From assembly GCA_000513075.1 (NCBI GenBank), contig AZYC01000001.1, positions 11,624 through 75,623 on the forward strand: a DNA stretch of 64,000 nucleotides, written 5' to 3'. The first letter of the stretch is position 1; every line of letters begins with the position of its first letter. The notes below the pieces were generated by a model. It was not told where the DNA came from. It made no database searches and worked only from the letters and a program-made list of their open reading frames with translations. Made by a program: the position numbers and the translations under genes. Positions 1-64,000 of the stretch are shown here, one piece after another. The stretch comes from an alpha proteobacterium SCGC AAA288-G21 (GTDB taxonomy: Bacteria > Pseudomonadota > Alphaproteobacteria > Pelagibacterales > Pelagibacteraceae).

Positions 1-374
1 ATTCTTGGCAAATGCCACAGGGTGGAGTTGATCAAAATGAGAATTTTTTACAAGCAGCTGAAAGAGAACTTGAGGAAGAAACTGGGATAAAATCAGTAAA
101 ATTAATAAAAGAATTAGATGGATGGTTTAAATATGATTTACCGAAATATCTTCTAGGTAAACTCTGGAAAGGTAAATATAGAGGACAAAAACAAAAATGG
201 TTTGTTATGAAATTTCTAGGAAAACCCGATGAAATAAATGTCAAAACAAAAAATCCAGAATTCTTTGATTGGAAATGGATTGAACTTTCAAAATTACCTA
301 ACGTCGCTGTGCATTTTAAGGTAAATATTTATAAGAAAATAAAAGAACAGTTAACTTCTTTAAGTTTAAATTAG
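1..374 (+). CDS. rppH: RNA pyrophosphohydrolase / Nudix hydrolase, 5' end cut by the window edge
   Basis: The frame is open from the window edge (..SWQMPQGG..). Nudix box AAERELEEETG is present. The C-terminal part matches NudH/RppH-type proteins. Confidence 0.8.
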   Translation, partial: SWQMPQGGVDQNENFLQAAERELEEETGIKSVKLIKELDGWFKYDLPKYLLGKLWKGKYRGQKQKWFVMKFLGKPDEINVKTKNPEFFDWKWIELSKLPNVAVHFKVNIYKKIKEQLTSLSLN

Positions 375-765
375 ACTTGTATTTCTTTGAGCACATCAAG
401 TTTGTGATGAAGAACATAACGTTCATGATCTGCAATATTCTTATCTGTGAGTTTATCTTGAGTATCTTTATTTAGATTATCCACAAACTCTTTAGATAAA
501 TCTTTTACATTTATTACGGAAGCTGAAAGCACAACTAAACTATCATTAAAGTATTCCACAGTACCATCCTGAATAAAAAAATCTTCAGAATTTCCATCAT
601 TTTTTTGCACCTTTATTATTCCGGGTCTTAAAAGAGTTATTACTGAAATATGATTTTTCAATATACTCATATCACCCTCATATGATGGAAGTGTAACCAT
701 TTTTGTATCATCCGAAAAAATAATTCTTTCTGGACTAATTATTTCAAGCTTGAAATTATCTTCCA

Positions 766-766
<1 letters not shown>
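371..766 (-). CDS. atpC: F1 ATP synthase epsilon subunit
   Basis: 131 aa, immediately downstream of atpD. N-terminal beta-sandwich-type sequence (LEIISPERIIF..). Sits in operon position. Confidence 0.9.
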
Positions 767-2193
<1,427 letters not shown>

Positions 2194-3072
2194 TTATAAA
2201 CTTTCTGCTCCTGATATTATTTCAATCAGCTCTTTGGTAATTGCTGCTTGTCTACTTCTATTATAAGTAATTGTTAGTTTATCAACTAAATCTCCAGCGT
2301 TTCTTGTTGCACTATCCATGGCCGTCATTCTAGATCCTTGTTCACTTGCGGCATTTTCAAGAAACGCTTTAAAAATTTGAGCAGATATATTTCTTGGAAG
2401 TAAATTATTTAAAATTTCGTTTTCTTCAGGTTCAAATTCATAAAAATTATCTGATTTTTTTAATTCTTCTTTTTTTTGATTTTCGATTGGTATTATTTGT
2501 TGTTCTTGGGGTATTTGTGAAATAACATTCTTAAATTTATTATAAAATATTTTACATACGTCAAATTGTGATTCGCTAAATAATTTAATTACGATTTCTC
2601 CAACATTTTCTGCCTCTTTATAAGTAATTTTCTTAAATCCCTTAAAGTTTATTTTCTTAATTATATATTTTCCATAGACTCTTTTTAATTGATCGTATCC
2701 TTTGGATCCGACAGTAAAAATTTTTAGTGATTTTCCTTCTTTTAAAATTTTATCAAAATAATTCTTGGCTTTTTTACATATATTTGTGTTAAACCCACCA
2801 CAAAGTCCTCTATCAGCAGTAATAACAACGCATAGATGTGTATTATCTTTTTCTGTGCCAACTAAAAATTTTGAAGCATCATTTTTATCTGAAATTGAAT
2901 TACTTAAGTTAAGAATAATATTATTCATTTTTTCTGAAAAGGGTCTTCCTCTTTCAGCATTTTCCTGGGCTCTTTTTAACTTCGCCGCAGCCACCATTTT
3001 CATAGCCTTAGTAATTTTTTGTGTCGACTTGATGCTTGAAATTCTTTTTTTTAAATCATCTAAGCTTGGCAT
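2194..3072 (-). CDS. atpG: F1 ATP synthase gamma subunit
   Basis: 292 aa. N-terminal MPSLDDLKKRI.S...T.KITKAMKMVAAAKL and C-terminal ITKELIEIISGAESL are typical of gamma. Confidence 0.95.
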   Translation of the reverse strand: MPSLDDLKKRISSIKSTQKITKAMKMVAAAKLKRAQENAERGRPFSEKMNNIILNLSNSISDKNDASKFLVGTEKDNTHLCVVITADRGLCGGFNTNICKKAKNYFDKILKEGKSLKIFTVGSKGYDQLKRVYGKYIIKKINFKGFKKITYKEAENVGEIVIKLFSESQFDVCKIFYNKFKNVISQIPQEQQIIPIENQKKEELKKSDNFYEFEPEENEILNNLLPRNISAQIFKAFLENAASEQGSRMTAMDSATRNAGDLVDKLTITYNRSRQAAITKELIEIISGAESL

Positions 3073-3078
3073 AAAATG

Positions 3079-4614
3079 TTAATTGTCATTCTTTTTTTTA
3101 AATTCTTCTATGAGTAATGATAATTTTTTTTCTGTTTCCTCGTCTAATTTTCCCGTTTTATTAATATTTTCAATAATTTTAGGATTTGAGGATTTAACTT
3201 TTTCATAAATTTGTTTTTCAAAATTTTTAATATCAGTTAATTCAACATTGTCTAAATAACCTTTTACACCTGAAAAAACCGCAATTACCTGTTGTGCAAC
3301 CGTCATAGGAGAATATTGATCTTGTTTTAGAAGTTCAGTTAATTTAGACCCTCTATTTAATAGCCTTTGTGTAGAGATATCTAGATCTGAACCAAATTGA
3401 GCAAACGCTGCCATTTCTCTGTACTGTGCTAATTCTAATTTTATTGAGCCAGCAACTTTTTTCATAGCCTTTGTTTGGGCTGCTGAACCTACTCTCGAAA
3501 CTGATAATCCAACATTGACAGCAGGTCTTATCCCTTGATTAAATAGTTCGGTTTCTAAAAAAATTTGACCATCGGTGATTGAAATTACATTGGTTGGAAT
3601 ATAGGCAGAAACATCGCCTGCTTGCGTTTCGATTATTGGTAATGCAGTTAATGATCCACCACCCTTGTCATCATTAAGTTTTGCAGCTCTTTCTAGTAAT
3701 CTGCTATGAAGATAAAAAACATCACCTGGATAAGCCTCTCTTCCTGGTGGTCTTCTTAATAAAAGTGACATTTGTCTATAAGCTACAGCATGCTTAGACA
3801 AATCATCATAAATAATTAATGCATGCATATGGTTGTCTCTAAAATATTCACCCATGGTACAACCGGTATAAGGTGCCAAAAATTGTAATGGTGCCGGATC
3901 AGATGCTGTTGCAGAAATTATTGTTGTGTACTCCATCGCTCCTGCATCTTCTAAAGTTTTAACTATTTGGGCAACGGTTGATTGTTTTTGTCCGATAGCC
4001 ACATATATACAATATAATTTCTTTTTTTCATCACCTTCTACATTTATTTCTTTTTGATTAATAATAGTATCTATTGCAACTGCAGTTTTTCCAGTTTGCC
4101 TATCGCCAATAATTAATTCTCTTTGGCCTCTTCCAATTGGAATCAAACTATCAATTGCTTTCAAACCAGTTTGTACTGGTTCATTTACAGATTTACGAGC
4201 TATAATTCCGGGGGCTTTTACTTCAACTCTGTTTCTTTTTAATTTTTTATCTAGGTTACCTTTTCCATCTATTGGATTTCCTAGGCCATCTACAACTCTT
4301 CCCAACAATTCTTTTCCTACCGGAACATCAACTATTGAACCTGTTCTCTTTACAACATCACCTTCTTTAATATTTCTGTCATCACCAAAAATTACAACAC
4401 CAACATTGTCATTTTCTAAATTTAAAGCCATGCCTTTTGATCCATCAGAAAATTCTACCATTTCGCCTGCTTGAACATTATCTAAACCGTAAACACGGGC
4501 AATACCATCTCCAACAGATAGTACTTGTCCGACTTCAGTAATTTCTGCTTTTTCACCAAATTTTTTTATTTGTTCTTTTAAAATCTTTGTTACTTCAGAT
4601 GGATTTATTTGCAT
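3079..4614 (-). CDS. atpA: F1 ATP synthase alpha subunit
   Basis: 511 aa. Walker A GDRQTGKT. Conserved alpha-subunit sequence. Confidence 0.98.
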
Positions 4615-5172
4615 TTAAGCCTCTATTATGCTTTTTTCTAAGTGTTTAAGTCTATTTTTTATTGATGTGTCAATCATTATACTTCCTACCTGAATAATCA
4701 ATCCACCAATTAACGTAGAATCATATTTATAGTCTAGCTTTATTTTAGATGTAAAATTTTTAGACAATTCTTTTTGAATATTTTCTATTTCACTTGGAGA
4801 TAATTCTTTTGATGAATTTAATTGAGCTTGAATTTCTCCTCTACTCTTTGATACAAGTCGTAAAAAACTATTTAAAATTTTTTCTAAAAAAAATAATCTT
4901 CTTTTAAAGCATAAAAAAGACAGAAATTTGCTAAAAGTGTTAGTAAATTTAAATCTGTTGCTTACCATTTTTATAGCTTCCAATTGTTCATTTCTTTTAT
5001 ATGTCGGGTCTTTTACGAAGCTCATAAATTCAGAACTTTTTCTAAATAGATCTTGTAAACTTTTTGATTCTATTTCCATTCTATTTAATTCAGAATTTTC
5101 CTGACCAAGCTCAAACAATGCTAAAGCATATCTTCCGACTGCTATTTCTGAAAAATTACTCTTCGAACTCAA
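4615..5172 (-). CDS. atpH: F1 ATP synthase delta (OSCP) subunit, TTG start
   Basis: 185 aa. Shows the ..RYALALFEL.. OSCP-type N-terminus. Abuts the atpA start. An AAGGGG Shine-Dalgarno lies about 7 nt upstream of the TTG. Confidence 0.85.
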   Translation of the reverse strand: MSSKSNFSEIAVGRYALALFELGQENSELNRMEIESKSLQDLFRKSSEFMSFVKDPTYKRNEQLEAIKMVSNRFKFTNTFSKFLSFLCFKRRLFFLEKILNSFLRLVSKSRGEIQAQLNSSKELSPSEIENIQKELSKNFTSKIKLDYKYDSTLIGGLIIQVGSIMIDTSIKNRLKHLEKSIIEA

Positions 5173-5294
5173 ATTTATCCCCTTTTAGTTGTTAAATTTA
5201 GTGATGGGCAAACTTTTAAACAGGTTGTAACTAGCATATCAAATATTATTCTTCAAGTCAGAGCTATGGATAAAATTGAACAAATTCTGGCACA

Positions 5295-7253
5295 TTAATT
5301 AAAAGTAATTGGATCTACATCAACCGTAAGTTTTATTCCGGGAGGAATTTTTATTTTTTTCAATGTTTTTACCAATTTTTTTTGGATAAAAATATTTTTT
5401 TCAGATCTTAATAAAAGTCGACATCTATATTTTTGGTTTAGTTTAAATATTGGTGCATTAACTGGTCCCAGTATTTCTTCTTTAATATCTTTGGTAATTT
5501 GATTTTTTACTTTTATTGCTTCATTAATAGCTTGTCTCTCTTTTTTTCCAGAAATAATAACAGAAATAAATCTACAAAATGGTGGAAGCTTGTTTCGTTT
5601 TCTTAATTCAATTTCATTTAACAAGAATTTATGTGGATCTTTTTTAGAAATATTTAATAATATTTCGTCATTAGGTGTATATGTTTGAAAATAGATAGTT
5701 GATGATAATCCCTCGCGTCCAGCCCTTCCAGATAACTGATGATAAAGTTGAATGTTTTTTTCTGCAGATCTTAGGTCATATCCATGAGAAGAAAAATCAG
5801 CATCTACAACTACAATACAATTTAATTTTGAAAAATGAAAACCTTTGGAAATTAATTGTGTACCCACAAGTATATCAACTTTTTTATTTTCTATTTTTTC
5901 AATCAAGTCTTCCGAAGATTTTTTTTTATTTAAAGTATCGCTTGAGAATATTCGAATTTTTTTATTGGGATATCTTTGTTCTAATTCTTCTGCTATTCTT
6001 TCAACGCCCGGTCCGCACATAATGAATTCACATGGCTTGTTATCTTTGCAAATTTTATTAAGCTTAGTTTTATAACCACAATAATGACATAAAAGAAAAT
6101 TTTTACTTTTGTGATAGTTGAGATTAACGGAACAATTAGGACAAAGAAATTTTTTATAACACTTTTTGCAAATTACAAACGGTGCAAAGCCTCGTCTATT
6201 TAAAAAAAATAGAACTTGGTCACCCCTTTGTAAATGGTAGTTAACTTTTTCAATTGTTTCATTTGCAAGCCAACTTTTATTAGAAATTTTTTTGTTATTT
6301 AAATTGATGATCTCAAAATTTGGCATAGATGCATCTTGATATCTTTTTTTTAATTTTGAAATTGAATATTTTTTATTAATAATATTATTAAATGTTTCTA
6401 CCGAAGGAATTGATGTAATTAAAAGAACCTGAATTTTCTCAAAAGAGCCTCTTGATACGGCCATATCTCTAGCGTTATAAATAATTCCTTCATCTTGTTT
6501 ATAAGAAGCATCATGTTCTTCATCTACAATAATTATACCTAGTTTAGCAAAAGGTAAAAAAAGAGAAGATCTTGCGCCAACTACTACCCTAATTTTTTTT
6601 TCAACAATTCCTCTCCAAATTATTTTTTTATTTTTTTTTGAAGTTGCTGAATGCCAAATAGCTGGTTCAAATCCAAAAAAATCTATAAATCTTTTTTTAA
6701 ACTGAGTAGTAAGACCAATTTCAGGAAGCATAATTAATGCTTGATAACCTCGATTTATAATTTCCCTCAATCTATTAAAATAAACCAGTGTCTTCCCTGA
6801 ACCTGTAACTCCATCCAAAACGTGTACATTAAATTTATTTCCCTTTTTTTTAATTTCAGATAGACATTTTTCTTGTTCTGAATTTAACTTATATTTTAAA
6901 TTTCTGTTTAATTTCTGGTATTGATTAAAGGAATTTTCAGAAATATTTTCTACTGCTCCTTTGCTCAATAGTGTTAATCTAATACACATCCCAATTGGAA
7001 CAATATTATAAATCGAAAACCAATTTAAAAAATCAATCATGCTCTCCTGCATTTTTGGGACATCCAACTTTTTTTCAATTTTTTTTATTAGAAATTTTTT
7101 TTCGGCTTTTTCAAACTTATCCCAAACAATACCTGTTATTTTAGATGAACCGAATGGTACGATAACGTAATTTCCTTTATCTAAATTTAAAGAATTACTA
7201 TCATAAGTAAATGGGTGATCAAAAATATTAGGGATAAGAATCGGTACCTTCAT
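5295..7253 (-). CDS. priA: Primosomal protein N' (replication restart helicase PriA)
   Basis: 652 aa. Walker A GVTGSGKT, DEEHD box and a Cys-rich zinc-binding insert (CKKC..CPNC..CHYCG). Confidence 0.92.
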   Translation of the reverse strand: MKVPILIPNIFDHPFTYDSNSLNLDKGNYVIVPFGSSKITGIVWDKFEKAEKKFLIKKIEKKLDVPKMQESMIDFLNWFSIYNIVPIGMCIRLTLLSKGAVENISENSFNQYQKLNRNLKYKLNSEQEKCLSEIKKKGNKFNVHVLDGVTGSGKTLVYFNRLREIINRGYQALIMLPEIGLTTQFKKRFIDFFGFEPAIWHSATSKKNKKIIWRGIVEKKIRVVVGARSSLFLPFAKLGIIIVDEEHDASYKQDEGIIYNARDMAVSRGSFEKIQVLLITSIPSVETFNNIINKKYSISKLKKRYQDASMPNFEIINLNNKKISNKSWLANETIEKVNYHLQRGDQVLFFLNRRGFAPFVICKKCYKKFLCPNCSVNLNYHKSKNFLLCHYCGYKTKLNKICKDNKPCEFIMCGPGVERIAEELEQRYPNKKIRIFSSDTLNKKKSSEDLIEKIENKKVDILVGTQLISKGFHFSKLNCIVVVDADFSSHGYDLRSAEKNIQLYHQLSGRAGREGLSSTIYFQTYTPNDEILLNISKKDPHKFLLNEIELRKRNKLPPFCRFISVIISGKKERQAINEAIKVKNQITKDIKEEILGPVNAPIFKLNQKYRCRLLLRSEKNIFIQKKLVKTLKKIKIPPGIKLTVDVDPITFN

Positions 7254-7275
7254 ATTTGTATAATATGAAAATTTT

Positions 7276-8679
7276 TTAAGAGTGTATTGGTCTTTTATCT
7301 ACCGCAAGTGCAGCTTCTTTAATTGCTTCTGAATATGTTGGGTGAGCATGGCAAGTTCTTGCTATATCTTCAGAACTTGCACCAAATTCCATTGCCAAAA
7401 CCATTTCTGCAATCATATCGCCAGCATAAGGTCCTACAATATGAACTCCTAATAGTTTGTCAGTTTTTTCGTCTGCTAATATTTTAACAAATCCCTCTGT
7501 TTCATTGATCACTTTTGCTCTTGAATTAGCCATAAAAGGAAATTTTCCAATTTTATATTTTATATTTTCATTAATTAATTGTTGTTCAGTTTTACCGACC
7601 GAAGCCACCTCAGGAGAAGTATAAATAACACCTGGAATAATATTGTAATTAACATGTCCCGATTGTCCTGCTATTATCTCGGCCACAGCAATTCCTTCTT
7701 CCTCAGCTTTGTGAGCTAGCATTGGACCTTTAATTACATCACCAATTGCATAAATGTTTTTGATAGATGTTTGGAATTTATTATCCACCTGAATTCTACC
7801 TTGATTATCACATTTTATAGACATTTTTTTCAAATTTAATCCTTCTGTATTAGGTTTTCTTCCAACTGCAACTAACACTTTATCTGCATGAATTTTTTCT
7901 CTTACATTGGTTTTATTGGATGTATAATCGACAACCGCTTTACCCTTTACTAAACTAACAGCTGTAACTTTTGAATTTAATTTAAAATTAATTTCTTGTT
8001 TTTTAAGAATTTTTAAAAATTCAATAGAAATATCTTTATCCATTCCTGTAACAATATGATCTAAAAATTCAATGACCGTAACATTAGATCCTAGTCTTTT
8101 CCAAATAGAGCCCATTTCTAATCCTATATAGCCTCCGCCAATAATAACCAGTTCTTTGGGCACCTTATCGAAGGATAAAGCTCCTGTTGATGAAACAATA
8201 ATTTTTTCATCAATTTTTATACCTGGTAAAGAAGTTGGTACCGAACCAGTGCTAATTATTATACGATTTGCTTTGTAAATTTTTTTAGAATTTTTTTCCT
8301 GAACAATTATTTCATTATTTGATTTGAATGATGCCTGACCTTTTATGTAAGTAATTTTATTTTTTTTGAATAAAAATTCTATCCCTTTAGTTAAAACTGT
8401 CACAGATTTTTTTTTTGCTTTCATCATTTTTGAAAGATTTAAAGTTACTTTTCCTGTAGTAATTCCTAGGTTAGAAAAATTTTTTTTAACTTTGTTAAAA
8501 TTTTCTGATAAATTCAATAAACTTTTTGAAGGTATGCATCCCACATTAAGACAGGTTCCACCTAGTGTATTTTTAGATTCGATACAAGCTGTTTTGAAAC
8601 CAAGTTGTGAAGATCGGATGGCACAGACATAGCCTCCTGGTCCACCGCCGATTATAACTACCTGGAAAGTTTCAGACAT
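7276..8679 (-). CDS. lpdA: Dihydrolipoyl dehydrogenase (E3)
   Basis: 467 aa. FAD motif GGGPGGY, redox-active disulfide GTCLNVGCIPSK and C-terminal HAHPT motif. Confidence 0.96.
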   Translation of the reverse strand: MSETFQVVIIGGGPGGYVCAIRSSQLGFKTACIESKNTLGGTCLNVGCIPSKSLLNLSENFNKVKKNFSNLGITTGKVTLNLSKMMKAKKKSVTVLTKGIEFLFKKNKITYIKGQASFKSNNEIIVQEKNSKKIYKANRIIISTGSVPTSLPGIKIDEKIIVSSTGALSFDKVPKELVIIGGGYIGLEMGSIWKRLGSNVTVIEFLDHIVTGMDKDISIEFLKILKKQEINFKLNSKVTAVSLVKGKAVVDYTSNKTNVREKIHADKVLVAVGRKPNTEGLNLKKMSIKCDNQGRIQVDNKFQTSIKNIYAIGDVIKGPMLAHKAEEEGIAVAEIIAGQSGHVNYNIIPGVIYTSPEVASVGKTEQQLINENIKYKIGKFPFMANSRAKVINETEGFVKILADEKTDKLLGVHIVGPYAGDMIAEMVLAMEFGASSEDIARTCHAHPTYSEAIKEAALAVDKRPIHS

Positions 8680-8681
8680 TA

Positions 8682-10110
8682 CTACAACTTTAAAAATAAT
8701 CTTCTTGGTTCTTCTAAATATTCTTTAATACATTTTAGAAAGGAAACTGAATCTTTTCCATCAACAATTCTGTGATCGTAAGACAATGCTAAATACATGA
8801 TGGGTCTTGACATAATTTTACCATCCTTTGAAACTGGTCTTTCAACAATATTGTGCATACCCAAAACACCTGACTGCGGAGGATTCAAAATAGGAGTCGA
8901 AAGCATAGATCCATAAACACCTCCATTACTAATTGTAAAGGTTCCACCTTGCAGATCTTGAATAGCTAGTTTACCCCCCCCTGGCCTTATCAGAAATAAT
9001 ATTAATATTTTTTTCAATGTTCGCGAAAGACATTTCATCTGCATTTCTTAATACGGGGACAACCAATCCTCTATCGGTTCCTACTGCAAAACCTATATTA
9101 TAATAATTTTTATATATAATGTTATTCCCCTTTATTTCAGCATTAATTGCTGGAAAATTTTTCAACCCAACAACACATGCTTTAACAAAAAATGACATAA
9201 AACCCAATTTAACTGAGAAATTTTTTTGGAAATCTTCTTGGTAATCTTTTCTCATCTGAATAATATTATTCATATCAATTTCATTGAATGTTGTTAGTAT
9301 TGCTGCATTTTCTTGAGCTTCCTTTAACCTTTTGGCTATAGTTAATCTAAGTCTAGTCATTTTAATAATTTCCTCAGGTCCATGCTTTATTTTTCTTTCA
9401 GAAGGCTGGGGAGATTGACTCATTAATCCAATTAGATCACCTTTTAAAATTCTTCCATCCTTTCCTGTGCCTTGAACTTTATTCACATCTATTTTTTTTT
9501 CATCCACAATTTTGCGTACCGCGGGTGATAATTCATTTGATAAATTTTTATCTTGAAAGGACTCTTTGTTTTCTGAAATATCTTGATTTAAAATTTCAGG
9601 TTGTTCCTTTTCTTCTTTTATCTGTTGATTTAAAACTAGAGGTTGTTTCATTTCTTCCTTTGCAGGTTGATTTAAAACTAGAGGTTGTTCCATTTCTTCC
9701 TTTACCGGTTGATTCAAAACTAGAAGTTGTTCCTTTTTCTCCTCACTACTACCTGACTCTTTCCTATCAAAAATTGATATATCTTTTTCTTCTTTAATAG
9801 CATCTTGCTTTTTTTTTTGTTCTTTTGATTTAGTAATTGATACAACATTCTCACTTGAGATAACTTCACCATCTTGTGAACTTATTGTTCCAAGTAAAGC
9901 TCCGACTTCGACTGTATCTCCTGTTTTAAAATTAATTTTTGATATTACACCTTCTGCTGGAGATGGTACTTCGACATTAACTTTGTCGGTTTCAAGCTCA
10001 AGGATTGGCTCATCCTCTCTTACTTGATCACCTTGGTTTTTTATCCATTTGGAAATAGTAGCCTCGGTAATGCTTTCTCCGAGAGCTGGCACAATAATGT
10101 TTGCATTCAT
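8682..10110 (-). pseudogene. sucB: 2-oxoglutarate dehydrogenase E2 (dihydrolipoyllysine succinyltransferase), split by a +1 frameshift in a G8 run as sequenced
   Basis: ORF 8971..10110 carries the lipoyl domain (ELETDKV), linker, PSBD and the start of the catalytic domain, ending ..DKARGG*. ORF 8682..9044 continues ..[31 protein letters not shown]. Removing one G from the run at 8974..8981 joins them in frame. Confidence 0.9.
9580..9745 (-). repeat. About 4 degenerate copies of a 42-nt (14-aa) tandem repeat inside the sucB inter-domain linker
   Basis: Peptide units EQLLVLNQPVKEEM / EQPLVLNQPAKEEM / KQPLVLNQQIKEEK / EQPEILNQDISENK. The DNA units gttgatttaaaactagaggttgtt.catttcttccttt... are near-identical. 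Confidence 0.85.
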
Positions 10111-10117
10111 ATATTTG

Positions 10118-13012
10118 TTATTTAAAAACCTTTTCTATTATTTTTTTCTGTTGTGCAAGGTGTTTTTTTTGATATCCTGTAGCAGGTGAAGCAGCTGGGT
10201 TTCTTCCAATATAGCTAACTTTCGGATTATTTGATCCTATGTAATCCAATGTCCATTCGATATAATTTCTTGCAGCATTCCAGGCGCCCATATTTTGAGG
10301 TTCTTCTTGACACCAATAAAAATTGGCATTTTTTTTGAATCTTTTTAAATGTTGAGCCAATGTTTTCACTGGAAATGGATATAGTTGTTCTATCCTAATA
10401 ATAAATACCTCATCATTTTTTATATTTTCTCTTTCTCTCAAAAGATCAAAGTAAACTTTTCCAGAACATATAATTACTTTTTTAATTTTTGTATCTTTTT
10501 TGAGTTTTATCAGCCCATAGCCTCCGACATCAGCATAATCTAGAAGAACTCTGTGAAAAGTATTTTTCCTGGTAAAATCTTCTATATTTGAAACACAATA
10601 CTTATGTCTTAACAAAGATTTTGGAGTCATAATTATTAAAGGTTTTCTAAAATCTCTGTGTATTTGTCTTCTTAAAGCATGAAAATAATTAGCGGGTGTT
10701 GTGCAATTCATAACCTGGATATTTTCTTGAGCACATAGTTGTAAAAATCTTTCTAATCTTGCGGAAGAATGTTCGGGACCCTGTCCTTCATAACCATGGG
10801 GCAATAACATGACTATACCGCTTGCTCTTGACCATTTTCCTTCTCCTGATGCAATAAATTGGTCAATCACAACTTGAGCTCCATTTGCAAAATCACCAAA
10901 TTGTGCTTCCCATACTACTAATGTTGTTGGTTCTGAAAGAGCATAACCATGTTCAAAACCTAATACAGCAAGCTCTGAGAGCAAACTATCAATTACTTCA
11001 AATTTTTTTTGTTTTTTTGAAATATTATTTAAAGGAATATAATAGCTGTTATCCTCCTTTTGATCTCTAAGCACAGAATGCCTTTGACTAAAAGTTCCTC
11101 TTCCTGAATCTTGACCAGAAAGTCTTACTGGATAACCTTCTTCTAAAAGAGTTGCGAATGCTAACTGTTCTGCTGTAGCCCAATCAAATCCTTTATCACT
11201 TTCAAACATTTTTCTTTTATTATCAAAAATTTTCCTTATTGTTGGATGTGCATTAAAACCTTCTGGAATAGAAGAAATTTTTTTTCCGATTTTTTTTATT
11301 TCCTCTATTGTAACACCAGTAATCCCTCTTCTATCTTTTCCTCTCTGTGGTTTAAATCTTGACCAAATTCCTTCGAACCATTCTAATTTTGATTTATATT
11401 CTTTTGCAGTTTTGAATTGTTCATCTAGAAGATTTTTGAAATTTGTTTTCATATTGGTAAATTCTTCTTTACTAATTGTTCCCTCTTTGATGAGCTTTTC
11501 TGCATAAACATATAGTGTTGATGGATGTTTTTTAATTTTTTGATACATCATCGGTTGAGTAAAAGAGGGTTCATCACCTTCATTATGTCCGAATCTTCTG
11601 TAACAAATCATATCTATTACAATATCCCTGTTAAATTTTTGTCTAAATTCCACTGCAATTTTTGCACAATGAACAACGGCCTCTGGATCATCACCATTCA
11701 CATGCAGAATTGGTGCTTCAACCATTTTAGCAACATCTGATGGGTAAGGTGAAGATCTGGCAAATCTTGGGCTAGTAGTAAAACCTATCTGATTATTTAC
11801 AATAATATGAATTGTTCCTCCTGTATTATGTCCCTTAAGACCAGACATTGCAAAACATTCAGCTACAACACCTTGCCCCGCAAATGCAGCATCACCATGA
11901 ATTAAAACTGGAACAACTTTTTGTCTTTTAGTATCTTTGTGAAAAAATTGTTTTGCTCGAGTTTGACCTAATACTACAGGATTGACAGCCTCCAGGTGAG
12001 AAGGATTATCTGATAAACTGATATGAACCAAGTTACCATCAAATTCTCTATTGGAAGAAGCTCCTAAATGATATTTTACATCTCCCGTTGAGTCTTTAGC
12101 TGAAGAATAATCACCCACAAATTCATTAAAAATTCTTTTATAAGATTTTTGTAATAGATTTGCTAATACATTTAATCTACCTCTATGAGGCATTCCAATT
12201 TTAACCTCTTTCACACCTAATTGACCACCACGTTTAATTATTTGTTCTAAGGTAGGAATTAAAGATTCCCCCCCATCAATTCCGAATCTCTTTGTACCAA
12301 CAAATTTAACTGCAAGAAACTTTTCGAAACCTTCAGCTTGTATTAATTTGTTTAGAATTGCCTTTTTACCACTTCCAGTGAAATGCAATTGATTTTCTTT
12401 TTTTTCCATTCTTTCTCTGAACCATTTTTTTTCGGTAGGATCTGAAATATGCATATATTCAACTCCAATTGTTGAACAATAAGTATTTTTGAGAAATGTA
12501 ACTATTTCTTTAAGAGTGGCATATCCACGGTCTAAGTATTCTTGTAGATAAATTTTATTGTTAAGATCTTCTTTTTTAAATCCCTGACCAAGCGGATTAA
12601 GTTCATTAAGATATTCCCTTTTCATCAATCCTAGGGGATCAAGATTAGCTATAAGATGTCCTCTAATTCTATAAGCTCTTATAAGAGCTATAGCTTTTAC
12701 AGACTGCTCTTTTTCTTTTTCATAATCTTCGTGAGAAGACACAAGCTCATTAGAAGATTTTTTTGCAGAAATTTTTCCTTGCTCTATTATTTTTTTAATA
12801 TTAATTTTTTTAGGTGCCCAACTAGGTCCTTGAATTTCATTTAAAATATATTTTTTTTCATCATCTAGACCATCAAAAAATTCATTCCAATCTTGTGGTA
12901 ATTCTGGGTCATTACTAATATATTTTAAATACATGCTTTCAATAAAAGCACTATTACTTTTGCTTAAAAAAGAAGTTTTTTCGTAAATTGAATTATCTTT
13001 AGTAACTGGCAT
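10118..13012 (-). CDS. sucA: 2-oxoglutarate dehydrogenase E1 component
   Basis: 964 aa, with a full-length SucA-type sequence (..DPLGL.., ..HGDAAFAGQGVV.., ..GYEGQGPEHSSARLERFLQL..). Confidence 0.97.
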   Translation of the reverse strand: MPVTKDNSIYEKTSFLSKSNSAFIESMYLKYISNDPELPQDWNEFFDGLDDEKKYILNEIQGPSWAPKKINIKKIIEQGKISAKKSSNELVSSHEDYEKEKEQSVKAIALIRAYRIRGHLIANLDPLGLMKREYLNELNPLGQGFKKEDLNNKIYLQEYLDRGYATLKEIVTFLKNTYCSTIGVEYMHISDPTEKKWFRERMEKKENQLHFTGSGKKAILNKLIQAEGFEKFLAVKFVGTKRFGIDGGESLIPTLEQIIKRGGQLGVKEVKIGMPHRGRLNVLANLLQKSYKRIFNEFVGDYSSAKDSTGDVKYHLGASSNREFDGNLVHISLSDNPSHLEAVNPVVLGQTRAKQFFHKDTKRQKVVPVLIHGDAAFAGQGVVAECFAMSGLKGHNTGGTIHIIVNNQIGFTTSPRFARSSPYPSDVAKMVEAPILHVNGDDPEAVVHCAKIAVEFRQKFNRDIVIDMICYRRFGHNEGDEPSFTQPMMYQKIKKHPSTLYVYAEKLIKEGTISKEEFTNMKTNFKNLLDEQFKTAKEYKSKLEWFEGIWSRFKPQRGKDRRGITGVTIEEIKKIGKKISSIPEGFNAHPTIRKIFDNKRKMFESDKGFDWATAEQLAFATLLEEGYPVRLSGQDSGRGTFSQRHSVLRDQKEDNSYYIPLNNISKKQKKFEVIDSLLSELAVLGFEHGYALSEPTTLVVWEAQFGDFANGAQVVIDQFIASGEGKWSRASGIVMLLPHGYEGQGPEHSSARLERFLQLCAQENIQVMNCTTPANYFHALRRQIHRDFRKPLIIMTPKSLLRHKYCVSNIEDFTRKNTFHRVLLDYADVGGYGLIKLKKDTKIKKVIICSGKVYFDLLRERENIKNDEVFIIRIEQLYPFPVKTLAQHLKRFKKNANFYWCQEEPQNMGAWNAARNYIEWTLDYIGSNNPKVSYIGRNPAASPATGYQKKHLAQQKKIIEKVFK

Positions 13013-13052
13013 TATTATTTATTTATTTCATAATAACATAAATATTGAATTA

Positions 13053-13928
13053 TCAATTATGCAGTTTATGCAATAAAGTGTGGCCAATTTCTGCTGGAGA
13101 TTTGGCAATAGTTATACCACATGATTGCATGATTTTTATTTTTTCTTCGGCACCACCCTTTCCTCTTGTGATAATTGCTCCAGCGTGACCCATTCTTCTT
13201 CCTGGGGGAGCGGTAATACCAGCAACAAATCCAACTACAGGTTTTTTTATAGTATGATTTTTTAAAAATTCTGCAGCTTCTTCTTCAGCGATACCACCAA
13301 TTTCTCCTATCATCAATATTGACTTTGTTTCTGGGTCCTTTAAGAAAAGATCTAAACAATCTATAAAACTTGTACCGTTAATTGGATCTCCTCCAATACC
13401 AATGCATGTTGATTGACCTAAACCATTTTCTGTTGTCTGAGCAACTACCTCATATGTTAAAGTTCCTGATCTGGAAACAATACCTACAGATCCTCTTTTA
13501 TGAATATTTCCTGGCATAATTCCAATCTTGCATTCATCAGGGGTTATTATTCCAGGGCAATTAGGTCCAATCAAACGGCTTTTGGATTTAGTTAAACATG
13601 ATTTAACTTTTAACATATCCAAAACAGGTATTCCTTCTGTAATACATACAATAAGTTCTATTTTACTATCGATTGCTTCAATAATCGCATCAGCTGCAAA
13701 TTGGGCGGGAACATAAATCATAGTTGCTGTAGCTCCAGTTGATTTCTTTGCTTCTTCAACCGTATTAAAAACTGGCAAACTCAAATGTTTTTGCCCACCT
13801 TTTTTTGGGGTTACACCTCCAACTAGTTGGGTTCCATATTTTATTGCTTGTTCAGAGTGAAAAGTTCCATGGGTACCAGTAAAACCTTGGCAAATTAACT
13901 TTGTATTTTTATCAACTAAAATTGACAT
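13053..13928 (-). CDS. sucD: Succinyl-CoA synthetase alpha subunit
   Basis: 291 aa. Motifs [19 protein letters not shown] and GHAGAII (phosphohistidine loop). Confidence 0.97.
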
Positions 13929-13929
13929 A

Positions 13930-15090
13930 TTATTTTATCGCCTTAACAATTTTTTTTGCTGCATCTGCCAAATTATTAGCGGATATGATCTTTAAACCCG
14001 AACTAGTTAAAATTTTTTTCCCTTTTTGAAAATTGGTACCAGCTAATCTAACAACAAGTGGAACTGAAATTTTAACTTCTTTTGCCGCATCAACTACTCC
14101 TTGTGCTAAAACATCACATCTCATTATCCCGCCAAAAATATTAATTAAAATTCCTTTAACAGATTTGTCGGATAGAATTATTTTTAATGCTGCGGAAACT
14201 TTTTCTTTAGATGCGCCACCTCCAACATCTAAAAAATTAGCAGGTTCTTCTCCATGTAATTTTATAATATCCATTGTTGCCATGGCAAGACCTGCTCCGT
14301 TTACCATACAACCAATTTTTCCACTCAATTTTATATACGACAAATCATGTTTGCTTGCTTCAATCTCTATAGGATCTTCTTCGTTTAAATCTCGCAGATT
14401 TAAAATTTCAGGATGCCTATATAAACCGTTATCATCAAAATTTATTTTTGCATCTAAGCACAAAACATTTCCCTTTTTAGTTATAACTAATGGATTAATT
14501 TCTATTAAACTTGCATCAGTTTTAATAAGTGTTTGATAAATCGATTGAATTATTTTTTGAGCTTGATTTTTTGATGAATTTTTTAAGTTAAAAATTGAAA
14601 CAACTTTTTCAGTCTCTTCATCTGAAATTTTATTTTTATAGTCCAATCTATAAGTAATTATTTTATTTGGATTTTTTGAAGCAACATCCTCTATATCCAT
14701 GCCTCCTTGTGCGCTTGCAATAAAAGCAATTTTAGAATTTGCTCTATCAATTAAGCATGACAAATAAAATTCTTTTTCAATTTCAGTAGCCTCTTCAATA
14801 TATAATCGTTTAACTTCTCTGCCCTCAGGACCTGTTTGTTGAGTTTTTAAAAATTTCCCAAGTAGATTTGACGATTCTTTTTCCAAATCATCTAAGCTAT
14901 CTAAAATTTTAATTCCTCCGGCTTTACCTCTGCCGCCTGCATGTATTTGGGCTTTTAAGACATACTTGTTGGTTTTAAGTAATTTTGACTTTTCTATTGC
15001 TTCTTCAACGGAAAAAGCAACTACGCCATTAGGAACGGGTACGCCAAATTTTTTTAATAATTCTTTTGCTTGGTGTTCGTGAATATTCAT
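13930..15090 (-). CDS. sucC: Succinyl-CoA synthetase beta subunit
   Basis: 386 aa. ATP-grasp N-terminus [20 protein letters not shown]. Conserved throughout. Confidence 0.97.
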
Positions 15091-15107
15091 TACTTTTAAT
15101 TTTATGA

Positions 15108-17563
<2,456 letters not shown>

Positions 17564-17592
17564 AAATACCTAGAAAATATTTAATTAAGCTT

Positions 17593-18369
17593 CTAGCTTG
17601 TTGCAAGCATTTTTTTAATTGAACCAATAGCTTTTGCAGGATTTAACCCTTTTGGGCAAGAGCTTGTACAATTCATTATAGTATGGCACCTATATAGTTT
17701 TAACTTATCAGCAACCATTTTTAATCTCTCTTTTTTTTCTTCATCACGACTGTCTGAAATCCAACGATAAGCCTGAAGTAGAACAGCAGGACCTAAATAT
17801 TTTTCACCACTCCACCAATAACTTGGACAAGAAGTTGAACAACATGCACACATAATACATTCATACAATCCATCAAGTTTATCTCTACTTTCTTTGGGTT
17901 GATTAATTTCATTTTTTTGAGATTTAAGTTTTTTTATTTTTAACCAAGGTTCAATTGACTCATATTGTTTATATAGTGTATTTAGATCGGCAACTAAATC
18001 TTTGATCACCTTTAAGTGTGGAAGAGGGTAAATTCTTAAATCACCATTTATATCTTTATGTGACTTCAAGCATGAAAGTGTATTAACACCATCTACATTC
18101 ATTGCACATGATCCACAAACACCATGAGCGCATGAGCGTCTATAAGTAAGGGATGAATCAATTTCATTTTTAATTTTATTTAAAATATCTAAAACTTTAT
18201 TGCCACATGTATCCATATCTACCTCGAAAGTATCTTCTCTTGGATTTTCATTTTTTTCTGGGTTCCATCTATAAATATGAACTATTTTTAAATTTGATGA
18301 ACCAGTTTTATCTTTAAAATATTGCCCTGGTAAAATTTTAGAATTTTTTGGAAGATTAAATTGTACCAT
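17593..18369 (-). CDS. sdhB: Succinate dehydrogenase iron-sulfur subunit
   Basis: 258 aa. Three Cys clusters: [29 protein letters not shown] and [17 protein letters not shown]. Confidence 0.97.
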
Positions 18370-20144
18370 TAATAAACCCTTTCTTTTGGAGGAAAAGTTT
18401 GAACATCATTAGTTAAAGTTGATAATTTTACCGGTCTATAGTTAATTTTAATTTCATTTCCGTTTTGCCAACTTAAAGTGTGTTTCATGTAATTTGAGTC
18501 ATCTCTACTGGGATAATCTTCTCTCGCATGAGCACCTCTACTTTCCTTTCTAGAATTTGCAGATTCTAAAGTTATCATAGCTTGACGAATAAGATTATCA
18601 AACTCTAAGGCTTCCATTAAATCAGTATTAAAAATTAAAGATTTATCTTTAACTGATATTGATTGCATACCGTTAAAAGGTTTTTTAATTTCTTCAACTC
18701 CTTCTTTCAAAGTTTTCGCAGTTCTAAAAACTGCACATTTTGATTGCATAGTCTTTTGCATTGATAACCTAAGTTCGGAAGTTTTATTTGAACCATTTCC
18801 ATTTCTTAATTTATCAAACCTATCTAATGACTTATCTGTTTCACTTTTTGGAATCTCTTCATGTGGTGTATTTTTTTTTATTAATTCAGCCGCTCTTTTT
18901 GCTGCAGCTTTTCCAAAAACTATAAGATCAATTAAAGAATTTGAACCCAGTCTATTTGCTCCATGAACAGAAACACATGCTGCCTCTCCAATAGCCATTA
19001 ATCCGGAAACTGTTTTTTCGCCACCATTTAGAGTAATTGCTTCTGCTTTATAATTTGTTGGTATACCTCCCATATTATAGTGGACTGTTGGTACAACGGG
19101 TATGGGTTCCTTGGTTACATCTCTACCTACAAAAGTTTCTACTGACTCCGATATCCCAGGTAAGCGCGATTCAATTATTTTAGGATCAATATGTTCTATA
19201 TGTAAATGAACATGATCTTTATTTTTTCCAATTCCCCGCCCTTCATTTATTTCAATAGCGATAGATCTGCTCACAACGTCTCTTGAAGCAAGATCTTTAG
19301 CATTAGGAGCATATTTTTCCATAAATCGTTCACCTTTGGAATTTAATAAAAAACCACCTTCTCCCCTAACAGCTTCAGAAATTAAACAGCCAATTCCATA
19401 AAGTCCGGTAGGATGAAATTGAACAAATTCCATATCCTGTAATGGTAGTCCTGCTCTTAGAGCCATGCCATTTCCATCGCCTGTACAAGTATGAGCTGCA
19501 GTAGCAGAGTAATAAACTTTGCCATAACCTCCTGTAGCCAAAATTGTTATGTGTGATTGAAATCGGTGAATTGTTCCTTCATTTAAATTCCAAGCTATCA
19601 CACCCTTGCATTCTCCATTTTTCATTAATAAATCTAAAGCAAAATATTCAATAAAAAATTCTGTCTTATGCTTAAGTGCTTGACCATATAATGTATGCAA
19701 AATTGCATGGCCAGTTCTGTCTGCAGCCGCACAAGTTCTTTTAACAGGTTCATTGCCATAGTTTTTTGTCATTCCTCCAAAAGCACGCTGGTATATTTTG
19801 CCATCTTTAGTTCTGCTAAATGGAACGCCATAATGTTCAAGTTCTATAACTGCTTTTGGCGCTTCCTTGCAAAGATATTCAATGCAGTCTTGATCTCCCA
19901 ACCAATCTGACCCTTTAACTGTATCGTACATGTGCCAGCGCCAGTCATCTTCGCCTGCATTGCCCAATGCAGCAGAAATACCTCCTTGGGCTGCTGATGT
20001 ATGACTTCTGGTTGGAAAAACTTTTGAAATGCATGCTGTTTTTAAACCAGACTCGCTTAATCCTACTGCTGCTCGTAAACCTGCTCCTCCAGCTCCAACA
20101 ACTATAACATCATATTCATGATCAATTATTTTATAAGTACTCAT
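18369..20144 (-). CDS. sdhA: Succinate dehydrogenase flavoprotein subunit
   Basis: 591 aa. FAD motif [12 protein letters not shown], covalent-FAD region [10 protein letters not shown] and C-terminal ..PKERVY. Confidence 0.98.
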
Positions 20145-20467
20145 TAAAATTTATATAATAACAAAATAATGGTTATTAATGGAACAATTATACTCAATAA
20201 AAATGTCAAAAGATTTGCAACATTTTTGATTTTTTCATTTTCAATATAGTCTTCAAAAATTTCATTTAATCCAATTTTTGCATGAAAAAAACCAGCTACA
20301 AGTAAAATTATTGTAAGCCAAGAAAACATTGGATTACCAAAAAAATTCATTACCTCTTCATAACTACTCGTTGAAAGTGAAATTAAAGAAACACAAAACC
20401 AAACAATAAGAGGTGCAACTAAAAGTGCACTAATTCTTTGTAATATCCATTTACGTGATGCATTCAT
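20144..20467 (-). CDS. sdhD: Succinate dehydrogenase hydrophobic membrane anchor subunit
   Basis: 107 aa, three predicted TM segments. Lies between sdhC and sdhA. Confidence 0.85.
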
Positions 20468-20854
20468 TTAAATTAATCCCTTTCCAATTAACCATAAAAT
20501 AATAGTCATAACAAAAGAACTAATGACAACTATAATTCCAGAAAAATTTGCAGTTTTTATTTCATATCCATAACCTAAGTCCCAAAAAAAATGTCTAATT
20601 CCACTTAATAAATGATAACTCATAGACCAAGTAAAACCGATTAATATAAATTTTCCAAAAAAAGTTTTTAATAAAATTGAAAAATACTCAAATAAGTTTT
20701 CTCCTATACCTGCTGAACAAATCCAAGCAGAAATAAAAATAAGTCCAAACAAATTCAAAATTCCAGTAATTCTGTGAGTAATTGAAAGCAAAGAAGAAAT
20801 TTGCCATCTATAGATTTGGAGATGTGGTGATAATGGGTTTTTTGAATCACTCAT
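20468..20854 (-). CDS. sdhC: Succinate dehydrogenase cytochrome b556 subunit
   Basis: 128 aa. ..PLSPHLQIYRW.. signature and TM helices. First gene of sdhCDAB. Confidence 0.9.
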   Translation of the reverse strand: MSDSKNPLSPHLQIYRWQISSLLSITHRITGILNLFGLIFISAWICSAGIGENLFEYFSILLKTFFGKFILIGFTWSMSYHLLSGIRHFFWDLGYGYEIKTANFSGIIVVISSFVMTIILWLIGKGLI

Positions 20855-20861
20855 TATATAT

Positions 20862-21867
20862 TTAATTAATATATTTTTTAATCAAAACAGTTGCAATTTG
20901 CACTGCATTAAGAGCAGCACCTTTAAGTAAATTATCAGAAACAATCCACATATTGATGGAATTTTTTTGTGTCTGGTCTTCTCGTATCCTTGAAATATAG
21001 GTTACAAAATCACCGCTTGATTCAACTGGAGTTATATAGCCACCATCTTCTGTTTTATCTACAACTTTGCATCCAGGAGCTCTTTCTAAACATTCTCTAA
21101 TTTTTTTTGCATCAACCGCAGTATTAAATTCAATATTTACTGACTCAGAGTGTCCAACAAATACTGGAACTCTTACACAAGTAGCACTCAAAGCTATATT
21201 TTGCTCCAAAATTTTTTTTGTTTCTACAGTCATTTTCCATTCTTCTTTTGTGTAACCATCTTCCATAAAAGAATCGATGTGCGGTATAACATTAAAAGCA
21301 ATTTGTTTAGTAAAATTTTTTGAATTTACTTTTTGTTTTTCTAAAACTAATTTGCTCTGTTCTTCAAGTTCATTCATGTGAACTTTACCCGCTCCAGAAA
21401 CAGACTGATAAGTTGATACAATAACTCTTTTAATTTTAAATTGATCATGTAGAGGCTTTAGTACCAGCACTAACTGTATTGTTGAACAATTAGCATTAGC
21501 AATAATATTTTTATTTTTGTAAGATTTTAAAGCTTCGCCGTTAACTTCGGGCACTACCAAAGGAATTTCTTTGTCCATTCTGAAATATTTGGAATTGTCA
21601 ATTACGATAGTTTTTTTTTGCTGCAATGGGAGCCCATTTTTTTGCTATAGCGCTTCCCGCAGAAAAAAAAGCTATTTTTACTTTTGAAAAATCAAAATCA
21701 CTAAGTCCAATGATTGAGTAGGTTTTATTATTAAAAGTAATCTTTTTTCCAACACTTTTATCAGAAGCAATAAGATACAATTCACTAAACTCAAAATTAG
21801 TTCTCTCTAGAACTTCTAAAAGCTTTCTACCGACATTTCCTGTCGCCCCAACAATTGCTATATTCAT
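20862..21867 (-). pseudogene. asd: Aspartate-semialdehyde dehydrogenase, split by a +1 frameshift in an A9 run as sequenced
   Basis: ORF 21598..21867 (MNIAIVGATGNVG...AKKWAPIAAKKNYRN*) and ORF 20862..21626 (..KKTIVIDNSKYFRMDKEIPLVVPEVN.. SGAGK..) are the two halves of Asd. Deleting one T from the run at 21611..21619 gives ..APIAAKKTIVIDNS.. in frame. Confidence 0.9.
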
Positions 21868-21903
21868 ATTAATTAAAGTATTACTATTGTTTTATGACCA
21901 ATT

Positions 21904-22689
21904 CTAGTTGTGATTTTTTTCAATAAAATTTTTGACAATTTCTCTCATTTCAAAGGCTTTTTCAAAAATAATCATGTGACCACATTCTTTAAGCACTTGT
22001 AATTCAGAATTTTTAATTTTTTCAGCCAATTGTTTTCCTTTATTTAAAGGAACCATCTTGTCTTTATCGCCCAGTATACAAAGGGTCGGACAATTTATCT
22101 CTGATGCAGCTTTTGATCCATTTTTATAATTATTGCATGCTCTAAGATCAACAGCTAAACCTTCCTGAACTTGTCTTGGTGAATTAATAATTTTTTGAAC
22201 TGGATTTCCTCCAATAAATTTTTTTACTCCTTCGTAGCCCCATTTCATCATAAGTTCTACAGACTTCATATCACCCCCGTCTGCATAATTAATCAGATCC
22301 GTATTAACCGGCAATTCATAAGATCCTGCTATGAGGTTTAAACTTTTAATTAGTTTTGGAAAACGGGAAGCAAACTCAAGTCCAACTAAACAACCTTGTG
22401 AATGACCGACAAATGAAATTTCATTTATTTTTAAATTTTTCATTAATTTTTGAATCCAATCCGCGATTTCCTCAATAGATTTTATTGCTGGTCCCTCTGA
22501 ACCACCATGACCAGGTAAATCAAGTGACAAAATACTATAGCCCTTGGAAGCTAAAAATTGTTCGTGTAAAGACCAAACTATATGTGTAAGACCGCTACCG
22601 TGCATTAAAATAACTACTGGCCTTGTGGTATCAAAATCTAGCCCACCAGTTGATGCAAAAACACTTTTTTTATCTACTTCGAACTTCAG
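21904..22689 (-). CDS. Alpha/beta-fold hydrolase. The first ATG is at 22605, but the conserved N-terminal strands continue in frame up to a CTG at 22689.
   Basis: Nucleophile elbow GHSQGC and HG oxyanion motif (..RPVVILMHGSG..). The frame upstream of ATG 22605 reads LKFEVDKKSVFASTGGLDFDTTRPVVIL, with no ATG, GTG or TTG. The CTG overlaps the upstream TGA stop as CTGA. Confidence 0.7.
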   Translation of the reverse strand: MKFEVDKKSVFASTGGLDFDTTRPVVILMHGSGLTHIVWSLHEQFLASKGYSILSLDLPGHGGSEGPAIKSIEEIADWIQKLMKNLKINEISFVGHSQGCLVGLEFASRFPKLIKSLNLIAGSYELPVNTDLINYADGGDMKSVELMMKWGYEGVKKFIGGNPVQKIINSPRQVQEGLAVDLRACNNYKNGSKAASEINCPTLCILGDKDKMVPLNKGKQLAEKIKNSELQVLKECGHMIIFEKAFEMREIVKNFIEKNHN

Positions 22690-24314
22690 CCCATCTCCTT
22701 AGCTTTTTTTCTTAATTCGAATTTTTTAATTTTTCCGGTGGATGTTTTTGGCAATTCACAAAAAACTATTTTTTTTGGAAGTTTAAATCCAGCCAAGGTT
22801 TCCCTACAAAATTTTATTATTTCTTCCTCTGTAGCTTTTTTTTCTGGTGCTAGTTCAACAAAAGCGCAAGGTGTTTCTCCCCATTTTTCATCTGGTTTAG
22901 CAACGACCGCAGCAAGAGAAACTGAGGGATGTTTAGCTACTGTATTTTCAATCTCTATTGATGAAATATTTTCTCCGCCTGAAATGATAATATCCTTAGA
23001 TCTATCTTTTATTTGAATGTAACCGTTAGGATGTATCACTGCTAAATCACCCGAATGAAACCACCCGCCTTTCATAGCTTTTTCTGTCGCTTCTTTGTCT
23101 TTAAAATAACCTTTCATCACTACATTTCCGCGTATCATGATTTCCCCTATAGTTTTTCCATCTCGTGGAACTGATTTCATAGTTTCTGGATCCATAACGT
23201 CAACGTCTTCAGTGTTAGGATAACGTACTCCCTGGCGAGCACTAATATCAGCTTTTTCATCTTCATTTAAACCATCCCATCCTTCATTCCACGCACACTG
23301 CAAAATATGTCCATAAGTTTCTGTAAGACCATAGACATGCATAACTTCAAAACCTAAGTTTTTCATTTTTTTGAAAATAATACTTGGTGGAGGTGCCGCT
23401 GCTGTTAAAACATATATCTTGTGCTTTAAGGGTTTTTGTTCTTCCTTCGGTGCGCTAGCCAACATATTTAATATGATGGGTGCTCCGCCAAAGTGAGTAA
23501 CTTTATGTTCTGTTATTAAATCAAAAATTTCCTTAGCTCTAATATTTCTAATGCAGATTACACGGGCATGAAGCATAGCTAATGTCCATGGATAACACCA
23601 ACCGTTGCAGTGAAACATAGGAACCGTATACAAAAAGTTTAAACGGTTTGGCATATTCCACGCCACTGCACTGCCAGTTGCCATCAAATAAGAGCCTCTA
23701 TGATGATAAACAACTCCTTTAGGATTACCTGTCGTGCCTGATGTATAATTTAATGAAATCGCTTGCCATTCATCTTTTGGTCTTTTCCACACATAATTAA
23801 TATCGCCTTCATTTAAAAAACTTTCATATTCAAATCTTCCAAACTTTCCTGCATCCTTTAAGTCTGCTTGCTTATCGTCAATATCTATAATTAAAATTTT
23901 TCTACTCAATCCTTCTATTGCTTTTTTTACAACATCATGAAATTGACGATCTACAATGAGTGCTTTGGTGTCACCGTGATTTAAAATGTATCCTACTGTT
24001 TTAGAATCCAATCTTGTATTAATCGCATTAAGCACAGCTCCAGTCATTGGAACAGAATAGTGAGCTTCAAATAATTCTGGTATATTAGGAGCCATAATTG
24101 ATACTGTATCGCCTAGTTTAACTCCATGTTTTTCTAAAGCGCTAGCAAACCTTACACAACGATCATAAGTTTGTTTCCAAGTATACACTCGTTTTTTATA
24201 AATTATAGATTCGTAATTTGGATAAATATCTTTTGTTCGCTCAAGGAAGGTTATGGGAGTCAAAGGAACAAAATTTGCATTATTTTTTTCGAGATTTTGA
24301 TCGTAATTGTTCAT
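22686..24314 (-). CDS. AMP-dependent acyl-CoA synthetase/ligase (short/medium-chain type; possible DmdB-like role)
   Basis: 542 aa. AMP-binding motif YTSGTTGNPKGV. N-terminal ..NFVPLTPITFLERT.. is typical of the AAE/AlkK-like subfamily. Confidence 0.85.
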   Translation of the reverse strand: MNNYDQNLEKNNANFVPLTPITFLERTKDIYPNYESIIYKKRVYTWKQTYDRCVRFASALEKHGVKLGDTVSIMAPNIPELFEAHYSVPMTGAVLNAINTRLDSKTVGYILNHGDTKALIVDRQFHDVVKKAIEGLSRKILIIDIDDKQADLKDAGKFGRFEYESFLNEGDINYVWKRPKDEWQAISLNYTSGTTGNPKGVVYHHRGSYLMATGSAVAWNMPNRLNFLYTVPMFHCNGWCYPWTLAMLHARVICIRNIRAKEIFDLITEHKVTHFGGAPIILNMLASAPKEEQKPLKHKIYVLTAAAPPPSIIFKKMKNLGFEVMHVYGLTETYGHILQCAWNEGWDGLNEDEKADISARQGVRYPNTEDVDVMDPETMKSVPRDGKTIGEIMIRGNVVMKGYFKDKEATEKAMKGGWFHSGDLAVIHPNGYIQIKDRSKDIIISGGENISSIEIENTVAKHPSVSLAAVVAKPDEKWGETPCAFVELAPEKKATEEEIIKFCRETLAGFKLPKKIVFCELPKTSTGKIKKFELRKKAKEMG

Positions 24315-24319
24315 ACCAA

Positions 24320-25222
24320 TTAACTTATTTTAAATTCTTTTATAATTTCTGCAATTACTTCTTCTTTTTTATATCCCATCAAATGAATTCCTTTAACACC
24401 TTCAATTTCATGAAAAATTTTAATTAATTCAAGACAAATTTTTTTGCTTTCTTCTTTTTGATCTTTTGCTTGTTCTAATCTTTTTATAATTTCATCAGGA
24501 ACATCAACTCCAAATAAATTATCATTCATCCATTTAGCACTTTTTGCTGAAGCAAAAGGACCTAAGCCAATTAAAAATGAGGTTTTTTCTAATATTCCAG
24601 TGTCATTCAAAACTTTCATATATTCTCTTAGTTTTCCAGCTTCAAAAACATATTGAGTTTGAAAAAAATCAACTCCATTTTTAATTTTATTTAAAATTTT
24701 TTCAGTATTTGGTTTTCCTTTTGATGGAACTTCTGCTCCTCCGATAAATAGTTTTGGTGCGGGATCAATAACTCTTCCTGATGGAAATTTTTTATCTTTT
24801 CTCATCATGTTAGCTGTTGTTACTAAAGTTGAGCTGTCAATATCATTCGCAGGTTTTGTTTCTGGTTGATCACCAATTTTAGGATCATCTCCTGACAAAC
24901 AAAGAACATTGTGCACACCTAAAGCCGATGCTCCAACTAAATCACCCTGCAAAGCCAAACGGTTACGATCACGAACTGTTAATTGCAATATTGGATCAAT
25001 ATTATTTTGAGCAAGAATAATTGAGGCTGTGAGCGCAGACATATGTACTTTTGCCCCTGGACTGTCAGTAACATTAATAGCATCCGCAACATCTTTTAGC
25101 GGTTTTATATTTTTTAATAAGGTTTCCTTACTTGATGCATCTGGAGGTGTGGTTTCTGCAGTAAATACAAAAATACCATTATGTAATTTCTTATGAAGCA
25201 AGCTTTGATATTCCATATTCAT
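24320..25222 (-). CDS. metF: Methylenetetrahydrofolate reductase family protein
   Basis: 300 aa with MTHFR-family sequence (..FTAETTPPD.., ..INVTDSPGAKVHMS.., ..LCLSGDDP..). Confidence 0.8.
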   Translation of the reverse strand: MNMEYQSLLHKKLHNGIFVFTAETTPPDASSKETLLKNIKPLKDVADAINVTDSPGAKVHMSALTASIILAQNNIDPILQLTVRDRNRLALQGDLVGASALGVHNVLCLSGDDPKIGDQPETKPANDIDSSTLVTTANMMRKDKKFPSGRVIDPAPKLFIGGAEVPSKGKPNTEKILNKIKNGVDFFQTQYVFEAGKLREYMKVLNDTGILEKTSFLIGLGPFASAKSAKWMNDNLFGVDVPDEIIKRLEQAKDQKEESKKICLELIKIFHEIEGVKGIHLMGYKKEEVIAEIIKEFKIS

Positions 25223-25347
25223 TCCTAAAAGTTTTTAAAGTAAACGCCAAAAAACTAGCATAAATAGTTTGCTACCTCTATTTTAAAGTCATTGATTTCG
25301 GTTAATAGCTAATTTATTCTACATAAATCAAAGCGATACATAACTCG

Positions 25348-25360
25348 TCGTAAATTACGA
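25348..25360. promoter_or_regulatory. Perfect 13-bp palindrome TCGTAA-A-TTACGA, a candidate operator in the metF / monooxygenase divergent spacer
   Basis: Read directly from the sequence. It sits 46 nt upstream of the monooxygenase ATG in the 177-183-nt spacer. The 1-nt centre rules out an RNA hairpin. It has a GT-N5-AC core. Confidence 0.35.
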
Positions 25361-25405
25361 AAGTGGGATCGGTCGTCTTTAAAATTTATTTTAAAGGAGA
25401 TGCTG

Positions 25406-26560
25406 ATGAAAATTGGATATTTTTGTAATATTACTAATTGGAAAAAGAAACCATATACAGAAATTTTAGATAATGCTCGGGATATAGCTGTTTATTGTGA
25501 CAAAAATAATTGGGACTCTATCTGGTTTACTGAACATCATTTTAACCATGAAGGTATGGAGTCTTCTCCTAATCCGTTAATGATGTGCGCAGATATTGCC
25601 GCAAGAACAAAACAAATAAGATTAGGACAGGCTTGTAATGTTATTACTTTTTGGAATCCTATAAGATTAGCTGAGGATATTGCTGCTTTGGATCAATTTT
25701 CTAAAGGAAGAGTGGAAGTCGGTATTGGTAGAGGTATATATGGAAGAGAAGCTATTCATATGAACGTCGCAGCAGATTTAAAAGATCAAGCCAAAAATAA
25801 AAGGCTATTTCAAGAAACCTTAACTGTAATGAAAAAAGCTTGGACTGAAAAGTTTTTTAATCATAAGGGAGAATTTTATTCTTACCCTTCTCCAAACTTT
25901 GTTTGGCAACATGATATGAGTCCGCCTAATGAAGATTTTATGGATTTAAAAACCAATCAAATAAAAAAAATTGGTGTAATTCCTCGACCATACCAAAAAC
26001 CTCATCCACCACTATGGCAAGTAGTAGACTCCACAGGATCTATAGAGTGGGCAGCAAAAAATGGAATTAATTGCATAATGTGGATTCCTACAGTTAAAAC
26101 TTTAAAAAAAAGATTTGAAATATACAAAAATGCAAAATCTGAAACAGAAAAAAGAGATGTCCCAATGGGAGAGGGAATTTCACTAGTAAGAGATATGTTT
26201 GTCGCAGAAACAATGGAAGATGCAAAAAAGTTAGCTGGCGAACAAATGGTAAAATACATGAGATGGGTTTGCCATTGGAGGGGCCTAGGCAATCATATGG
26301 ACCCAGGTGAGGAACTTCCTCAAACTAAAGGAAAGTTAGATTTATTAAATTATGAATTTTTGCATAAAAGAAATATGTTATTTGGTACACCAGACTATGT
26401 AATCGAAAAAATTAATGAATTACAGTCAGAACTTAATCTTCAAAATTTACAAGTGTGGTCAAGTATGCCTGGTGTAAAACATGAAGATGCTATAAAAAGT
26501 ATTAAACTTTTTAATGACGAAGTAATTCCAAAAATAAATTCAGTAAAACAAGCAGGTTAA
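25406..26560 (+). CDS. Luciferase-like (LLM class) flavin-dependent monooxygenase
   Basis: About 384 aa. ..WFTEHHF.., ..IRLGQACNV.., ..LDQFSKGRVEVGIGRG.. are LLM hallmarks. The start is set at the second ATG, with an AGGAG Shine-Dalgarno 6 nt upstream. Confidence 0.85.
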   Translation: MKIGYFCNITNWKKKPYTEILDNARDIAVYCDKNNWDSIWFTEHHFNHEGMESSPNPLMMCADIAARTKQIRLGQACNVITFWNPIRLAEDIAALDQFSKGRVEVGIGRGIYGREAIHMNVAADLKDQAKNKRLFQETLTVMKKAWTEKFFNHKGEFYSYPSPNFVWQHDMSPPNEDFMDLKTNQIKKIGVIPRPYQKPHPPLWQVVDSTGSIEWAAKNGINCIMWIPTVKTLKKRFEIYKNAKSETEKRDVPMGEGISLVRDMFVAETMEDAKKLAGEQMVKYMRWVCHWRGLGNHMDPGEELPQTKGKLDLLNYEFLHKRNMLFGTPDYVIEKINELQSELNLQNLQVWSSMPGVKHEDAIKSIKLFNDEVIPKINSVKQAG

Positions 26561-26562
26561 TA

Positions 26563-27153
26563 ATGGATTTAAAACTAAGAAAATTTACAAAATTTGTTGA
26601 TAAAACTTTTATTGAAGGTGGTAAGCAAGCTAAAGAACCTGTTTTATTAGTTTCGGTTGCTGCTGTTATAAAAAATCCTTGGGCTGGGAAAGGATTTGTG
26701 GAAGATTTAAAACCAGCTATTCTTGATTTAGCACCAAAGCTTGGTGATATTTTGGTGCCTGAACTAATTAAAGAAATAGGTTCTGGAGAAAAAATTTTGG
26801 CTTATGGAAAAGCTGCCGTTGTTGGTTTAGCAGGTGAAATTGAACATGCGTCGGCATTTATCCATACATTAAGATTTGGAAATAAATTTAGAGACGCAGT
26901 CGGAGGTACTTCTTATTTAAGTTTTACTAATACTAGAGGACCTGCTGGATGTAAAATTGCAATACCGATGATGCACAAAACCGATGCTGGCTTAAGACCT
27001 TATTACTTAACACATGAATTTAATATTCAAGACGCACCTTGTGATGATGAAATTGTCGTTGCCATTGGTGGATCACCTGGAGGAAGAGCCCATGCCAGAA
27101 CTGGAGATCGATACCAAGACATGGAAGAGATGGGGATAAAAAATCCCAAATAG
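26563..27153 (+). CDS. 'Amino acid synthesis' family protein (DUF1185/AA_synth), function unknown
   Basis: 196 aa. The pattern ..VAAVIKNPWAG.., ..YGKAAVVG..GE.EH.. matches my recollection of the PF06684 family. Starts 2 nt after the monooxygenase stop. Confidence 0.65.
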   Translation: MDLKLRKFTKFVDKTFIEGGKQAKEPVLLVSVAAVIKNPWAGKGFVEDLKPAILDLAPKLGDILVPELIKEIGSGEKILAYGKAAVVGLAGEIEHASAFIHTLRFGNKFRDAVGGTSYLSFTNTRGPAGCKIAIPMMHKTDAGLRPYYLTHEFNIQDAPCDDEIVVAIGGSPGGRAHARTGDRYQDMEEMGIKNPK

Positions 27154-27158
27154 TTTCA

Positions 27159-27950
27159 ATGCCTTACACGTCAAATTTATTTGGTACTTTTTATTCATTA
27201 AATAAAGTCAATAAAGATAATCCAATAGTATTTATACATGGAGTTGGTTTAAACCATGAAATATGGAAACCGCAAATTGATTTTTTTAAAGAATACAATA
27301 CACTTACTTATGATTTGCTTGGACATGGAAAAACACCATTAAGTAAATTAAAAGTAACTTTTAATGATTTTTCTCGACAATTACTCAACTTAATAAATGA
27401 ATTAAAATTTAAAAAAATTCATTTGGTAGGTTTTTCACTGGGAGCTCTTGTTGCCAGGTATTTCGCTTCCAAATATAATGATAGGCTATGTTCATTAATA
27501 ATTCATGCTTCAATATATAAAAGAACAGAAGAACAGAAGAGAGTAGTTATTAATAGATTTAACGTAGCTAAACTGAACAGACCAGCTTCAAAAAAATCGG
27601 CTCTTACTAGATGGTTAACGGAAGATTATATATCAAAAAATCCAGAAATTTATAAAGAAATATATTCAATGTTAGAAAATAATAGCAATAAAAATTTTTT
27701 AAAATCTTATGAACTTTTTACTCATTATAATGATGATGACGATGAGATTAAAAAAATTAATGTTAATACTCTAATAACTGCTGGCGAACACGACGTAAGA
27801 TCGACACCTGAAATGGCCAGAAATTTAAATAAAGTAATAAAAAATAGTAAGTTTGTGAAGATCAAAAAAGGAAAGCATCTTTGTAGTATAGAATGTGCTG
27901 ATGATGTTAATATAACTTTTAAAGAATTTATTGATAACAATAATGCCTAA
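27159..27950 (+). CDS. Alpha/beta-fold hydrolase
   Basis: 263 aa. HG motif (VFIHGVGLN), nucleophile elbow GFSLGA and a C-terminal His region (KGKHLCSIE). Confidence 0.85.
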   Translation: MPYTSNLFGTFYSLNKVNKDNPIVFIHGVGLNHEIWKPQIDFFKEYNTLTYDLLGHGKTPLSKLKVTFNDFSRQLLNLINELKFKKIHLVGFSLGALVARYFASKYNDRLCSLIIHASIYKRTEEQKRVVINRFNVAKLNRPASKKSALTRWLTEDYISKNPEIYKEIYSMLENNSNKNFLKSYELFTHYNDDDDEIKKINVNTLITAGEHDVRSTPEMARNLNKVIKNSKFVKIKKGKHLCSIECADDVNITFKEFIDNNNA

Positions 27951-29424
27951 ATTTAAAGAATATAAAATGTACATCAATGGAGAGTGGGTTGATGCAGAAG
28001 ATAAAAAAACCTTTGAAAGTCTAAATCCAGAAAACAACGAATCATGGGCTGTAGTTCCAGAAGCAAGTGCCAAAGACGTAGACAAAGCTGTTCAATCAGC
28101 ACAAAAAGCTTTTGAGGGGGAGTGGCCAAAGTTATTCCCAAAAGAAAGAGCTAAATACTTAAGAGCAATAGCTAGCCAATTAAGAGAAAATGCAGAGTTA
28201 TTAGGAAAAATTGAAACAATCGATACAGGTAAACTTTTTAGAGAAACGAAAACTCAGGCGAATTATATAGCTGAATATTATGATTATTTTGCTGGCTTAA
28301 CAGACAAAGTTGAGGGAACCGTCTTGCCAATTGATAAACCTGATATGCAAGTTATCACAACTAGAATTCCTATAGGTGTTATTGCAGCAATTATTCCATG
28401 GAATTCACAAATGTTATTAACTGCCGTTAAACTTGCTCCCGCTCTTGCTATGGGAAATACTGTTGTAATCAAATCTTCCGAGTTGGCTCCAGCTACAATG
28501 TTTGAATTTGTAAAATTAATTGAAAAAACGGGAATACCCAAAGGAGTTGTAAATGTTATTAGCGGATTTGGAGATCCTTGTGGCAAAGCATTGACCAGTC
28601 ATACTCTTGTCGAAAGAATTGCATTTACTGGAGGGCCAGAAACTGCAAGACACATAATAAAAAATTCTGCAGAAAATTTGTCTCAGGTAAGTTTAGAATT
28701 AGGAGGAAAAAGTCCAGTTGCTGTTTTCGAAGACGCAGATCAGGATAATGCATTGAATGGTATAACAGCAGGAATTTTTGGAGCTAGCGGCCAAAGTTGT
28801 ATAGCTGGATCTAGATTATATTTGCAAAATAAAATTTATGATAATTTTTTAAATAAATTAATTGAACGAGCAAATAAAATAAAACTTGGTGGACCAATGG
28901 ATCCTGACACCCAAATGGGTCCGCTTACTAGTTTTAAACAATTGGAAATAATAGAAAAAACAATTAAACTTACTATTGAACAAGGCGGTAAACTAAGATG
29001 TGGAGGAAAAAGACACGCTCTTTCAAATAAAGGTTATTACTTTCCAGCAACAATAATTGAATGCGAAAATCATAACCTTCCAACAGCTAAAAATGAATTA
29101 TTCGGCCCAGTGCTATCAGTGATGAAATTTGAAACAGAAGAAGAAGTAATTAACAAAATGAATGATAACCAATATGGTTTATCTTCGGGAGTCTACACAA
29201 AGGATTTGGGTAGAGGTTTAAGAGTTTCGAAAGCAATACGTGCTGGGATTACATTCGTAAATACTTATAGACTAATATCACCTTCGGCACCTTTTGGTGG
29301 AATGAAAGATAGTGGGTATGGCAAAGAAGCTGGTATTGAATCAATAAAAGATTACACTAGAATTAAAACGACATGGTTTAACACTTCAAAAAAACCCATG
29401 TCAGACCCATTTACAATGGGATAA
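27943..29424 (+). CDS. NAD(P)-dependent aldehyde dehydrogenase
   Basis: ALDH motifs ELGGKSP and catalytic GQSCIAGS. Start candidates are TTG 27931, ATG 27943 (overlapping the upstream stop) and a downstream ATG (MYINGEW). Confidence 0.9.
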   Translation: MPKFKEYKMYINGEWVDAEDKKTFESLNPENNESWAVVPEASAKDVDKAVQSAQKAFEGEWPKLFPKERAKYLRAIASQLRENAELLGKIETIDTGKLFRETKTQANYIAEYYDYFAGLTDKVEGTVLPIDKPDMQVITTRIPIGVIAAIIPWNSQMLLTAVKLAPALAMGNTVVIKSSELAPATMFEFVKLIEKTGIPKGVVNVISGFGDPCGKALTSHTLVERIAFTGGPETARHIIKNSAENLSQVSLELGGKSPVAVFEDADQDNALNGITAGIFGASGQSCIAGSRLYLQNKIYDNFLNKLIERANKIKLGGPMDPDTQMGPLTSFKQLEIIEKTIKLTIEQGGKLRCGGKRHALSNKGYYFPATIIECENHNLPTAKNELFGPVLSVMKFETEEEVINKMNDNQYGLSSGVYTKDLGRGLRVSKAIRAGITFVNTYRLISPSAPFGGMKDSGYGKEAGIESIKDYTRIKTTWFNTSKKPMSDPFTMG

Positions 29425-29435
29425 TATTAATCAGT

Positions 29436-31205
29436 TTAACTAAACTTAAAATCCATTATATACTTACTTCCAGAAATTGCAGAATTATAATGAGTATCAA
29501 TTCTGGGTAGTACTCGATTGAAAAAAAAATTTGCAGTTTTTATTTTATCTTCAAAAAAATTTTTGTTTTCTTCTATCTCTTTATAACAGACACTCAATAC
29601 TTTTAACCAGGAATAAGCTAGAGCAATTAAACCCAGAACTTTAAGATAATCATTACATGCGGCGCTTACATCATCTTTTGCATTTTTTATGTTTTTTTTG
29701 ATCCAAGCTGTAAAATTTATCACTATTTTTAAATAATGACTTAATTTTTCAGCAAGTGATTTTATTTGTGGGTGATTATTATTTTTTTTAATTTCTTCTT
29801 CGATAGATTTGATATATCGATCAATAACGTTTCTATCTTTATTGACAAGTTTTCTAAAAACCAAATCTATTGATTGAATTGAATTAGTTCCTTCATATAT
29901 TGGGGTAATCCTGTTATCCCTATATAGTTGTTCAATACCTTGGTCTTTTGTATAACCATAACCTCCAAAAATTTGCATTGCATCACTAGTAATTTCCATG
30001 CCCATATCAGTAAATAGTGATTTTACTACAGGCGTCATTAAAGATACAAAGTCTGAAGCTTCTTCTTTAATTTTATTATCTTTGTGATGCAGGCTAACTT
30101 CAGTTTCTTGTGCTAACCAAAAACTTAAAGCCCTTTCACCTTCTATAATTGATTTCATGTTTAGTAATGTTCTTCTAATATCAGCATGATCAATAATTAA
30201 GTCTGCTCCATTTTTTGTTTTACTATTATTAGATTTTCCTTGTTTTCTCTCTTTTGAATAGTTTAATGCATTTTGATATGCTATTTCTGATAATCCCAAA
30301 CCTTGTAGTCCCACGACAATTCTTTCTAAATTCATCATAGTAAACATTGAACTTAATCCTTTATTTTTTGGTCCAATCATATATCCAGCGGATTCTTCAA
30401 AATTTAAAACACAAGTAGCAGATCCTCTAATTCCCATTTTGCTTTCAATTGAATTAGTTGAAACGCCATTTCTTTGACCTAAGGATCCATCTTCTTTCAC
30501 TTGAATTTTGGGCACTAAAAATAAACTAATACCTTTTGTACCCGATGGTGCATCAGGAGTTCTTGCAAGAACCAAATGTATAATATTTTCTGTAAGATCA
30601 TGATCTCCAGAAGTTATAAATATCTTTTGACCAGTTAATTTATAAGTGCCGTCTGATTGCTCTACAGCCTTTGTTTTTAGTAATCCCAAATCTGTTCCAC
30701 AAACTGGTTCTGTTAAGCACATTGTTCCACTCCACGTACCTTTAACTATATTTGGAAGGAATTTTTTTTTTATGGAATCCGTACCGTGATGAAGTATACA
30801 ATTATAAGCACCTATACTTAACTCACTATACAATTTAAAGGAAAGACTGGCTGAAGATAACATTTCGTCAAAAAATGTCTTGATAGTGTTTGGCATTCCT
30901 TGGCCGCCATACTCAGGGTCACAAGACAAAGAAACCCATCCATCTTCAATAAATTTTTTGTAAACTTCTTTGTATCCTGGTGGGGTTCTTACTACACCAT
31001 TTTCTAATTTAGCAGGTGTTTCGTCTCCAACCTTAGCTAAAGGTAATACAAGATTTTCCGTTAACTTTGCTGCTTGCTCCAATATATCTTTTGCAAGATC
31101 AGGATTAACTTCCTTATATTTTTCAAGTGCGTTGTAATGAGGATTATCCCTTAGCTTCTCAAATAGAAACATCATATCATTTATGGGAGCTGTATAAGTT
31201 GCCAT
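29436..31205 (-). CDS. Large acyl-CoA dehydrogenase with N- and C-terminal extension domains (DmdC/FadE-like family)
   Basis: 589 aa. N-terminal M.TY.AP..DM.F is typical of this about 590-aa ACAD family. Also ..MCLTEP.CGTDLG.. and ..IYEGTN.. motifs. Confidence 0.85.
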   Translation of the reverse strand: MATYTAPINDMMFLFEKLRDNPHYNALEKYKEVNPDLAKDILEQAAKLTENLVLPLAKVGDETPAKLENGVVRTPPGYKEVYKKFIEDGWVSLSCDPEYGGQGMPNTIKTFFDEMLSSASLSFKLYSELSIGAYNCILHHGTDSIKKKFLPNIVKGTWSGTMCLTEPVCGTDLGLLKTKAVEQSDGTYKLTGQKIFITSGDHDLTENIIHLVLARTPDAPSGTKGISLFLVPKIQVKEDGSLGQRNGVSTNSIESKMGIRGSATCVLNFEESAGYMIGPKNKGLSSMFTMMNLERIVVGLQGLGLSEIAYQNALNYSKERKQGKSNNSKTKNGADLIIDHADIRRTLLNMKSIIEGERALSFWLAQETEVSLHHKDNKIKEEASDFVSLMTPVVKSLFTDMGMEITSDAMQIFGGYGYTKDQGIEQLYRDNRITPIYEGTNSIQSIDLVFRKLVNKDRNVIDRYIKSIEEEIKKNNNHPQIKSLAEKLSHYLKIVINFTAWIKKNIKNAKDDVSAACNDYLKVLGLIALAYSWLKVLSVCYKEIEENKNFFEDKIKTANFFFNRVLPRIDTHYNSAISGSKYIMDFKFS

Positions 31206-33433
31206 TAATTTACCAAAGGTTTTCCTGTTGAAAGCGTGTGTTTAATTCGGGCTTGAGTTTTTTCCATTTGCATTAGTTGCATAAAAGCCTCTAATTCCAG
31301 AGCATACATATCCTCTTCTGATAATTCTTTATTAAGAGTTGTGTTGCCACCACTTAATACAAAAGCTAATTTTTTTCCAACTTCCATCCCATGCTCCAAA
31401 ATTTTCTTTTCTCTAAGAAGATTTTCAAGAGTTTGGAACATTTTATCTCTTACCAGGCTTCCTGATAACTTAAAAGTTGGTTTCCTTGGTGGTTTATATC
31501 CATCTTTATTATTGTTAATTAAATTTTGAGAAACTGAAAGTAGCTTGTTTCTGTTCATAATACTTTTGTCTTTGTCTAATAAAAACTTAAACGGTATAGC
31601 CTCCACTGGAGAAGTAGCCGTCCTACCATAGCCAATAATATCAAATACTTTTTGTGGAGCAAAGTCGGGATCTTTTTTAGCCTCTTGAGTTTGCGTCCAT
31701 CTCCACAATAGTTCTTTGGTTCCTCCTCCAGCAGGTATTAATCCTACAAGAGTTTCTACTAGACCCATCACAATATTAGTGTGAGCAACTACATAATCAC
31801 TTTGAATACAAACTTCTTCACCACCACCCAAAGCCAGCCCTGATGGCGCGGAAATAACTAAATTATCAGAATATTTTAGTTGTTTACAGGTCATTTGAAA
31901 ATGATGAATGAATTTTTCTATTGCTTTCCAATTTTTTTCTTTCGCAAAATCCATAATATAATTTAAATTTACTCCAGCTGAAAATTGCATACCTTCATTA
32001 ATAATAATCAAATTTTTATCTGATGCTTCTTTTAACGCATCCATTGAATCATAATCCAACGTATTAGCTTTAGTGTTAAATTCTACAATTTTGTAATTAT
32101 TATGCTCATATGTAATTGCTGATTTATTATCTTTATTAATTTTTGCTATCTGTTTTACTTTTCCTAGTGTTTCCAAATTTGTATAAATTTGTCTTTTTCC
32201 ATAAAAAGTATCAGTTTTTTCATTGTAAAGTTTTTTTATAAATTCATTTGTTTTCAATTGAGTATCTTTTTCAACAAAAAATTTTACTCCAAGTTCTTCG
32301 AGCATTTCAAATGGACCCTTTGTCCAATTAAAACCAAGCCTCATTGCTTCATCAATATTGTTATAATCTTTTGTTACATTAGGAACTAAATAGGACGCAT
32401 AAAGAATAATTTTTGAAATTACGGACCAAGCATATTTTCCATATTTATCATTTCTTGAAACTAGCTCTTTTAAATTAATTTTTTCACCAATATTGAGATC
32501 AATTTTTTTAGATGTAGAATAGTCTCTGGTAGTTAAATTAATTGCTTCTAATACTTTTCTTCCATCTTTTTTGTTCATTCTATAAAATCCACCTTTCCCT
32601 TTTCTTCCGGTGTAACCAGTTTCAATTAAATTCTTTACTAATGGAATTTCTTGTGCAACTTCATAAAAAACATCAGTGGTAGGTAGTTCTTTTAAAAAAC
32701 TTTTTAAAACATCTGCCATCAGATCAATACCAATCAAATCGTATAGACCAAAAACTCCTGTTTTAGGTATGCCCATAGGTCTTCCAAAAATTGCATCTGC
32801 TTCTTCTATACTTAATTTCATTTTTATAGCTTCTATCATTGCTACCTGCATTGCATAAACACCAACTCTATTTCCTAAAAAGCCAGGGGTATCTTTGCAA
32901 ATAATTACTCCTTTACCTAAATTTTCTTCACAAAAGTTTTTTAATAAATTTATTTTTTTTACATCATTAATATTATCGGTGACTATTTCTAATAAACCCA
33001 TGTACCTAACGGGGTTAAAAAAATGGGTTATACAAAAATCTTTTTTGTTTTCTTTGGACATTTTGGCTGACAAAACTTTTAAGGGTATGGTTGATGTATT
33101 TGATGAAATTATTGAATCTTTTTTTCTTGTTTTGAAAATTTTTTTATAAATATCATATTTAATATTTATTCTTTCAACTACTGCTTCAACCACCCAATCA
33201 GCTTTTCCAACAATTCCAAAATTTTCTTCTATATTACCAACTTTAATATTATCAATTTTACTTTTATCAATTAATAACGGAGGTCTAGACTCAAAAATTC
33301 TTTTTTTTGCTTTTTCAGAAATTTCAGTCTTTAAATCTAGAAGTGTTACAGGAATGTTGGCATTGCATAATTGTGCTGCAATTCCACTACCCATAGTGCC
33401 AGAGCCAATGACAACTACATTTTTGATATTCAT
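31205..33433 (-). CDS. Fused 3-hydroxyacyl-CoA dehydrogenase (N-terminal) / enoyl-CoA hydratase-like (C-terminal) protein
   Basis: 742 aa. Rossmann motif VIGSGTMGSGIAAQ at the N-terminus and a crotonase-like region (..FSAGVNL.., ..GGGEEVC..) in the C-terminal half. The start overlaps the ACAD stop. Confidence 0.85.
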   Translation of the reverse strand: MNIKNVVVIGSGTMGSGIAAQLCNANIPVTLLDLKTEISEKAKKRIFESRPPLLIDKSKIDNIKVGNIEENFGIVGKADWVVEAVVERINIKYDIYKKIFKTRKKDSIISSNTSTIPLKVLSAKMSKENKKDFCITHFFNPVRYMGLLEIVTDNINDVKKINLLKNFCEENLGKGVIICKDTPGFLGNRVGVYAMQVAMIEAIKMKLSIEEADAIFGRPMGIPKTGVFGLYDLIGIDLMADVLKSFLKELPTTDVFYEVAQEIPLVKNLIETGYTGRKGKGGFYRMNKKDGRKVLEAINLTTRDYSTSKKIDLNIGEKINLKELVSRNDKYGKYAWSVISKIILYASYLVPNVTKDYNNIDEAMRLGFNWTKGPFEMLEELGVKFFVEKDTQLKTNEFIKKLYNEKTDTFYGKRQIYTNLETLGKVKQIAKINKDNKSAITYEHNNYKIVEFNTKANTLDYDSMDALKEASDKNLIIINEGMQFSAGVNLNYIMDFAKEKNWKAIEKFIHHFQMTCKQLKYSDNLVISAPSGLALGGGEEVCIQSDYVVAHTNIVMGLVETLVGLIPAGGGTKELLWRWTQTQEAKKDPDFAPQKVFDIIGYGRTATSPVEAIPFKFLLDKDKSIMNRNKLLSVSQNLINNNKDGYKPPRKPTFKLSGSLVRDKMFQTLENLLREKKILEHGMEVGKKLAFVLSGGNTTLNKELSEEDMYALELEAFMQLMQMEKTQARIKHTLSTGKPLVN

Positions 33434-33444
33434 TGGGCCAGATA

Positions 33445-34551
33445 CTATTTAAGTTTTGAAATTATTGCATCCCCCATTTGTGAGGTGGATACTTCTTTTT
33501 TTCCTTTGGATAAAATGTCTTTAGTTCTTAAACCGTCATCAAGAACCTTTTGAACTGCTTGATCTAAGTTATCAGCTTCTTGATCTAAATCTAATGAATA
33601 TTTAAGAGCCATAGAAAAACTTAGAATAGCAGCTATTGGGTTTGCTATTCCTTTGCCAGCAATATCTGGGGCAGATCCGTGTACAGGTTCATACATAGAT
33701 CTCATATTACCATTTTTGTCTTTTGCTCCTAAAGATGCAGATGGTAATAAACCCAATGAACCTGTTAGCATAGCCGCTTCATCAGACAGCATATCTCCAA
33801 ATAAATTATCTGTAACGATAACATCAAACTGTTTGGGATTTCTTAGTAGTTGCATAGCACAATTGTCTGCAAGCATATGACTCAGCTCAATATCAGTATA
33901 ATCGTTGTCTCTAACTTTTTGGACTTCTTCTTTCCATAAAACTCCTGACTCCATAACGTTTGATTTATCACATGAGGTTACTTTTTTATTTCTTTTCATC
34001 GCAAGTTCAAAAGCTACTTTGGCTACTCTAATTATTTCATTAGTTGTGTAAGTATGAGTGTTAATGCCCTTTCTTTCTCCATTTTCGATAGGTTTTATTC
34101 CTCTTGGCTCACCAAAATATATGCCTCCTGTAAGTTCTCTAACAATCATGATGTCAAGACCAGAAACAATTTCAGGTTTTAAACTAGATGCTTCAACCAA
34201 TTGTTTAAAACAAATTGCTGGTCTAAGATTTGCAAATAATTTTAATTCTTTTCTTAACTTCAATAATGCTCTTTCAGGTTTCTTCGAAAATTCTAAATTA
34301 TCCCACTTAGGACCACCGCAAGCACCAAAAATTATAACTTCGGATTCTAGCGCCTTATAAAATACTTCATCAGTAATTGGACTTTTGTGTTTTTCAATTG
34401 AAGCTCCACCAATCAAATCTTCATCTATTTTAAAATCTAAAGATTTTTTAGAGTTAAGCCATTGAATAACTTTTTTTACCTCATTAACAACTTCTGGGCC
34501 AACACCATCACCAGGTAATAACAAAATTTTTCTATTTTTAACTTTAATCAT
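33445..34551 (-). CDS. leuB: 3-isopropylmalate dehydrogenase
   Basis: 368 aa. ..[11 protein letters not shown].. and ..[26 protein letters not shown].. motifs. Confidence 0.96.
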
Positions 34552-34552
34552 A

Positions 34553-35152
34553 TTAATTCATCCAAGGTTTAGTTTTTTGGATATTTTTTTCATAAGAAGT
34601 TATTTCATTAGATTTTTCTAAAGAAAGCGCAATATCATCCAAACCATCTAACAAACATTTTTTTTTAAAAGCATCAACTTCAAAACTAATTATTTTATTT
34701 TCTAATTTAATTTTCTGTTCAGAGAGGTTTACTTCTATGGATTCTTTTCTTTCCGAATATTCTATTAGTTCTTCTAGTTGTTTTTGATCTAAAACTATAG
34801 GTAACATGCCATTCTTAAAACAATTGTTATAAAAAATATCTGCAAAACTTGGACTTATTACACATTTAATTCCAAAATCTAATAGAGCCCAAGGTGCATG
34901 TTCTCTTGAAGAACCACATCCAAAATTTTTTCCAGCTAATAAAATAGATGACTTATCATAAGGTTCTGTATTTAAAACAAAATCATTCACTTTTTTTCCT
35001 TGTTCATCGTATCGCATTTCAAAAAATAAACTTTTTCCAAGTCCACTTCTTTTTATTGTTTTTAAAAATTGCTTAGGAATAATCATATCTGTATCAACGT
35101 TCATCATCGGAAGATTTGCTGGTACACTTTTTAAAATGTCAAATTTTTCCAT
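34553..35152 (-). CDS. leuD: 3-isopropylmalate dehydratase small subunit
   Basis: 199 aa. ..[14 protein letters not shown].., ..[17 protein letters not shown].. motifs. Confidence 0.95.
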
Positions 35153-35153
35153 T

Positions 35154-36557
35154 TTAATTTTGAAACTTTCTTACGTCTGTTAAATGTCCATCAATTGCCG
35201 CAGCCGCAGCCATAGCTGGACTTAATAAATGTGTTCTGCCTCCACGGCCTTGTCGTCCTTCAAAATTTCTATTTGAAGTAGATGCGCATCTTTCTTTAGG
35301 ATTAAGCTTGTCTGCATTCATGGCTAGACACATAGAACAACCTGGTTCTCTCCATTCAAATCCAGCTTCTTTAAAAACTTTGTCTATTCCTTCTTCTTCA
35401 GCCTGCTGTTTTACGAGACCAGATCCAGGAACAACCATAGCATTTACATGCTGGGCAATTTTTTTTCCTTTTACTATTTTGGCTGCATCTCTTAGATCAC
35501 CAATTCTTCCATTAGTACAGCTACCAATAAAAATTCTATCAACCTTAAGATCGATTATTTTAGTATTTGGTTTAAGTCCCATATAATTTAGAGATCGATT
35601 CATTGATGCTTTTCTGTCTTCATCTTTTTCATCTGCAGGGTCAGGGACAATACCAGTAATCGGAACAACATCTTGAGGAGATGTTCCCCAAGTTACCATT
35701 GGACTAATATCATCACCTCTAATTTCTACTTCCTTATCAAACTTTGCTCCAGAATCTGAATGGAGTTTAGAGCAATATGCAATAGTTTTATCCCAGTTTG
35801 TTCCCTTTGGAGATTTAGGTTTGTCTTTAAGATATTGAAAAGTTTTTTCATCAGGTGCAATTAATCCTGCACGTGCACCTGCTTCTATTGACATGTTACA
35901 AATTGTCATTCGCTGCTCAATGTTTAAATTTTCTATAACAGGTCCAGCATACTCGATAACCATGCCAGTTCCGCCTGCAGTACCTATTTTGCCTATAGTC
36001 TGTAAAATAACATCTTTAGATGTAACTCCTGTATGTAATTTACCCGTTATCCTTACACAAAGATTTTTTGATTTTTTTTGAATTAAAGTTTGAGTGGCTA
36101 ACACATGTTCAACTTCTGATGTGCCAATACCAAAAGCTAATGCTCCAAAAGCTCCGTGCGTAGCAGTATGACTATCTCCACAAACTATAATTGTACCGGG
36201 TTGAGTAAAACCCTGTTCTGGTCCAATAATATGAACAATACCTTGTCTTTTATCCTTCATATCAAAAACTTCGATTCCAAACTCCTTACAGTTGTTCTCT
36301 AATGTTTCCACTTGAATTTTTGATTCCTCATCTTCAATACCTTTTGATCTATCGGTAGTTGGTACATTATGATCTGCAACAGCAAGAGTTAAATTGGGTT
36401 GTCTTACTTTTCTATTGGCCGCTCTTAGTCCTTCAAAAGCTTGAGGGCTAGTTACTTCATGAATTAGATGTCTATCCACATACAGCAAAGCAGTTCCATC
36501 TTCTTGCTGATGAACTAAGTGTTCATTCCAAATTTTATCGTATAAAGTTAGGGGCAT
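35154..36557 (-). CDS. leuC: 3-isopropylmalate dehydratase large subunit
   Basis: 467 aa, aconitase-family. ..VCGDSHT.., ..IGSCTNGRI.., ..[13 protein letters not shown].. motifs. Confidence 0.97.
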
Positions 36558-36568
36558 TTAGAAAAAAC

Positions 36569-37123
36569 TTATTTTTTTTCTTTATCAGATTTTTCTTTTT
36601 TTTTAGTTAGTTTTTGATCTTTTTTTTCTTCCACTTTTTGAGCTGTTTCTTTTTTTATTTCTCCAATATTTTGTTCAGAAGATTTTAAAGAACTATCAAT
36701 TTTATTTTCTACTTCTTCTTCATGTTTATTTTCTGATTTAACTTTTATATCAATTCCAATTTTTTTCTTTATTTTCTCAGCAATTCGTGCTGATTTTCCG
36801 GTTCTATCTCTCAAATAATATAACTTAGCTCTTCTGACCTTGCCTGTCCTAATTACTTTTATTGAATTAATTATCGGACTAAATAGTGCAAAAGTTCTTT
36901 CAACACCTTCTCCGAATGATATTTTTCTAACTGTAAATGAAGAATTTATATCTCTATTTTTTTTTGCAATACAAACTCCTTCAAAATTTTGGATTCTTTC
37001 TCTTTTACCTTCAGTAATTCTAACTCCAACTTTAACAATATCTCCTGGAAAAAATTCAGGATATTTTTTAGATGTCAAAATTTTTTTAACACTTTCTTTA
37101 TTAATGTCTTCAATATTTTTCAT
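36569..37123 (-). CDS. rplS: 50S ribosomal protein L19 with an additional Lys/Glu-rich C-terminal tail of about 60 aa
   Basis: The L19 core (..[24 protein letters not shown]..) is followed by ..[13 protein letters not shown]...[25 protein letters not shown] 37123 is preferred over the TTG at 37135. Confidence 0.9.
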
Positions 37124-37148
37124 AATACTAATCAAAATTGTTTATTTT

Positions 37149-37844
37149 TTATTTTTTATTTTTGTCATTATATTTTTTCCACAAATCTGGTCTTCGGCGA
37201 CGTGTTATAGCTTCTGATTGTGACAAACGCCAGTCTTTAATTTTGGCATGATCTCCTGATAATAAGACATCGGGAACACATTTTGATTCCCATTTTTGAG
37301 GTTTTGTATATTGCGGATATTCTAACAGATTATTTTCAAAACTTTCTTCTAATGCAGATTGATCATTTCCCAAAACTCCAGGAAGTAATCTAACTATCAC
37401 ATCGATGAAAACATATGCTGCGGTTTCTCCTCCAGACAAAATAAAATCTCCAATACTAACTTCTTCAATATTTCGTGTTTCAATCACTCTTTGGTCAATT
37501 CCCTCAAAATGACCACAAATAATATTTGTCGTTTTTTCTTTTAAAAAATTTTTTGCCATTTCTTGGGTGAACTTTTTTCCTTTAGGAGAAAGATAAATAA
37601 TTTTTTCATCCTGCTTTACATATTTATTAAGTGAATTTGCTAAAACTTCTGGTTTTATAATCATTCCACTACCTCCACCAAAAGAAGTATCGTCTACGGT
37701 TTTATGTTTATCTGTTGCACCATCTCTGATATTGCATATTTCAAGTGCCCAGATATTTTTTTCTAGGGCTTTTTTGTATAAACCATAATCAAACGGTCCG
37801 GGAAATAACTCTGGATATAATGTAAATATCCTCGCAGTCCACAT
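37149..37844 (-). CDS. trmD: tRNA (guanine37-N1)-methyltransferase
   Basis: 231 aa. ..FTLYPELFPG.., ..DD..FGGG.GM.. and ..LSGDHAKI..WR.. TrmD signatures. Confidence 0.95.
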   Translation of the reverse strand: MWTARIFTLYPELFPGPFDYGLYKKALEKNIWALEICNIRDGATDKHKTVDDTSFGGGSGMIIKPEVLANSLNKYVKQDEKIIYLSPKGKKFTQEMAKNFLKEKTTNIICGHFEGIDQRVIETRNIEEVSIGDFILSGGETAAYVFIDVIVRLLPGVLGNDQSALEESFENNLLEYPQYTKPQKWESKCVPDVLLSGDHAKIKDWRLSQSEAITRRRRPDLWKKYNDKNKK

Positions 37845-37850
37845 TGTTAA

Positions 37851-38285
37851 TTATTTTTTATCCTTTTTCTCTTCTGCTTTTGGTGCGGCTTCCTTTTTTT
37901 CAGCAGGTTTTTGATCCTTTTTTTCTTCTGCTTTTGGTGCGGCTTCTTTTTTTATATCCTCTTTACTATCTTTTTCTGTTTTTTTTCTATCTTTTTTTGG
38001 AACACCCTTTAAAGGATTATTACCTGGTGTTGGCATAGGAATTATTTCTGCCTCCCCAAGAATTCTTGCAACTCTAGTTGTAGGTTTTGCTCCCTGACTC
38101 ATCCAATATTTGACTCTTTCAACTTCAATTTTCATTCTATCTTTTTTATTTTTTGGAACCAAAGGATTAAAAAAACCCAATTTTTCTATAAATCTTCCAT
38201 CTCTAGGAAATCTACTATCCGCAACAACTATTTTATAAACTGGTCTTTTTTTTGCTCCACCTATTGATAATCTAATTTTAAGCAT
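37851..38285 (-). CDS. rpsP: 30S ribosomal protein S16 with a repeat-containing Lys/Glu/Ala/Pro-rich C-terminal tail of about 60 aa
   Basis: The S16 core ([41 protein letters not shown]) is followed by ..[33 protein letters not shown]. Confidence 0.93.
37860..37946 (-). repeat. Direct repeat with 54-nt period (18 aa) encoding [13 protein letters not shown](Q)K twice in the rpsP tail
   Basis: tcctttttctcttctgcttttggtgcggcttc at about 37860 recurs as tcctttttttcttctgcttttggtgcggcttc at about 37914. Confidence 0.85.
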
Positions 38286-38286
38286 A

Positions 38287-38595
38287 TTATTTGTCCTCCA
38301 TTATTACGGGACCGGAAACTGGATCCGTAAGACCTAGTTCTGGTGAAATTTCTTCAAGCAAAGGTCTAACTGTATCTAAGCCAGCAATCATTTTATCTCT
38401 TGCTTTTGCGATTGATTGCTCATCTTTCCACTCTCCTATGATACACATATTATTAGGGCCAGTTTGAATTTGCTTCATTGAAATCAAACCTTCTGTTCCT
38501 TTTATATTATCAAAAAATTCTTTTAATTTTTTCATATATTCTTCTTTTTTATCTTCCTTAACTTTGCTTCTAACAACATTCATAAAATTAGACAT
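38287..38595 (-). CDS. Small ABM/Dabb-like (ferredoxin-fold) protein of unknown function
   Basis: 102 aa, wedged between ffh and rpsP with 1-16-nt gaps. The pattern ..[17 protein letters not shown]....[14 protein letters not shown].. resembles antibiotic-biosynthesis-monooxygenase-like domains. This is a weak, pattern-only call. Confidence 0.45.
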
Positions 38596-38611
38596 TTTTC
38601 TTTCCTTTCAT

Positions 38612-39958
38612 TTATTTAATTTGGTTAAAAATTTCCGGAGGTATTCCATCTTTAGGATCACCTTTAGACATTTTTTTCATCATATTGGTCATCATTTTAA
38701 ATTGCTTTAGCAATTTATTTATAGTGGCAGAATCCGCTCCTGAACCACTAGAAATTCTTTTTTTTCTTGAAGCATTAATTATTTTTGGATTTAATCTTTC
38801 TTCTTTTGTCATTGATAAGATAATTGCTTCATTGATTTTAATTATATTTTCATCAATGTTTGCATTGTCCATTTGTTTTTTTATTTTGGATACTCCTGGT
38901 AACATTGACAAAACTCCTTCCATTCCTCCCATTTTTTTCATTTGTCTAAGTTGATTTAAATAATCTTCCATAGAAAAAGCGCCTGATCTTAAATTTTCTT
39001 CTGTTTTTTTAATATTTTCTTGATCTAAATCTTGAGAGGCTTTTTCAACAAGAGAAACTATATCTCCCATTCCAAGAATTCTATTTGCTATTCTATCGGG
39101 ATGAAAAACTTCAAAATTTTCAATTTTTTCTCCTACTCCTAAAAATTTTATAGGTACTCCCGTGGTAAATTTCATGCTTACTGCCGCTCCACCTCTTCCG
39201 TCTCCATCAGCTCTAGTTAGTACTATTCCAGTTAAGTCAACAGCTTTTTTAAATTCTGTGGCTATATTTACTGCCACTTGGCCTGTTAGAGAATCAGCCA
39301 CTAATATTACTTCTGAAGGAGTAAGAGTTGATTTTAACTCTTTAATTTCACTCATCATTGAAAGATCAATTTGAGTTCTTCCAGCTGTATCAAAAATAAT
39401 TATATCTGATCCAGACAAAGAAGCTGCTCCTAAAGCTATTCTTGCAATATCGTTTGGTAATTGGTCCTTAACTACAGGTAAAGTTTGTATAGAATTTTGT
39501 TCTCCTAAAATTTTAAGCTGTTCTTGTGCTGCAGGTCGATAAACATCTAAGCTTACCAATAAAGATTTTTTTTTATTATTCTTTTCAAGATATTGAGCTA
39601 ATTTCGCAGCTGTTGTGGTTTTACCCGAACCTTGAAGTCCTACAAGCAAAATAGAAACCGGAGGAACAGCGTTCAAATTTAACTCTGATTTTTTATCTCC
39701 AAGTAATTGAACCAGTTCATCATAAACTATTTTTACAATCATTTGACCGGGAGTAGTGGATCTTACAATTTCCTGGCCGATAGCCTTAGGTTTTATATTT
39801 TCAATTAATTTTTTTGCTACGGGTAAAGCTACATCAGCTTCTAATAAAGCCTGTCTAATACTCCTCAATCCTTCCTCCACTTGTTTTTCATTCAGTGAAG
39901 GAGCTTTTTTTAATGAAGAAAAAATTTCTTCAAATTTATTTGTTAAATTTTCAAACAT
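38612..39958 (-). CDS. ffh: Signal recognition particle protein Ffh
   Basis: The start is set at MFENLTNKF (ATG 39958); the ORF-track extension to 40036 is not Ffh-like. GTPase motifs GLQGSGKTTT and DTAGR, plus a Met-rich M domain. Confidence 0.95.
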   Translation of the reverse strand: MFENLTNKFEEIFSSLKKAPSLNEKQVEEGLRSIRQALLEADVALPVAKKLIENIKPKAIGQEIVRSTTPGQMIVKIVYDELVQLLGDKKSELNLNAVPPVSILLVGLQGSGKTTTAAKLAQYLEKNNKKKSLLVSLDVYRPAAQEQLKILGEQNSIQTLPVVKDQLPNDIARIALGAASLSGSDIIIFDTAGRTQIDLSMMSEIKELKSTLTPSEVILVADSLTGQVAVNIATEFKKAVDLTGIVLTRADGDGRGGAAVSMKFTTGVPIKFLGVGEKIENFEVFHPDRIANRILGMGDIVSLVEKASQDLDQENIKKTEENLRSGAFSMEDYLNQLRQMKKMGGMEGVLSMLPGVSKIKKQMDNANIDENIIKINEAIILSMTKEERLNPKIINASRKKRISSGSGADSATINKLLKQFKMMTNMMKKMSKGDPKDGIPPEIFNQIK

Positions 39959-39986
39959 TTTACAACATCCAACAACAAACGCATTA

Positions 39987-40070
39987 GTGGGCGAACTCTC
40001 GCTGACTAATGTCGATCTCTTTGTTACCAAAGACACCGCAAAGAACTACTATTTTTTGCGGAAGTTCGCC
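39987..40070. other. GC-rich element of about 85 nt that can form multiple helices (candidate structured RNA or regulatory element); strand unresolved
   Basis: Closing helix GGCGAACT (39990-39997) / AGTTCGCC (40063-40070). Internal hairpins are TCTTTG-TTAC-CAAAGA (40018-40033) and CCGCAAA..TTTGCGG (40036-40061). It is much more GC-rich than the flanking spacer. Confidence 0.45.
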
Positions 40071-40124
40071 TAAATTACATTAGACCTTCAAAAAGTCAAT
40101 AAATAAGTTAAAAGTCTAAGTATT

Positions 40125-40949
40125 ATGAATTTAAGAGCATACAAAATGGACGGATTAGGAAATGATTTTGTAATTTTTGATAATAGAAAAAAAGTAACTC
40201 ACCTACGCAAGAGTGAAATTATTAAAATTGCTGATAGGAATTTTGTAGGCTGCGATCAACTAATTTTTATTAACAAAAGTAATGATTATGATGCAGAATT
40301 AGATTTTTATAATTCAGACGGTGGAAATTCATCTGCATGTGGTAATGGTACTAGATGTATTGCTTATTTCATTTCAAAAGAAAAAAATAAGGAGGAAATT
40401 ATATTTAAGACTCGAGGTGGAATTCTTAAATCAAAAATTTTGGGAAACAACATGGTAGAGACAAATATTGGAACTCCAAAATTTGATTGGAAAGAAATTC
40501 CTTTGAGTAAAGAAATTGATAATACTAATTTAGGAATTACTATATTTGACCAAGGTGGAATTAGATTGACAGGAGGATATGCTTTAAACGTTGGAAATCC
40601 CCATTTAATTTTCTTTGTAGATAAAGTTGAAAATTATGATCTACCCAAAATAGGTCCTGATCTAGAAAAACACTCACTGTTTCCAGAAAAATGCAATGTT
40701 ACTTTTGCAAAAATTGAAAGTAAAAAATTAATTAAAGTCAAAGTATGGGAAAGAGGTGTTGGAATAACAAAGGCTTGTGGGACCGCTGCTTGCGCAACAG
40801 CAGTTGCTGCTTATAAAAAAAAATTGACACAAAATATAGTTGATATTCAATTTGAGCTAGGAGCTATAACAATCTCTATTGATAAAAATAATTCTATAAA
40901 TATGAAAGGCAAAGTTTCTAAAATAAAAGAAATTGATATTAAAATTTAG
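40125..40949 (+). CDS. dapF: Diaminopimelate epimerase
   Basis: 274 aa. ..KMDGLGNDFVIFD.., catalytic Cys motifs ..SACGNGTRC.. and ..TKACGTAACA.., and GNPH. Confidence 0.95.
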   Translation: MNLRAYKMDGLGNDFVIFDNRKKVTHLRKSEIIKIADRNFVGCDQLIFINKSNDYDAELDFYNSDGGNSSACGNGTRCIAYFISKEKNKEEIIFKTRGGILKSKILGNNMVETNIGTPKFDWKEIPLSKEIDNTNLGITIFDQGGIRLTGGYALNVGNPHLIFFVDKVENYDLPKIGPDLEKHSLFPEKCNVTFAKIESKKLIKVKVWERGVGITKACGTAACATAVAAYKKKLTQNIVDIQFELGAITISIDKNNSINMKGKVSKIKEIDIKI

Positions 40950-40955
40950 TTAAAA

Positions 40956-41873
40956 ATGGGAATTTTTGAAAAATTTAAAATTGGTTTAAATAAAAGTTCT
41001 AAAAATCTCTCTGAAGGTTTTAAAAATTTAGTTATAAATAAAAAAATTGATTCAAAAACTCTTGATAATCTAGAAGATTTTTTAATTGAGTCTGATGTAG
41101 GAGTGGTTTCCGCAAAAGAATTAAAACAAATTTTTGCTGACACTAAGATTGATTCAAAAAAAGATAGTTTAAATCAAGTTAATTTAATCGTTGAAAGTTA
41201 TATTAAAAAATCAATGAAACCACTTGAAAAAAAGATTGTTATTGAAGAAGGTATAAAACCAAAAGTAATACTAATTGCGGGTGTTAATGGAGTAGGAAAA
41301 ACTACGACGATAGGAAAGTTAGGTAAAATATTTTCTAAAGATAGTAAGCAAGTTGTTTTTGCTGCTGCAGATACATTTAGAGCAGCTGCTATTGAGCAAT
41401 TGGAAATTTGGTCAGAAAAAATTGGTGCTAAAATAATTAAATCAGAAACTGGTTCTGATCCGGCATCTGTTGCTTTCAAGGCAATAGAATTTTCAAAAAA
41501 AAACAATATTGATTGTCTCTTAATTGACACTGCAGGCAGACTTCAAAATAAGAAAAATTTAATGGATGAATTAAAAAAAATATCAAAAGTGTTGAAAAAA
41601 ATTGATCCTCATTCTCCTCATGAAACAATATTAATATTAGATGCAACAACTGGACAAAGTGCATTAAACCAAGTTGAAGAATTTCAAAAAATTACTCCTA
41701 TATCTGGATTAATCATGACTAAGCTTGATGGTACCGCAAAAGGAGGAATTTTATTAGCAATTGCTCGAAAATATAATTTACCAATTATTGCAATAGGTTT
41801 AGGTGAAAAAGAAGATGATTTGGAATTATTTAGAGCAGAAGATTATGCTAAAGCTCTAATGTCTTCTAATTGA
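40956..41873 (+). CDS. ftsY: Signal recognition particle receptor FtsY (short form, no acidic A domain)
   Basis: 305 aa. NG domain with GVNGVGKTTT, DTAGR and TKLDGTAKGG. Confidence 0.95.
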   Translation: MGIFEKFKIGLNKSSKNLSEGFKNLVINKKIDSKTLDNLEDFLIESDVGVVSAKELKQIFADTKIDSKKDSLNQVNLIVESYIKKSMKPLEKKIVIEEGIKPKVILIAGVNGVGKTTTIGKLGKIFSKDSKQVVFAAADTFRAAAIEQLEIWSEKIGAKIIKSETGSDPASVAFKAIEFSKKNNIDCLLIDTAGRLQNKKNLMDELKKISKVLKKIDPHSPHETILILDATTGQSALNQVEEFQKITPISGLIMTKLDGTAKGGILLAIARKYNLPIIAIGLGEKEDDLELFRAEDYAKALMSSN

Positions 41874-42441
41874 TTAAATTTATAGAAATTAAAGGTTTGT
41901 AATATTTGCATTTATAAAGTGAATTCATATTTTTAAATCCACAACCTTTAAGTATAGAAGAAATCAAAAAGTTATATTGATTATTTTCTGCCAGTTTCTC
42001 AAGCGTATTACTGTTGATATTGTATTTAAAATTTTTATTTATTGATTTAACTGCACTGATCATAATAATCGTATGATTATCACCTAATAAATAATAAGCA
42101 TAATCTTCAGGAAAAACCGGATATTCATAATTGCTTATTAGAGATTTGGCTTTATTAGGAAACCAATCGTAAGTAATTAATGGTTTCGTTTTTTTTGTTT
42201 TATTATTAAATAGATATAGATCTTGAGGATAGTCGGTAATATAATTAAAATCTTGCCCTTTTGCTAGAACAGCTTTATCTCTAGTTTTAAAAAAAAGCGT
42301 AAATTCTTTATCGTGAGACAGCATTTTTCCAATATTAAAAATTTCTCTAACATCTTGCTTATAAGGAGTAGATTCATTTGAATTTCCTTCTATGTTGAAG
42401 CAAAACAGAAAAAAAAAGATATAAAGTAAAAATTTGTTCAC
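41866..42441 (-). CDS. Hypothetical secreted protein (signal peptide), no recognisable family
   Basis: 191 aa. Hydrophobic N-terminus MNKFLLYIFFFLFCFNIEG. Asn/Tyr/Lys-rich. The 3' end overlaps the ftsY 3' end by 8 nt (convergent). Confidence 0.5.
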   Translation of the reverse strand: MNKFLLYIFFFLFCFNIEGNSNESTPYKQDVREIFNIGKMLSHDKEFTLFFKTRDKAVLAKGQDFNYITDYPQDLYLFNNKTKKTKPLITYDWFPNKAKSLISNYEYPVFPEDYAYYLLGDNHTIIMISAVKSINKNFKYNINSNTLEKLAENNQYNFLISSILKGCGFKNMNSLYKCKYYKPLISINLIN

Positions 42442-42490
42442 AAGACAAAACTAAACTTTATTTGTGAAGCTTATTTGTTTAAATTGTGTC

Positions 42491-43312
42491 TTAATTTAAG
42501 CTTTCTATAAACGATTTTAGTTTTTCTAGAAGCAATTTATTATAATCCATCATATGATCGTCATATTCTGAAAAATAATAAGATTTAGGTAAATTTGCAG
42601 AAGTATAGATCTTTTTTCCCATCTCAAAAGGCACTATGCTATCACTCTTGCCATGCATAACTAGAACGGGAATATAGATATTTTTTATTTTTTTTATGCT
42701 TTCATATCTATCTTTCAATAATAAACTTACAGGAAAGAAAGAATAATATTTTTTTCCCATTTCAACCATCGATGTAAATGGAGATTCCAATATCATTCCT
42801 GCAAAATTTTTATTTTGGGCAATTTCTATTGCAACAGCCGTTCCCAATGACTCACCAAATAAAATAATGTTTTCTTCTTTAATTCCTTTCGATTCAAGCC
42901 AATTTACAGCACTTTGGCCATCATCATAAAGTCCCTTTTCATTTGGTTTACCAGAATTTCCACTAAATCCTCTCCAAGCTATTATTAAAAAGTTTAGTTC
43001 TAAATTTTCAAAATGATTTAGTTTATATATTCGATTTTCCAGAGAACCAGCATTGCCATGGAAAAATAAAATAGTTTTTTTTGCAATATCCTTTTTGTAA
43101 AACCATCCTAGAAGATTATGTTTATCTGAAGTCGTAATAGTAACTTTTTCTATTTTGGGAATTAAATTATTAGCTTCGGTGTAACTATTTACATTTGGAT
43201 GATATAGCAATTTCCCCTGATAAAAGTATAAAAAAATTAACAAAACAAGGTAGATTGAAATAATTAAAATAATAAATTTTGTAAAAAACATTTTATTATT
43301 CAAATTTAGCAA
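42491..43312 (-). CDS. Membrane-anchored alpha/beta hydrolase (Bem46/ABHD13-like)
   Basis: 273 aa. N-terminal TM helix, ..LLYHPN.., HGNAG and nucleophile elbow GESLGT. The start could instead be the internal Met at 43291. Confidence 0.75.
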   Translation of the reverse strand: MLNLNNKMFFTKFIILIISIYLVLLIFLYFYQGKLLYHPNVNSYTEANNLIPKIEKVTITTSDKHNLLGWFYKKDIAKKTILFFHGNAGSLENRIYKLNHFENLELNFLIIAWRGFSGNSGKPNEKGLYDDGQSAVNWLESKGIKEENIILFGESLGTAVAIEIAQNKNFAGMILESPFTSMVEMGKKYYSFFPVSLLLKDRYESIKKIKNIYIPVLVMHGKSDSIVPFEMGKKIYTSANLPKSYYFSEYDDHMMDYNKLLLEKLKSFIESLN

Positions 43313-43329
43313 TAAAAAATAAATTTTTA

Positions 43330-43515
43330 TTATTTTTTAATTGATTTTAAAGAATCATAAATCAAAAGAGATAAGCAGAATATAACTATTATCCAAAAAG
43401 GAAGGCCTCTCCAAAATCCTGCAAGACCCGTGCTTATACTCCAAGCTAAACCAAAAAGAAAAATTGCGACAATTGTAACGCCTAAAAAAATTGTAAACTT
43501 TTCACTAAATTTCAT
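43330..43515 (-). CDS. Small membrane protein (2 predicted TM helices)
   Basis: 61 aa with two hydrophobic stretches. Packed 13 nt downstream of the amidase gene. Confidence 0.45.
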   Translation of the reverse strand: MKFSEKFTIFLGVTIVAIFLFGLAWSISTGLAGFWRGLPFWIIVIFCLSLLIYDSLKSIKK

Positions 43516-43528
43516 AGTTAATACTCTG

Positions 43529-44851
43529 TCATCTTTTAATTTTACTCATCAACCAACTAGCATTCCTGAATAATCTTTCATCATCAAATAAAGACGAAAC
43601 TAGTTGCACACCAACTGGAAGACCATTTTTTCCTTGTAATAAGGGTAAGCTAATACAAGGCATTCCGCAATATGTCCAAACCGTACAAAATATGGGATCG
43701 CCAGTAGATTTTAAACCTTTGGGAGCCTCTCCTGTTGCTGATGGAGTTAAGATTGCATCATAATCGTTAAAAAATTGTTTAAAGTAGGTATTTGCTACAT
43801 CTATCTTGGTCAAAGCATCGTTGTATTCTACAGAAGTGTATTTCATTCCTCTTTCAATAGCCTCTATAATTTTATCACTTAGCTTATTTTTTGACTTATT
43901 ATATTCTCCGGAAAAAGATCTCGCCATATCTGACTCCATAATTATTTTATGCCAATCTGGTATTTTAGCAAAACCCTCTGGTAACTCTATTTCTTCTACC
44001 TGACCTTTAAGTTCATCTTTTATTTCACTAAATCCATCTGCCACATCTTCATCTAGTTTGTCCATAAAAGGTAACTTGATGTAAGCTAATAAAGGTTCCA
44101 TAGGTGGCTTTTGTCTGCTCACGGCTAATAATTTCGGTCTAGGATTTAAAGATGAATCAGGATCTTGCTTGTCATAACCAATAAGCTGCTCGCTAATTAG
44201 TGCTGCATCTTCTATAGAATTAGAAAAAATACCAACTTGGTCCAATGCCTGAGAAATTTGTAACACTAAATGTCGTGAAATTAATCCTTTAGTAGGTTTA
44301 TAGCCTACTACACCGCAGTAGGAAGCTGGTCTAATAACCGATCCGTTAGTTTGACTTCCAATAGCAAGTGGAACCATATGTGAAGCAACAGCTGCAGCCG
44401 ATCCGCTTGATGACCCGCCAGGTGTTCTACTAAGATCGTGAGGATTTTTAGTTTTGCCGGGAGAATAGTATGCAAGCTCAGTTGTTACTGTTTTTCCCAT
44501 GATGATCGCTCCTGCCTGTTTTAATTTTGATACAACTGTACAATCATTCATACTTAGATTTTTCTTATGAATTTCTGTACCGTCCGTAGTTGGCATATCT
44601 TCTGTATCAAAAATATCTTTAATGCCAACAGGTATGCCATGAAGATCTCCGTGTTTACCTGATTGATGTAGTTCATCCGATTTTTTTGCTTGAGCAATGG
44701 CAAGTTCTGGATCAAAGAATTCCCAAGCTTCTACGTCTTTTTCTTTTTTTTTTATTTGTTCTATATAACTTTTAACAAGTTCTTCTGATGTAATTTCTCC
44801 TTTTTTAATGGATTGAACCATTTCTACTGCAGAAGTATTAAGCGTAGACAT
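43529..44851 (-). CDS. Amidase-signature family amidase
   Basis: 440 aa. Amidase signature GGSSSGSAAAVA and a ..GIPVGIKD.. Lys region. Confidence 0.9.
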   Translation of the reverse strand: MSTLNTSAVEMVQSIKKGEITSEELVKSYIEQIKKKEKDVEAWEFFDPELAIAQAKKSDELHQSGKHGDLHGIPVGIKDIFDTEDMPTTDGTEIHKKNLSMNDCTVVSKLKQAGAIIMGKTVTTELAYYSPGKTKNPHDLSRTPGGSSSGSAAAVASHMVPLAIGSQTNGSVIRPASYCGVVGYKPTKGLISRHLVLQISQALDQVGIFSNSIEDAALISEQLIGYDKQDPDSSLNPRPKLLAVSRQKPPMEPLLAYIKLPFMDKLDEDVADGFSEIKDELKGQVEEIELPEGFAKIPDWHKIIMESDMARSFSGEYNKSKNKLSDKIIEAIERGMKYTSVEYNDALTKIDVANTYFKQFFNDYDAILTPSATGEAPKGLKSTGDPIFCTVWTYCGMPCISLPLLQGKNGLPVGVQLVSSLFDDERLFRNASWLMSKIKR

Positions 44852-44856
44852 AAATA

Positions 44857-46203
44857 TTATTTACCAATTCCAAAAAAGAAATCTGGTAAAAATAATGCTA
44901 TCCCTGGGAAATTATACATAAGAACCATAGTAAATATTACTATGAACAAATAGGGCATTATGCTTTTAAAAATTTCTATTAATTCAATTGCATCTCCCAC
45001 AACACCTTTTAAATAATAAGCTGCCATGGCCATGGGTGGAGTTAAAAATGAAGTTTGAAGATTCAAAGCTACTAACATAGCAAAAAAGTAAGGATTAACC
45101 CCAAATGTATCTAACATAGGTAAAAAAATTGGAACAAAGATAATTAATATTTCTGTCCATTCTAGTGGCCATCCCAACAAAAATATTATCAACTGTGCCA
45201 TAACAAGAAATTGCCACGGTTCTAAATTCATTCCAAGAATCCAGTGTTCAACAACCGTATGACCACCCAAATATGAAAAAACAGATGCAAAAGTCCAAGA
45301 GCCCACAAATAACCAGCAGACCATGGCGGTAGTTTTAGCTGTTAAAAAAATTGACTCTTTTAATGTTTTCCAATTAAGCGCTTTATAACAAAAAGCCAAA
45401 AACAATCCTCCAAATGCACCTATTGCGGCAGCTTCAGCAGGAGTAGCTAATCCTAATAAAATTGATCCAAGTACTGATAAGATTAGTAATGCCAAAGGGA
45501 CAAAAGAAGTAAGTAACTGTATAATAATAACTCTTGTCGAAGGTACTTCTTCCTCTAAAGGTTTTGGTGCAATACTTGGATTAAAGTACGCTCGAGTAAC
45601 CACATAGATCATATAAAAGCCCGCTAATAAAAATCCTGGAATAATTGCTGCAGCATAAAGTCTCAACACCGATAACTCTGCTATGGCTGCATAAACGATA
45701 AGCATAATACTTGGAGGAATTAAGATACCTAAAGTTCCGCCAGCACAAATCACTCCTGATGCAAATCCTCGATGATAATTAGCTTTAACCATCGCTGGAA
45801 AAGCTAGCAACCCCATTAAAGTAACCACGGCACCAATAATTCCGCTTGCTGTAGCAAATATTGCGCATGTTGCTAATGCTGCAACAGCCATTGAACCTGG
45901 AAGGTGACGCGTTGCTAATTGTAAACTAAAAAATAATCGATTGACGATATTTGCCCTTTCAACCACATAACCCATAAACAAAAATAAAGGTATGGCAACC
46001 AGGATATCGCTTTCCATAACGGAATATGTGTTCTGATTGAGAAGATAAAAAATTTGGTTATTGAGTAAATTATCTGCTTGAAAATAAGCGTAGTATCCAA
46101 AACCAACACCCATTGAAACAAGGGTAAATGCTATCGGAAATCCTAACAAGACAAGGAAAATAAAAGTCGAAAGCATGAAGATAGCAACTTGTGGGTCTGT
46201 CAT
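44857..46203 (-). CDS. TRAP transporter large permease (DctM/FcbT3-type)
   Basis: 448 aa, polytopic. Follows the small permease with a 0-nt gap. Confidence 0.9.
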   Translation of the reverse strand: MTDPQVAIFMLSTFIFLVLLGFPIAFTLVSMGVGFGYYAYFQADNLLNNQIFYLLNQNTYSVMESDILVAIPLFLFMGYVVERANIVNRLFFSLQLATRHLPGSMAVAALATCAIFATASGIIGAVVTLMGLLAFPAMVKANYHRGFASGVICAGGTLGILIPPSIMLIVYAAIAELSVLRLYAAAIIPGFLLAGFYMIYVVTRAYFNPSIAPKPLEEEVPSTRVIIIQLLTSFVPLALLILSVLGSILLGLATPAEAAAIGAFGGLFLAFCYKALNWKTLKESIFLTAKTTAMVCWLFVGSWTFASVFSYLGGHTVVEHWILGMNLEPWQFLVMAQLIIFLLGWPLEWTEILIIFVPIFLPMLDTFGVNPYFFAMLVALNLQTSFLTPPMAMAAYYLKGVVGDAIELIEIFKSIMPYLFIVIFTMVLMYNFPGIALFLPDFFFGIGK

Positions 46204-46803
46204 TTAACTTCCTTTGCCTAACGCTTTTCTTTGTCTTTGTTCTTCTTCTTGTTGTTTGATTAAATCTTCTTCAGTTTCTCTTACATCTTCGTGTCTTTTC
46301 ATCCATTGGCCCTCTTTGATACACAAAATACATCTCATACATTCTGATATTCCTTGAATAATTAATAGTCCTCCAGCAAGTGGAATTAATGATTTAAAAT
46401 AATAGATTTGAATTCGTGCAGGACTATTCCAACTTACTTCTTTATATCTCCAAGAATCCGATGCAATTTCATAACCAAACCAAAATAGAGCCAGCATTCC
46501 AGGAAAAAAGAAAAATATATAAAGTATTAGATCGAGCCATGCTTGAGTTCGAACTGGAAACAATCGATATAAAACATCGCCTCTAACATGTGCGTCTTGT
46601 GCCAAAGCATAGGGACCTGCCATTAAAAACAATCCTCCATACATTTGAACCATCATATCGAAAACCCAAACTGTAGGAGCATTCAACACATAACGTACAA
46701 AAACTTCGTAAGTGACGGAAAGTGTAAGAACAAGAATACACCATCCAAAGGCCCTTCCGACCCAGATGCTTACACTCTCAAAAAAATAAACAAACTTTTT
46801 CAT
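46204..46803 (-). CDS. TRAP transporter small permease (DctQ/FcbT2-type) with a charged C-terminal tail
   Basis: The start is set at MKKFVYFFESV (ATG 46803). The ORF-track extension to 46878 runs through the hairpin downstream of the binding-protein gene. Four TM segments. Confidence 0.8.
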   Translation of the reverse strand: MKKFVYFFESVSIWVGRAFGWCILVLTLSVTYEVFVRYVLNAPTVWVFDMMVQMYGGLFLMAGPYALAQDAHVRGDVLYRLFPVRTQAWLDLILYIFFFFPGMLALFWFGYEIASDSWRYKEVSWNSPARIQIYYFKSLIPLAGGLLIIQGISECMRCILCIKEGQWMKRHEDVRETEEDLIKQQEEEQRQRKALGKGS

Positions 46804-46854
46804 GAAACCAATGCCCTCGACAAAATATTTTATATAAAACTGAACTAAACTCAA

Positions 46855-46888
46855 TAAAAAAGGGCGACATTTAATCAATGCCGCCCTT
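46855..46888 (-). terminator. Intrinsic terminator/attenuator hairpin between the TRAP binding-protein gene and the permease genes
   Basis: The minus-strand RNA reads AAGGGCG-(15 nt)-CGCCCUU followed by UUUUAUU. It begins about 20 nt after the binding-protein stop. Confidence 0.55.
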
Positions 46889-46907
46889 ATAAACTTAATA
46901 TAAATAT

Positions 46908-48053
46908 TTAAATTGCCTTAGTAGGTTCTCCAAAGTGATGTCTGTATGCCATTCCATAATCAGGTGAATTAAGCAATAAGTATGCCATAACTTTTTTAGC
47001 ATATCCTTTTTGCGATTCCACAACTTTTTTGAAAAATGGATCTGCAGCATTAAACTTTTTCACTATTATATCCCAAGCTTTTAACTGTTCTTGCATGATA
47101 CTATCTGGTGTACGATAAACATTAACACCAAGCTTGTTTTTCAATTTAACAAGGTCATCAGCATACCTTAAAGTATTATGCCAGAAGAAATTTGAGTTTT
47201 CAGCTTCTGAAGCATACTCAAGAATTTTTTGTAATTCTGGAGCAAGACCGTCAAACTTCTTTTTGTTAAATGTGATCTCAAATGCCTCTTGTGATTGATG
47301 AAAACTTGCTAAGTGATAATGTTTTGATACATCTTGCATACCAAAGTCACTATCAGATGTTGGGTTATTAAACTCAGCAGCATCAATTAAACCACTTTTC
47401 ATTGCAGGTTGAATTTCTCCACCTGGTAATTGAACAACTGACATTCCCATTTCACCAAGAACGTCTGCAGCTAATCCCACAGTACGATATTTCAAACCTT
47501 TCATTTGAGAAGCATCTTTGATTTGTTCTTTAAACCACCCTAGCGGTTGAGCTGGCATTGGACTATTAAAGAAACTAACAAGGTTTAATCCTAAGTTACC
47601 CATCAGTTCATTAAATAGTTGCATACCACCACCGTACTGTATCCATCCTAACAACTCTTGAGCACTCCAGCCCCAACAAGGGCCAGTTCCAAAAAGTGAT
47701 GCGGATGCAGCTTTACTATACCAATATGCTGGAACATAATGAGCTCCATCTAGAACCCCTCTGTGAACAGCATCTTGCATTTGACTTGTTTTCACTACAG
47801 AATTTACAGGTAAAAGATCGATCTTCAATTTACCACCAGACATTTCGTTAACTCTTTTAACGTAGGCCTGAGCATTCTCTAGGAAAATTCCACCACCCCA
47901 CGCAGCTTGTACTTTCAATGTTGTTGCAGCAGAAGCAATATTTGGCATTGCTAATGTTGCAGCAGCAGCAGCACCAGTTACAGCGGCAGCTTTAAAGAAC
48001 TTACGTCTTGAAGGAGTTTTCACTCCTTTTAACGTTTTAACTTTCTTTGACAT
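46908..48053 (-). CDS. TRAP transporter periplasmic solute-binding protein (COG4663/FcbT1-like) with a Tat signal
   Basis: 381 aa. Twin-arginine motif SRRKFFKAAAVTGAAAA..ASA. The mature part resembles DctP-family receptors. Confidence 0.88.
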   Translation of the reverse strand: MSKKVKTLKGVKTPSRRKFFKAAAVTGAAAAATLAMPNIASAATTLKVQAAWGGGIFLENAQAYVKRVNEMSGGKLKIDLLPVNSVVKTSQMQDAVHRGVLDGAHYVPAYWYSKAASASLFGTGPCWGWSAQELLGWIQYGGGMQLFNELMGNLGLNLVSFFNSPMPAQPLGWFKEQIKDASQMKGLKYRTVGLAADVLGEMGMSVVQLPGGEIQPAMKSGLIDAAEFNNPTSDSDFGMQDVSKHYHLASFHQSQEAFEITFNKKKFDGLAPELQKILEYASEAENSNFFWHNTLRYADDLVKLKNKLGVNVYRTPDSIMQEQLKAWDIIVKKFNAADPFFKKVVESQKGYAKKVMAYLLLNSPDYGMAYRHHFGEPTKAI

Positions 48054-48164
48054 CAGTTCCCCTCCTATATTGTCATTTAGTTAATTAACTTTATTGAAGT
48101 TAAGCATATCCTTTAATTAGAGTCTTTCTAATAAATAGATAAAAAGCAGTGATAAATATTAGTT

Positions 48165-48194
48165 ATAAAAAATAAATACAACCTTTTGTTGTAT
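48165..48194 (-). terminator. Weak intrinsic terminator after cysK
   Basis: The minus-strand RNA reads AUACAAC-AAAAG-GUUGUAU followed by UUAUUUUUU. It starts 7 nt after the cysK stop. The stem is AT-rich, so strength is uncertain. Confidence 0.45.
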
Positions 48195-48200
48195 TTTTTT

Positions 48201-49202
48201 TTATAACCATTTTGGGTAGGGTAGTCCTTTTTCAGTTAAAAATTTTTTATTAAATAGCTTGCTACGATATATATCAGATTTGTCACACAGAATTGTTACA
48301 ATGGTATGATTGGGACCTAAATCTTTGGCTAATCTTATAGCACCAGCAACGTTGATACCTGTGCTTGTACCTAAACTTAAACCTTCTTTTTCTAACAATT
48401 CAAATAAGACTGTTAAGGCATCATGATCATTAATGGAATATGCATCATCAATTGGAGCTTGTTCGAAATTTTTAGTTACACGACTAGAACCTATACCTTC
48501 AGTAATTGACTTTCCTTCTAATTTTAATTCTCCTTGTTTGATATGATTATAAAGAGCAGATCCTTTTGGATCCGATAAGACAATTTTAATATTCTTATTT
48601 TTTTCTTTAAGAGCTTTACCCACGCCAGCGATAGTTCCTCCCGTTCCCGAGGCACAAATAAAGGCATCAACTTTACCTTCTGTTTGATCCCAAATCTCTG
48701 GGCCTGTAGTTTCGTAATGACCTTTATAATTAGCAATATTATCGAATTGATTTGCCCAAAATACACCTTGTGAATGTTCCTTTTTTAAATCTTCTGCAAG
48801 TTTACCTGAATACTTTACATAATTATTTGGATCCTTATAAGGTTTTGCTGGCACTAAACGTAAGTCGGCACCAATAGACTTAAGAATATCTTTTTTTTCT
48901 TGAGTTTGAGTTTCAGGCATTACAATAATGGTTTTGTAACCTCTGGAATTTCCAATTAAACATAATCCAATTCCAGTATTTCCTGCAGTTCCTTCGACAA
49001 TAGTTCCTCCTTTAGAGATTAATTTTTTCTCCTCTGCATCTTTAATTAAGGCCCAGGCTGCTCTATCTTTAACTGAACCGCCCGGGTTTAAAAATTCAGC
49101 TTTTCCATAAATATTACAACCGGTTAATTCAGAAGGGCCATTTAATTTAATAAGAGGCGTATTTCCTATACCATTAACAAAATTATTAAATGTATTTTTC
49201 AT
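48201..49202 (-). CDS. cysK: PLP-dependent cysteine synthase family protein (CysK / CBS-core / MccA-like; exact activity unresolved)
   Basis: 333 aa. PLP-lysine motif NPGGSVKDRAA and Gly-rich loop SGTGGTIAG. Resembles the CBS-like branch of the family but lacks CBS domains. Confidence 0.85.
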   Translation of the reverse strand: MKNTFNNFVNGIGNTPLIKLNGPSELTGCNIYGKAEFLNPGGSVKDRAAWALIKDAEEKKLISKGGTIVEGTAGNTGIGLCLIGNSRGYKTIIVMPETQTQEKKDILKSIGADLRLVPAKPYKDPNNYVKYSGKLAEDLKKEHSQGVFWANQFDNIANYKGHYETTGPEIWDQTEGKVDAFICASGTGGTIAGVGKALKEKNKNIKIVLSDPKGSALYNHIKQGELKLEGKSITEGIGSSRVTKNFEQAPIDDAYSINDHDALTVLFELLEKEGLSLGTSTGINVAGAIRLAKDLGPNHTIVTILCDKSDIYRSKLFNKKFLTEKGLPYPKWL

Positions 49203-49230
49203 TTAGCCATGATTCATAAATTTTATATCC

Positions 49231-49824
49231 TTAACAAGCAGGAATATCATCCTCATCAATAATCCCATAGGGTTTGAATGAAGTATCTTTAATCTCAGAT
49301 TTAGTCCTAATATTTTTTGCAGGAACCCCAACCATGATAGCATGCTCTGGTACATCACGTGTGACCACAGCATTTGCACCAATTTTAGCAAATTCTCCAA
49401 CTATGATCGGTCCTAAAACTTGTGCTCCAGATCCCACCACAACATTATTTTTTAAGGTTGGATGACGTTTGATTCCTCTTTGTTCACCAGAATTAATACT
49501 AGGCGATATTCCTCCAAGAGTAACAGAGTGATAAAGTGTTACATTATCTTCAATTTTAGAAGTTTCTCCAATTACTACACCCATTCCATGATCGATAAAA
49601 AAGTTTTTTCCTATCTTTGCCGCCGGATGTATTTCTATTCCAGTTAAAAATCTTGAAGATTGAGAAACGATTCTTGCAATTAAAGTAAGTCCGACTTTGG
49701 AAAAAAAATTTGCTATTCGATGAAAAAAAATTGCTTTGACCCCAGGGTAAGTTAGGATAATACCTAGCTTAGATTTAGCCGCAGGATCTCGATCCATAAT
49801 AGATTTTATATACTCGTTCATCAT
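49231..49824 (-). CDS. cysE: Serine O-acetyltransferase (short form)
   Basis: 197 aa. ..DRDPAA.. N-terminus and a hexapeptide-repeat core [38 protein letters not shown]. Confidence 0.92.
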
Positions 49825-50279
49825 ATGTAATTTAACGGAAGATTGCTGGTTTGTTTAATTTCTTCCATGGAAAAACTAGTTGTAACATCTGATAGATCAA
49901 TTTTATCAGTCAGTTTTTTATAAAATGTATCAAATTTGTCTATACTTGGAACTAATACTTTTAAGAGATAATCAGTTGTTCCGCTCAACCGATAAAATTC
50001 TACAACTTCATCCATTTCTTTAACGCCTTCTATAAATTTTTTTGACCATGCCATATTATGTTGACTTGTTCTGATTTGAACAAAAGCCACAGTGGAAAGA
50101 TTTATTTTTGCTCGATCAATAACAGCTACTTTTTTTTTAATGAATCCTTGCTTATATAATTTATTTATTCTTAGCCAACAAGGTGTTGATGATAAATTTA
50201 CCTTTTTTGACAATTCTGCAACGGGTATGTCTGCATTGATTTGCAATAAGGATAAAATTTTCTTATCTATGTCATCCAT
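49821..50279 (-). CDS. lrp: Lrp/AsnC family transcriptional regulator
   Basis: 152 aa. N-terminal HTH ([37 protein letters not shown]) and a C-terminal RAM domain. The stop overlaps the cysE start (ATGATGA). Confidence 0.9.
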
Positions 50280-50402
50280 AATGTTTTATTCTATAATTGT
50301 ATAATAATATAGATTTTTTATCTATAAAATAGTAATATATTGATAATTTTTAACTTATTTTCCTATAAAACTTTACTTTATTAGAATTATATCCTACCAA
50401 TC

Positions 50403-50499
50403 TCATCGAATAGCGCTGATTTAAATCTAATTGCAGGCGCTAAACAAATCTTGCTAAAGCGATGATCTTATTAGGCCACCGCAATAGCCGGTGGTTTTT
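50403..50499 (+). promoter_or_regulatory. Structured 5' leader (riboswitch/attenuator candidate) of the sulfur operon
   Basis: Outer helix TCATCG (50403-08) / CGATGA (50460-65). Inner hairpin AGCGCTG (50412-18) / CAGGCGCT (50434-41). The loop GATTT is complementary to the downstream AAATC, so a pseudoknot is possible. A terminator hairpin follows. A candidate promoter TTGATA-18 nt-TATAAA lies at 50340-50369. Confidence 0.5.
50475..50499 (+). terminator. Intrinsic-terminator-like hairpin inside the leader, about 80 nt upstream of the first start codon
   Basis: CCACCG-caatagc-CGGTGG followed by TTTTT. No plus-strand gene lies upstream that it could terminate. Confidence 0.55.
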
Positions 50500-50579
50500 C
50501 TTGAGGCAACTCAATTTAAACCTAGGTATTTAATTTGTGCACCTGACAATTGTCGAAGCACTAAACAAAAAGGAGAAAA

Positions 50580-51482
50580 ATGAAAAAAATACTAGTAACA
50601 ATCTTTTTCTTTATTTTTAGCTTTACTGTTTTTGCAGCAGAACCATTGGTAGATACAAAATGGTTGAATGATAATTTGAAAAATAAAGAAGTTTTTGTTT
50701 TAGATATTCGAAACAAAATCGATAAAGGTTCTTATGAAACGTTTACACAAGGTCATATTCCAGGCTCCATACATTCCGATTATCTTCAAGACGGATGGAG
50801 AACAAAAGTTGAAGAAATTATCGGACAATTGCCCCCCGTTAAAGATCTTGAACTATTAATCGGTAGTCTTGGAATTGGTAATAAAAATCATGTAATTGTT
50901 GTTTACGGCGGAGTTAGTTCAAGTGATTTTGGCAGTGCCTCAAGAGTCTATTGGACGTTTAAAACTTTGGGCCATGACGAAGTATCCATCTTAAATGGTG
51001 GCTATAAAGCTTGGGAGTCTTCAGGTTTTAAAATTGAAACTGGCGAGCATAATCCGAAACTCGCAAAGTTTATAGCTAACTATACTGACAAGTATTATGC
51101 TAATGCTGACGATGTTATTAAAGTTATCGAGAATACTAACATTGGCTTGATTGATGCCAGACCTGCTGCTTTCTTTGTTGGAGAAAAGAAAAAGAAGCAA
51201 GCTTTAAGAGCAGGAAGAATTAAAAATTCTTTTAACTTAGAGCAACAAACTTTGGTTAACGAAGATGGTACCTTTAAATCGGTAGAGGAAATTAAGATAC
51301 TAATTTCACAAGCGGGTTTGAATGGTAAAGACGGTTACATATCCTACTGTAACACAGGGCACTGGGCTTCCATACCATGGTTTGCTTTAAGTGAAATAGC
51401 TAAAGAACCAAATGTTAAGAACTACGACGGCTCTATGGTTGATTGGACATTTGATCCTAATAGAGAAGTTATAAAAGGATAA
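50580..51482 (+). CDS. Periplasmic two-domain rhodanese (thiosulfate/3-mercaptopyruvate sulfurtransferase family)
   Basis: 300 aa. Signal peptide MKKILVTIFFFIFSFTVFA/AEP and active-site loop YCNTGHWAS in the second domain. A strong AGGAG Shine-Dalgarno precedes it. Confidence 0.88.
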   Translation: MKKILVTIFFFIFSFTVFAAEPLVDTKWLNDNLKNKEVFVLDIRNKIDKGSYETFTQGHIPGSIHSDYLQDGWRTKVEEIIGQLPPVKDLELLIGSLGIGNKNHVIVVYGGVSSSDFGSASRVYWTFKTLGHDEVSILNGGYKAWESSGFKIETGEHNPKLAKFIANYTDKYYANADDVIKVIENTNIGLIDARPAAFFVGEKKKKQALRAGRIKNSFNLEQQTLVNEDGTFKSVEEIKILISQAGLNGKDGYISYCNTGHWASIPWFALSEIAKEPNVKNYDGSMVDWTFDPNREVIKG

Positions 51483-51501
51483 TTTGAGAAATTAGCTATA
51501 G

Positions 51502-51565
51502 TCAGAAAAAGGGGGGGGGACGTATTCCTCGTTATTTTATTAAGTTTTATCTCCTCCTTTTCTGA
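51502..51565 (+). promoter_or_regulatory. Long intercistronic hairpin containing a G9 tract
   Basis: TCAGAAAAAGGGGGGGGG (51502-51519) pairs with TCTCCTCCTTTTCTGA (51550-51565). That gives about 17 pairs including G-U, one bulged A and a loop of about 30 nt. It lies between the rhodanese and yeeE genes. Confidence 0.5.
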
Positions 51566-51592
51566 TCTAAATAAATCATATAACTTTTCAAT

Positions 51593-52759
51593 ATGATACA
51601 AACAAAAAAAATTGATTTTTTCATACTTTCATTTGGTTTAGTCAGTTCGATTTTTTTAGTATGTTTTTTCAAACAGATAATTAATTTCCAACATTCTTTG
51701 ATATTTGTAATAGGTCTGTTGTTAGGACTTACTTTATATCACGCTTCGTTTGGATTTACTGGCGGTTGGAGAAATTTTATAGAACGTTCTGATAGCAGCG
51801 CTCTTAGAGCGCAATTTTTAATGTTGGTATTTGCAATTCTTTTATTTTCAGGATTTGTAAATTCAAAAAGTATATTCTATGGAAATCCAATTGTAGGTTC
51901 TGTGGCTCCCACAAATGTTTCATTAATAATTGGTTCATTTATTTTTGGTTTAGCTATGCAACTTGCAGGTGGATGTGGATCAGGGACACTTTATACAGTG
52001 GGCGGAGGAAATACTAAAATGCTTATTACATTGATATTTTTTATTATTGGCTCTTTAGTTGGAACTTATAATTTTACTTTTTGGATTGAATTACCCACTT
52101 TAGGAAACATATCTTTATTAGATAAATTTGGAATTATTAATTCAATCATAATTCAATTAATCTTTATTGTTTTGTTGTACCTAATTTTTTCATATGTAGA
52201 TAAAAAGAAAAATAATATTGTCGATCATAGCGATATTTTTAAATCTAGTAATTTTAATATTATCAAAGGTTCTTGGCCGTTATTTCTGGGAGCAGTTTTA
52301 TTGGCAATATTAAATTTTTTAATGCTCAATGTTGCTGGACATCCTTGGTCTGTTACTTTTGCCTTTGGGTTATGGGGTGCAAAAATTGCAGATTTTATAG
52401 GAATAAATGTTGCAAGTTGGGATTTTTGGAATTTTCAATATCCAAAAGTAGCGTTAAGAAATAGTATTTTTGCAGACCATACTTCTATATCTAATATTGG
52501 AATAATATTAGGTGCTTTAATTGCATCGGGTTTAGCAGGTTCATTCAATAATAAAAATAGGATCAAAACAAAGATTATTTTTGCCGCAATGCTTGGAGGT
52601 TTTTTTATGGGATTTGGTGCAAGACTTGCATTTGGTTGTAATATTGGGGCCCTTTTTAGTGGTATTGCTTCTGGAAGTTTACATGGTTGGATTTGGTTTC
52701 TATTTGCTTTCATAGGAACTTATTTTGGGGTGAAATTAAGAAGGTTATTTTATACATGA
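51593..52759 (+). CDS. yeeE: YeeE/YedE (TsuA-like) sulfur-compound/thiosulfate transporter family protein
   Basis: 388 aa, polytopic. Two conserved Cys loops, QLAGGCGSGTLY and LAFGCNIGALF, typical of the Sulf_transp family. Confidence 0.85.
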   Translation: MIQTKKIDFFILSFGLVSSIFLVCFFKQIINFQHSLIFVIGLLLGLTLYHASFGFTGGWRNFIERSDSSALRAQFLMLVFAILLFSGFVNSKSIFYGNPIVGSVAPTNVSLIIGSFIFGLAMQLAGGCGSGTLYTVGGGNTKMLITLIFFIIGSLVGTYNFTFWIELPTLGNISLLDKFGIINSIIIQLIFIVLLYLIFSYVDKKKNNIVDHSDIFKSSNFNIIKGSWPLFLGAVLLAILNFLMLNVAGHPWSVTFAFGLWGAKIADFIGINVASWDFWNFQYPKVALRNSIFADHTSISNIGIILGALIASGLAGSFNNKNRIKTKIIFAAMLGGFFMGFGARLAFGCNIGALFSGIASGSLHGWIWFLFAFIGTYFGVKLRRLFYT

Positions 52760-52935
52760 AATCACTAATATTTATTTTGATTTTTTGTTTTTTTATTTTT
52801 CTTGGATATTTAGATCACACCAAATATGGTATTGTTTATAATCCCTTTGCCCATCACAGTTTAAAATTAGATAAAAATAAAAGTGGAAAAAAACAGATTT
52901 TTAGTGCACCCTGTTCAGAATTTGGTGGAGGATAA
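52756..52935 (+). CDS. Small hydrophobic-N-terminus protein of 59 aa ending ..APCSEFGGG
   Basis: The ATG overlaps the yeeE stop (ATGA). N-terminal signal/TM-like MKSLIFILIFCFFIFLGYL, a single C-terminal Cys and a Gly-Gly-Gly terminus. Coding status is inferred from coupling only. Confidence 0.4.
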   Translation: MKSLIFILIFCFFIFLGYLDHTKYGIVYNPFAHHSLKLDKNKSGKKQIFSAPCSEFGGG

Positions 52936-52948
52936 GTAACTCTTAAAA

Positions 52949-53332
52949 ATGATTAAACAAATACCCAGTAAAGAAATAAAGGAATATCTAAAAAAGAATC
53001 CTAAATGTATATTGCTAGATGTAAGGACAAAAGAAGAATGGGACACAATTGGTAAACCCGACGGAGAGAAAATAGGATTAAAAACCTATTTTTTGTCAAT
53101 ACAAATTGGTGAAGAAAGAATTTTTAATGAAAATTTTATACAGGAATTTAAAAATTTAAACATTGGTCAAGATCATGAAATCTTGAACATGTGTAGATCG
53201 GGTGGCAGATCTCAAGTAGTGGCCGAATTACTAACTAAAGAGAATTATACTTGCTCAAATATTTCCGACGGTTTTGAAGGCAATCAAGAAAATGTTGGCT
53301 GGAAAAATTGTGATTTGCCATGTCAAAAATAG
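52949..53332 (+). CDS. Cytoplasmic single-domain rhodanese
   Basis: 127 aa. ..ILLDVRTKEEW.. and active-site loop MCRSGGRS. Confidence 0.88.
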   Translation: MIKQIPSKEIKEYLKKNPKCILLDVRTKEEWDTIGKPDGEKIGLKTYFLSIQIGEERIFNENFIQEFKNLNIGQDHEILNMCRSGGRSQVVAELLTKENYTCSNISDGFEGNQENVGWKNCDLPCQK

Positions 53333-54504
53333 ATCTGAAAGGTAAAAATTCTAAATTAATTCATGGGGCTTTAAATAAAACGCATTTTAGGGAACAATCA
53401 GAAAGTCTCTTTTTGACTTCTGGATTCGTATATCAGAGCGCTGAACAAGCGGAAGCAATTTTTAAAGGAGATGAAACGGGATTTCAGTATACACGATATG
53501 CCAACCCAACAATTGATACATTTGAAAAAAGAATGGCGCTAATAGATGGTTCGGAAAGTTGTTTTGCTACAGCAAGCGGAATGGCTGCAGTTTTTGGTTC
53601 TATGATGTGTCAACTACAAGCTGGGGACCATGTTGTATCAGCCACCGCTTTATTTGGATCCTGCAGGGAGATTATAAAAAATATAATTACAAGATATGGA
53701 ATAAAAGTATCTTTTGTTGATGGAAAAAATATAAAAAGTTGGGAAAAAGAGATTAAATCTAATACGAAAATTTTCTTTTTTGAAACTCCATCCAATCCTT
53801 GTTTAGAACTAGTTGATATGGAAGCTGTATGTAAACTAGCAAAAAAAAATAATATAAAAGTGATCGTTGATAATATTTTGGTATCACCCGTTTTGCAAAA
53901 CCCATCAAAGTTTGGAGCAGATATTATTGTATATTCGGGCACCAAACATATTGATGGTCAAGGAAGAACAATGGGAGGAGCAATTTTAAGTTCAGAAAAA
54001 TTTAGGGAAGAAATCCTAAAGCCTTTTCTAAGACATACGGGTCCATGTATTAGTCCATTCAATGCTTGGGTTTTATCAAAAGGACTAGAAACAGTTCATC
54101 TAAGAGTGGTTGAACAATCAAAAACTACTGAAAAAATGGTGGAATTTTTATCTGAACATAACAAAGTTGACTCTGTGAATTATCCATTTAAAAAAAATCA
54201 TGCACAATATGAACTTGCAAAAAAACAGCAGAAGATGGGAGGAAATGTTTTAAGTTTTTATATCAAAGGCGAAAAAAAAGAGGCGTTTAATTTTTTAAAT
54301 AATCTAAAAATGATTGATATTTGTAATAATTTGGGAGATACAAAATCTTTAGCCATTCATCCAGCAACCACAACACACAGGATTTTAACCGATGAAGAAA
54401 GAAGTGATCAAAACATTTGTGATAATTTAGTTAGGCTCTCCGTTGGATTAGAGGATTTTGAAGATATTAAAAACGATTTAGATCAAGCATTAAGCTCCAT
54501 ATAA
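53320..54504 (+). CDS. metZ: O-succinylhomoserine sulfhydrylase (Cys/Met-metabolism PLP enzyme)
   Basis: 394 aa. ..TRYANPTIDTFEKRMALIDGSE.. and PLP-lysine motif YSGTKHIDGQGR. The start overlaps the rhodanese 3' end by 13 nt. Confidence 0.88.
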   Translation: MSKIDLKGKNSKLIHGALNKTHFREQSESLFLTSGFVYQSAEQAEAIFKGDETGFQYTRYANPTIDTFEKRMALIDGSESCFATASGMAAVFGSMMCQLQAGDHVVSATALFGSCREIIKNIITRYGIKVSFVDGKNIKSWEKEIKSNTKIFFFETPSNPCLELVDMEAVCKLAKKNNIKVIVDNILVSPVLQNPSKFGADIIVYSGTKHIDGQGRTMGGAILSSEKFREEILKPFLRHTGPCISPFNAWVLSKGLETVHLRVVEQSKTTEKMVEFLSEHNKVDSVNYPFKKNHAQYELAKKQQKMGGNVLSFYIKGEKKEAFNFLNNLKMIDICNNLGDTKSLAIHPATTTHRILTDEERSDQNICDNLVRLSVGLEDFEDIKNDLDQALSSI

Positions 54505-54516
54505 GGAAAAATTAAT

Positions 54517-54930
54517 ATGAATATTATAAATTTTACACCGCAATCTGCTTTTTTAGGAGGAATAATAATAGGCTTGGCTGTAATAATATTTTTTATTGGA
54601 AACGGTCGATTAGCGGGCATTAGCGGCATTGTAAATGATACTCTTGTTTCAAAACAAAACAGAACTGATAACTTTTTATTTGTTATCGGGTTAGTTTTGG
54701 GGCCAATTTTTTATATATTTCTTACAAAAATTGATATTCCTTTTTTAATAACGTCATCGCTACCAATAATTATTAGTGCTGGCCTTTTAGTTGGCATAGG
54801 AACAAAAATTGGAAGCGGTTGTACAAGTGGTCATGGAATCTGCGGTATTAGTCGGTTGTCACTAAGGTCTATTACAGCAACGATCATTTTTATGATTACA
54901 GCAATAATAACAGTTAAGTTAATTGGATAA
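54517..54930 (+). CDS. Half-size YeeE/YedE family membrane protein (PmpA-like)
   Basis: 137 aa, 4 TM. Conserved GSGCTSGHGICG loop. Confidence 0.8.
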   Translation: MNIINFTPQSAFLGGIIIGLAVIIFFIGNGRLAGISGIVNDTLVSKQNRTDNFLFVIGLVLGPIFYIFLTKIDIPFLITSSLPIIISAGLLVGIGTKIGSGCTSGHGICGISRLSLRSITATIIFMITAIITVKLIG

Positions 54931-54934
54931 AACA

Positions 54935-55369
54935 ATGATATCTAGAATTATATCTCTTATTAGTGGAACAATTTTTGGTGTTGGTTTGTCCGTTTCTAAC
55001 ATGATCAATCCAGAAAAAGTTCTAGGATTTTTAGATTTATTTGGTCAGTGGGATCCCTCTTTAATTTTTGTGATGTTGGGTGCAATTATCGTAAGTGCTC
55101 CAGTTTTTTTTCTATATAGAAATAAAAACAAACCTTTATTTGCTGACAATTTCTCTATTTCGACTTTAAAGTCTATTGATAAAAATTTAATTATCGGTTC
55201 TGGTACGTTTGGCATTGGATGGGGGATGGTTGGATTTTGTCCGGGCCCAGCAATATCATCTCTTGCTTTATTAAATACTTATTCAGTGTTTTTTGTATTA
55301 TCTATGTTAGGAGGATTTTTATTAACTAAATTATTAGATAGAATAATTATTCCAACTCAACACACATAG
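54935..55369 (+). CDS. Half-size YeeE/YedE-related membrane protein (PmpB-like)
   Basis: About 144 aa counting from ATG 54935 (the ORF-track start is TTG 54923). Conserved GFCPGPA loop. The 3' end overlaps the convergent thiolase gene by 23 nt. Confidence 0.78.
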   Translation: MISRIISLISGTIFGVGLSVSNMINPEKVLGFLDLFGQWDPSLIFVMLGAIIVSAPVFFLYRNKNKPLFADNFSISTLKSIDKNLIIGSGTFGIGWGMVGFCPGPAISSLALLNTYSVFFVLSMLGGFLLTKLLDRIIIPTQHT

Positions 55370-56519
55370 CTATACCCATTCCACCTCCAACACATAAGGT
55401 AACCAGTCCTTTTTGAGTTTTTCGTTTTTGCATTTCATGAATTAGTGTTACCAATATTCTAGCTCCCGAAGATCCTATTGGATGTCCTAATGCAATCGCT
55501 CCACCATTCACATTAACCTTGTTAATTATCCAACCCATTTCTTTATTTACAGCAATAGCCTGTGCAGCAAATGCTTCGTTAGATTCTATTAAATCTAATT
55601 CATTTTTTTTCCATCCAGCTTTTTTAAGGGCAAGTCTAGATGCTGGAATAGGTCCCGTGCCCATAATTGAAGGATCTACTCCACATTGTGCCCAAGAAAC
55701 AATTTTAGCTAATGGTTCGATATTCTTTGTTTTAGCCATTGCAGCTGTCATTAAACAAATAGCGGCAGCCCCATCATTAATACCTGATGCATTTCCTGCA
55801 GTAACAGTACCGTCTTTTTTAAATGTTGGTTTTAATGTTGCTAGTTTTTCAACAGATGATTCCGCTCTTGGGAATTCGTCTTTATCAAAAGTAATATCTT
55901 TACTTATTTCTACAGGAACAATTTCATTCACAAATTTTTTTTCTTTAATCGCTGTGATAGCCTTTTTTTGAGAATCGGCTGCAAAAATATCTTGTTCTTC
56001 TCGTCTGATTTGAAATTTTTCAGCAATATTTTCAGCCGTTATTCCCATATGATAGTGATTATAAACATCCCATAATCCATCAATAATCATTGTGTCTTTC
56101 ATTTTATTATCGTTTATTTTTTTATCTTTACGAAGATTGATATAATGAGGAGAATTACTCATGCTTTCCTGACCTCCAGCGATTATTATTTTGCCATCTC
56201 CACATTTAATGGAGTTATATGCTAAGGCAACAGATGCAAGTCCTGATCCACAAACTTGATTGACTGTTGTGTTAGTCGTTTCATTTGGAAGCCCTGCAAA
56301 AATAGTTGATTGTCTGGCAGGATTTTGCCCTACTCCAGCAGTTAAAACTTGACCCATGTATACCATGTCAACTTCTTCTTTTTTAAGACCGGAATCCTGA
56401 ACACATTTTTTTATTACAGTAGAACCAAGTTCTGGTGCTGTTTTTGAAGAAAGAGATCCGTTAAATGAACCAATTGCTGTTCTAAATGCACTTGTTATTA
56501 CTATATCATCACTTTTCAT
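55347..56519 (-). CDS. Acetyl-CoA C-acetyltransferase (thiolase II)
   Basis: 390 aa. Active-site NQVCGSGL and the C-terminal CVGGGMGIAMC thiolase signature. Confidence 0.95.
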   Translation of the reverse strand: MKSDDIVITSAFRTAIGSFNGSLSSKTAPELGSTVIKKCVQDSGLKKEEVDMVYMGQVLTAGVGQNPARQSTIFAGLPNETTNTTVNQVCGSGLASVALAYNSIKCGDGKIIIAGGQESMSNSPHYINLRKDKKINDNKMKDTMIIDGLWDVYNHYHMGITAENIAEKFQIRREEQDIFAADSQKKAITAIKEKKFVNEIVPVEISKDITFDKDEFPRAESSVEKLATLKPTFKKDGTVTAGNASGINDGAAAICLMTAAMAKTKNIEPLAKIVSWAQCGVDPSIMGTGPIPASRLALKKAGWKKNELDLIESNEAFAAQAIAVNKEMGWIINKVNVNGGAIALGHPIGSSGARILVTLIHEMQKRKTQKGLVTLCVGGGMGIAMCVELE

Positions 56520-56538
56520 AATTTTTTCTTTCTATTAA

Positions 56539-57492
56539 TTAATTAACCATATTTTTACAAATGCCAGTTTTAAAATATTCTTCAATATTATCGATTGCTA
56601 AATCGGCCATGGCAGTTCTAGTTTTCATTGTTGCACTGCCCAAATGAGGTAGAATAAAAACATTTGGTTGATTTAGATATCCTGGGTGGATATTTGGTTC
56701 ACCTTTATAAACATCCAAACCCAATGAAAAAATTCTTTTACTTATTAAAGCTTGAACCATATCTTCATCATCAATCATATCACCTCTCGCACTATTGGTA
56801 ATAATGGCTCCTTTGGGAAAAAATTCTAAAGTTTCTTTATTTATTATATTTGTTGTTTCCGGTGTTGCTGGACAATTGATTGATAAAATATCTGATACAG
56901 AAAATAAACTTTTAATACTATCATGATAATTTGCTCCTGCTTCTAAATCTGTTTTTAATCTTGTCCTATTGTGATAATGGATTTGCATTCCAAATGCTTT
57001 TGCCCTTAAAGAAACCGCTCTACCAATTCTACCCATTCCTAAGATTCCTAATCTGGAACCCTCAAGCTGCTTGCCTATAAGAAAATCAACAGACCATTTC
57101 CAATTTTTATTTCTTGCCCATTTTAATCCTTCAGAAGCCCTTCTTGCCGCGCCAAGAATTAACAACATAGCTATTTCTGCTGTTGCATCTGTTAAAATAT
57201 CTGGAGTATTGGTTATAATAACGTTTTTTTTTCTTGCTGCTTTTATATCAATATTTCCAAAGCCAACTGCAAAATTAGATATAATTTTGACAGAATCTGG
57301 AAGTTTGTTAATGGTTTCCTCATCAATTTTATCTAATATTGAACTTAAAATTCCATCACAGTCTTTACTTAATTCTATTAATTTATTTTGTGAGTAAACT
57401 TCATCATTTAAATTGAATTTGGCATCCCAAAGTTTGGACATTCTTTCTTCATTGGATCTTAATAATTTTCTTGTAATTAAAACTTTTTTCAT
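56539..57492 (-). CDS. D-isomer-specific 2-hydroxyacid dehydrogenase (glyoxylate/hydroxypyruvate reductase-like)
   Basis: The start is set at MKKVLITRKL (ATG 57492), overlapping the glcF stop as ATGA. NAD motif GILGMGRIGRAV. Confidence 0.88.
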   Translation of the reverse strand: MKKVLITRKLLRSNEERMSKLWDAKFNLNDEVYSQNKLIELSKDCDGILSSILDKIDEETINKLPDSVKIISNFAVGFGNIDIKAARKKNVIITNTPDILTDATAEIAMLLILGAARRASEGLKWARNKNWKWSVDFLIGKQLEGSRLGILGMGRIGRAVSLRAKAFGMQIHYHNRTRLKTDLEAGANYHDSIKSLFSVSDILSINCPATPETTNIINKETLEFFPKGAIITNSARGDMIDDEDMVQALISKRIFSLGLDVYKGEPNIHPGYLNQPNVFILPHLGSATMKTRTAMADLAIDNIEEYFKTGICKNMVN

Positions 57493-58790
57493 AATTTTGA
57501 TAGAATTCTTGGTTTTGGTCCACCCGTATACCAATCAATTATCTCAACTGTATGCAAAATAGGTATTGTTGTCCCATTTGCAATTTGAGCTATACAACCG
57601 ATATTACCGGTAGAAATTATATTTGGTTTAACTTTTTCAATATTTATTATTTTTTCTTTAAGTAGTTTATCTGCAATTTCAGTCTGCAACATATTATATG
57701 TGCCTGCGGAACCACAACAAAGATGTCCATCCGGAATTTCTATAACCTCATTTCCTGTTTTTTTTATTAAATTTATTGGTTCAGTATGAACTTTTTGTCC
57801 ATGTTGCATAGAGCACGGAGAATGATATGCAATTTTGTAATTTTTATCTTTATTTATTTCTTTAAAATTAAGTTTTAAATTTTCAGTCAAAAACTCGGAA
57901 ATGTCCTTTGTGAGTTCAGAAATTTTCTTAGCTTTTTTCTTCAGTTCTTTATCTTCTCTAAAAATAAATCCATAGTCTTTTAAAGTAGTGCCACATCCAG
58001 AGGTATTGGAAATAATTGCATCCAAACCTCTATTTAAATATTCTTCATACCAAATAAGTATATTATTTTTAAAATCTTTATGTGCAGAGTTTTCTTTCCC
58101 TAAATGATGATTTAAAGAACCACAACATTCTATTTTTTTTGGAACCACAACTTCGACTCCATGCCTATTTAGTAGTCTAATGGTGGCTTCATTGATTTGG
58201 GGGGAAAGTGTTCTTTGTACACAACCTGATAAAAGTGCAATTCTAGCAATTCTTTTCCCAATTTTTACTGGGTATATTCGTTTTTCTGCCAATTTTTTTT
58301 TAGGAAATTGTGATGGCATTAAAGTAATCATTTTTTTAATTTTAGTAGGAAATAAAAATTTAATTGGTTTTAGTAGCCTGGTAAAAAAACCTAAAATTCG
58401 AAATAAATTTTGATTGGGCAGTATTATTGAAAGAAAATTTCTAATTTGTTTATCCCAGAAAGGCCTTTCATAATTTTTTTCAATATAGTTTCTGCCATGA
58501 TCAATGAGGTGCATATAATTAACCTCAGAAGGACATGTGGTCATACAACTATAACAAGATAAACATCTATCAATATGTTTAACAACATTTGCTGATGGTT
58601 TTTTTTCATTTTCCAACATATCCTGTATTAAATAAATCCTTCCCCTGGGCCCATCTAATTCATCACCCAACAATTGATATGTGGGACAGGTGGCATTGCA
58701 CATACCACAGTGGACACACTTTCTAAAAATTTTTTCTGAAGATTTATTATCTTTGTCTTTAAGTTGGTTTTCAGTAAAATTGGTCTGCAT
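57489..58790 (-). CDS. glcF: Glycolate oxidase iron-sulfur subunit
   Basis: 433 aa. Two 4Fe-4S motifs, CVHCGMCNATCP and CLSCYSCMTTCP, plus C-terminal CCG domains. Confidence 0.92.
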   Translation of the reverse strand: MQTNFTENQLKDKDNKSSEKIFRKCVHCGMCNATCPTYQLLGDELDGPRGRIYLIQDMLENEKKPSANVVKHIDRCLSCYSCMTTCPSEVNYMHLIDHGRNYIEKNYERPFWDKQIRNFLSIILPNQNLFRILGFFTRLLKPIKFLFPTKIKKMITLMPSQFPKKKLAEKRIYPVKIGKRIARIALLSGCVQRTLSPQINEATIRLLNRHGVEVVVPKKIECCGSLNHHLGKENSAHKDFKNNILIWYEEYLNRGLDAIISNTSGCGTTLKDYGFIFREDKELKKKAKKISELTKDISEFLTENLKLNFKEINKDKNYKIAYHSPCSMQHGQKVHTEPINLIKKTGNEVIEIPDGHLCCGSAGTYNMLQTEIADKLLKEKIINIEKVKPNIISTGNIGCIAQIANGTTIPILHTVEIIDWYTGGPKPRILSKL

Positions 58791-60070
58791 TAAATACTCC
58801 TGTACATTTTACCAGGATTAAATATCCCTTTAGGATCAAAACTTTCTTTAATTTTTTTTGATATATGTAATCTTGTCTTATTAATTGTAAAAATATCTTT
58901 TAGTGGAACAGAATTTTCAGAACTTTTAATAACGGTAAGATAACCACCTAGTCTTATAATATAGTCTTTAATATTTAATAACTTTTCTTCATTCATATCT
59001 GATATTTCAATCCAAAATAAAGAACCACACCAATCAATATAATATTTATAATCACTGTTTAAATATCTCATTAAATCAATACACTTGAAAGGAGGTATGA
59101 CAATTCTTACCAGGCTATTTTGAGTATTTGAAAATATTTCAAGATTATTGATTCTTTCCCAAAACAACAATGATTGGTGAACATCTAAAAGAGATTTTTT
59201 TTTATTTTTAAGATCCAGTTCAATTGTTAAATCTCGAATTCTTTCATCAATTGATTTTTTTGATCCTTCCATTCTTAACGCCAAAAAAGGTCCCTCATTT
59301 TTAAGATCATTAAATCTGAATATTTTTTCACGATTTTGAATATATTTTTTATTATTTGGTTCAATTGGCACAAATACCGAACCTGATATCTCATTACTAG
59401 AACTTTGAATGTTATTAAATAATTTTGCTATTTCTTCTTTACTATCTTCATGTATTACTAATGTGCTACTAGAATCCTTTGTTGGAAGAACTTTAAAAGT
59501 GATCTCTGTTAATGCAACAAGCGTCCCGAAAGATCCTGTAATTAATTTGGAAAGATCATAACCTGTAACATTTTTTACGACTGTTCCACCTGACTTTATT
59601 GTGTCTCCTTTCCCATTAACTCCCCTAAATCCTAAAACGTGATCTCTAACACTTCCTGATTTAAACCTTCTTGAACCTGAAAAATTACATGAAAGACATC
59701 CGGCGGCTGTACCTTTATTGCTTTTCGAAGAACTAATATATCCAAAATTAATTGGTTCAAAAGATAGTTGTTGATTATTTTTTTTTAAAACTTCTTCAAT
59801 GTTTGCTATAGGAGTACAAGCCTTTACTTTTATATAAAGTTCTTCAGGTAAATATTCAATGATTCCAGACAATTTTGAAAGATCTAGTATTTTCGCACAT
59901 TGCAATTTATTACCTATAAAACTTTTTGAGTTCGAGCCTATGATTTCAGTTGGAAGATTTTTTTTATAAAGATCTTTTATAATTTGAGAGACTTTTTCTT
60001 CATTATCAGGCTTTAATATATAATCAGAATCTTGGGAGATCTGGGAATTTTTCCTCACCTCTACGGACAT
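58790..60070 (-). CDS. glcE: Glycolate oxidase FAD-binding subunit
   Basis: FAD-binding PCMH-type sequence. ATG 60070 is preceded by AGGAAGGA; the ORF-track GTG is at 60091. Either start overlaps the glcD 3' end. Confidence 0.85.
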   Translation of the reverse strand: MSVEVRKNSQISQDSDYILKPDNEEKVSQIIKDLYKKNLPTEIIGSNSKSFIGNKLQCAKILDLSKLSGIIEYLPEELYIKVKACTPIANIEEVLKKNNQQLSFEPINFGYISSSKSNKGTAAGCLSCNFSGSRRFKSGSVRDHVLGFRGVNGKGDTIKSGGTVVKNVTGYDLSKLITGSFGTLVALTEITFKVLPTKDSSSTLVIHEDSKEEIAKLFNNIQSSSNEISGSVFVPIEPNNKKYIQNREKIFRFNDLKNEGPFLALRMEGSKKSIDERIRDLTIELDLKNKKKSLLDVHQSLLFWERINNLEIFSNTQNSLVRIVIPPFKCIDLMRYLNSDYKYYIDWCGSLFWIEISDMNEEKLLNIKDYIIRLGGYLTVIKSSENSVPLKDIFTINKTRLHISKKIKESFDPKGIFNPGKMYRSI

Positions 60071-61520
60071 GGACTCTTCCTTCCTCTGCACACTTTCTTA
60101 GTATTGGATAAACTTTTCCTGGATTGAGCAGATTTTTTGTATCTAAAGACTTCTTAATTTTAAGTTGTTGTTGAATATCATTATCATTAAACATTTCACA
60201 CATTAACTCTCTCTTTTCTATCCCAACTCCATGTTCACCTGTTAATACTCCACCAACTTTTACACAATATTTCAAAATTTCAGCACCAAACTCTTCAGTT
60301 TTTCTAAGCTCTTCTTTATTGTTAGCATCAAACATTATAAGCGGATGTAAATTACCATCACCTGCATGAAATGCATTTGCAACTGGTAAATTATATTTTT
60401 TTGATAATCGTTTTATTTCTTTGAGAACCTCTGAAAGTTTACCTCTTGGTATTGTTCCATCCATACAATAATAATCTGGTGCCATTGCTCCACAGGCTGG
60501 GAATGCAGCTTTTCTGCCAGCCCAAAATGATAACCTTTCTTTTTCATTTTGGCTTGTTCTTATACTTGTAGAATTATTTTTTTTTGCAATATCACTAACT
60601 TTATTTATGAGTTCATCAACCTCAGAATTTGTTCCATCTAACTCAACAATCATCAAAGTTTCTGCGTCTTTAGGATAGCCTGCTTTACAAAAATTATCTG
60701 TAGCTACAATTAAAGCTTTATCCATTATTTCCATGCCCGATGGAACAATGCCAGTAGAAATTATCTCTGAAACACAATTTCCTCCGTCTTCTATTGTAGA
60801 AAATCCTATTAAAGCTGCTTTAACAGTTTGTGGTTTCTTTAAAATTTTTACGGTCACCTCCGTAATCACTCCTAATAATCCTTCAGAGCCACAAATCAAT
60901 CCGAGTAAATCATAACCTTCTTGATCAAGTGTTTTTCCTCCCAATCTACAAACTGTCCCATCCATTAAAACTAACTCTACGCCTAAAATATTATTAGTTG
61001 TTGTTCCATATTTTAGTGAATGCACACCTCCAGAATTCTCAGCTACATTTCCACCAATTGAGCATGCCAATTGACTGGAAGGATCGGGAGCATAATAAAA
61101 ACCTTTATGTTGAACTGCATGAGTAATTGATAAATTTGTAACTCCAGGCTGAGCAATTACACATTTGTTATCAAAATCAATTTCTAGAATTTTATTAAAC
61201 TTACCAAGACCCAAAAGTATTGCATCATTCAAAGGTAATGCCCCACCTGATAATCCTGTACCTGCACCTCTTGGTATGATTTTAATTTTTTCTTCATTAC
61301 AATATTTTAATATATTGCTTACTTCTTGGGTATTTTCTGGCAATACAACAACTAAAGGTTTCTGTTTATAGGCAGAAAGTGCGTCAGTTTCATAAGGTTT
61401 TATTTCATCATTATGATCTAAAACATTTTCTGATTTTATTATTCTTTTTAATTTGTTTACAATTTTATCTCTATTTGAAATTGTTGATCGATCTACTTTT
61501 GGTAAAGCTAATTCAGACAT
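60024..61520 (-). CDS. glcD: Glycolate oxidase subunit GlcD (FAD-linked oxidase)
   Basis: 498 aa. ..IPRGAGTGLSGGA.. FAD-binding domain and a conserved C-terminal oxidase domain. Confidence 0.93.
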   Translation of the reverse strand: MSELALPKVDRSTISNRDKIVNKLKRIIKSENVLDHNDEIKPYETDALSAYKQKPLVVVLPENTQEVSNILKYCNEEKIKIIPRGAGTGLSGGALPLNDAILLGLGKFNKILEIDFDNKCVIAQPGVTNLSITHAVQHKGFYYAPDPSSQLACSIGGNVAENSGGVHSLKYGTTTNNILGVELVLMDGTVCRLGGKTLDQEGYDLLGLICGSEGLLGVITEVTVKILKKPQTVKAALIGFSTIEDGGNCVSEIISTGIVPSGMEIMDKALIVATDNFCKAGYPKDAETLMIVELDGTNSEVDELINKVSDIAKKNNSTSIRTSQNEKERLSFWAGRKAAFPACGAMAPDYYCMDGTIPRGKLSEVLKEIKRLSKKYNLPVANAFHAGDGNLHPLIMFDANNKEELRKTEEFGAEILKYCVKVGGVLTGEHGVGIEKRELMCEMFNDNDIQQQLKIKKSLDTKNLLNPGKVYPILRKCAEEGRVHVRRGEEKFPDLPRF

Positions 61521-61532
61521 ATTAAATAAATG

Positions 61533-62696
61533 CTAGCTTAACATATTATTAATTTTTTCTAAAGCTTTGGAAATATTATCTTGTGAAGTTGCAAAATTGA
61601 ATCTTACATAATCTGTTGCAAATTTTCCAAATGCAGTTCCAGGAATAATAGCAACTCCAGCTTCTTGCAAACATCTTTCTGTAAATTTTTCTCCATTCAT
61701 TCCGGTCCCCTTAACATTAGGAAATACAAAAAAGGATCCACCTGGTAAGCTACACTCAACTCCCTTTAAACTTCTTAAGCCATCTACGATAAGTCTTCTT
61801 CTTATAACAAACTCTTTCATCATATCGTTTAGATGATCTTCTGGTCCATCTATTGCTGCGATCGCGCCATATTGAGCTGCAGTATTCACACATGAGTGAT
61901 TATTTACGCAAAATTTGAATACATGTTCTATTAAATTTTCTGGCCATACACCCCAACCTAAGCGCCATCCTGTCATTGCATAAGTTTTACTCCATCCATT
62001 AAGTATAATGAGTCTGTCATAGAGATCGGGATAATTAAAAAAAGTTGGAATTTCTTTCTTATCGAATATCAATCTATCGTAAATTTCATCACATAAAATT
62101 GTTACATGAGGAAAATTTTTTAAACCTTTAGCTAATTTATCTATTACAGTTTTTTCAGTGAAACCACCGGTAGGATTATGTGGATTGTTTAAAATTAATA
62201 ATCGAGTGTTTTCATTAATTAAAGATAAAACTTTATCAGGATTAATTGAAAAATCTTTATTTTCAGTCATATCAAAAGGAACTGCTTTGGCTCCAGTATA
62301 GTTAATCATCGATTCATAAATAGGAAAACCTGGATCGGGATATATAATTTCTGCACCCAGTTCTCCAAATAAAGAAATGCCGTAATGCATTGTAGGTTTT
62401 CCACCTGGCATAATAACTATTCTCTCTGGATCTATATCGACGTTGTATAAACTTTTGATTTTTCGACTTACTGATTCTCTACATTCAATAATCCCATTTG
62501 GCAGCGTATAACCATGGTGACCATCTTTTAAAGCTTTAATTGTGGCGTCAACTGCATGCTTTGGCGATTTAAAATCGGATTGACCTAAACTTAAATCAAT
62601 AATTTTTTTTCCCTGTTTCGCTAATTTTTTTGTTTTCGCAAAAATACTATAGACCGCTTCAGTGCCAAGTCTATTTACACTTTTTGCTATTTTCAT
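61533..62696 (-). CDS. Class I/II PLP-dependent aminotransferase
   Basis: 387 aa. ..NNPHNPTG.. and PLP-lysine motif SKTYAMTGWRLG. Confidence 0.88.
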   Translation of the reverse strand: MKIAKSVNRLGTEAVYSIFAKTKKLAKQGKKIIDLSLGQSDFKSPKHAVDATIKALKDGHHGYTLPNGIIECRESVSRKIKSLYNVDIDPERIVIMPGGKPTMHYGISLFGELGAEIIYPDPGFPIYESMINYTGAKAVPFDMTENKDFSINPDKVLSLINENTRLLILNNPHNPTGGFTEKTVIDKLAKGLKNFPHVTILCDEIYDRLIFDKKEIPTFFNYPDLYDRLIILNGWSKTYAMTGWRLGWGVWPENLIEHVFKFCVNNHSCVNTAAQYGAIAAIDGPEDHLNDMMKEFVIRRRLIVDGLRSLKGVECSLPGGSFFVFPNVKGTGMNGEKFTERCLQEAGVAIIPGTAFGKFATDYVRFNFATSQDNISKALEKINNMLS

Positions 62697-63853
62697 TTAT
62701 AGTTTTTTCTAAATACTATTTTAGATCTGTTAAGTTCCTTAACTGACTTGCAGCCCATTAATATCATATCACGATTTATTTCTGCTTTCATTTTCTGTAA
62801 TATTGATTCAACACCCTTCTGACCAGCTGCTCCTAGAGCAAATAAATAACCTTTTCCGAAACTACAAGCTTTTGCACCGAGCGCTAAGGCTTTTAAAACA
62901 TGAGTTCCTCTCCTAATTCCTCCGTCAAGAATTACTTCTATTTTGTCTCCAACTGCATCAACAATCTCGCTAAGCTGATCAAAAGGCGCTCTTGAACCGT
63001 CTAGTTGTCTACCACCATGATTTGAAATCATTATTGCACTACATCCAATATCAATTGCTTTTTTTGCATCATCAACTGACATAACACCTTTTAGAGCAAA
63101 TGGTCCTCCCCATTTTTTTACACAATACTCAGCATCTTTCCAGTTCATTGAAGGATCAAACTGTTCGTTTATATAATCAATAACTGATTTATCAATACTA
63201 CTACCCTTATCTGTCATATGAATAATATTTTCTAATCTAAATTTACCACCAAACAAATAATTTAAGCTCCATCTAGGATGCAAAGCAAAACTTAAAAGGC
63301 TACTTAAAGTTAATCTTGGAGGTGTAGAAAATCCTGTTCTATGGTCTCTTTCTCTATTGCCAGCCACCACTGTATCTACAGTTAAACACACACTATTAAA
63401 ACCAGCATGCTTACATCTTTCGATTAAATTATCCGTTAATCCTCTATCTTTATGAATATAAATTTGAAATAGTTTGGGACCATTAGTTAACTTTCCAATA
63501 TCTTCAAGACTGGTTGTGGCCATAGTTGAAGTACCAAACATTGTACCCATTTTTTCAGCAGCCATTGCTGTAGCTCGTTCTCCGTGATGATGATAAAGGC
63601 GATGCATGGCAGTTGCTGAAAGAAATAATGGAAAGTCAATTTTTTGTCCTAAAACAGTAGTAGATAAATCTACACTACTTACATCGCTTAGAACGTTAGG
63701 TACTAAATCGCAGCTATTAAATGATTCAGTATTCCTTTTTAATGTTACTTCATCATCTGCACCGCCATCGATATAATGAAAAATTGGCGATGGTAGTTTT
63801 TTTTTTGCCAACTTTCTATAATCGTCAAAATTATGACAATCTTTAAGATTCAT
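62693..63853 (-). CDS. FMN-dependent alpha-hydroxy-acid dehydrogenase/oxidase (LldD / glycolate-oxidase family)
   Basis: 386 aa. ..SNHGGRQLDG.. and ..GGIRRG.. motifs of the FMN-dependent family. Confidence 0.9.
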   Translation of the reverse strand: MNLKDCHNFDDYRKLAKKKLPSPIFHYIDGGADDEVTLKRNTESFNSCDLVPNVLSDVSSVDLSTTVLGQKIDFPLFLSATAMHRLYHHHGERATAMAAEKMGTMFGTSTMATTSLEDIGKLTNGPKLFQIYIHKDRGLTDNLIERCKHAGFNSVCLTVDTVVAGNRERDHRTGFSTPPRLTLSSLLSFALHPRWSLNYLFGGKFRLENIIHMTDKGSSIDKSVIDYINEQFDPSMNWKDAEYCVKKWGGPFALKGVMSVDDAKKAIDIGCSAIMISNHGGRQLDGSRAPFDQLSEIVDAVGDKIEVILDGGIRRGTHVLKALALGAKACSFGKGYLFALGAAGQKGVESILQKMKAEINRDMILMGCKSVKELNRSKIVFRKNYK

Positions 63854-63871
63854 TGTTTTTGAAAATCAAAC

Positions 63872-64000
63872 TTAAAATTTTTTCAAGAAATTAAACATAT
63901 AGCTATTTGCCCCAGGGTTTTTATCTCCCAAACTTGCATTTGATATATGATTATAGGACATGCCCAACTGGCTATTTTCTGAAAGATTAAATGATGCTTG
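63872..64000 (-). CDS. 3' end (42 codons) of a gene truncated by the window edge; possibly an outer-membrane beta-barrel protein
   Basis: The minus-strand frame is open from the window edge: ..SFNLSENSQLGMSYNHISNASLGDKNPGANSYMFNFLKKF*. A terminal aromatic Phe and alternating pattern are the only hints. Confidence 0.3.
   Translation of the reverse strand, partial: QASFNLSENSQLGMSYNHISNASLGDKNPGANSYMFNFLKKF

Follow-up and report, generated by a model that had tools for sequence, protein, structure and literature searches.

The closest described counterpart of the leader analysed here is the tandem riboswitch of Pelagibacter ubique bhmT, reportedly described by Poiata et al. 2009 (RNA 15:2046), and a structure for the SAM-II aptamer from metX is said to have been reported by Gilbert et al. 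2008. In the bhmT tandem, a SAM-II aptamer is followed by a linker hairpin before a poly-U run and then by a SAM-V aptamer at the ribosome site (Feng et al. 2024, PMC11508383). SAM-II acts on transcription and SAM-V on translation, and sulfur limitation leads to higher expression of the genes behind these riboswitches (PMC5069961). When the bhmT tandem was studied in vitro at full length, its SAM-II domain did not respond to SAM. The linker blocks this response, and anti-linker oligos restore it (PMC11508383). SAM-II has been documented before metX and bhmT in P. ubique (PMC2704228, PMC5069961), and a 261-nt SAM-II/SAM-V spacer is listed in Table 1 of Meyer et al. 2009 (PMC2704228).

The solved SAM-V structure (metY, PDB 6FZ0) superimposes closely on SAM-II, with a pseudoknot helix formed by UUGC and GC(U)AA (PMC6061858). 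Here, the bulged U pairs with the adenine of SAM, and further contacts to the ligand are made by the two to three A's that follow it, by the U-U that opens the 5' strand of P2 and by the U run of L1. This U run lies as a third strand in the groove of the pseudoknot helix and forms no Watson-Crick pairs with the A-rich strand. In 86% of its members, canonical SAM-V also has a short P2a, in which two L1 bases pair with the start of a Shine-Dalgarno sequence that directly follows P2 (PMC6061858). Most known SAM-II members (RF00521/RF01726; metX structure) use a terminator as expression platform, and their P2a has 5 bp and is G+C-rich in most, with 2 bp in metX.

[quoted passage not shown] It shares with the bhmT tandem the order of elements, the lineage type (AT-rich genomes of ~1 Mb) and the theme of methionine and sulfur genes. 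It differs in having rhodanese, YeeE, rhodanese and MetZ behind it instead of bhmT, a shorter SAM-V L1, a displaced ribosome site and a weaker antiterminator. The gene context and the shortened SAM-V loop are what is new here. A preliminary description of this DNA had left open whether the leader was a variant or a new class. A new class is contradicted by a 54.6-bit match to a SAM-II model of the lineage, by orthologous SAM-V aptamers above the Rfam threshold and by the published tandem layout.

The locus and its relatives

The leader fills a 300-nt spacer between a divergent Lrp/AsnC regulator gene (49821-50279, minus strand; Pfam) and a rhodanese gene. As the preliminary description had stated, this is the largest spacer of the window, by which we mean the whole 64,000-nt stretch of DNA that was analysed (G+C ~31%; median intergenic gap 16 nt in a greedy ORF map). 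More precisely, the ORF map makes it the largest non-coding one, since the seeming gaps of similar or larger size at 58791-60023, 8680-8970 and 21627-21903 are taken up by ORFs, which have 433, 120 and 89 aa. The controlled operon (50580-54504, plus strand; Pfam, NCBIfam) encodes a two-domain rhodanese (50580-51482, with its ATG at 50580), a sulfur transporter of the YeeE/YedE type (51593-52759), a small rhodanese (52949-53332) and the O-succinylhomoserine sulfhydrylase MetZ (53320-54504; TIGR01325, 515.2 bits against a cut-off of 510.05). The rhodanese and YeeE matches stay below the NCBIfam equivalog cut-offs. The earlier view that the spacer controls a sulfur and methionine operon is upheld. 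Similarity to phage records was looked for and none was found.

A candidate sigma70-like promoter, TTGATA-18 nt-TATAAA, was read from the plus-strand sequence at 50340-50369, exactly as previously noted. A consensus promoter scan, which demands a T at the end of the second hexamer, did not call this pair. The adjoining block at ~50350-50395, TTAACTTATTTT.CTATAAA...TTAGAAT, is conserved across genera and recurs in their orthologous spacers even where the downstream leader RNA is a different one. An operator for the divergently encoded Lrp/AsnC regulator may lie in this block as well.

Downstream of the promoter region, the leader consists of SAM-II (50410-50462), a terminator (50474-50499) and SAM-V ending at the ribosome site (50515-50578). 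Near-identical leaders with the same layout (L075 and L090) occur in two other genera, one upstream of a MetE-like gene (SAM-V match of 69.3 bits) and the other upstream of metF (64.8 bits). Of 101 family genomes, at least 10 have a SAM-II match that lies 32-40 nt upstream of a SAM-V match on the same strand; the gap in the window, 41 nt, is just above this range. The tandem architecture is common in the family, and it is the operon behind it that differs here. A metagenome scan with the rhodanese protein yielded 26 loci, most of which carry the same leader. Other genera of the family have rhodanese orthologs (47-57% identity) at which no homologous leader was found: in genus g17 and part of g12, the rhodanese gene follows a peroxiredoxin-like gene after a short gap, and the remaining g12 loci have a different hairpin in the spacer. 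An Rfam search of these loci gave no SAM-V match. Searching genome contigs with the rhodanese returned just 30%-identical proteins from unrelated phyla. No paper combining SAM-V with rhodanese was found in the literature searched, a search outside which the metagenomic examples of Poiata et al. 2009 fall. The fold of the whole leader has a z-score of only -1.61, so that the case for the riboswitch rests on comparative data and not on folding energy.

Two aptamers in one leader

At Rfam gathering thresholds, nothing was detected in the spacer 50280-50579. A permissive scan of 50200-50650 returned RF01826 (SAM-V) with 34.3 bits and, both on 50403-50474, RF01726 (SAM-II long loop) with 18.3 bits against a threshold of 44 and RF00521 (SAM-II) with 17.1 bits against a threshold of 36. 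Low RF00521 scores are the rule in this lineage: matches occur in 91 of 101 Pelagibacteraceae genomes, where they precede metX-like, homocysteine S-methyltransferase and metF genes as in published SAM-II sites, and the best of them has 30.8 bits. The sub-threshold score is a limit of the Rfam model across the lineage, rather than a structural feature of this copy. For a covariance model of the lineage (R1), we took 21 SAM-II aptamers of SAR11 from elsewhere, none of them from the rhodanese operon; the genes downstream of these aptamers were checked and are metX-like, homocysteine methyltransferase and metF genes. The best match of R1 in the window lies at 50410-50462 (54.6 bits, E 1.3e-12, model positions 1-52), and the second-best has 17.1 bits (E 0.018).

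Within the aptamer, P1 pairs AGCGCU (50412-50417) with GGCGCU (50436-50441), L1 spans 50418-50435 with a U run at 50420-50422, and the pseudoknot helix P2 pairs UUGC (50431-50434) with GC-U-AA (50453-50457), leaving U50455 bulged. P1 is paired in 100% of cells in an alignment of 15 related leaders. One of its pairs occurs as A-U, G-U or G-C and a second as U-G, U-A or C-G; one pair has changes on both sides. The UUGC, the GC-U-AA and the GAUUU run are invariant in the 15 leaders, which is consistent with P2 without amounting to covariation proof. Like known SAM-II, the element thus combines P1, GAUUU in L1, UUGC/GC(U)AA and an A-rich joining strand, and it too has a terminator as expression platform. 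It departs from most members in having no long G+C-rich P2a; only AUC (50426-28) with GAU (50461-63) is possible, with at most 2-3 pairs, of which two are kept in most relatives. It also falls far below the Rfam threshold, as does every copy in this family. We regard the identity of 50410-50462 as a SAM-II aptamer as shown.

Nested helices and a pseudoknot had already been proposed for this part of the spacer, and every feature named in the preliminary description is present in the sequence where it was placed. The inner helix is P1 and stands. The outer one, UCAUCG (50403-50408)/CGAUGA (50460-50465), is present in the MFE fold but fares less well, with 60.7% of cells paired in relatives and its central AUC/GAU alone kept; this AUC (50405-07) is a possible alternative partner of the P2a GAU. 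The pseudoknot had been assigned to GATTT and AAATC. Their complementarity is real, 95.7% of it being kept, yet it is nearly invariant with no pair changed on both sides, and sliding the partner by one column still leaves 74-77% paired. Near-invariant and of low complexity, this pairing looks no different from a run of U's opposite a run of A's. As the pseudoknot helix, it is not supported: the solved SAM-V structure uses UUGC with GC(U)AA (PMC6061858).

The second aptamer, which had been overlooked, is the best Rfam match of the spacer (RF01826, E 7e-4, whole model 1-66; threshold 41). With its ribosome site it covers 50515-50578, the aptamer itself being 50515-50565. It is composed of P1 (AGGU 50524-50527 with ACCU 50541-50544), the 7-nt third strand L1 (AUUUAAU, 50528-50534), P2 (UUGUGC 50535-50540 with GCAC-U-AA 50558-50564, U50562 bulged) and P3 (GACA 50545-50548 with UGUC 50551-50554). 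The match ends at the Shine-Dalgarno sequence of the rhodanese gene, AAGGAG (50570-50575). Metagenome leaders with a full L1 in the same position, ahead of orthologous rhodaneses (77-95% protein identity), reach 54.6, 53.0, 50.7, 49.3, 49.1, 47.2 and 43 bits, whereas the closest relatives of the window have a common 5-nt deletion in L1 and score 32-38 bits. A second SAM-V copy elsewhere in the same genome has 46.8 bits. In 14 sequences, P2 is 100% paired, with C-G changed to U-A in two separate subgroups (L048 and L050), and P3 is 100% paired, with a change from G-C to A-U. P1 has 4/4 pairs in 14/14, its outer pair being A-U, G-U or G-C and its inner pair U-A, U-G or C-G (counted by script; the MAFFT alignment shifts the row of the window by one column there). 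RNAalifold alone recovers P2 and P3.

The element shares with SAM-V as known from metY an H-type pseudoknot with P1, P2 with one bulged U and the hairpin P3, AUUU as third strand, a run of A's past the bulged U and a downstream ribosome site. By the Rfam alignment, the window keeps the bases that contact SAM in the solved structure, at U50562 (bulged), A50563-50565, U50535-50536 and U50529-50531. The base before P2 is A in the solved structure and U50534 in the window, and C, G or A among orthologs above the threshold. L1 has 7 nt instead of ~12. The 5-nt deletion takes out the two bases that would form P2a, which is a feature of the expression platform and not of the aptamer fold. With P2a gone, the ribosome site cannot be hidden in the canonical manner. 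The Shine-Dalgarno sequence begins at 50570, 5 nt past the A that closes the P2 region (50565), with a 4-nt insertion relative to the model, and these four extra bases make occlusion of the ribosome site less direct. We regard the identity of 50515-50578 as a SAM-V aptamer as shown. The earlier suggestion of a leader that senses a ligand through a pseudoknotted aptamer similar to SAM-II or SAM-V is supported. SAM-II P1, SAM-V P1, P2 and P3, and a helix joining the SAM-II tail to the terminator are backed by covariation.

The linker between the aptamers

A terminator scan found a single terminator-like site in the scanned region, with 0.2 expected in shuffles. It lies on the plus strand at 50474-50499 (GGCCACCG, loop CAAUAGC, CGGUGG, U5), pairs CCACCG (50476-50481) with CGGUGG (50489-50494) ahead of five U's (50495-50499), and has an energy of -11.2 kcal/mol. 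No plus-strand gene lies upstream that it could terminate, so that the GC-rich hairpin with its T5, earlier described as serving no upstream gene, is upheld by scan and gene map alike. The core pairs are all kept in the nine leaders that have this terminator and lost in six related leaders, which retain the aptamer.

The tail of SAM-II, CUUGCUAAAGCG (50450-50461), can pair with CGCAAUAGCCGG (50480-50491), a strand that overlaps the end of the 5' arm, the loop and the start of the 3' arm of the terminator. In 15 leaders from several genera, this tail-linker helix is paired in 87.8% of cells, against 31-47% in slid controls, and three of its pairs are changed on both sides, e.g. AAAG/CUUU to AAAA/UUUU. 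None of 500 shuffles reached its covariation score, and RNAalifold alone predicts it. We read this helix (50450-50491, plus strand) as an antiterminator. In folds of the growing transcript, it is part of the MFE structure at transcript ends 50488-50494, and the terminator replaces it in the equilibrium fold of the full-length leader. With -6.6 kcal/mol it is the weakest of 15 leaders, the others ranging from -8.0 to -15.4. Since this compares with -11.2 kcal/mol for the terminator, the transcriptional tier of the window may lean towards constant termination.

The six leaders without the CCACCG arm have a stronger tail-linker hairpin and an intact aptamer. When they were folded with the aptamer held closed, no substitute terminator appeared; the freed linker pairs instead with bases next to SAM-V. 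Between terminator and SAM-V, the MFE and centroid folds of the window contain a small hairpin (UUGAG-GCAA-CUCAA, 50501-50514, plus strand). Related leaders carry hairpins of different sequence at this place (e.g. AUGAG..CUCAU, GAUG..CAUC and UUUUAG..CUAAAA, read by eye). The hairpin may keep the folding of one aptamer from disturbing that of the other.

We infer the following scheme from these elements, including the binding of SAM, the direction in which the switch works and the part that each tier actually plays. In the first, transcriptional tier, SAM-II (50410-50462) would bind SAM or remain free while the leader is being synthesised. With SAM, pseudoknot and triple helix would trap the tail GCUAAAG, the hairpin at 50474-50494 would form, and RNA polymerase would terminate within the U's at 50495-50499. 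If no SAM is bound, the tail would be free to pair with 50480-50491 and take bases from both arms of the terminator, so that transcription would continue. In the second, translational tier, which is drawn by analogy to the solved SAM-V, the SAM-V aptamer of read-through transcripts (50515-50565) would bind SAM. This would stabilise the triple helix at P2 just upstream of the Shine-Dalgarno sequence (50570-75) and lower initiation at the ATG at 50580.

The published blocking of the SAM-II response by the bhmT linker is what a tail-linker helix predicts (PMC11508383), and the reported linker-mediated inactivation fits the pairing of linker and SAM-II tail seen here. This leads us to a broader reading, which we offer tentatively and with slightly more doubt than belief. 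The tail-linker helix may be the antiterminator, and may also be the structural cause of the linker's seeming to inactivate SAM-II in published equilibrium experiments. In that case, the tandem would be a kinetically controlled two-tier switch, and the window would represent a sub-type (7-nt L1, displaced ribosome site) that puts both uptake and use of thiosulfate or sulfane sulfur (rhodanese, YeeE, MetZ) under SAM control.

Competing explanations and the place of the operon

The two-tier switch has to be weighed against another scheme, in which SAM-V is the sole working switch and SAM-II with its hairpin either attenuates constantly or survives as a decaying relic without a response to SAM. 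We consider this unlikely, while noting the observations that speak for it: the antiterminator of the window is the weakest of the 15 leaders and loses to the terminator at equilibrium, six relatives have lost the terminator, two others (L049 and L056) carry SAM-V alone, and the SAM-II domain of full-length bhmT was insensitive to SAM in vitro (PMC11508383). However, a transcriptional switch under kinetic control would itself look insensitive at equilibrium. The core of the SAM-II aptamer is invariant in 15/15 leaders and the tail-linker helix covaries; in a genome this AT-rich and streamlined, an element without function should decay.

Two further explanations seem to us very improbable. A ligand other than SAM (SAH, methionine, thiosulfate or cysteine), or a new riboswitch class, could account for two Rfam scores under threshold and for an operon concerned with inorganic or sulfane sulfur rather than methyl transfer. 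The SAM-contacting bases are kept, however, with the bulged U, the A's following it and the U run of L1 all found by alignment to the SAM-V consensus (PMC6061858); leaders of orthologs exceed the SAM-V threshold, and the SAM-II model of the lineage gives an E-value of 1e-12. The previously considered SAH or other sulfur metabolite found no support, and for SAM-II and SAM-V a preference for SAM over SAH is published. Control by a protein or a leader peptide, for which there is equally little room, would draw on the perfect 10-bp palindrome GACAATTGTC at 50545-50554 as a repressor operator, on the divergent Lrp/AsnC regulator next door, or on attenuation through short ORFs of 23-30 aa in the spacer. 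Yet the palindrome, flanked by GTGC and GCAC, is P3 of SAM-V inside P2, and among relatives it varies as an RNA helix does, with both sides changed (GACAUUAAGUC, GACACUUGGUC, AAC..GUU). A leader peptide was rejected: none of the short ORFs has a ribosome site or contains runs of Met or Cys, and the U-tract, which varies in length from 5 to 9 among relatives, would break their frames. An Lrp-type operator in the AT-rich half (50280-50400) would be compatible with a riboswitch and is no alternative to it.

Taken together, this SAM-II/SAM-V tandem leader leaves the known picture of how these riboswitches work unchanged. The tail-linker helix would provide a simple and testable structural reason for the published silencing of SAM-II by the linker of the tandem. 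For genome annotation, RF00521 misses the whole family (0/101 genomes at threshold) and the threshold of RF01826 misses the short-loop subgroup, and as a result annotation pipelines leave such leaders blank. The lineage is known to lack assimilatory sulfate reduction. In this SAR11-type genome, the leader places the rhodanese-YeeE-rhodanese-MetZ operon in the SAM regulon, and this placement supports the view that the operon leads from an external source of reduced or sulfane sulfur to homocysteine and methionine.

Leaders that have lost the terminator 5′ arm

The 5′ arm of the terminator is lost in six related leaders (L046, L050, L057, L058, L065 and L067, with L050, which is the same as L054 and L068, counted once), and in some of these the clean U run has also gone. 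The SAM-II aptamer remains intact in all six. Their tail-linker hairpin, which pairs the 3′ tail of SAM-II with the linker, is covarying and stronger, at -8.6 to -18.5 kcal/mol. Folding with the aptamer held closed predicts that the linker, now free, pairs with bases beside P1 of SAM-V.

In the window, GGUUU (50493-50497) is complementary to AAACC (50518-50522). This pairing, spanning 50493-50522, would lengthen the small hairpin at 50501-50514 and, in read-through transcripts, would compete with the 3′ arm of the terminator. Folds of the terminator-less relatives with the aptamer held closed predict a long stem between the equivalent U-rich and A-rich segments.

Different leader RNAs behind a conserved, probable promoter block

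The two riboswitches are also found in other arrangements. SAM-V stands alone before rhodanese in two metagenome relatives, at L049:176-240, where the upstream gene is peroxiredoxin-like, and at L056:1185-1246, where a Cys/Met PLP enzyme and then a terminator lie upstream. In another genus, the tandem riboswitch is located before a MetE-like gene (G037:C1:694449-696966; loci L019 and L090), with the rhodanese ortholog ∼1.4 kb upstream of it. The rhodanese gene of this genome has no leader of its own and is preceded by a peroxiredoxin-like gene. The SAM-V of G037 is set apart from the start codon by another structured region and a further AGGAG.

A block at window positions 50350-50395, TTAACTTATTTT.CTATAAA...TTAGAAT, is conserved across genera despite differing leader RNAs downstream, and likely represents the promoter together with an operator for the divergent Lrp/AsnC regulator. 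Six loci of another genus of the family (L023-L026, L028 and L029) share both the divergent Lrp gene and this promoter block with the window. Unlike in the window, however, the leader RNA upstream of their orthologous rhodanese is a different long hairpin of ∼70-80 nt (L024:1390-1500, also in L023, L026 and L028, and on the reverse strand in L025 and L029). Its fold z-scores are -4.5 to -4.9 in two of the three types. The stems differ from type to type, and the apical loop contains CCUCC or CCCUC. A comparison with Rfam returned no match at E ≤ 1. This hairpin may be a different regulatory RNA that serves the same operon.

Rfam matches in the window and the family

The sole above-threshold Rfam match within the window is the ffh sRNA motif (RF01793; 39974-40026, minus strand; 55.4 bits), which was first described from ‘Ca. 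Pelagibacter ubique’. This match probably explains the G+C-rich element between ffh and dapF. A further SAM-II candidate at 38686-38758 (minus strand), inside the apparent end of a coding region, was rejected; its matches to RF00521 (20.1 bits) and to model R1, built from SAR11 aptamers at other loci (17.1 bits, GCUAAAG part only), are weak and were taken as chance.

Outside the window, the same genome carries a SAM-II aptamer with a terminator before a metX-like gene (G000:C1:4714-4788, minus strand; 22.3 bits). Across the family, 91 of 101 genomes have a clear match to RF00521, but none of the 101 reaches the curated score, the best match being 30.8 bits. SAM-II throughout this lineage will therefore escape Rfam-based annotation.

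Follow-up and report, generated by a model that had tools for sequence, protein, structure and literature searches.

In the 64-kb stretch of SAR11 DNA that we analyzed (the window), seven co-directional genes at positions 50580 to 55369 of the forward strand form an operon that combines two rhodaneses, two kinds of YeeE/YedE-type membrane proteins, and the methionine synthesis enzyme MetZ. This operon is a lineage-specific fusion of three modules: rhodanese-YeeE-peptide (module 1), rhodanese-MetZ, and PmpAB. Taking the three modules together, we lean on balance toward the reading that the operon is repressed by SAM, imports inorganic reduced sulfur, and fixes it into homocysteine. SAR11 bacteria lack assimilatory sulfate reduction and depend on reduced sulfur (PMC5069961, PMC6018831). 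The operon bears on this known need. It suggests that methionine can be made from inorganic reduced sulfur by some members of this very abundant group.

Gene content and recurrence of the operon

Reading the open reading frames (ORFs) of the window bore out the first-pass annotation of seven tightly packed genes, each at the place and of the family that had been proposed, and the four motifs it had singled out (CNTGHW, CRSGGRS, GSGCTSGHGICG, and GFCPGPA) are all present. The first gene (50580 to 51482) encodes a two-domain rhodanese with a Sec-type signal peptide, Rhd300, which matches the Pfam Rhodanese profile in two stretches (E = 5.7e-28), has a single cysteine in the loop CNTGHWAS, and finds its best solved relatives among thiosulfate sulfurtransferases. 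It is followed by a 388-residue YeeE/YedE-family (Sulf_transp) membrane protein (51593 to 52759; PF04143 over the full length, E = 1.5e-68) and a 59-residue peptide (52756 to 52935) consisting of an N-terminal hydrophobic helix, Asp-His, and a tail with one Pro-Cys motif (C53). The cytoplasmic single-domain rhodanese Rhd127 (52949 to 53332; Pfam Rhodanese, E = 3.6e-6), with the loop CRSGGR, precedes MetZ, an O-succinylhomoserine sulfhydrylase (53320 to 54504; Cys_Met_Meta_PP; TIGR01325, 515.2 bits against a cut-off of 510.05). The last two genes encode half-size proteins, the first of the PmpA/YedE1 type (54517 to 54930; motif GSGCTSGHGICG), which covers positions 178 to 309 of the PF04143 profile, and the second of the PmpB/YedE2 type (54923 to 55369; DUF6691, E = 2.7e-40; motif GFCPGPA). 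The start of pmpB may be the ATG at 54935, and the gene is called from the later ATG in contigs L083 and L090; at its 3′ end, it shares 23 nt with a convergent thiolase gene.

The same seven-gene order occurs in an independent 52-kb contig, L083, at 86 to 98% amino acid identity, and the block YeeE-peptide-Rhd127-MetZ-PmpA is found again in two other flanking contexts: in L090 and, with the order metY-metF-metE-yeeE-peptide-Rhd-metZ-pmpA, in L092. Because the order recurs in the first contig and the block in the other two, the arrangement of the genes is not due to chance. The synteny check proposed in the annotation gave a divided answer, however, as the modules also occur apart. L084 and L089 have no rhodanese-YeeE and carry bhmT-Rhd-metZ with cysK-cysE and pmpAB nearby; L001 and L091 have only YeeE and the peptide; L002 reads Rhd300-yeeE-peptide-MTHFR; and metZ lies at most 4 kb away in L003, L004, and L005. 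Across SAR11 contigs, the modules reshuffle around bhmT, metY, metF, metE, Lrp-CysE-CysK, and further SAM-V riboswitches. Since the YeeE-peptide pairs of L091 and L092 stand without an adjacent periplasmic rhodanese, this enzyme is not obligatory beside the channel. The idea of a seven-gene functional unit survives in that the genes have functional ties to one another and to methionine synthesis, but the unit is not indivisible. The ties are supported by the SAM-V-type element at the head of the operon, the SAM-V elements of L007, the metY-metF-metE neighborhood in L092, and the pairing of rhodanese with MetZ.

This last pairing overlaps by 13 nt in the window, as had been claimed, with the metZ ATG at 53320 and the Rhd127 stop codon TAG at 53330 to 53332. 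The pair also occurs in L007, L083, L084, L089, L090, L092, and Nocardia (L086). The best solved relative of Rhd127 is Mycobacterium tuberculosis Rv0390 (2FSX; loop CRSGNR; E = 8.6e-14), and the adjoining locus tag, Rv0391, is metZ. The coupling had been listed as unusual; it occurs across phyla and is not peculiar to this operon. In both the SAR11 and the mycobacterial pair, a single-domain rhodanese with the loop CRSG[GN]R lies directly before metZ; unlike Rv0390, the SAR11 copies keep an additional cysteine in the C-terminal tail (...DLPC), and unlike Rv0390/Rv0391, the SAR11 pair is combined with sulfur channels and riboswitches. As no function is assigned to Rv0390, the comparison provides a link rather than a mechanism.

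Divergent from the operon, the reverse strand carries an lrp-cysE-cysK unit. It encodes an Lrp/AsnC-family regulator (49821 to 50279; AsnC_trans_reg and HTH_AsnC domains), the serine O-acetyltransferase CysE (49231 to 49824; TIGR01172, 215.3 bits against a cut-off of 210.65), whose gene overlaps the lrp stop by 4 nt, and, last, a CysK-type cysteine synthase (48201 to 49202; PALP, E = 5e-74). The latter scores 533 bits against the NCBIfam cysteine synthase A model PRK10717 (cut-off, 387), and its best solved relatives are cysteine synthases. The cysK gene is syntenic in L083, L084, and L089, and an opposite-strand Lrp gene lies upstream of the rhodanese in eight other Pelagibacterales loci (L004 to L010 and L083). 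In agreement with the earlier annotation, neither sulfite reductase nor persulfide dioxygenase was found within ∼10 kb in the Pfam annotation of the syntenic contig L083 or in a Pfam scan of ten further window ORFs; the remaining window ORFs were judged by reading their N termini alone. A rhodanese acting on thiosulfate produces sulfite; no sulfite-disposing enzyme was seen near the operon, an observation that runs against our reading.

The YeeE-like channel, its companion peptide, and PmpAB

By sequence, the 388-residue YeeE is a member of a distinct subfamily with at least 523 relatives in species-representative genomes. It scores under the cut-offs of the NCBIfam TsuA and YedE models and aligns in two stretches with the solved YeeE structure of Spirochaeta thermophila. 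The annotation had described both conserved cysteine loops as present. This holds for C128 and C349, which correspond to C91 and C293 of the Spirochaeta protein, two residues that the solved thiosulfate transporter cannot do without (PMC11582611), but the first of the three TsuA cysteines is replaced. The window system shares with TsuA/YeeE and TsuB/YeeD of Escherichia coli and S. thermophila a Pfam family over the full length of the channel, a small cysteine-bearing partner encoded next to it, and a link to sulfur assimilation. On the other hand, the window YeeE is ∼40 to 60 residues longer than TsuA, the secreted rhodanese is an extra partner, and TsuB is a cytoplasmic TusA-fold protein, whereas the window partner is a membrane-anchored Pro-Cys peptide that probably faces the periplasm. 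Also weighing against our reading, YeeE falls far below the thiosulfate-transporter cut-offs and has its best NCBIfam score with a selenium-linked YedE model.

A rhodanese adjoins the window-type YeeE subfamily in 38 fetched loci, and all 38 of these Rhd300 relatives have a signal-peptide-like N terminus and the loop CNTG[HWN][WLFM]A[SA]. The peptide gene follows yeeE in every one of them, nearly always joined to it by an ATGA-type overlap or directly adjoining its stop codon; the ATGA coupling noted previously for the window is read directly at 52756 to 52759. Where the rhodanese is missing, so is the peptide, with few exceptions (a cut flank, another gene, or a weak, divergent rhodanese match upstream). 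All SAR11 loci have the peptide at this position; its counterparts in one gammaproteobacterial genome and in other Alphaproteobacteria carry 2 to 34 Pro-Cys repeats. In the gammaproteobacterial genome L051, the module 1 genes are present in a different order. Pfam and NCBIfam searches with the 59-residue peptide found no family, and its relatives are annotated as hypothetical or unnamed. On these comparisons, the ORF is a conserved gene and a companion of the YeeE subfamily and the signal-peptide rhodanese across Alphaproteobacteria, where the Pro-Cys motif is expanded to 5 to 34 repeats.

The peptide is membrane-anchored and, judged by the charge rule only, probably has its tail facing the periplasm; the lysine-rich distal tail of the window copy counts against this orientation. 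The neighbors of module 1 in Devosia include a DsbD-like membrane reductase and a secreted thioredoxin, which fits periplasmic thiol chemistry. The annotation had also noted the lack of a YeeD/TusA partner. There is indeed no TusA-type CPxP protein anywhere in the window, but a sulfur carrier is not simply missing, given the conserved Pro-Cys peptide beside YeeE. As in SoxYZ-type carrier chemistry, the peptide would offer a periplasmic cysteine on a flexible, glycine-rich tail as a candidate covalent sulfur carrier, and SoxT of sulfur oxidizers is a YeeE-like importer of periplasmic sulfur, the role proposed for the channel here. However, the peptide is unrelated in sequence to SoxY, no sox genes lie nearby, and the purpose would be assimilatory rather than energy-yielding.

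The PmpAB pair resembles PmpAB/YedE1E2 of Serratia, Cupriavidus, and Sinorhizobium, which also consist of two neighboring half-size genes, each with one conserved cysteine, and combine the C-terminal half of PF04143 with DUF6691; the PmpA-type protein is 36 to 53% identical to plasmid-borne half-size relatives. Known PmpAB pairs are usually accompanied by an ArsR/BigR regulator and a persulfide dioxygenase, whereas the window pair is found with MetZ and a SAM riboswitch and would be expected to serve supply, not detoxification.

RNA elements in the leader and first spacer

A SAM-V-like riboswitch aptamer (50515 to 50578) spans the Shine-Dalgarno sequence and abuts the rhodanese ATG at 50580. 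Owing to a 5-nt deletion, it scores 34.3 bits (E = 5.7e-4) against the Rfam SAM_V gathering score of 41, and this copy could be weakened; homologous elements directly before the rhodanese gene reach 58.0 bits in L083 and 58.4 bits in L007. In L007, separate above-threshold SAM-V elements precede bhmT, Rhd127-metZ, and Rhd300-yeeE. Experiments have validated SAM-V as a translational off-switch of methionine genes in SAR11 (PMC5069961, PMC2704228). As SAM-V was not found upstream of the rhodanese in L002 to L006 and L008 to L010, nor any riboswitch in seven non-SAR11 loci, module 1 may be linked to methionine in certain SAR11 lineages only.

Farther upstream, a SAM-II-like hairpin/pseudoknot candidate (50403 to 50474) would be the first element of a tandem leader. 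Its Rfam matches are weak (SAM_alpha, 17.1 bits; SAM-II long-loop, 18.3 bits; both far under threshold), but it folds as predicted, and its hairpin and UUGCUAAAGCG tail are kept in L083 and L007 with stem changes that preserve pairing. Between the two aptamer-like elements, a terminator scan and folding place a terminator-like hairpin followed by a U run (50475 to 50503), also kept in L083. The SAM-V and tandem SAM-II/SAM-V riboswitches of “Candidatus Pelagibacter ubique” (bhmT, metY, and mmuM), from the same taxonomic group, similarly place the aptamer over the ribosome-binding site directly before the start codon, and its bhmT leader has an upstream hairpin and terminator as in the window. 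Compared with these, the window SAM-V copy does not reach the threshold, and the similarity of the SAM-II part is only weak. The reported targets in that organism are metY, mmuM, bhmT, metH, and osmC and do not include the rhodanese, YeeE, MetZ, or PmpAB. The rhodanese-yeeE spacer contains another stem-loop (51503 to 51564; −24.7 kcal/mol; z = −2.3) with a nine-G run at 51511 to 51519; a stable hairpin occurs in this spacer in every SAR11 locus checked, with unrelated sequences.

Proposed sulfur route and alternatives

From the observed gene content, motifs, couplings, riboswitch, synteny, and co-occurrence, we infer an inward route for thiosulfate or zero-valent sulfur. In the periplasm, the secreted Rhd300 would draw sulfane sulfur from thiosulfate or polysulfide, and the peptide, translationally coupled to the channel, would present its Pro-Cys thiol on the periplasmic side, accepting or carrying sulfur at the mouth of the channel. 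Through the YeeE-like channel, the sulfur species would then move into the cell, passing the two conserved cysteines. In the cytoplasm, the Rv0390-type Rhd127, with its thiosulfate-type loop, would receive sulfur as a persulfide and release it or hand it to MetZ, which would convert O-succinylhomoserine to homocysteine. PmpAB may offer a second entry route, for zero-valent sulfur, and the divergent lrp-cysE-cysK unit may perform the same fixation task for cysteine.

A strict relay from periplasmic rhodanese through YeeE to the cytoplasmic rhodanese, in which the protein persulfide itself rather than free sulfide is the direct MetZ donor, seems to us unlikely. It would fit the overlapping (SAR11) or abutting (Nocardia) rhodanese and metZ genes, the persistence of the pair across phyla, and the conserved SAR11 DLPC cysteine, which could serve as a swinging arm. 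Cysteine synthases reportedly use, and prefer, glutathione persulfide, although this is a precedent only (PMC13188885). However, MetZ enzymes are described as sulfide users (bioRxiv 10.1101/2024.07.28.605477), and the bhmT-metZ arrangement without Rhd127 in L005 shows that MetZ does not depend on the rhodanese in every lineage. Gene overlap is frequent in streamlined genomes and indicates co-expression, not contact, and the C-terminal cysteine could equally resolve the persulfide and free sulfide.

We consider it improbable, too, that YeeE and PmpAB supply no sulfur and instead handle toxic by-products or reactive sulfur species (e.g., by sulfite export or sulfane-sulfur balance), with MetZ and CysK using internal sulfide, for instance, from organosulfur breakdown. 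PmpAB-type pairs usually occur with ArsR/BigR-type regulators and persulfide dioxygenases, in settings that have been read as sulfide detoxification, but the YedE1E2 pair that was tested took up zero-valent sulfur and showed no export (PMC10812762). The top plasmid match of the PmpA-type protein also lies over an ArsR/SmtB regulator gene, whereas the Pfam annotation of L083 has neither an ArsR/BigR regulator nor a dioxygenase near the operon. In favor of such a role, sulfite must leave the cell if the rhodanese acts on thiosulfate, and many SAR11 loci have a 1-Cys peroxiredoxin gene after the module. Against it, export would give little purpose to a secreted rhodanese and an outward-facing thiol peptide, and SAM control is expected of a supply route, not of detoxification.

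That a streamlined genome merely compressed unrelated genes is very unlikely. SAR11 spacers are very short throughout, the last operon gene overlaps its convergent neighbor, and the modules are separate in relatives. However, the same genes reassociate in at least five arrangements, always with sulfur amino acid genes or SAM-V elements; the rhodanese-YeeE-peptide set is kept across orders, though shuffled in L051; and the rhodanese-MetZ pair is retained across phyla. Least probable of all is uptake or processing of selenium, suggested by the channel's match to the YedE/FdhT model (138.6 bits) and a secondary match of the rhodanese to ExtH of selenite/tellurite operons, as the two matches fall far short of their cut-offs (350 and 200), the YedE alignment is not colinear (the C-terminal half of the protein aligns to the profile in its N-terminal half), neither the window nor the conserved neighbors showed selD, YedF, or any other selenium gene, and the operon includes MetZ and is controlled by SAM.

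Organization of the operon and its modules

All seven genes lie on the plus strand at exactly the positions given in the first-pass annotation, and the families named there were matched by Pfam and NCBIfam. In order, they encode a two-domain rhodanese (Rhd300; 50580-51482; two Pfam stretches), a full-length Sulf_transp protein (YeeE; 51593-52759; PF04143), a 59-aa peptide (52756-52935), a single-domain rhodanese (Rhd127; 52949-53332; Pfam), MetZ (53320-54504) and the products of two adjacent half-size genes that match two halves of YeeE, the Sulf_transp protein PmpA (54517-54930; PF04143 positions 178-309) and its partner PmpB (54923-55369; DUF6691). Apart from 110 nt between the first rhodanese gene and yeeE, the spacers are ≤13 nt or negative. 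Two junctions can be read directly from the sequence, as previously described: yeeE and the 59-codon ORF overlap as ATGA, and the Rhd127 gene shares 13 nt with metZ. The 3′ end of pmpB overlaps a convergent thiolase gene by 23 nt (55347-55369), and because of this overlap there is no space for a terminator after the last gene of the operon.

The window belongs to Pelagibacterales, as seen from an ffh sRNA motif (55.4 bits; 39974-40026, minus strand, upstream of the ffh gene), a G+C content of ∼31% and its close relatives, which among the matches listed are all marine SAR11-type sequences. The ffh sRNA is a marker for Pelagibacter-type genomes. Elsewhere in the window, an aspartate-semialdehyde dehydrogenase ORF (20862-21626, minus strand) encodes only 254 aa, with the NAD-binding domain reduced to its end and a 277-nt gap upstream; a frameshift or sequencing error may be the cause, or the ORF may be a pseudogene. 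A cluster at 22686-29424, with an AMP-binding ligase and an MTHFR-like gene on the minus strand and a luciferase-like monooxygenase, an AA_synth protein, a hydrolase and an ORF resembling an aldehyde dehydrogenase on the plus strand, has no obvious role and is unconnected with the operon.

The view of these genes as a single seven-gene operon holds in that an independent 52-kb contig, L083, has them in the identical order, flanked by cysK-cysE-lrp at one end and by the thiolase gene at the opposite end, but elsewhere the genes occur as three separate modules: Rhd300-yeeE-peptide, Rhd127-metZ and pmpAB. Among the other SAR11-type loci, L090 has a yeeE-peptide-rhodanese-metZ-pmpA(B) block with another downstream flank, and in L092 this block follows metY-metF-metE and the secreted rhodanese is absent. 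In L007, an above-threshold SAM-V precedes each of three units, namely bhmT, Rhd127-metZ and Rhd300-yeeE-peptide, the last of which follows a divergent lrp. In L005, SAM-V-bhmT-metZ without Rhd127 is followed by lrp and then by Rhd300-yeeE-peptide-peroxiredoxin. L084 and L089 carry bhmT-rhodanese-metZ, cysK-cysE and pmpAB and lack rhodanese-yeeE; in L002, an MTHFR gene follows Rhd300-yeeE-peptide. In subclade IIIa-type genomes, of which HIMB114 is one, lrp is accompanied by Rhd300-yeeE-peptide and peroxiredoxin, and metZ is missing from the surrounding 10 kb. As these observed gene contents and co-occurrences have the modules travelling apart and yet reassociating with one another and with sulfur amino acid genes, the operon is a three-module fusion. 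Figures from the species-representative genome scan, which was anchored on YeeE and missed close relatives of the window, are lower bounds. The subclade IIIa-type loci also contain IMES-2 RNA motifs above threshold (L006, 1165-1306; L008, 2840-2981; L010, 600-741).

The putatively secreted rhodanese, the YeeE-like channel and the Pro-Cys peptide

Rhd300 has two Pfam rhodanese domains, the C-terminal of which carries the catalytic cysteine in a six-residue loop. It aligns along its length with 1UAR and 3AAX, the cysteine falling at the catalytic position, and reaches 121 bits against the SseA equivalog, below the cut-off of 250. In the window and in 38 related loci, the N terminus starts out basic, continues with a hydrophobic segment and has a small residue ahead of the mature part, a pattern that suggests putative export to the periplasm; all relatives combine this signal-peptide-like N terminus with a single cysteine in a CNTG[HWN][WLFM]A[SA] loop. 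The spacer between the rhodanese gene and yeeE folds stably into a hairpin in each of the five SAR11 loci examined (window, 51503-51564; L083, 8539-8650; L003, 941-1019; L004, 2339-2408; L007, 5246-5342), with unrelated sequences. Such spacer hairpins are likewise found in operons that make a periplasmic component in excess over its membrane partner. The hairpin in the window includes a run of nine Gs (51511-51519), which is odd for a genome of 31% G+C.

YeeE matches PF04143 over profile positions 1-309 of 310 (E = 1.5e-68). It reaches neither of the TsuA models (NF041049, 54.6 bits against a cut-off of 645; NF052577, 74.4 bits against 400), and its match to the selenium-linked YedE/FdhT model NF033796 (138.6 bits; cut-off, 350) is both below threshold and non-colinear, residues 224-384 aligning with profile positions 3-159. 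Whereas the TsuA/YeeE system has an adjacent TusA-like YeeD/TsuB with a CPxP motif, the YeeE of the window has no such partner: as the first-pass annotation had pointed out, YeeD/TusA is missing, PmpB being the only CPxP ORF in the window and the conserved neighbors having none. A place under TsuA or YedE was therefore ruled out by score and partner. YeeE aligns in two stretches with the solved YeeE of Spirochaeta thermophila; C128 and C349 are the equivalents of Spirochaeta C91 and C293, and at the position of C22, the remaining one of the three conserved cysteines, the sequence reads FGF. C91 and C293 are the indispensable cysteines of the Spirochaeta protein (PMC11582611). From these alignments we regard the channel as YeeE-like in its predicted working, yet outside the TsuA group. 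A SAR11-type yeeE (69% identity) on a 1,000-bp contig of a “Thalassarchaeaceae archaeon” genome bin (L011) is most likely a binning contaminant. In Acinetobacter (L077, 1069-2235, and 16 further loci), a yeeE relative without rhodanese or peptide lies ∼1 kb downstream of metK, the SAM synthetase gene.

The 59-aa ORF, a minor item in the first-pass annotation, proved to be a gene kept after yeeE in every SAR11 locus, where it overlaps or abuts the yeeE stop. It also follows yeeE in Thalassospira, Devosia, Aminobacter, Mesorhizobium, Aliihoeflea, Pseudaminobacter, Rhizobiaceae, one Rhodospirillales and one gammaproteobacterial genome. All copies share one design, in which one or two basic residues are followed by 16 to 20 hydrophobic residues, Asp-His (rarely Glu-His, Asp-Gln or Asp-Tyr) and a tail in which nearly all cysteines are preceded by proline. 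SAR11 peptides have one Pro-Cys motif (SAPCSEFGGG in the window, MPCGLGGS in other copies), and in larger genomes the number ranges from 2 to 34, with (N/A/S)PC(A/G)A repeats predominating. Long tandem arrays of this kind, with up to 34 cysteines, occur in Thalassospira (L012, L017, L019, L027 and L043, at ∼11100-11800), in Devosia (L015, L029 and L066), in L023, L033, L050 and L057 and on Sinorhizobium meliloti pSymB (L088, ∼7100-7470). Within one genus, repeat number is widely spread among species. A basic N terminus combined with a tail that is mostly neutral or acidic points to an N-in, tail-out orientation. With a large residue ahead of Asp-His, the helix of the SAR11 and Thalassospira copies would probably be left uncleaved as an anchor.

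The peptide is present in every fetched locus that has the rhodanese and absent where the same YeeE subfamily occurs without it (Acinetobacter, Salinicola and others). Neither Pfam nor NCBIfam models matched the Pro-Cys peptides. In a large protein collection, the named relatives are all “hypothetical” and the S. meliloti copy is absent. One pSymB record, from the plasmid collection, is unannotated; another, whose table is incomplete, lists a sulfurtransferase, YeeE and a hypothetical protein and leaves the peptide unlisted. On the S. meliloti genes, the literature searched gave no lead. An unnamed peptide family that constantly accompanies one YeeE subfamily and a secreted rhodanese, including in the genetically tractable S. 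meliloti, may matter beyond SAR11.

Further genes adjoin this module. A DUF6969 gene directly follows the peptide gene in 20 loci (L013-L016, L021, L023, L025, L029, L033, L038, L047, L050, L051, L054, L057, L059, L066, L073, L080 and L081). The order of the same genes is shuffled in the gammaproteobacterial locus L051 (yeeE-peptide-DUF6969-rhodanese), an arrangement that speaks for function over inertia. For DUF6969, we found no NCBIfam match, no solved relative and no literature. A divergent pair of genes, one for a membrane protein of the DsbD/CcdA type and one for a secreted thioredoxin, adjoins the module in L029 (7552-8772) and at matching places in L015, L021, L038, L054, L066, L080 and L081, and a thioredoxin gene is also found there in L047. 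Devosia and one Rhizobiaceae genome are among the carriers of these neighbors. In many SAR11 loci, a 1-Cys peroxiredoxin gene follows the module (L005, 5700-6362; ∼11378-12040 in L006 and L008-L010); in L084, a peroxiredoxin gene precedes pmpA.

A SAM-V-like aptamer and other RNA elements of the leader

Several RNA elements occupy the 300 nt that separate the divergent lrp from the first rhodanese gene. At 50515-50578, Rfam detects a SAM-V-like aptamer at 34.3 bits (E = 5.7e-4), short of the gathering score of 41; the low score is due to a 5-nt deletion. The aptamer encloses AAGGAG and its last base (50578) is two positions ahead of the rhodanese ATG (50580), so that it has the placement by which SAM-V is judged, within about ten bases of the start codon and covering the ribosome-binding site. 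The homologous element in L083 (58.0 bits) and the SAM-V directly before the rhodanese gene in L007 (58.4 bits) both pass the Rfam threshold. Upstream of the SAM-V-like element are a hairpin with a UUGCUAAAGCG tail and a terminator-like hairpin (from a terminator scan and folding), and both are kept in L083 and L007. The UUGCUAAAGCG hairpin has a faint likeness to the SAM-II models (17.1 and 18.3 bits against Rfam thresholds of 36 and 44), and its conservation in the three loci is the single point in favor of a putative SAM-II identity.

A hairpin, a terminator and SAM-V in succession are known from the bhmT leader of “Ca. P. ubique” (PMC5069961). The SAM-V targets on record are metY, mmuM, bhmT, metH and osmC (PMC2704228, PMC5069961); the rhodanese gene, yeeE and metZ are absent from them and would be new gene targets, which may matter beyond SAR11. 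A covariance model built from five copies found no further SAM-V in the window or in L001-L010, and SAM-V before the rhodanese gene is therefore confined to the window, L083 and L007. Rfam found no riboswitches in seven non-SAR11 loci, so the methionine link of the Rhd300-yeeE-peptide module could not be extended beyond SAR11. A SAM-V-like element before peroxiredoxin-pmpA in L084 (6613-6685) reached 55 bits in our own model and was not confirmed by Rfam at an E value of 0.01; we treat it as a lead only.

A proposed route for sulfur into MetZ

PmpA and PmpB have one conserved cysteine each, in the motifs GSGCTSGHGICG and GFCPGPA, and PmpA is 36 to 53% identical to plasmid-borne relatives. PmpAB-type pairs import zero-valent sulfur in a cysteine-dependent manner (PMC10812762). 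Whereas PmpAB/YedE1E2 pairs elsewhere are usually accompanied by an ArsR/BigR regulator and a persulfide dioxygenase, neither was found within ∼10 kb of this pair, judging from the Pfam annotation of the syntenic contig L083.

MetZ, a predicted O-succinylhomoserine sulfhydrylase, passes the curated TIGR01325 model (515.2 bits; cut-off, 510.05), scores too low for three further MetZ models and carries YSGTKHIDG as its PLP-lysine motif. The coupling of a rhodanese to metZ had been taken as unusual at first, yet it is old and widespread, which strengthens a functional link between the two proteins. Rhd127 is a single rhodanese domain encoded directly before metZ both here and in Nocardia farcinica (L086; rhodanese, 3983-4399; MetZ, 4441-5607), whose MetZ is 49% identical to that of the window. 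A Rhizobium leguminosarum match to Rhd127 was set aside, its neighbor being a sulfate permease and not MetZ. The closest solved relative of Rhd127 is 2FSX (E = 8.6e-14), with the loop CRSGGR in the window versus CRSGNR. This structure is Mycobacterium tuberculosis Rv0390, with the loop CRSGNR (PMC8533005), a protein without known function (PMC5740895); Rv0391 is metZ, in a paper that is silent on Rv0390 (bioRxiv 10.1101/2024.07.28.605477). The cross-phylum pair is a first functional lead on Rv0390 and may matter beyond SAR11. Rv0390 and Rv0391 are presumably adjacent and co-oriented, judging from their locus tags. SAR11 copies of Rhd127 (P0121-P0230) have a conserved C-terminal cysteine (...DLPC; 53309-53332 in the window) that is absent in actinobacterial relatives and is partly encoded within the metZ overlap. 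Cysteine synthases have been reported to use glutathione persulfide (PMC13188885), which makes direct persulfide donation to MetZ possible; we consider such a hand-over rather unlikely.

SAR11 bacteria are among the most numerous organisms of the sea; they lack sulfate reduction, and their sulfur has been ascribed to organic compounds, such as DMSP and methionine. Reading from sequence, we commit to the view that the operon would be a SAM-repressed supply route for inorganic reduced sulfur. The substrates, transport direction, topology and hand-overs that we infer are as follows. The rhodanese and the Pro-Cys peptide would capture sulfur in the periplasm, and it would enter through YeeE and, in parallel, through PmpAB. 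The Rv0390-type rhodanese would pick it up in the cytoplasm and MetZ would fix it, with CysE and CysK next door serving cysteine. Channels and sulfurtransferases under putative SAM control, together with MetZ and the adjoining CysE/CysK, would provide a concrete, testable route from inorganic reduced sulfur (thiosulfate, polysulfide and elemental sulfur) into SAR11 biomass.

More tentatively, and with the chances against it, the putatively secreted rhodanese with its CNTG loop, the YeeE-like channel and the Pro-Cys peptide, along with DUF6969 in many Alphaproteobacteria, may make up a system, not described before, for the capture of sulfane sulfur outside the cytoplasm, through which a sizeable part of the SAR11 population would assimilate thiosulfate or zero-valent sulfur into methionine and cysteine. 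The cysteine peptide would here take the role of YeeD on the outer face of the membrane, whereas the YeeD of TsuA does the same job as a TusA-like protein in the cytoplasm. If this is true, the idea that organic compounds are the sole source of reduced sulfur for SAR11 would need qualifying. Except for the peptide and DUF6969, all parts belong to known families. The first-pass annotation knew of no description of the gene set as a functional unit, and our literature search likewise found no account of it, of the peptide or of the riboswitch link. The LD12 genome paper reports thiosulfate/3-mercaptopyruvate sulfurtransferase as unevenly spread in SAR11 and considers oxidation (PMC6018831), and a Red Sea study places rhodaneses among the SAR11 core genes (PMC3686209). 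Relatives of the channel and of the small rhodanese are very abundant in marine metagenomes, with 7,007 and 3,040 matching cluster representatives, respectively, each standing for one 90%-identity cluster.
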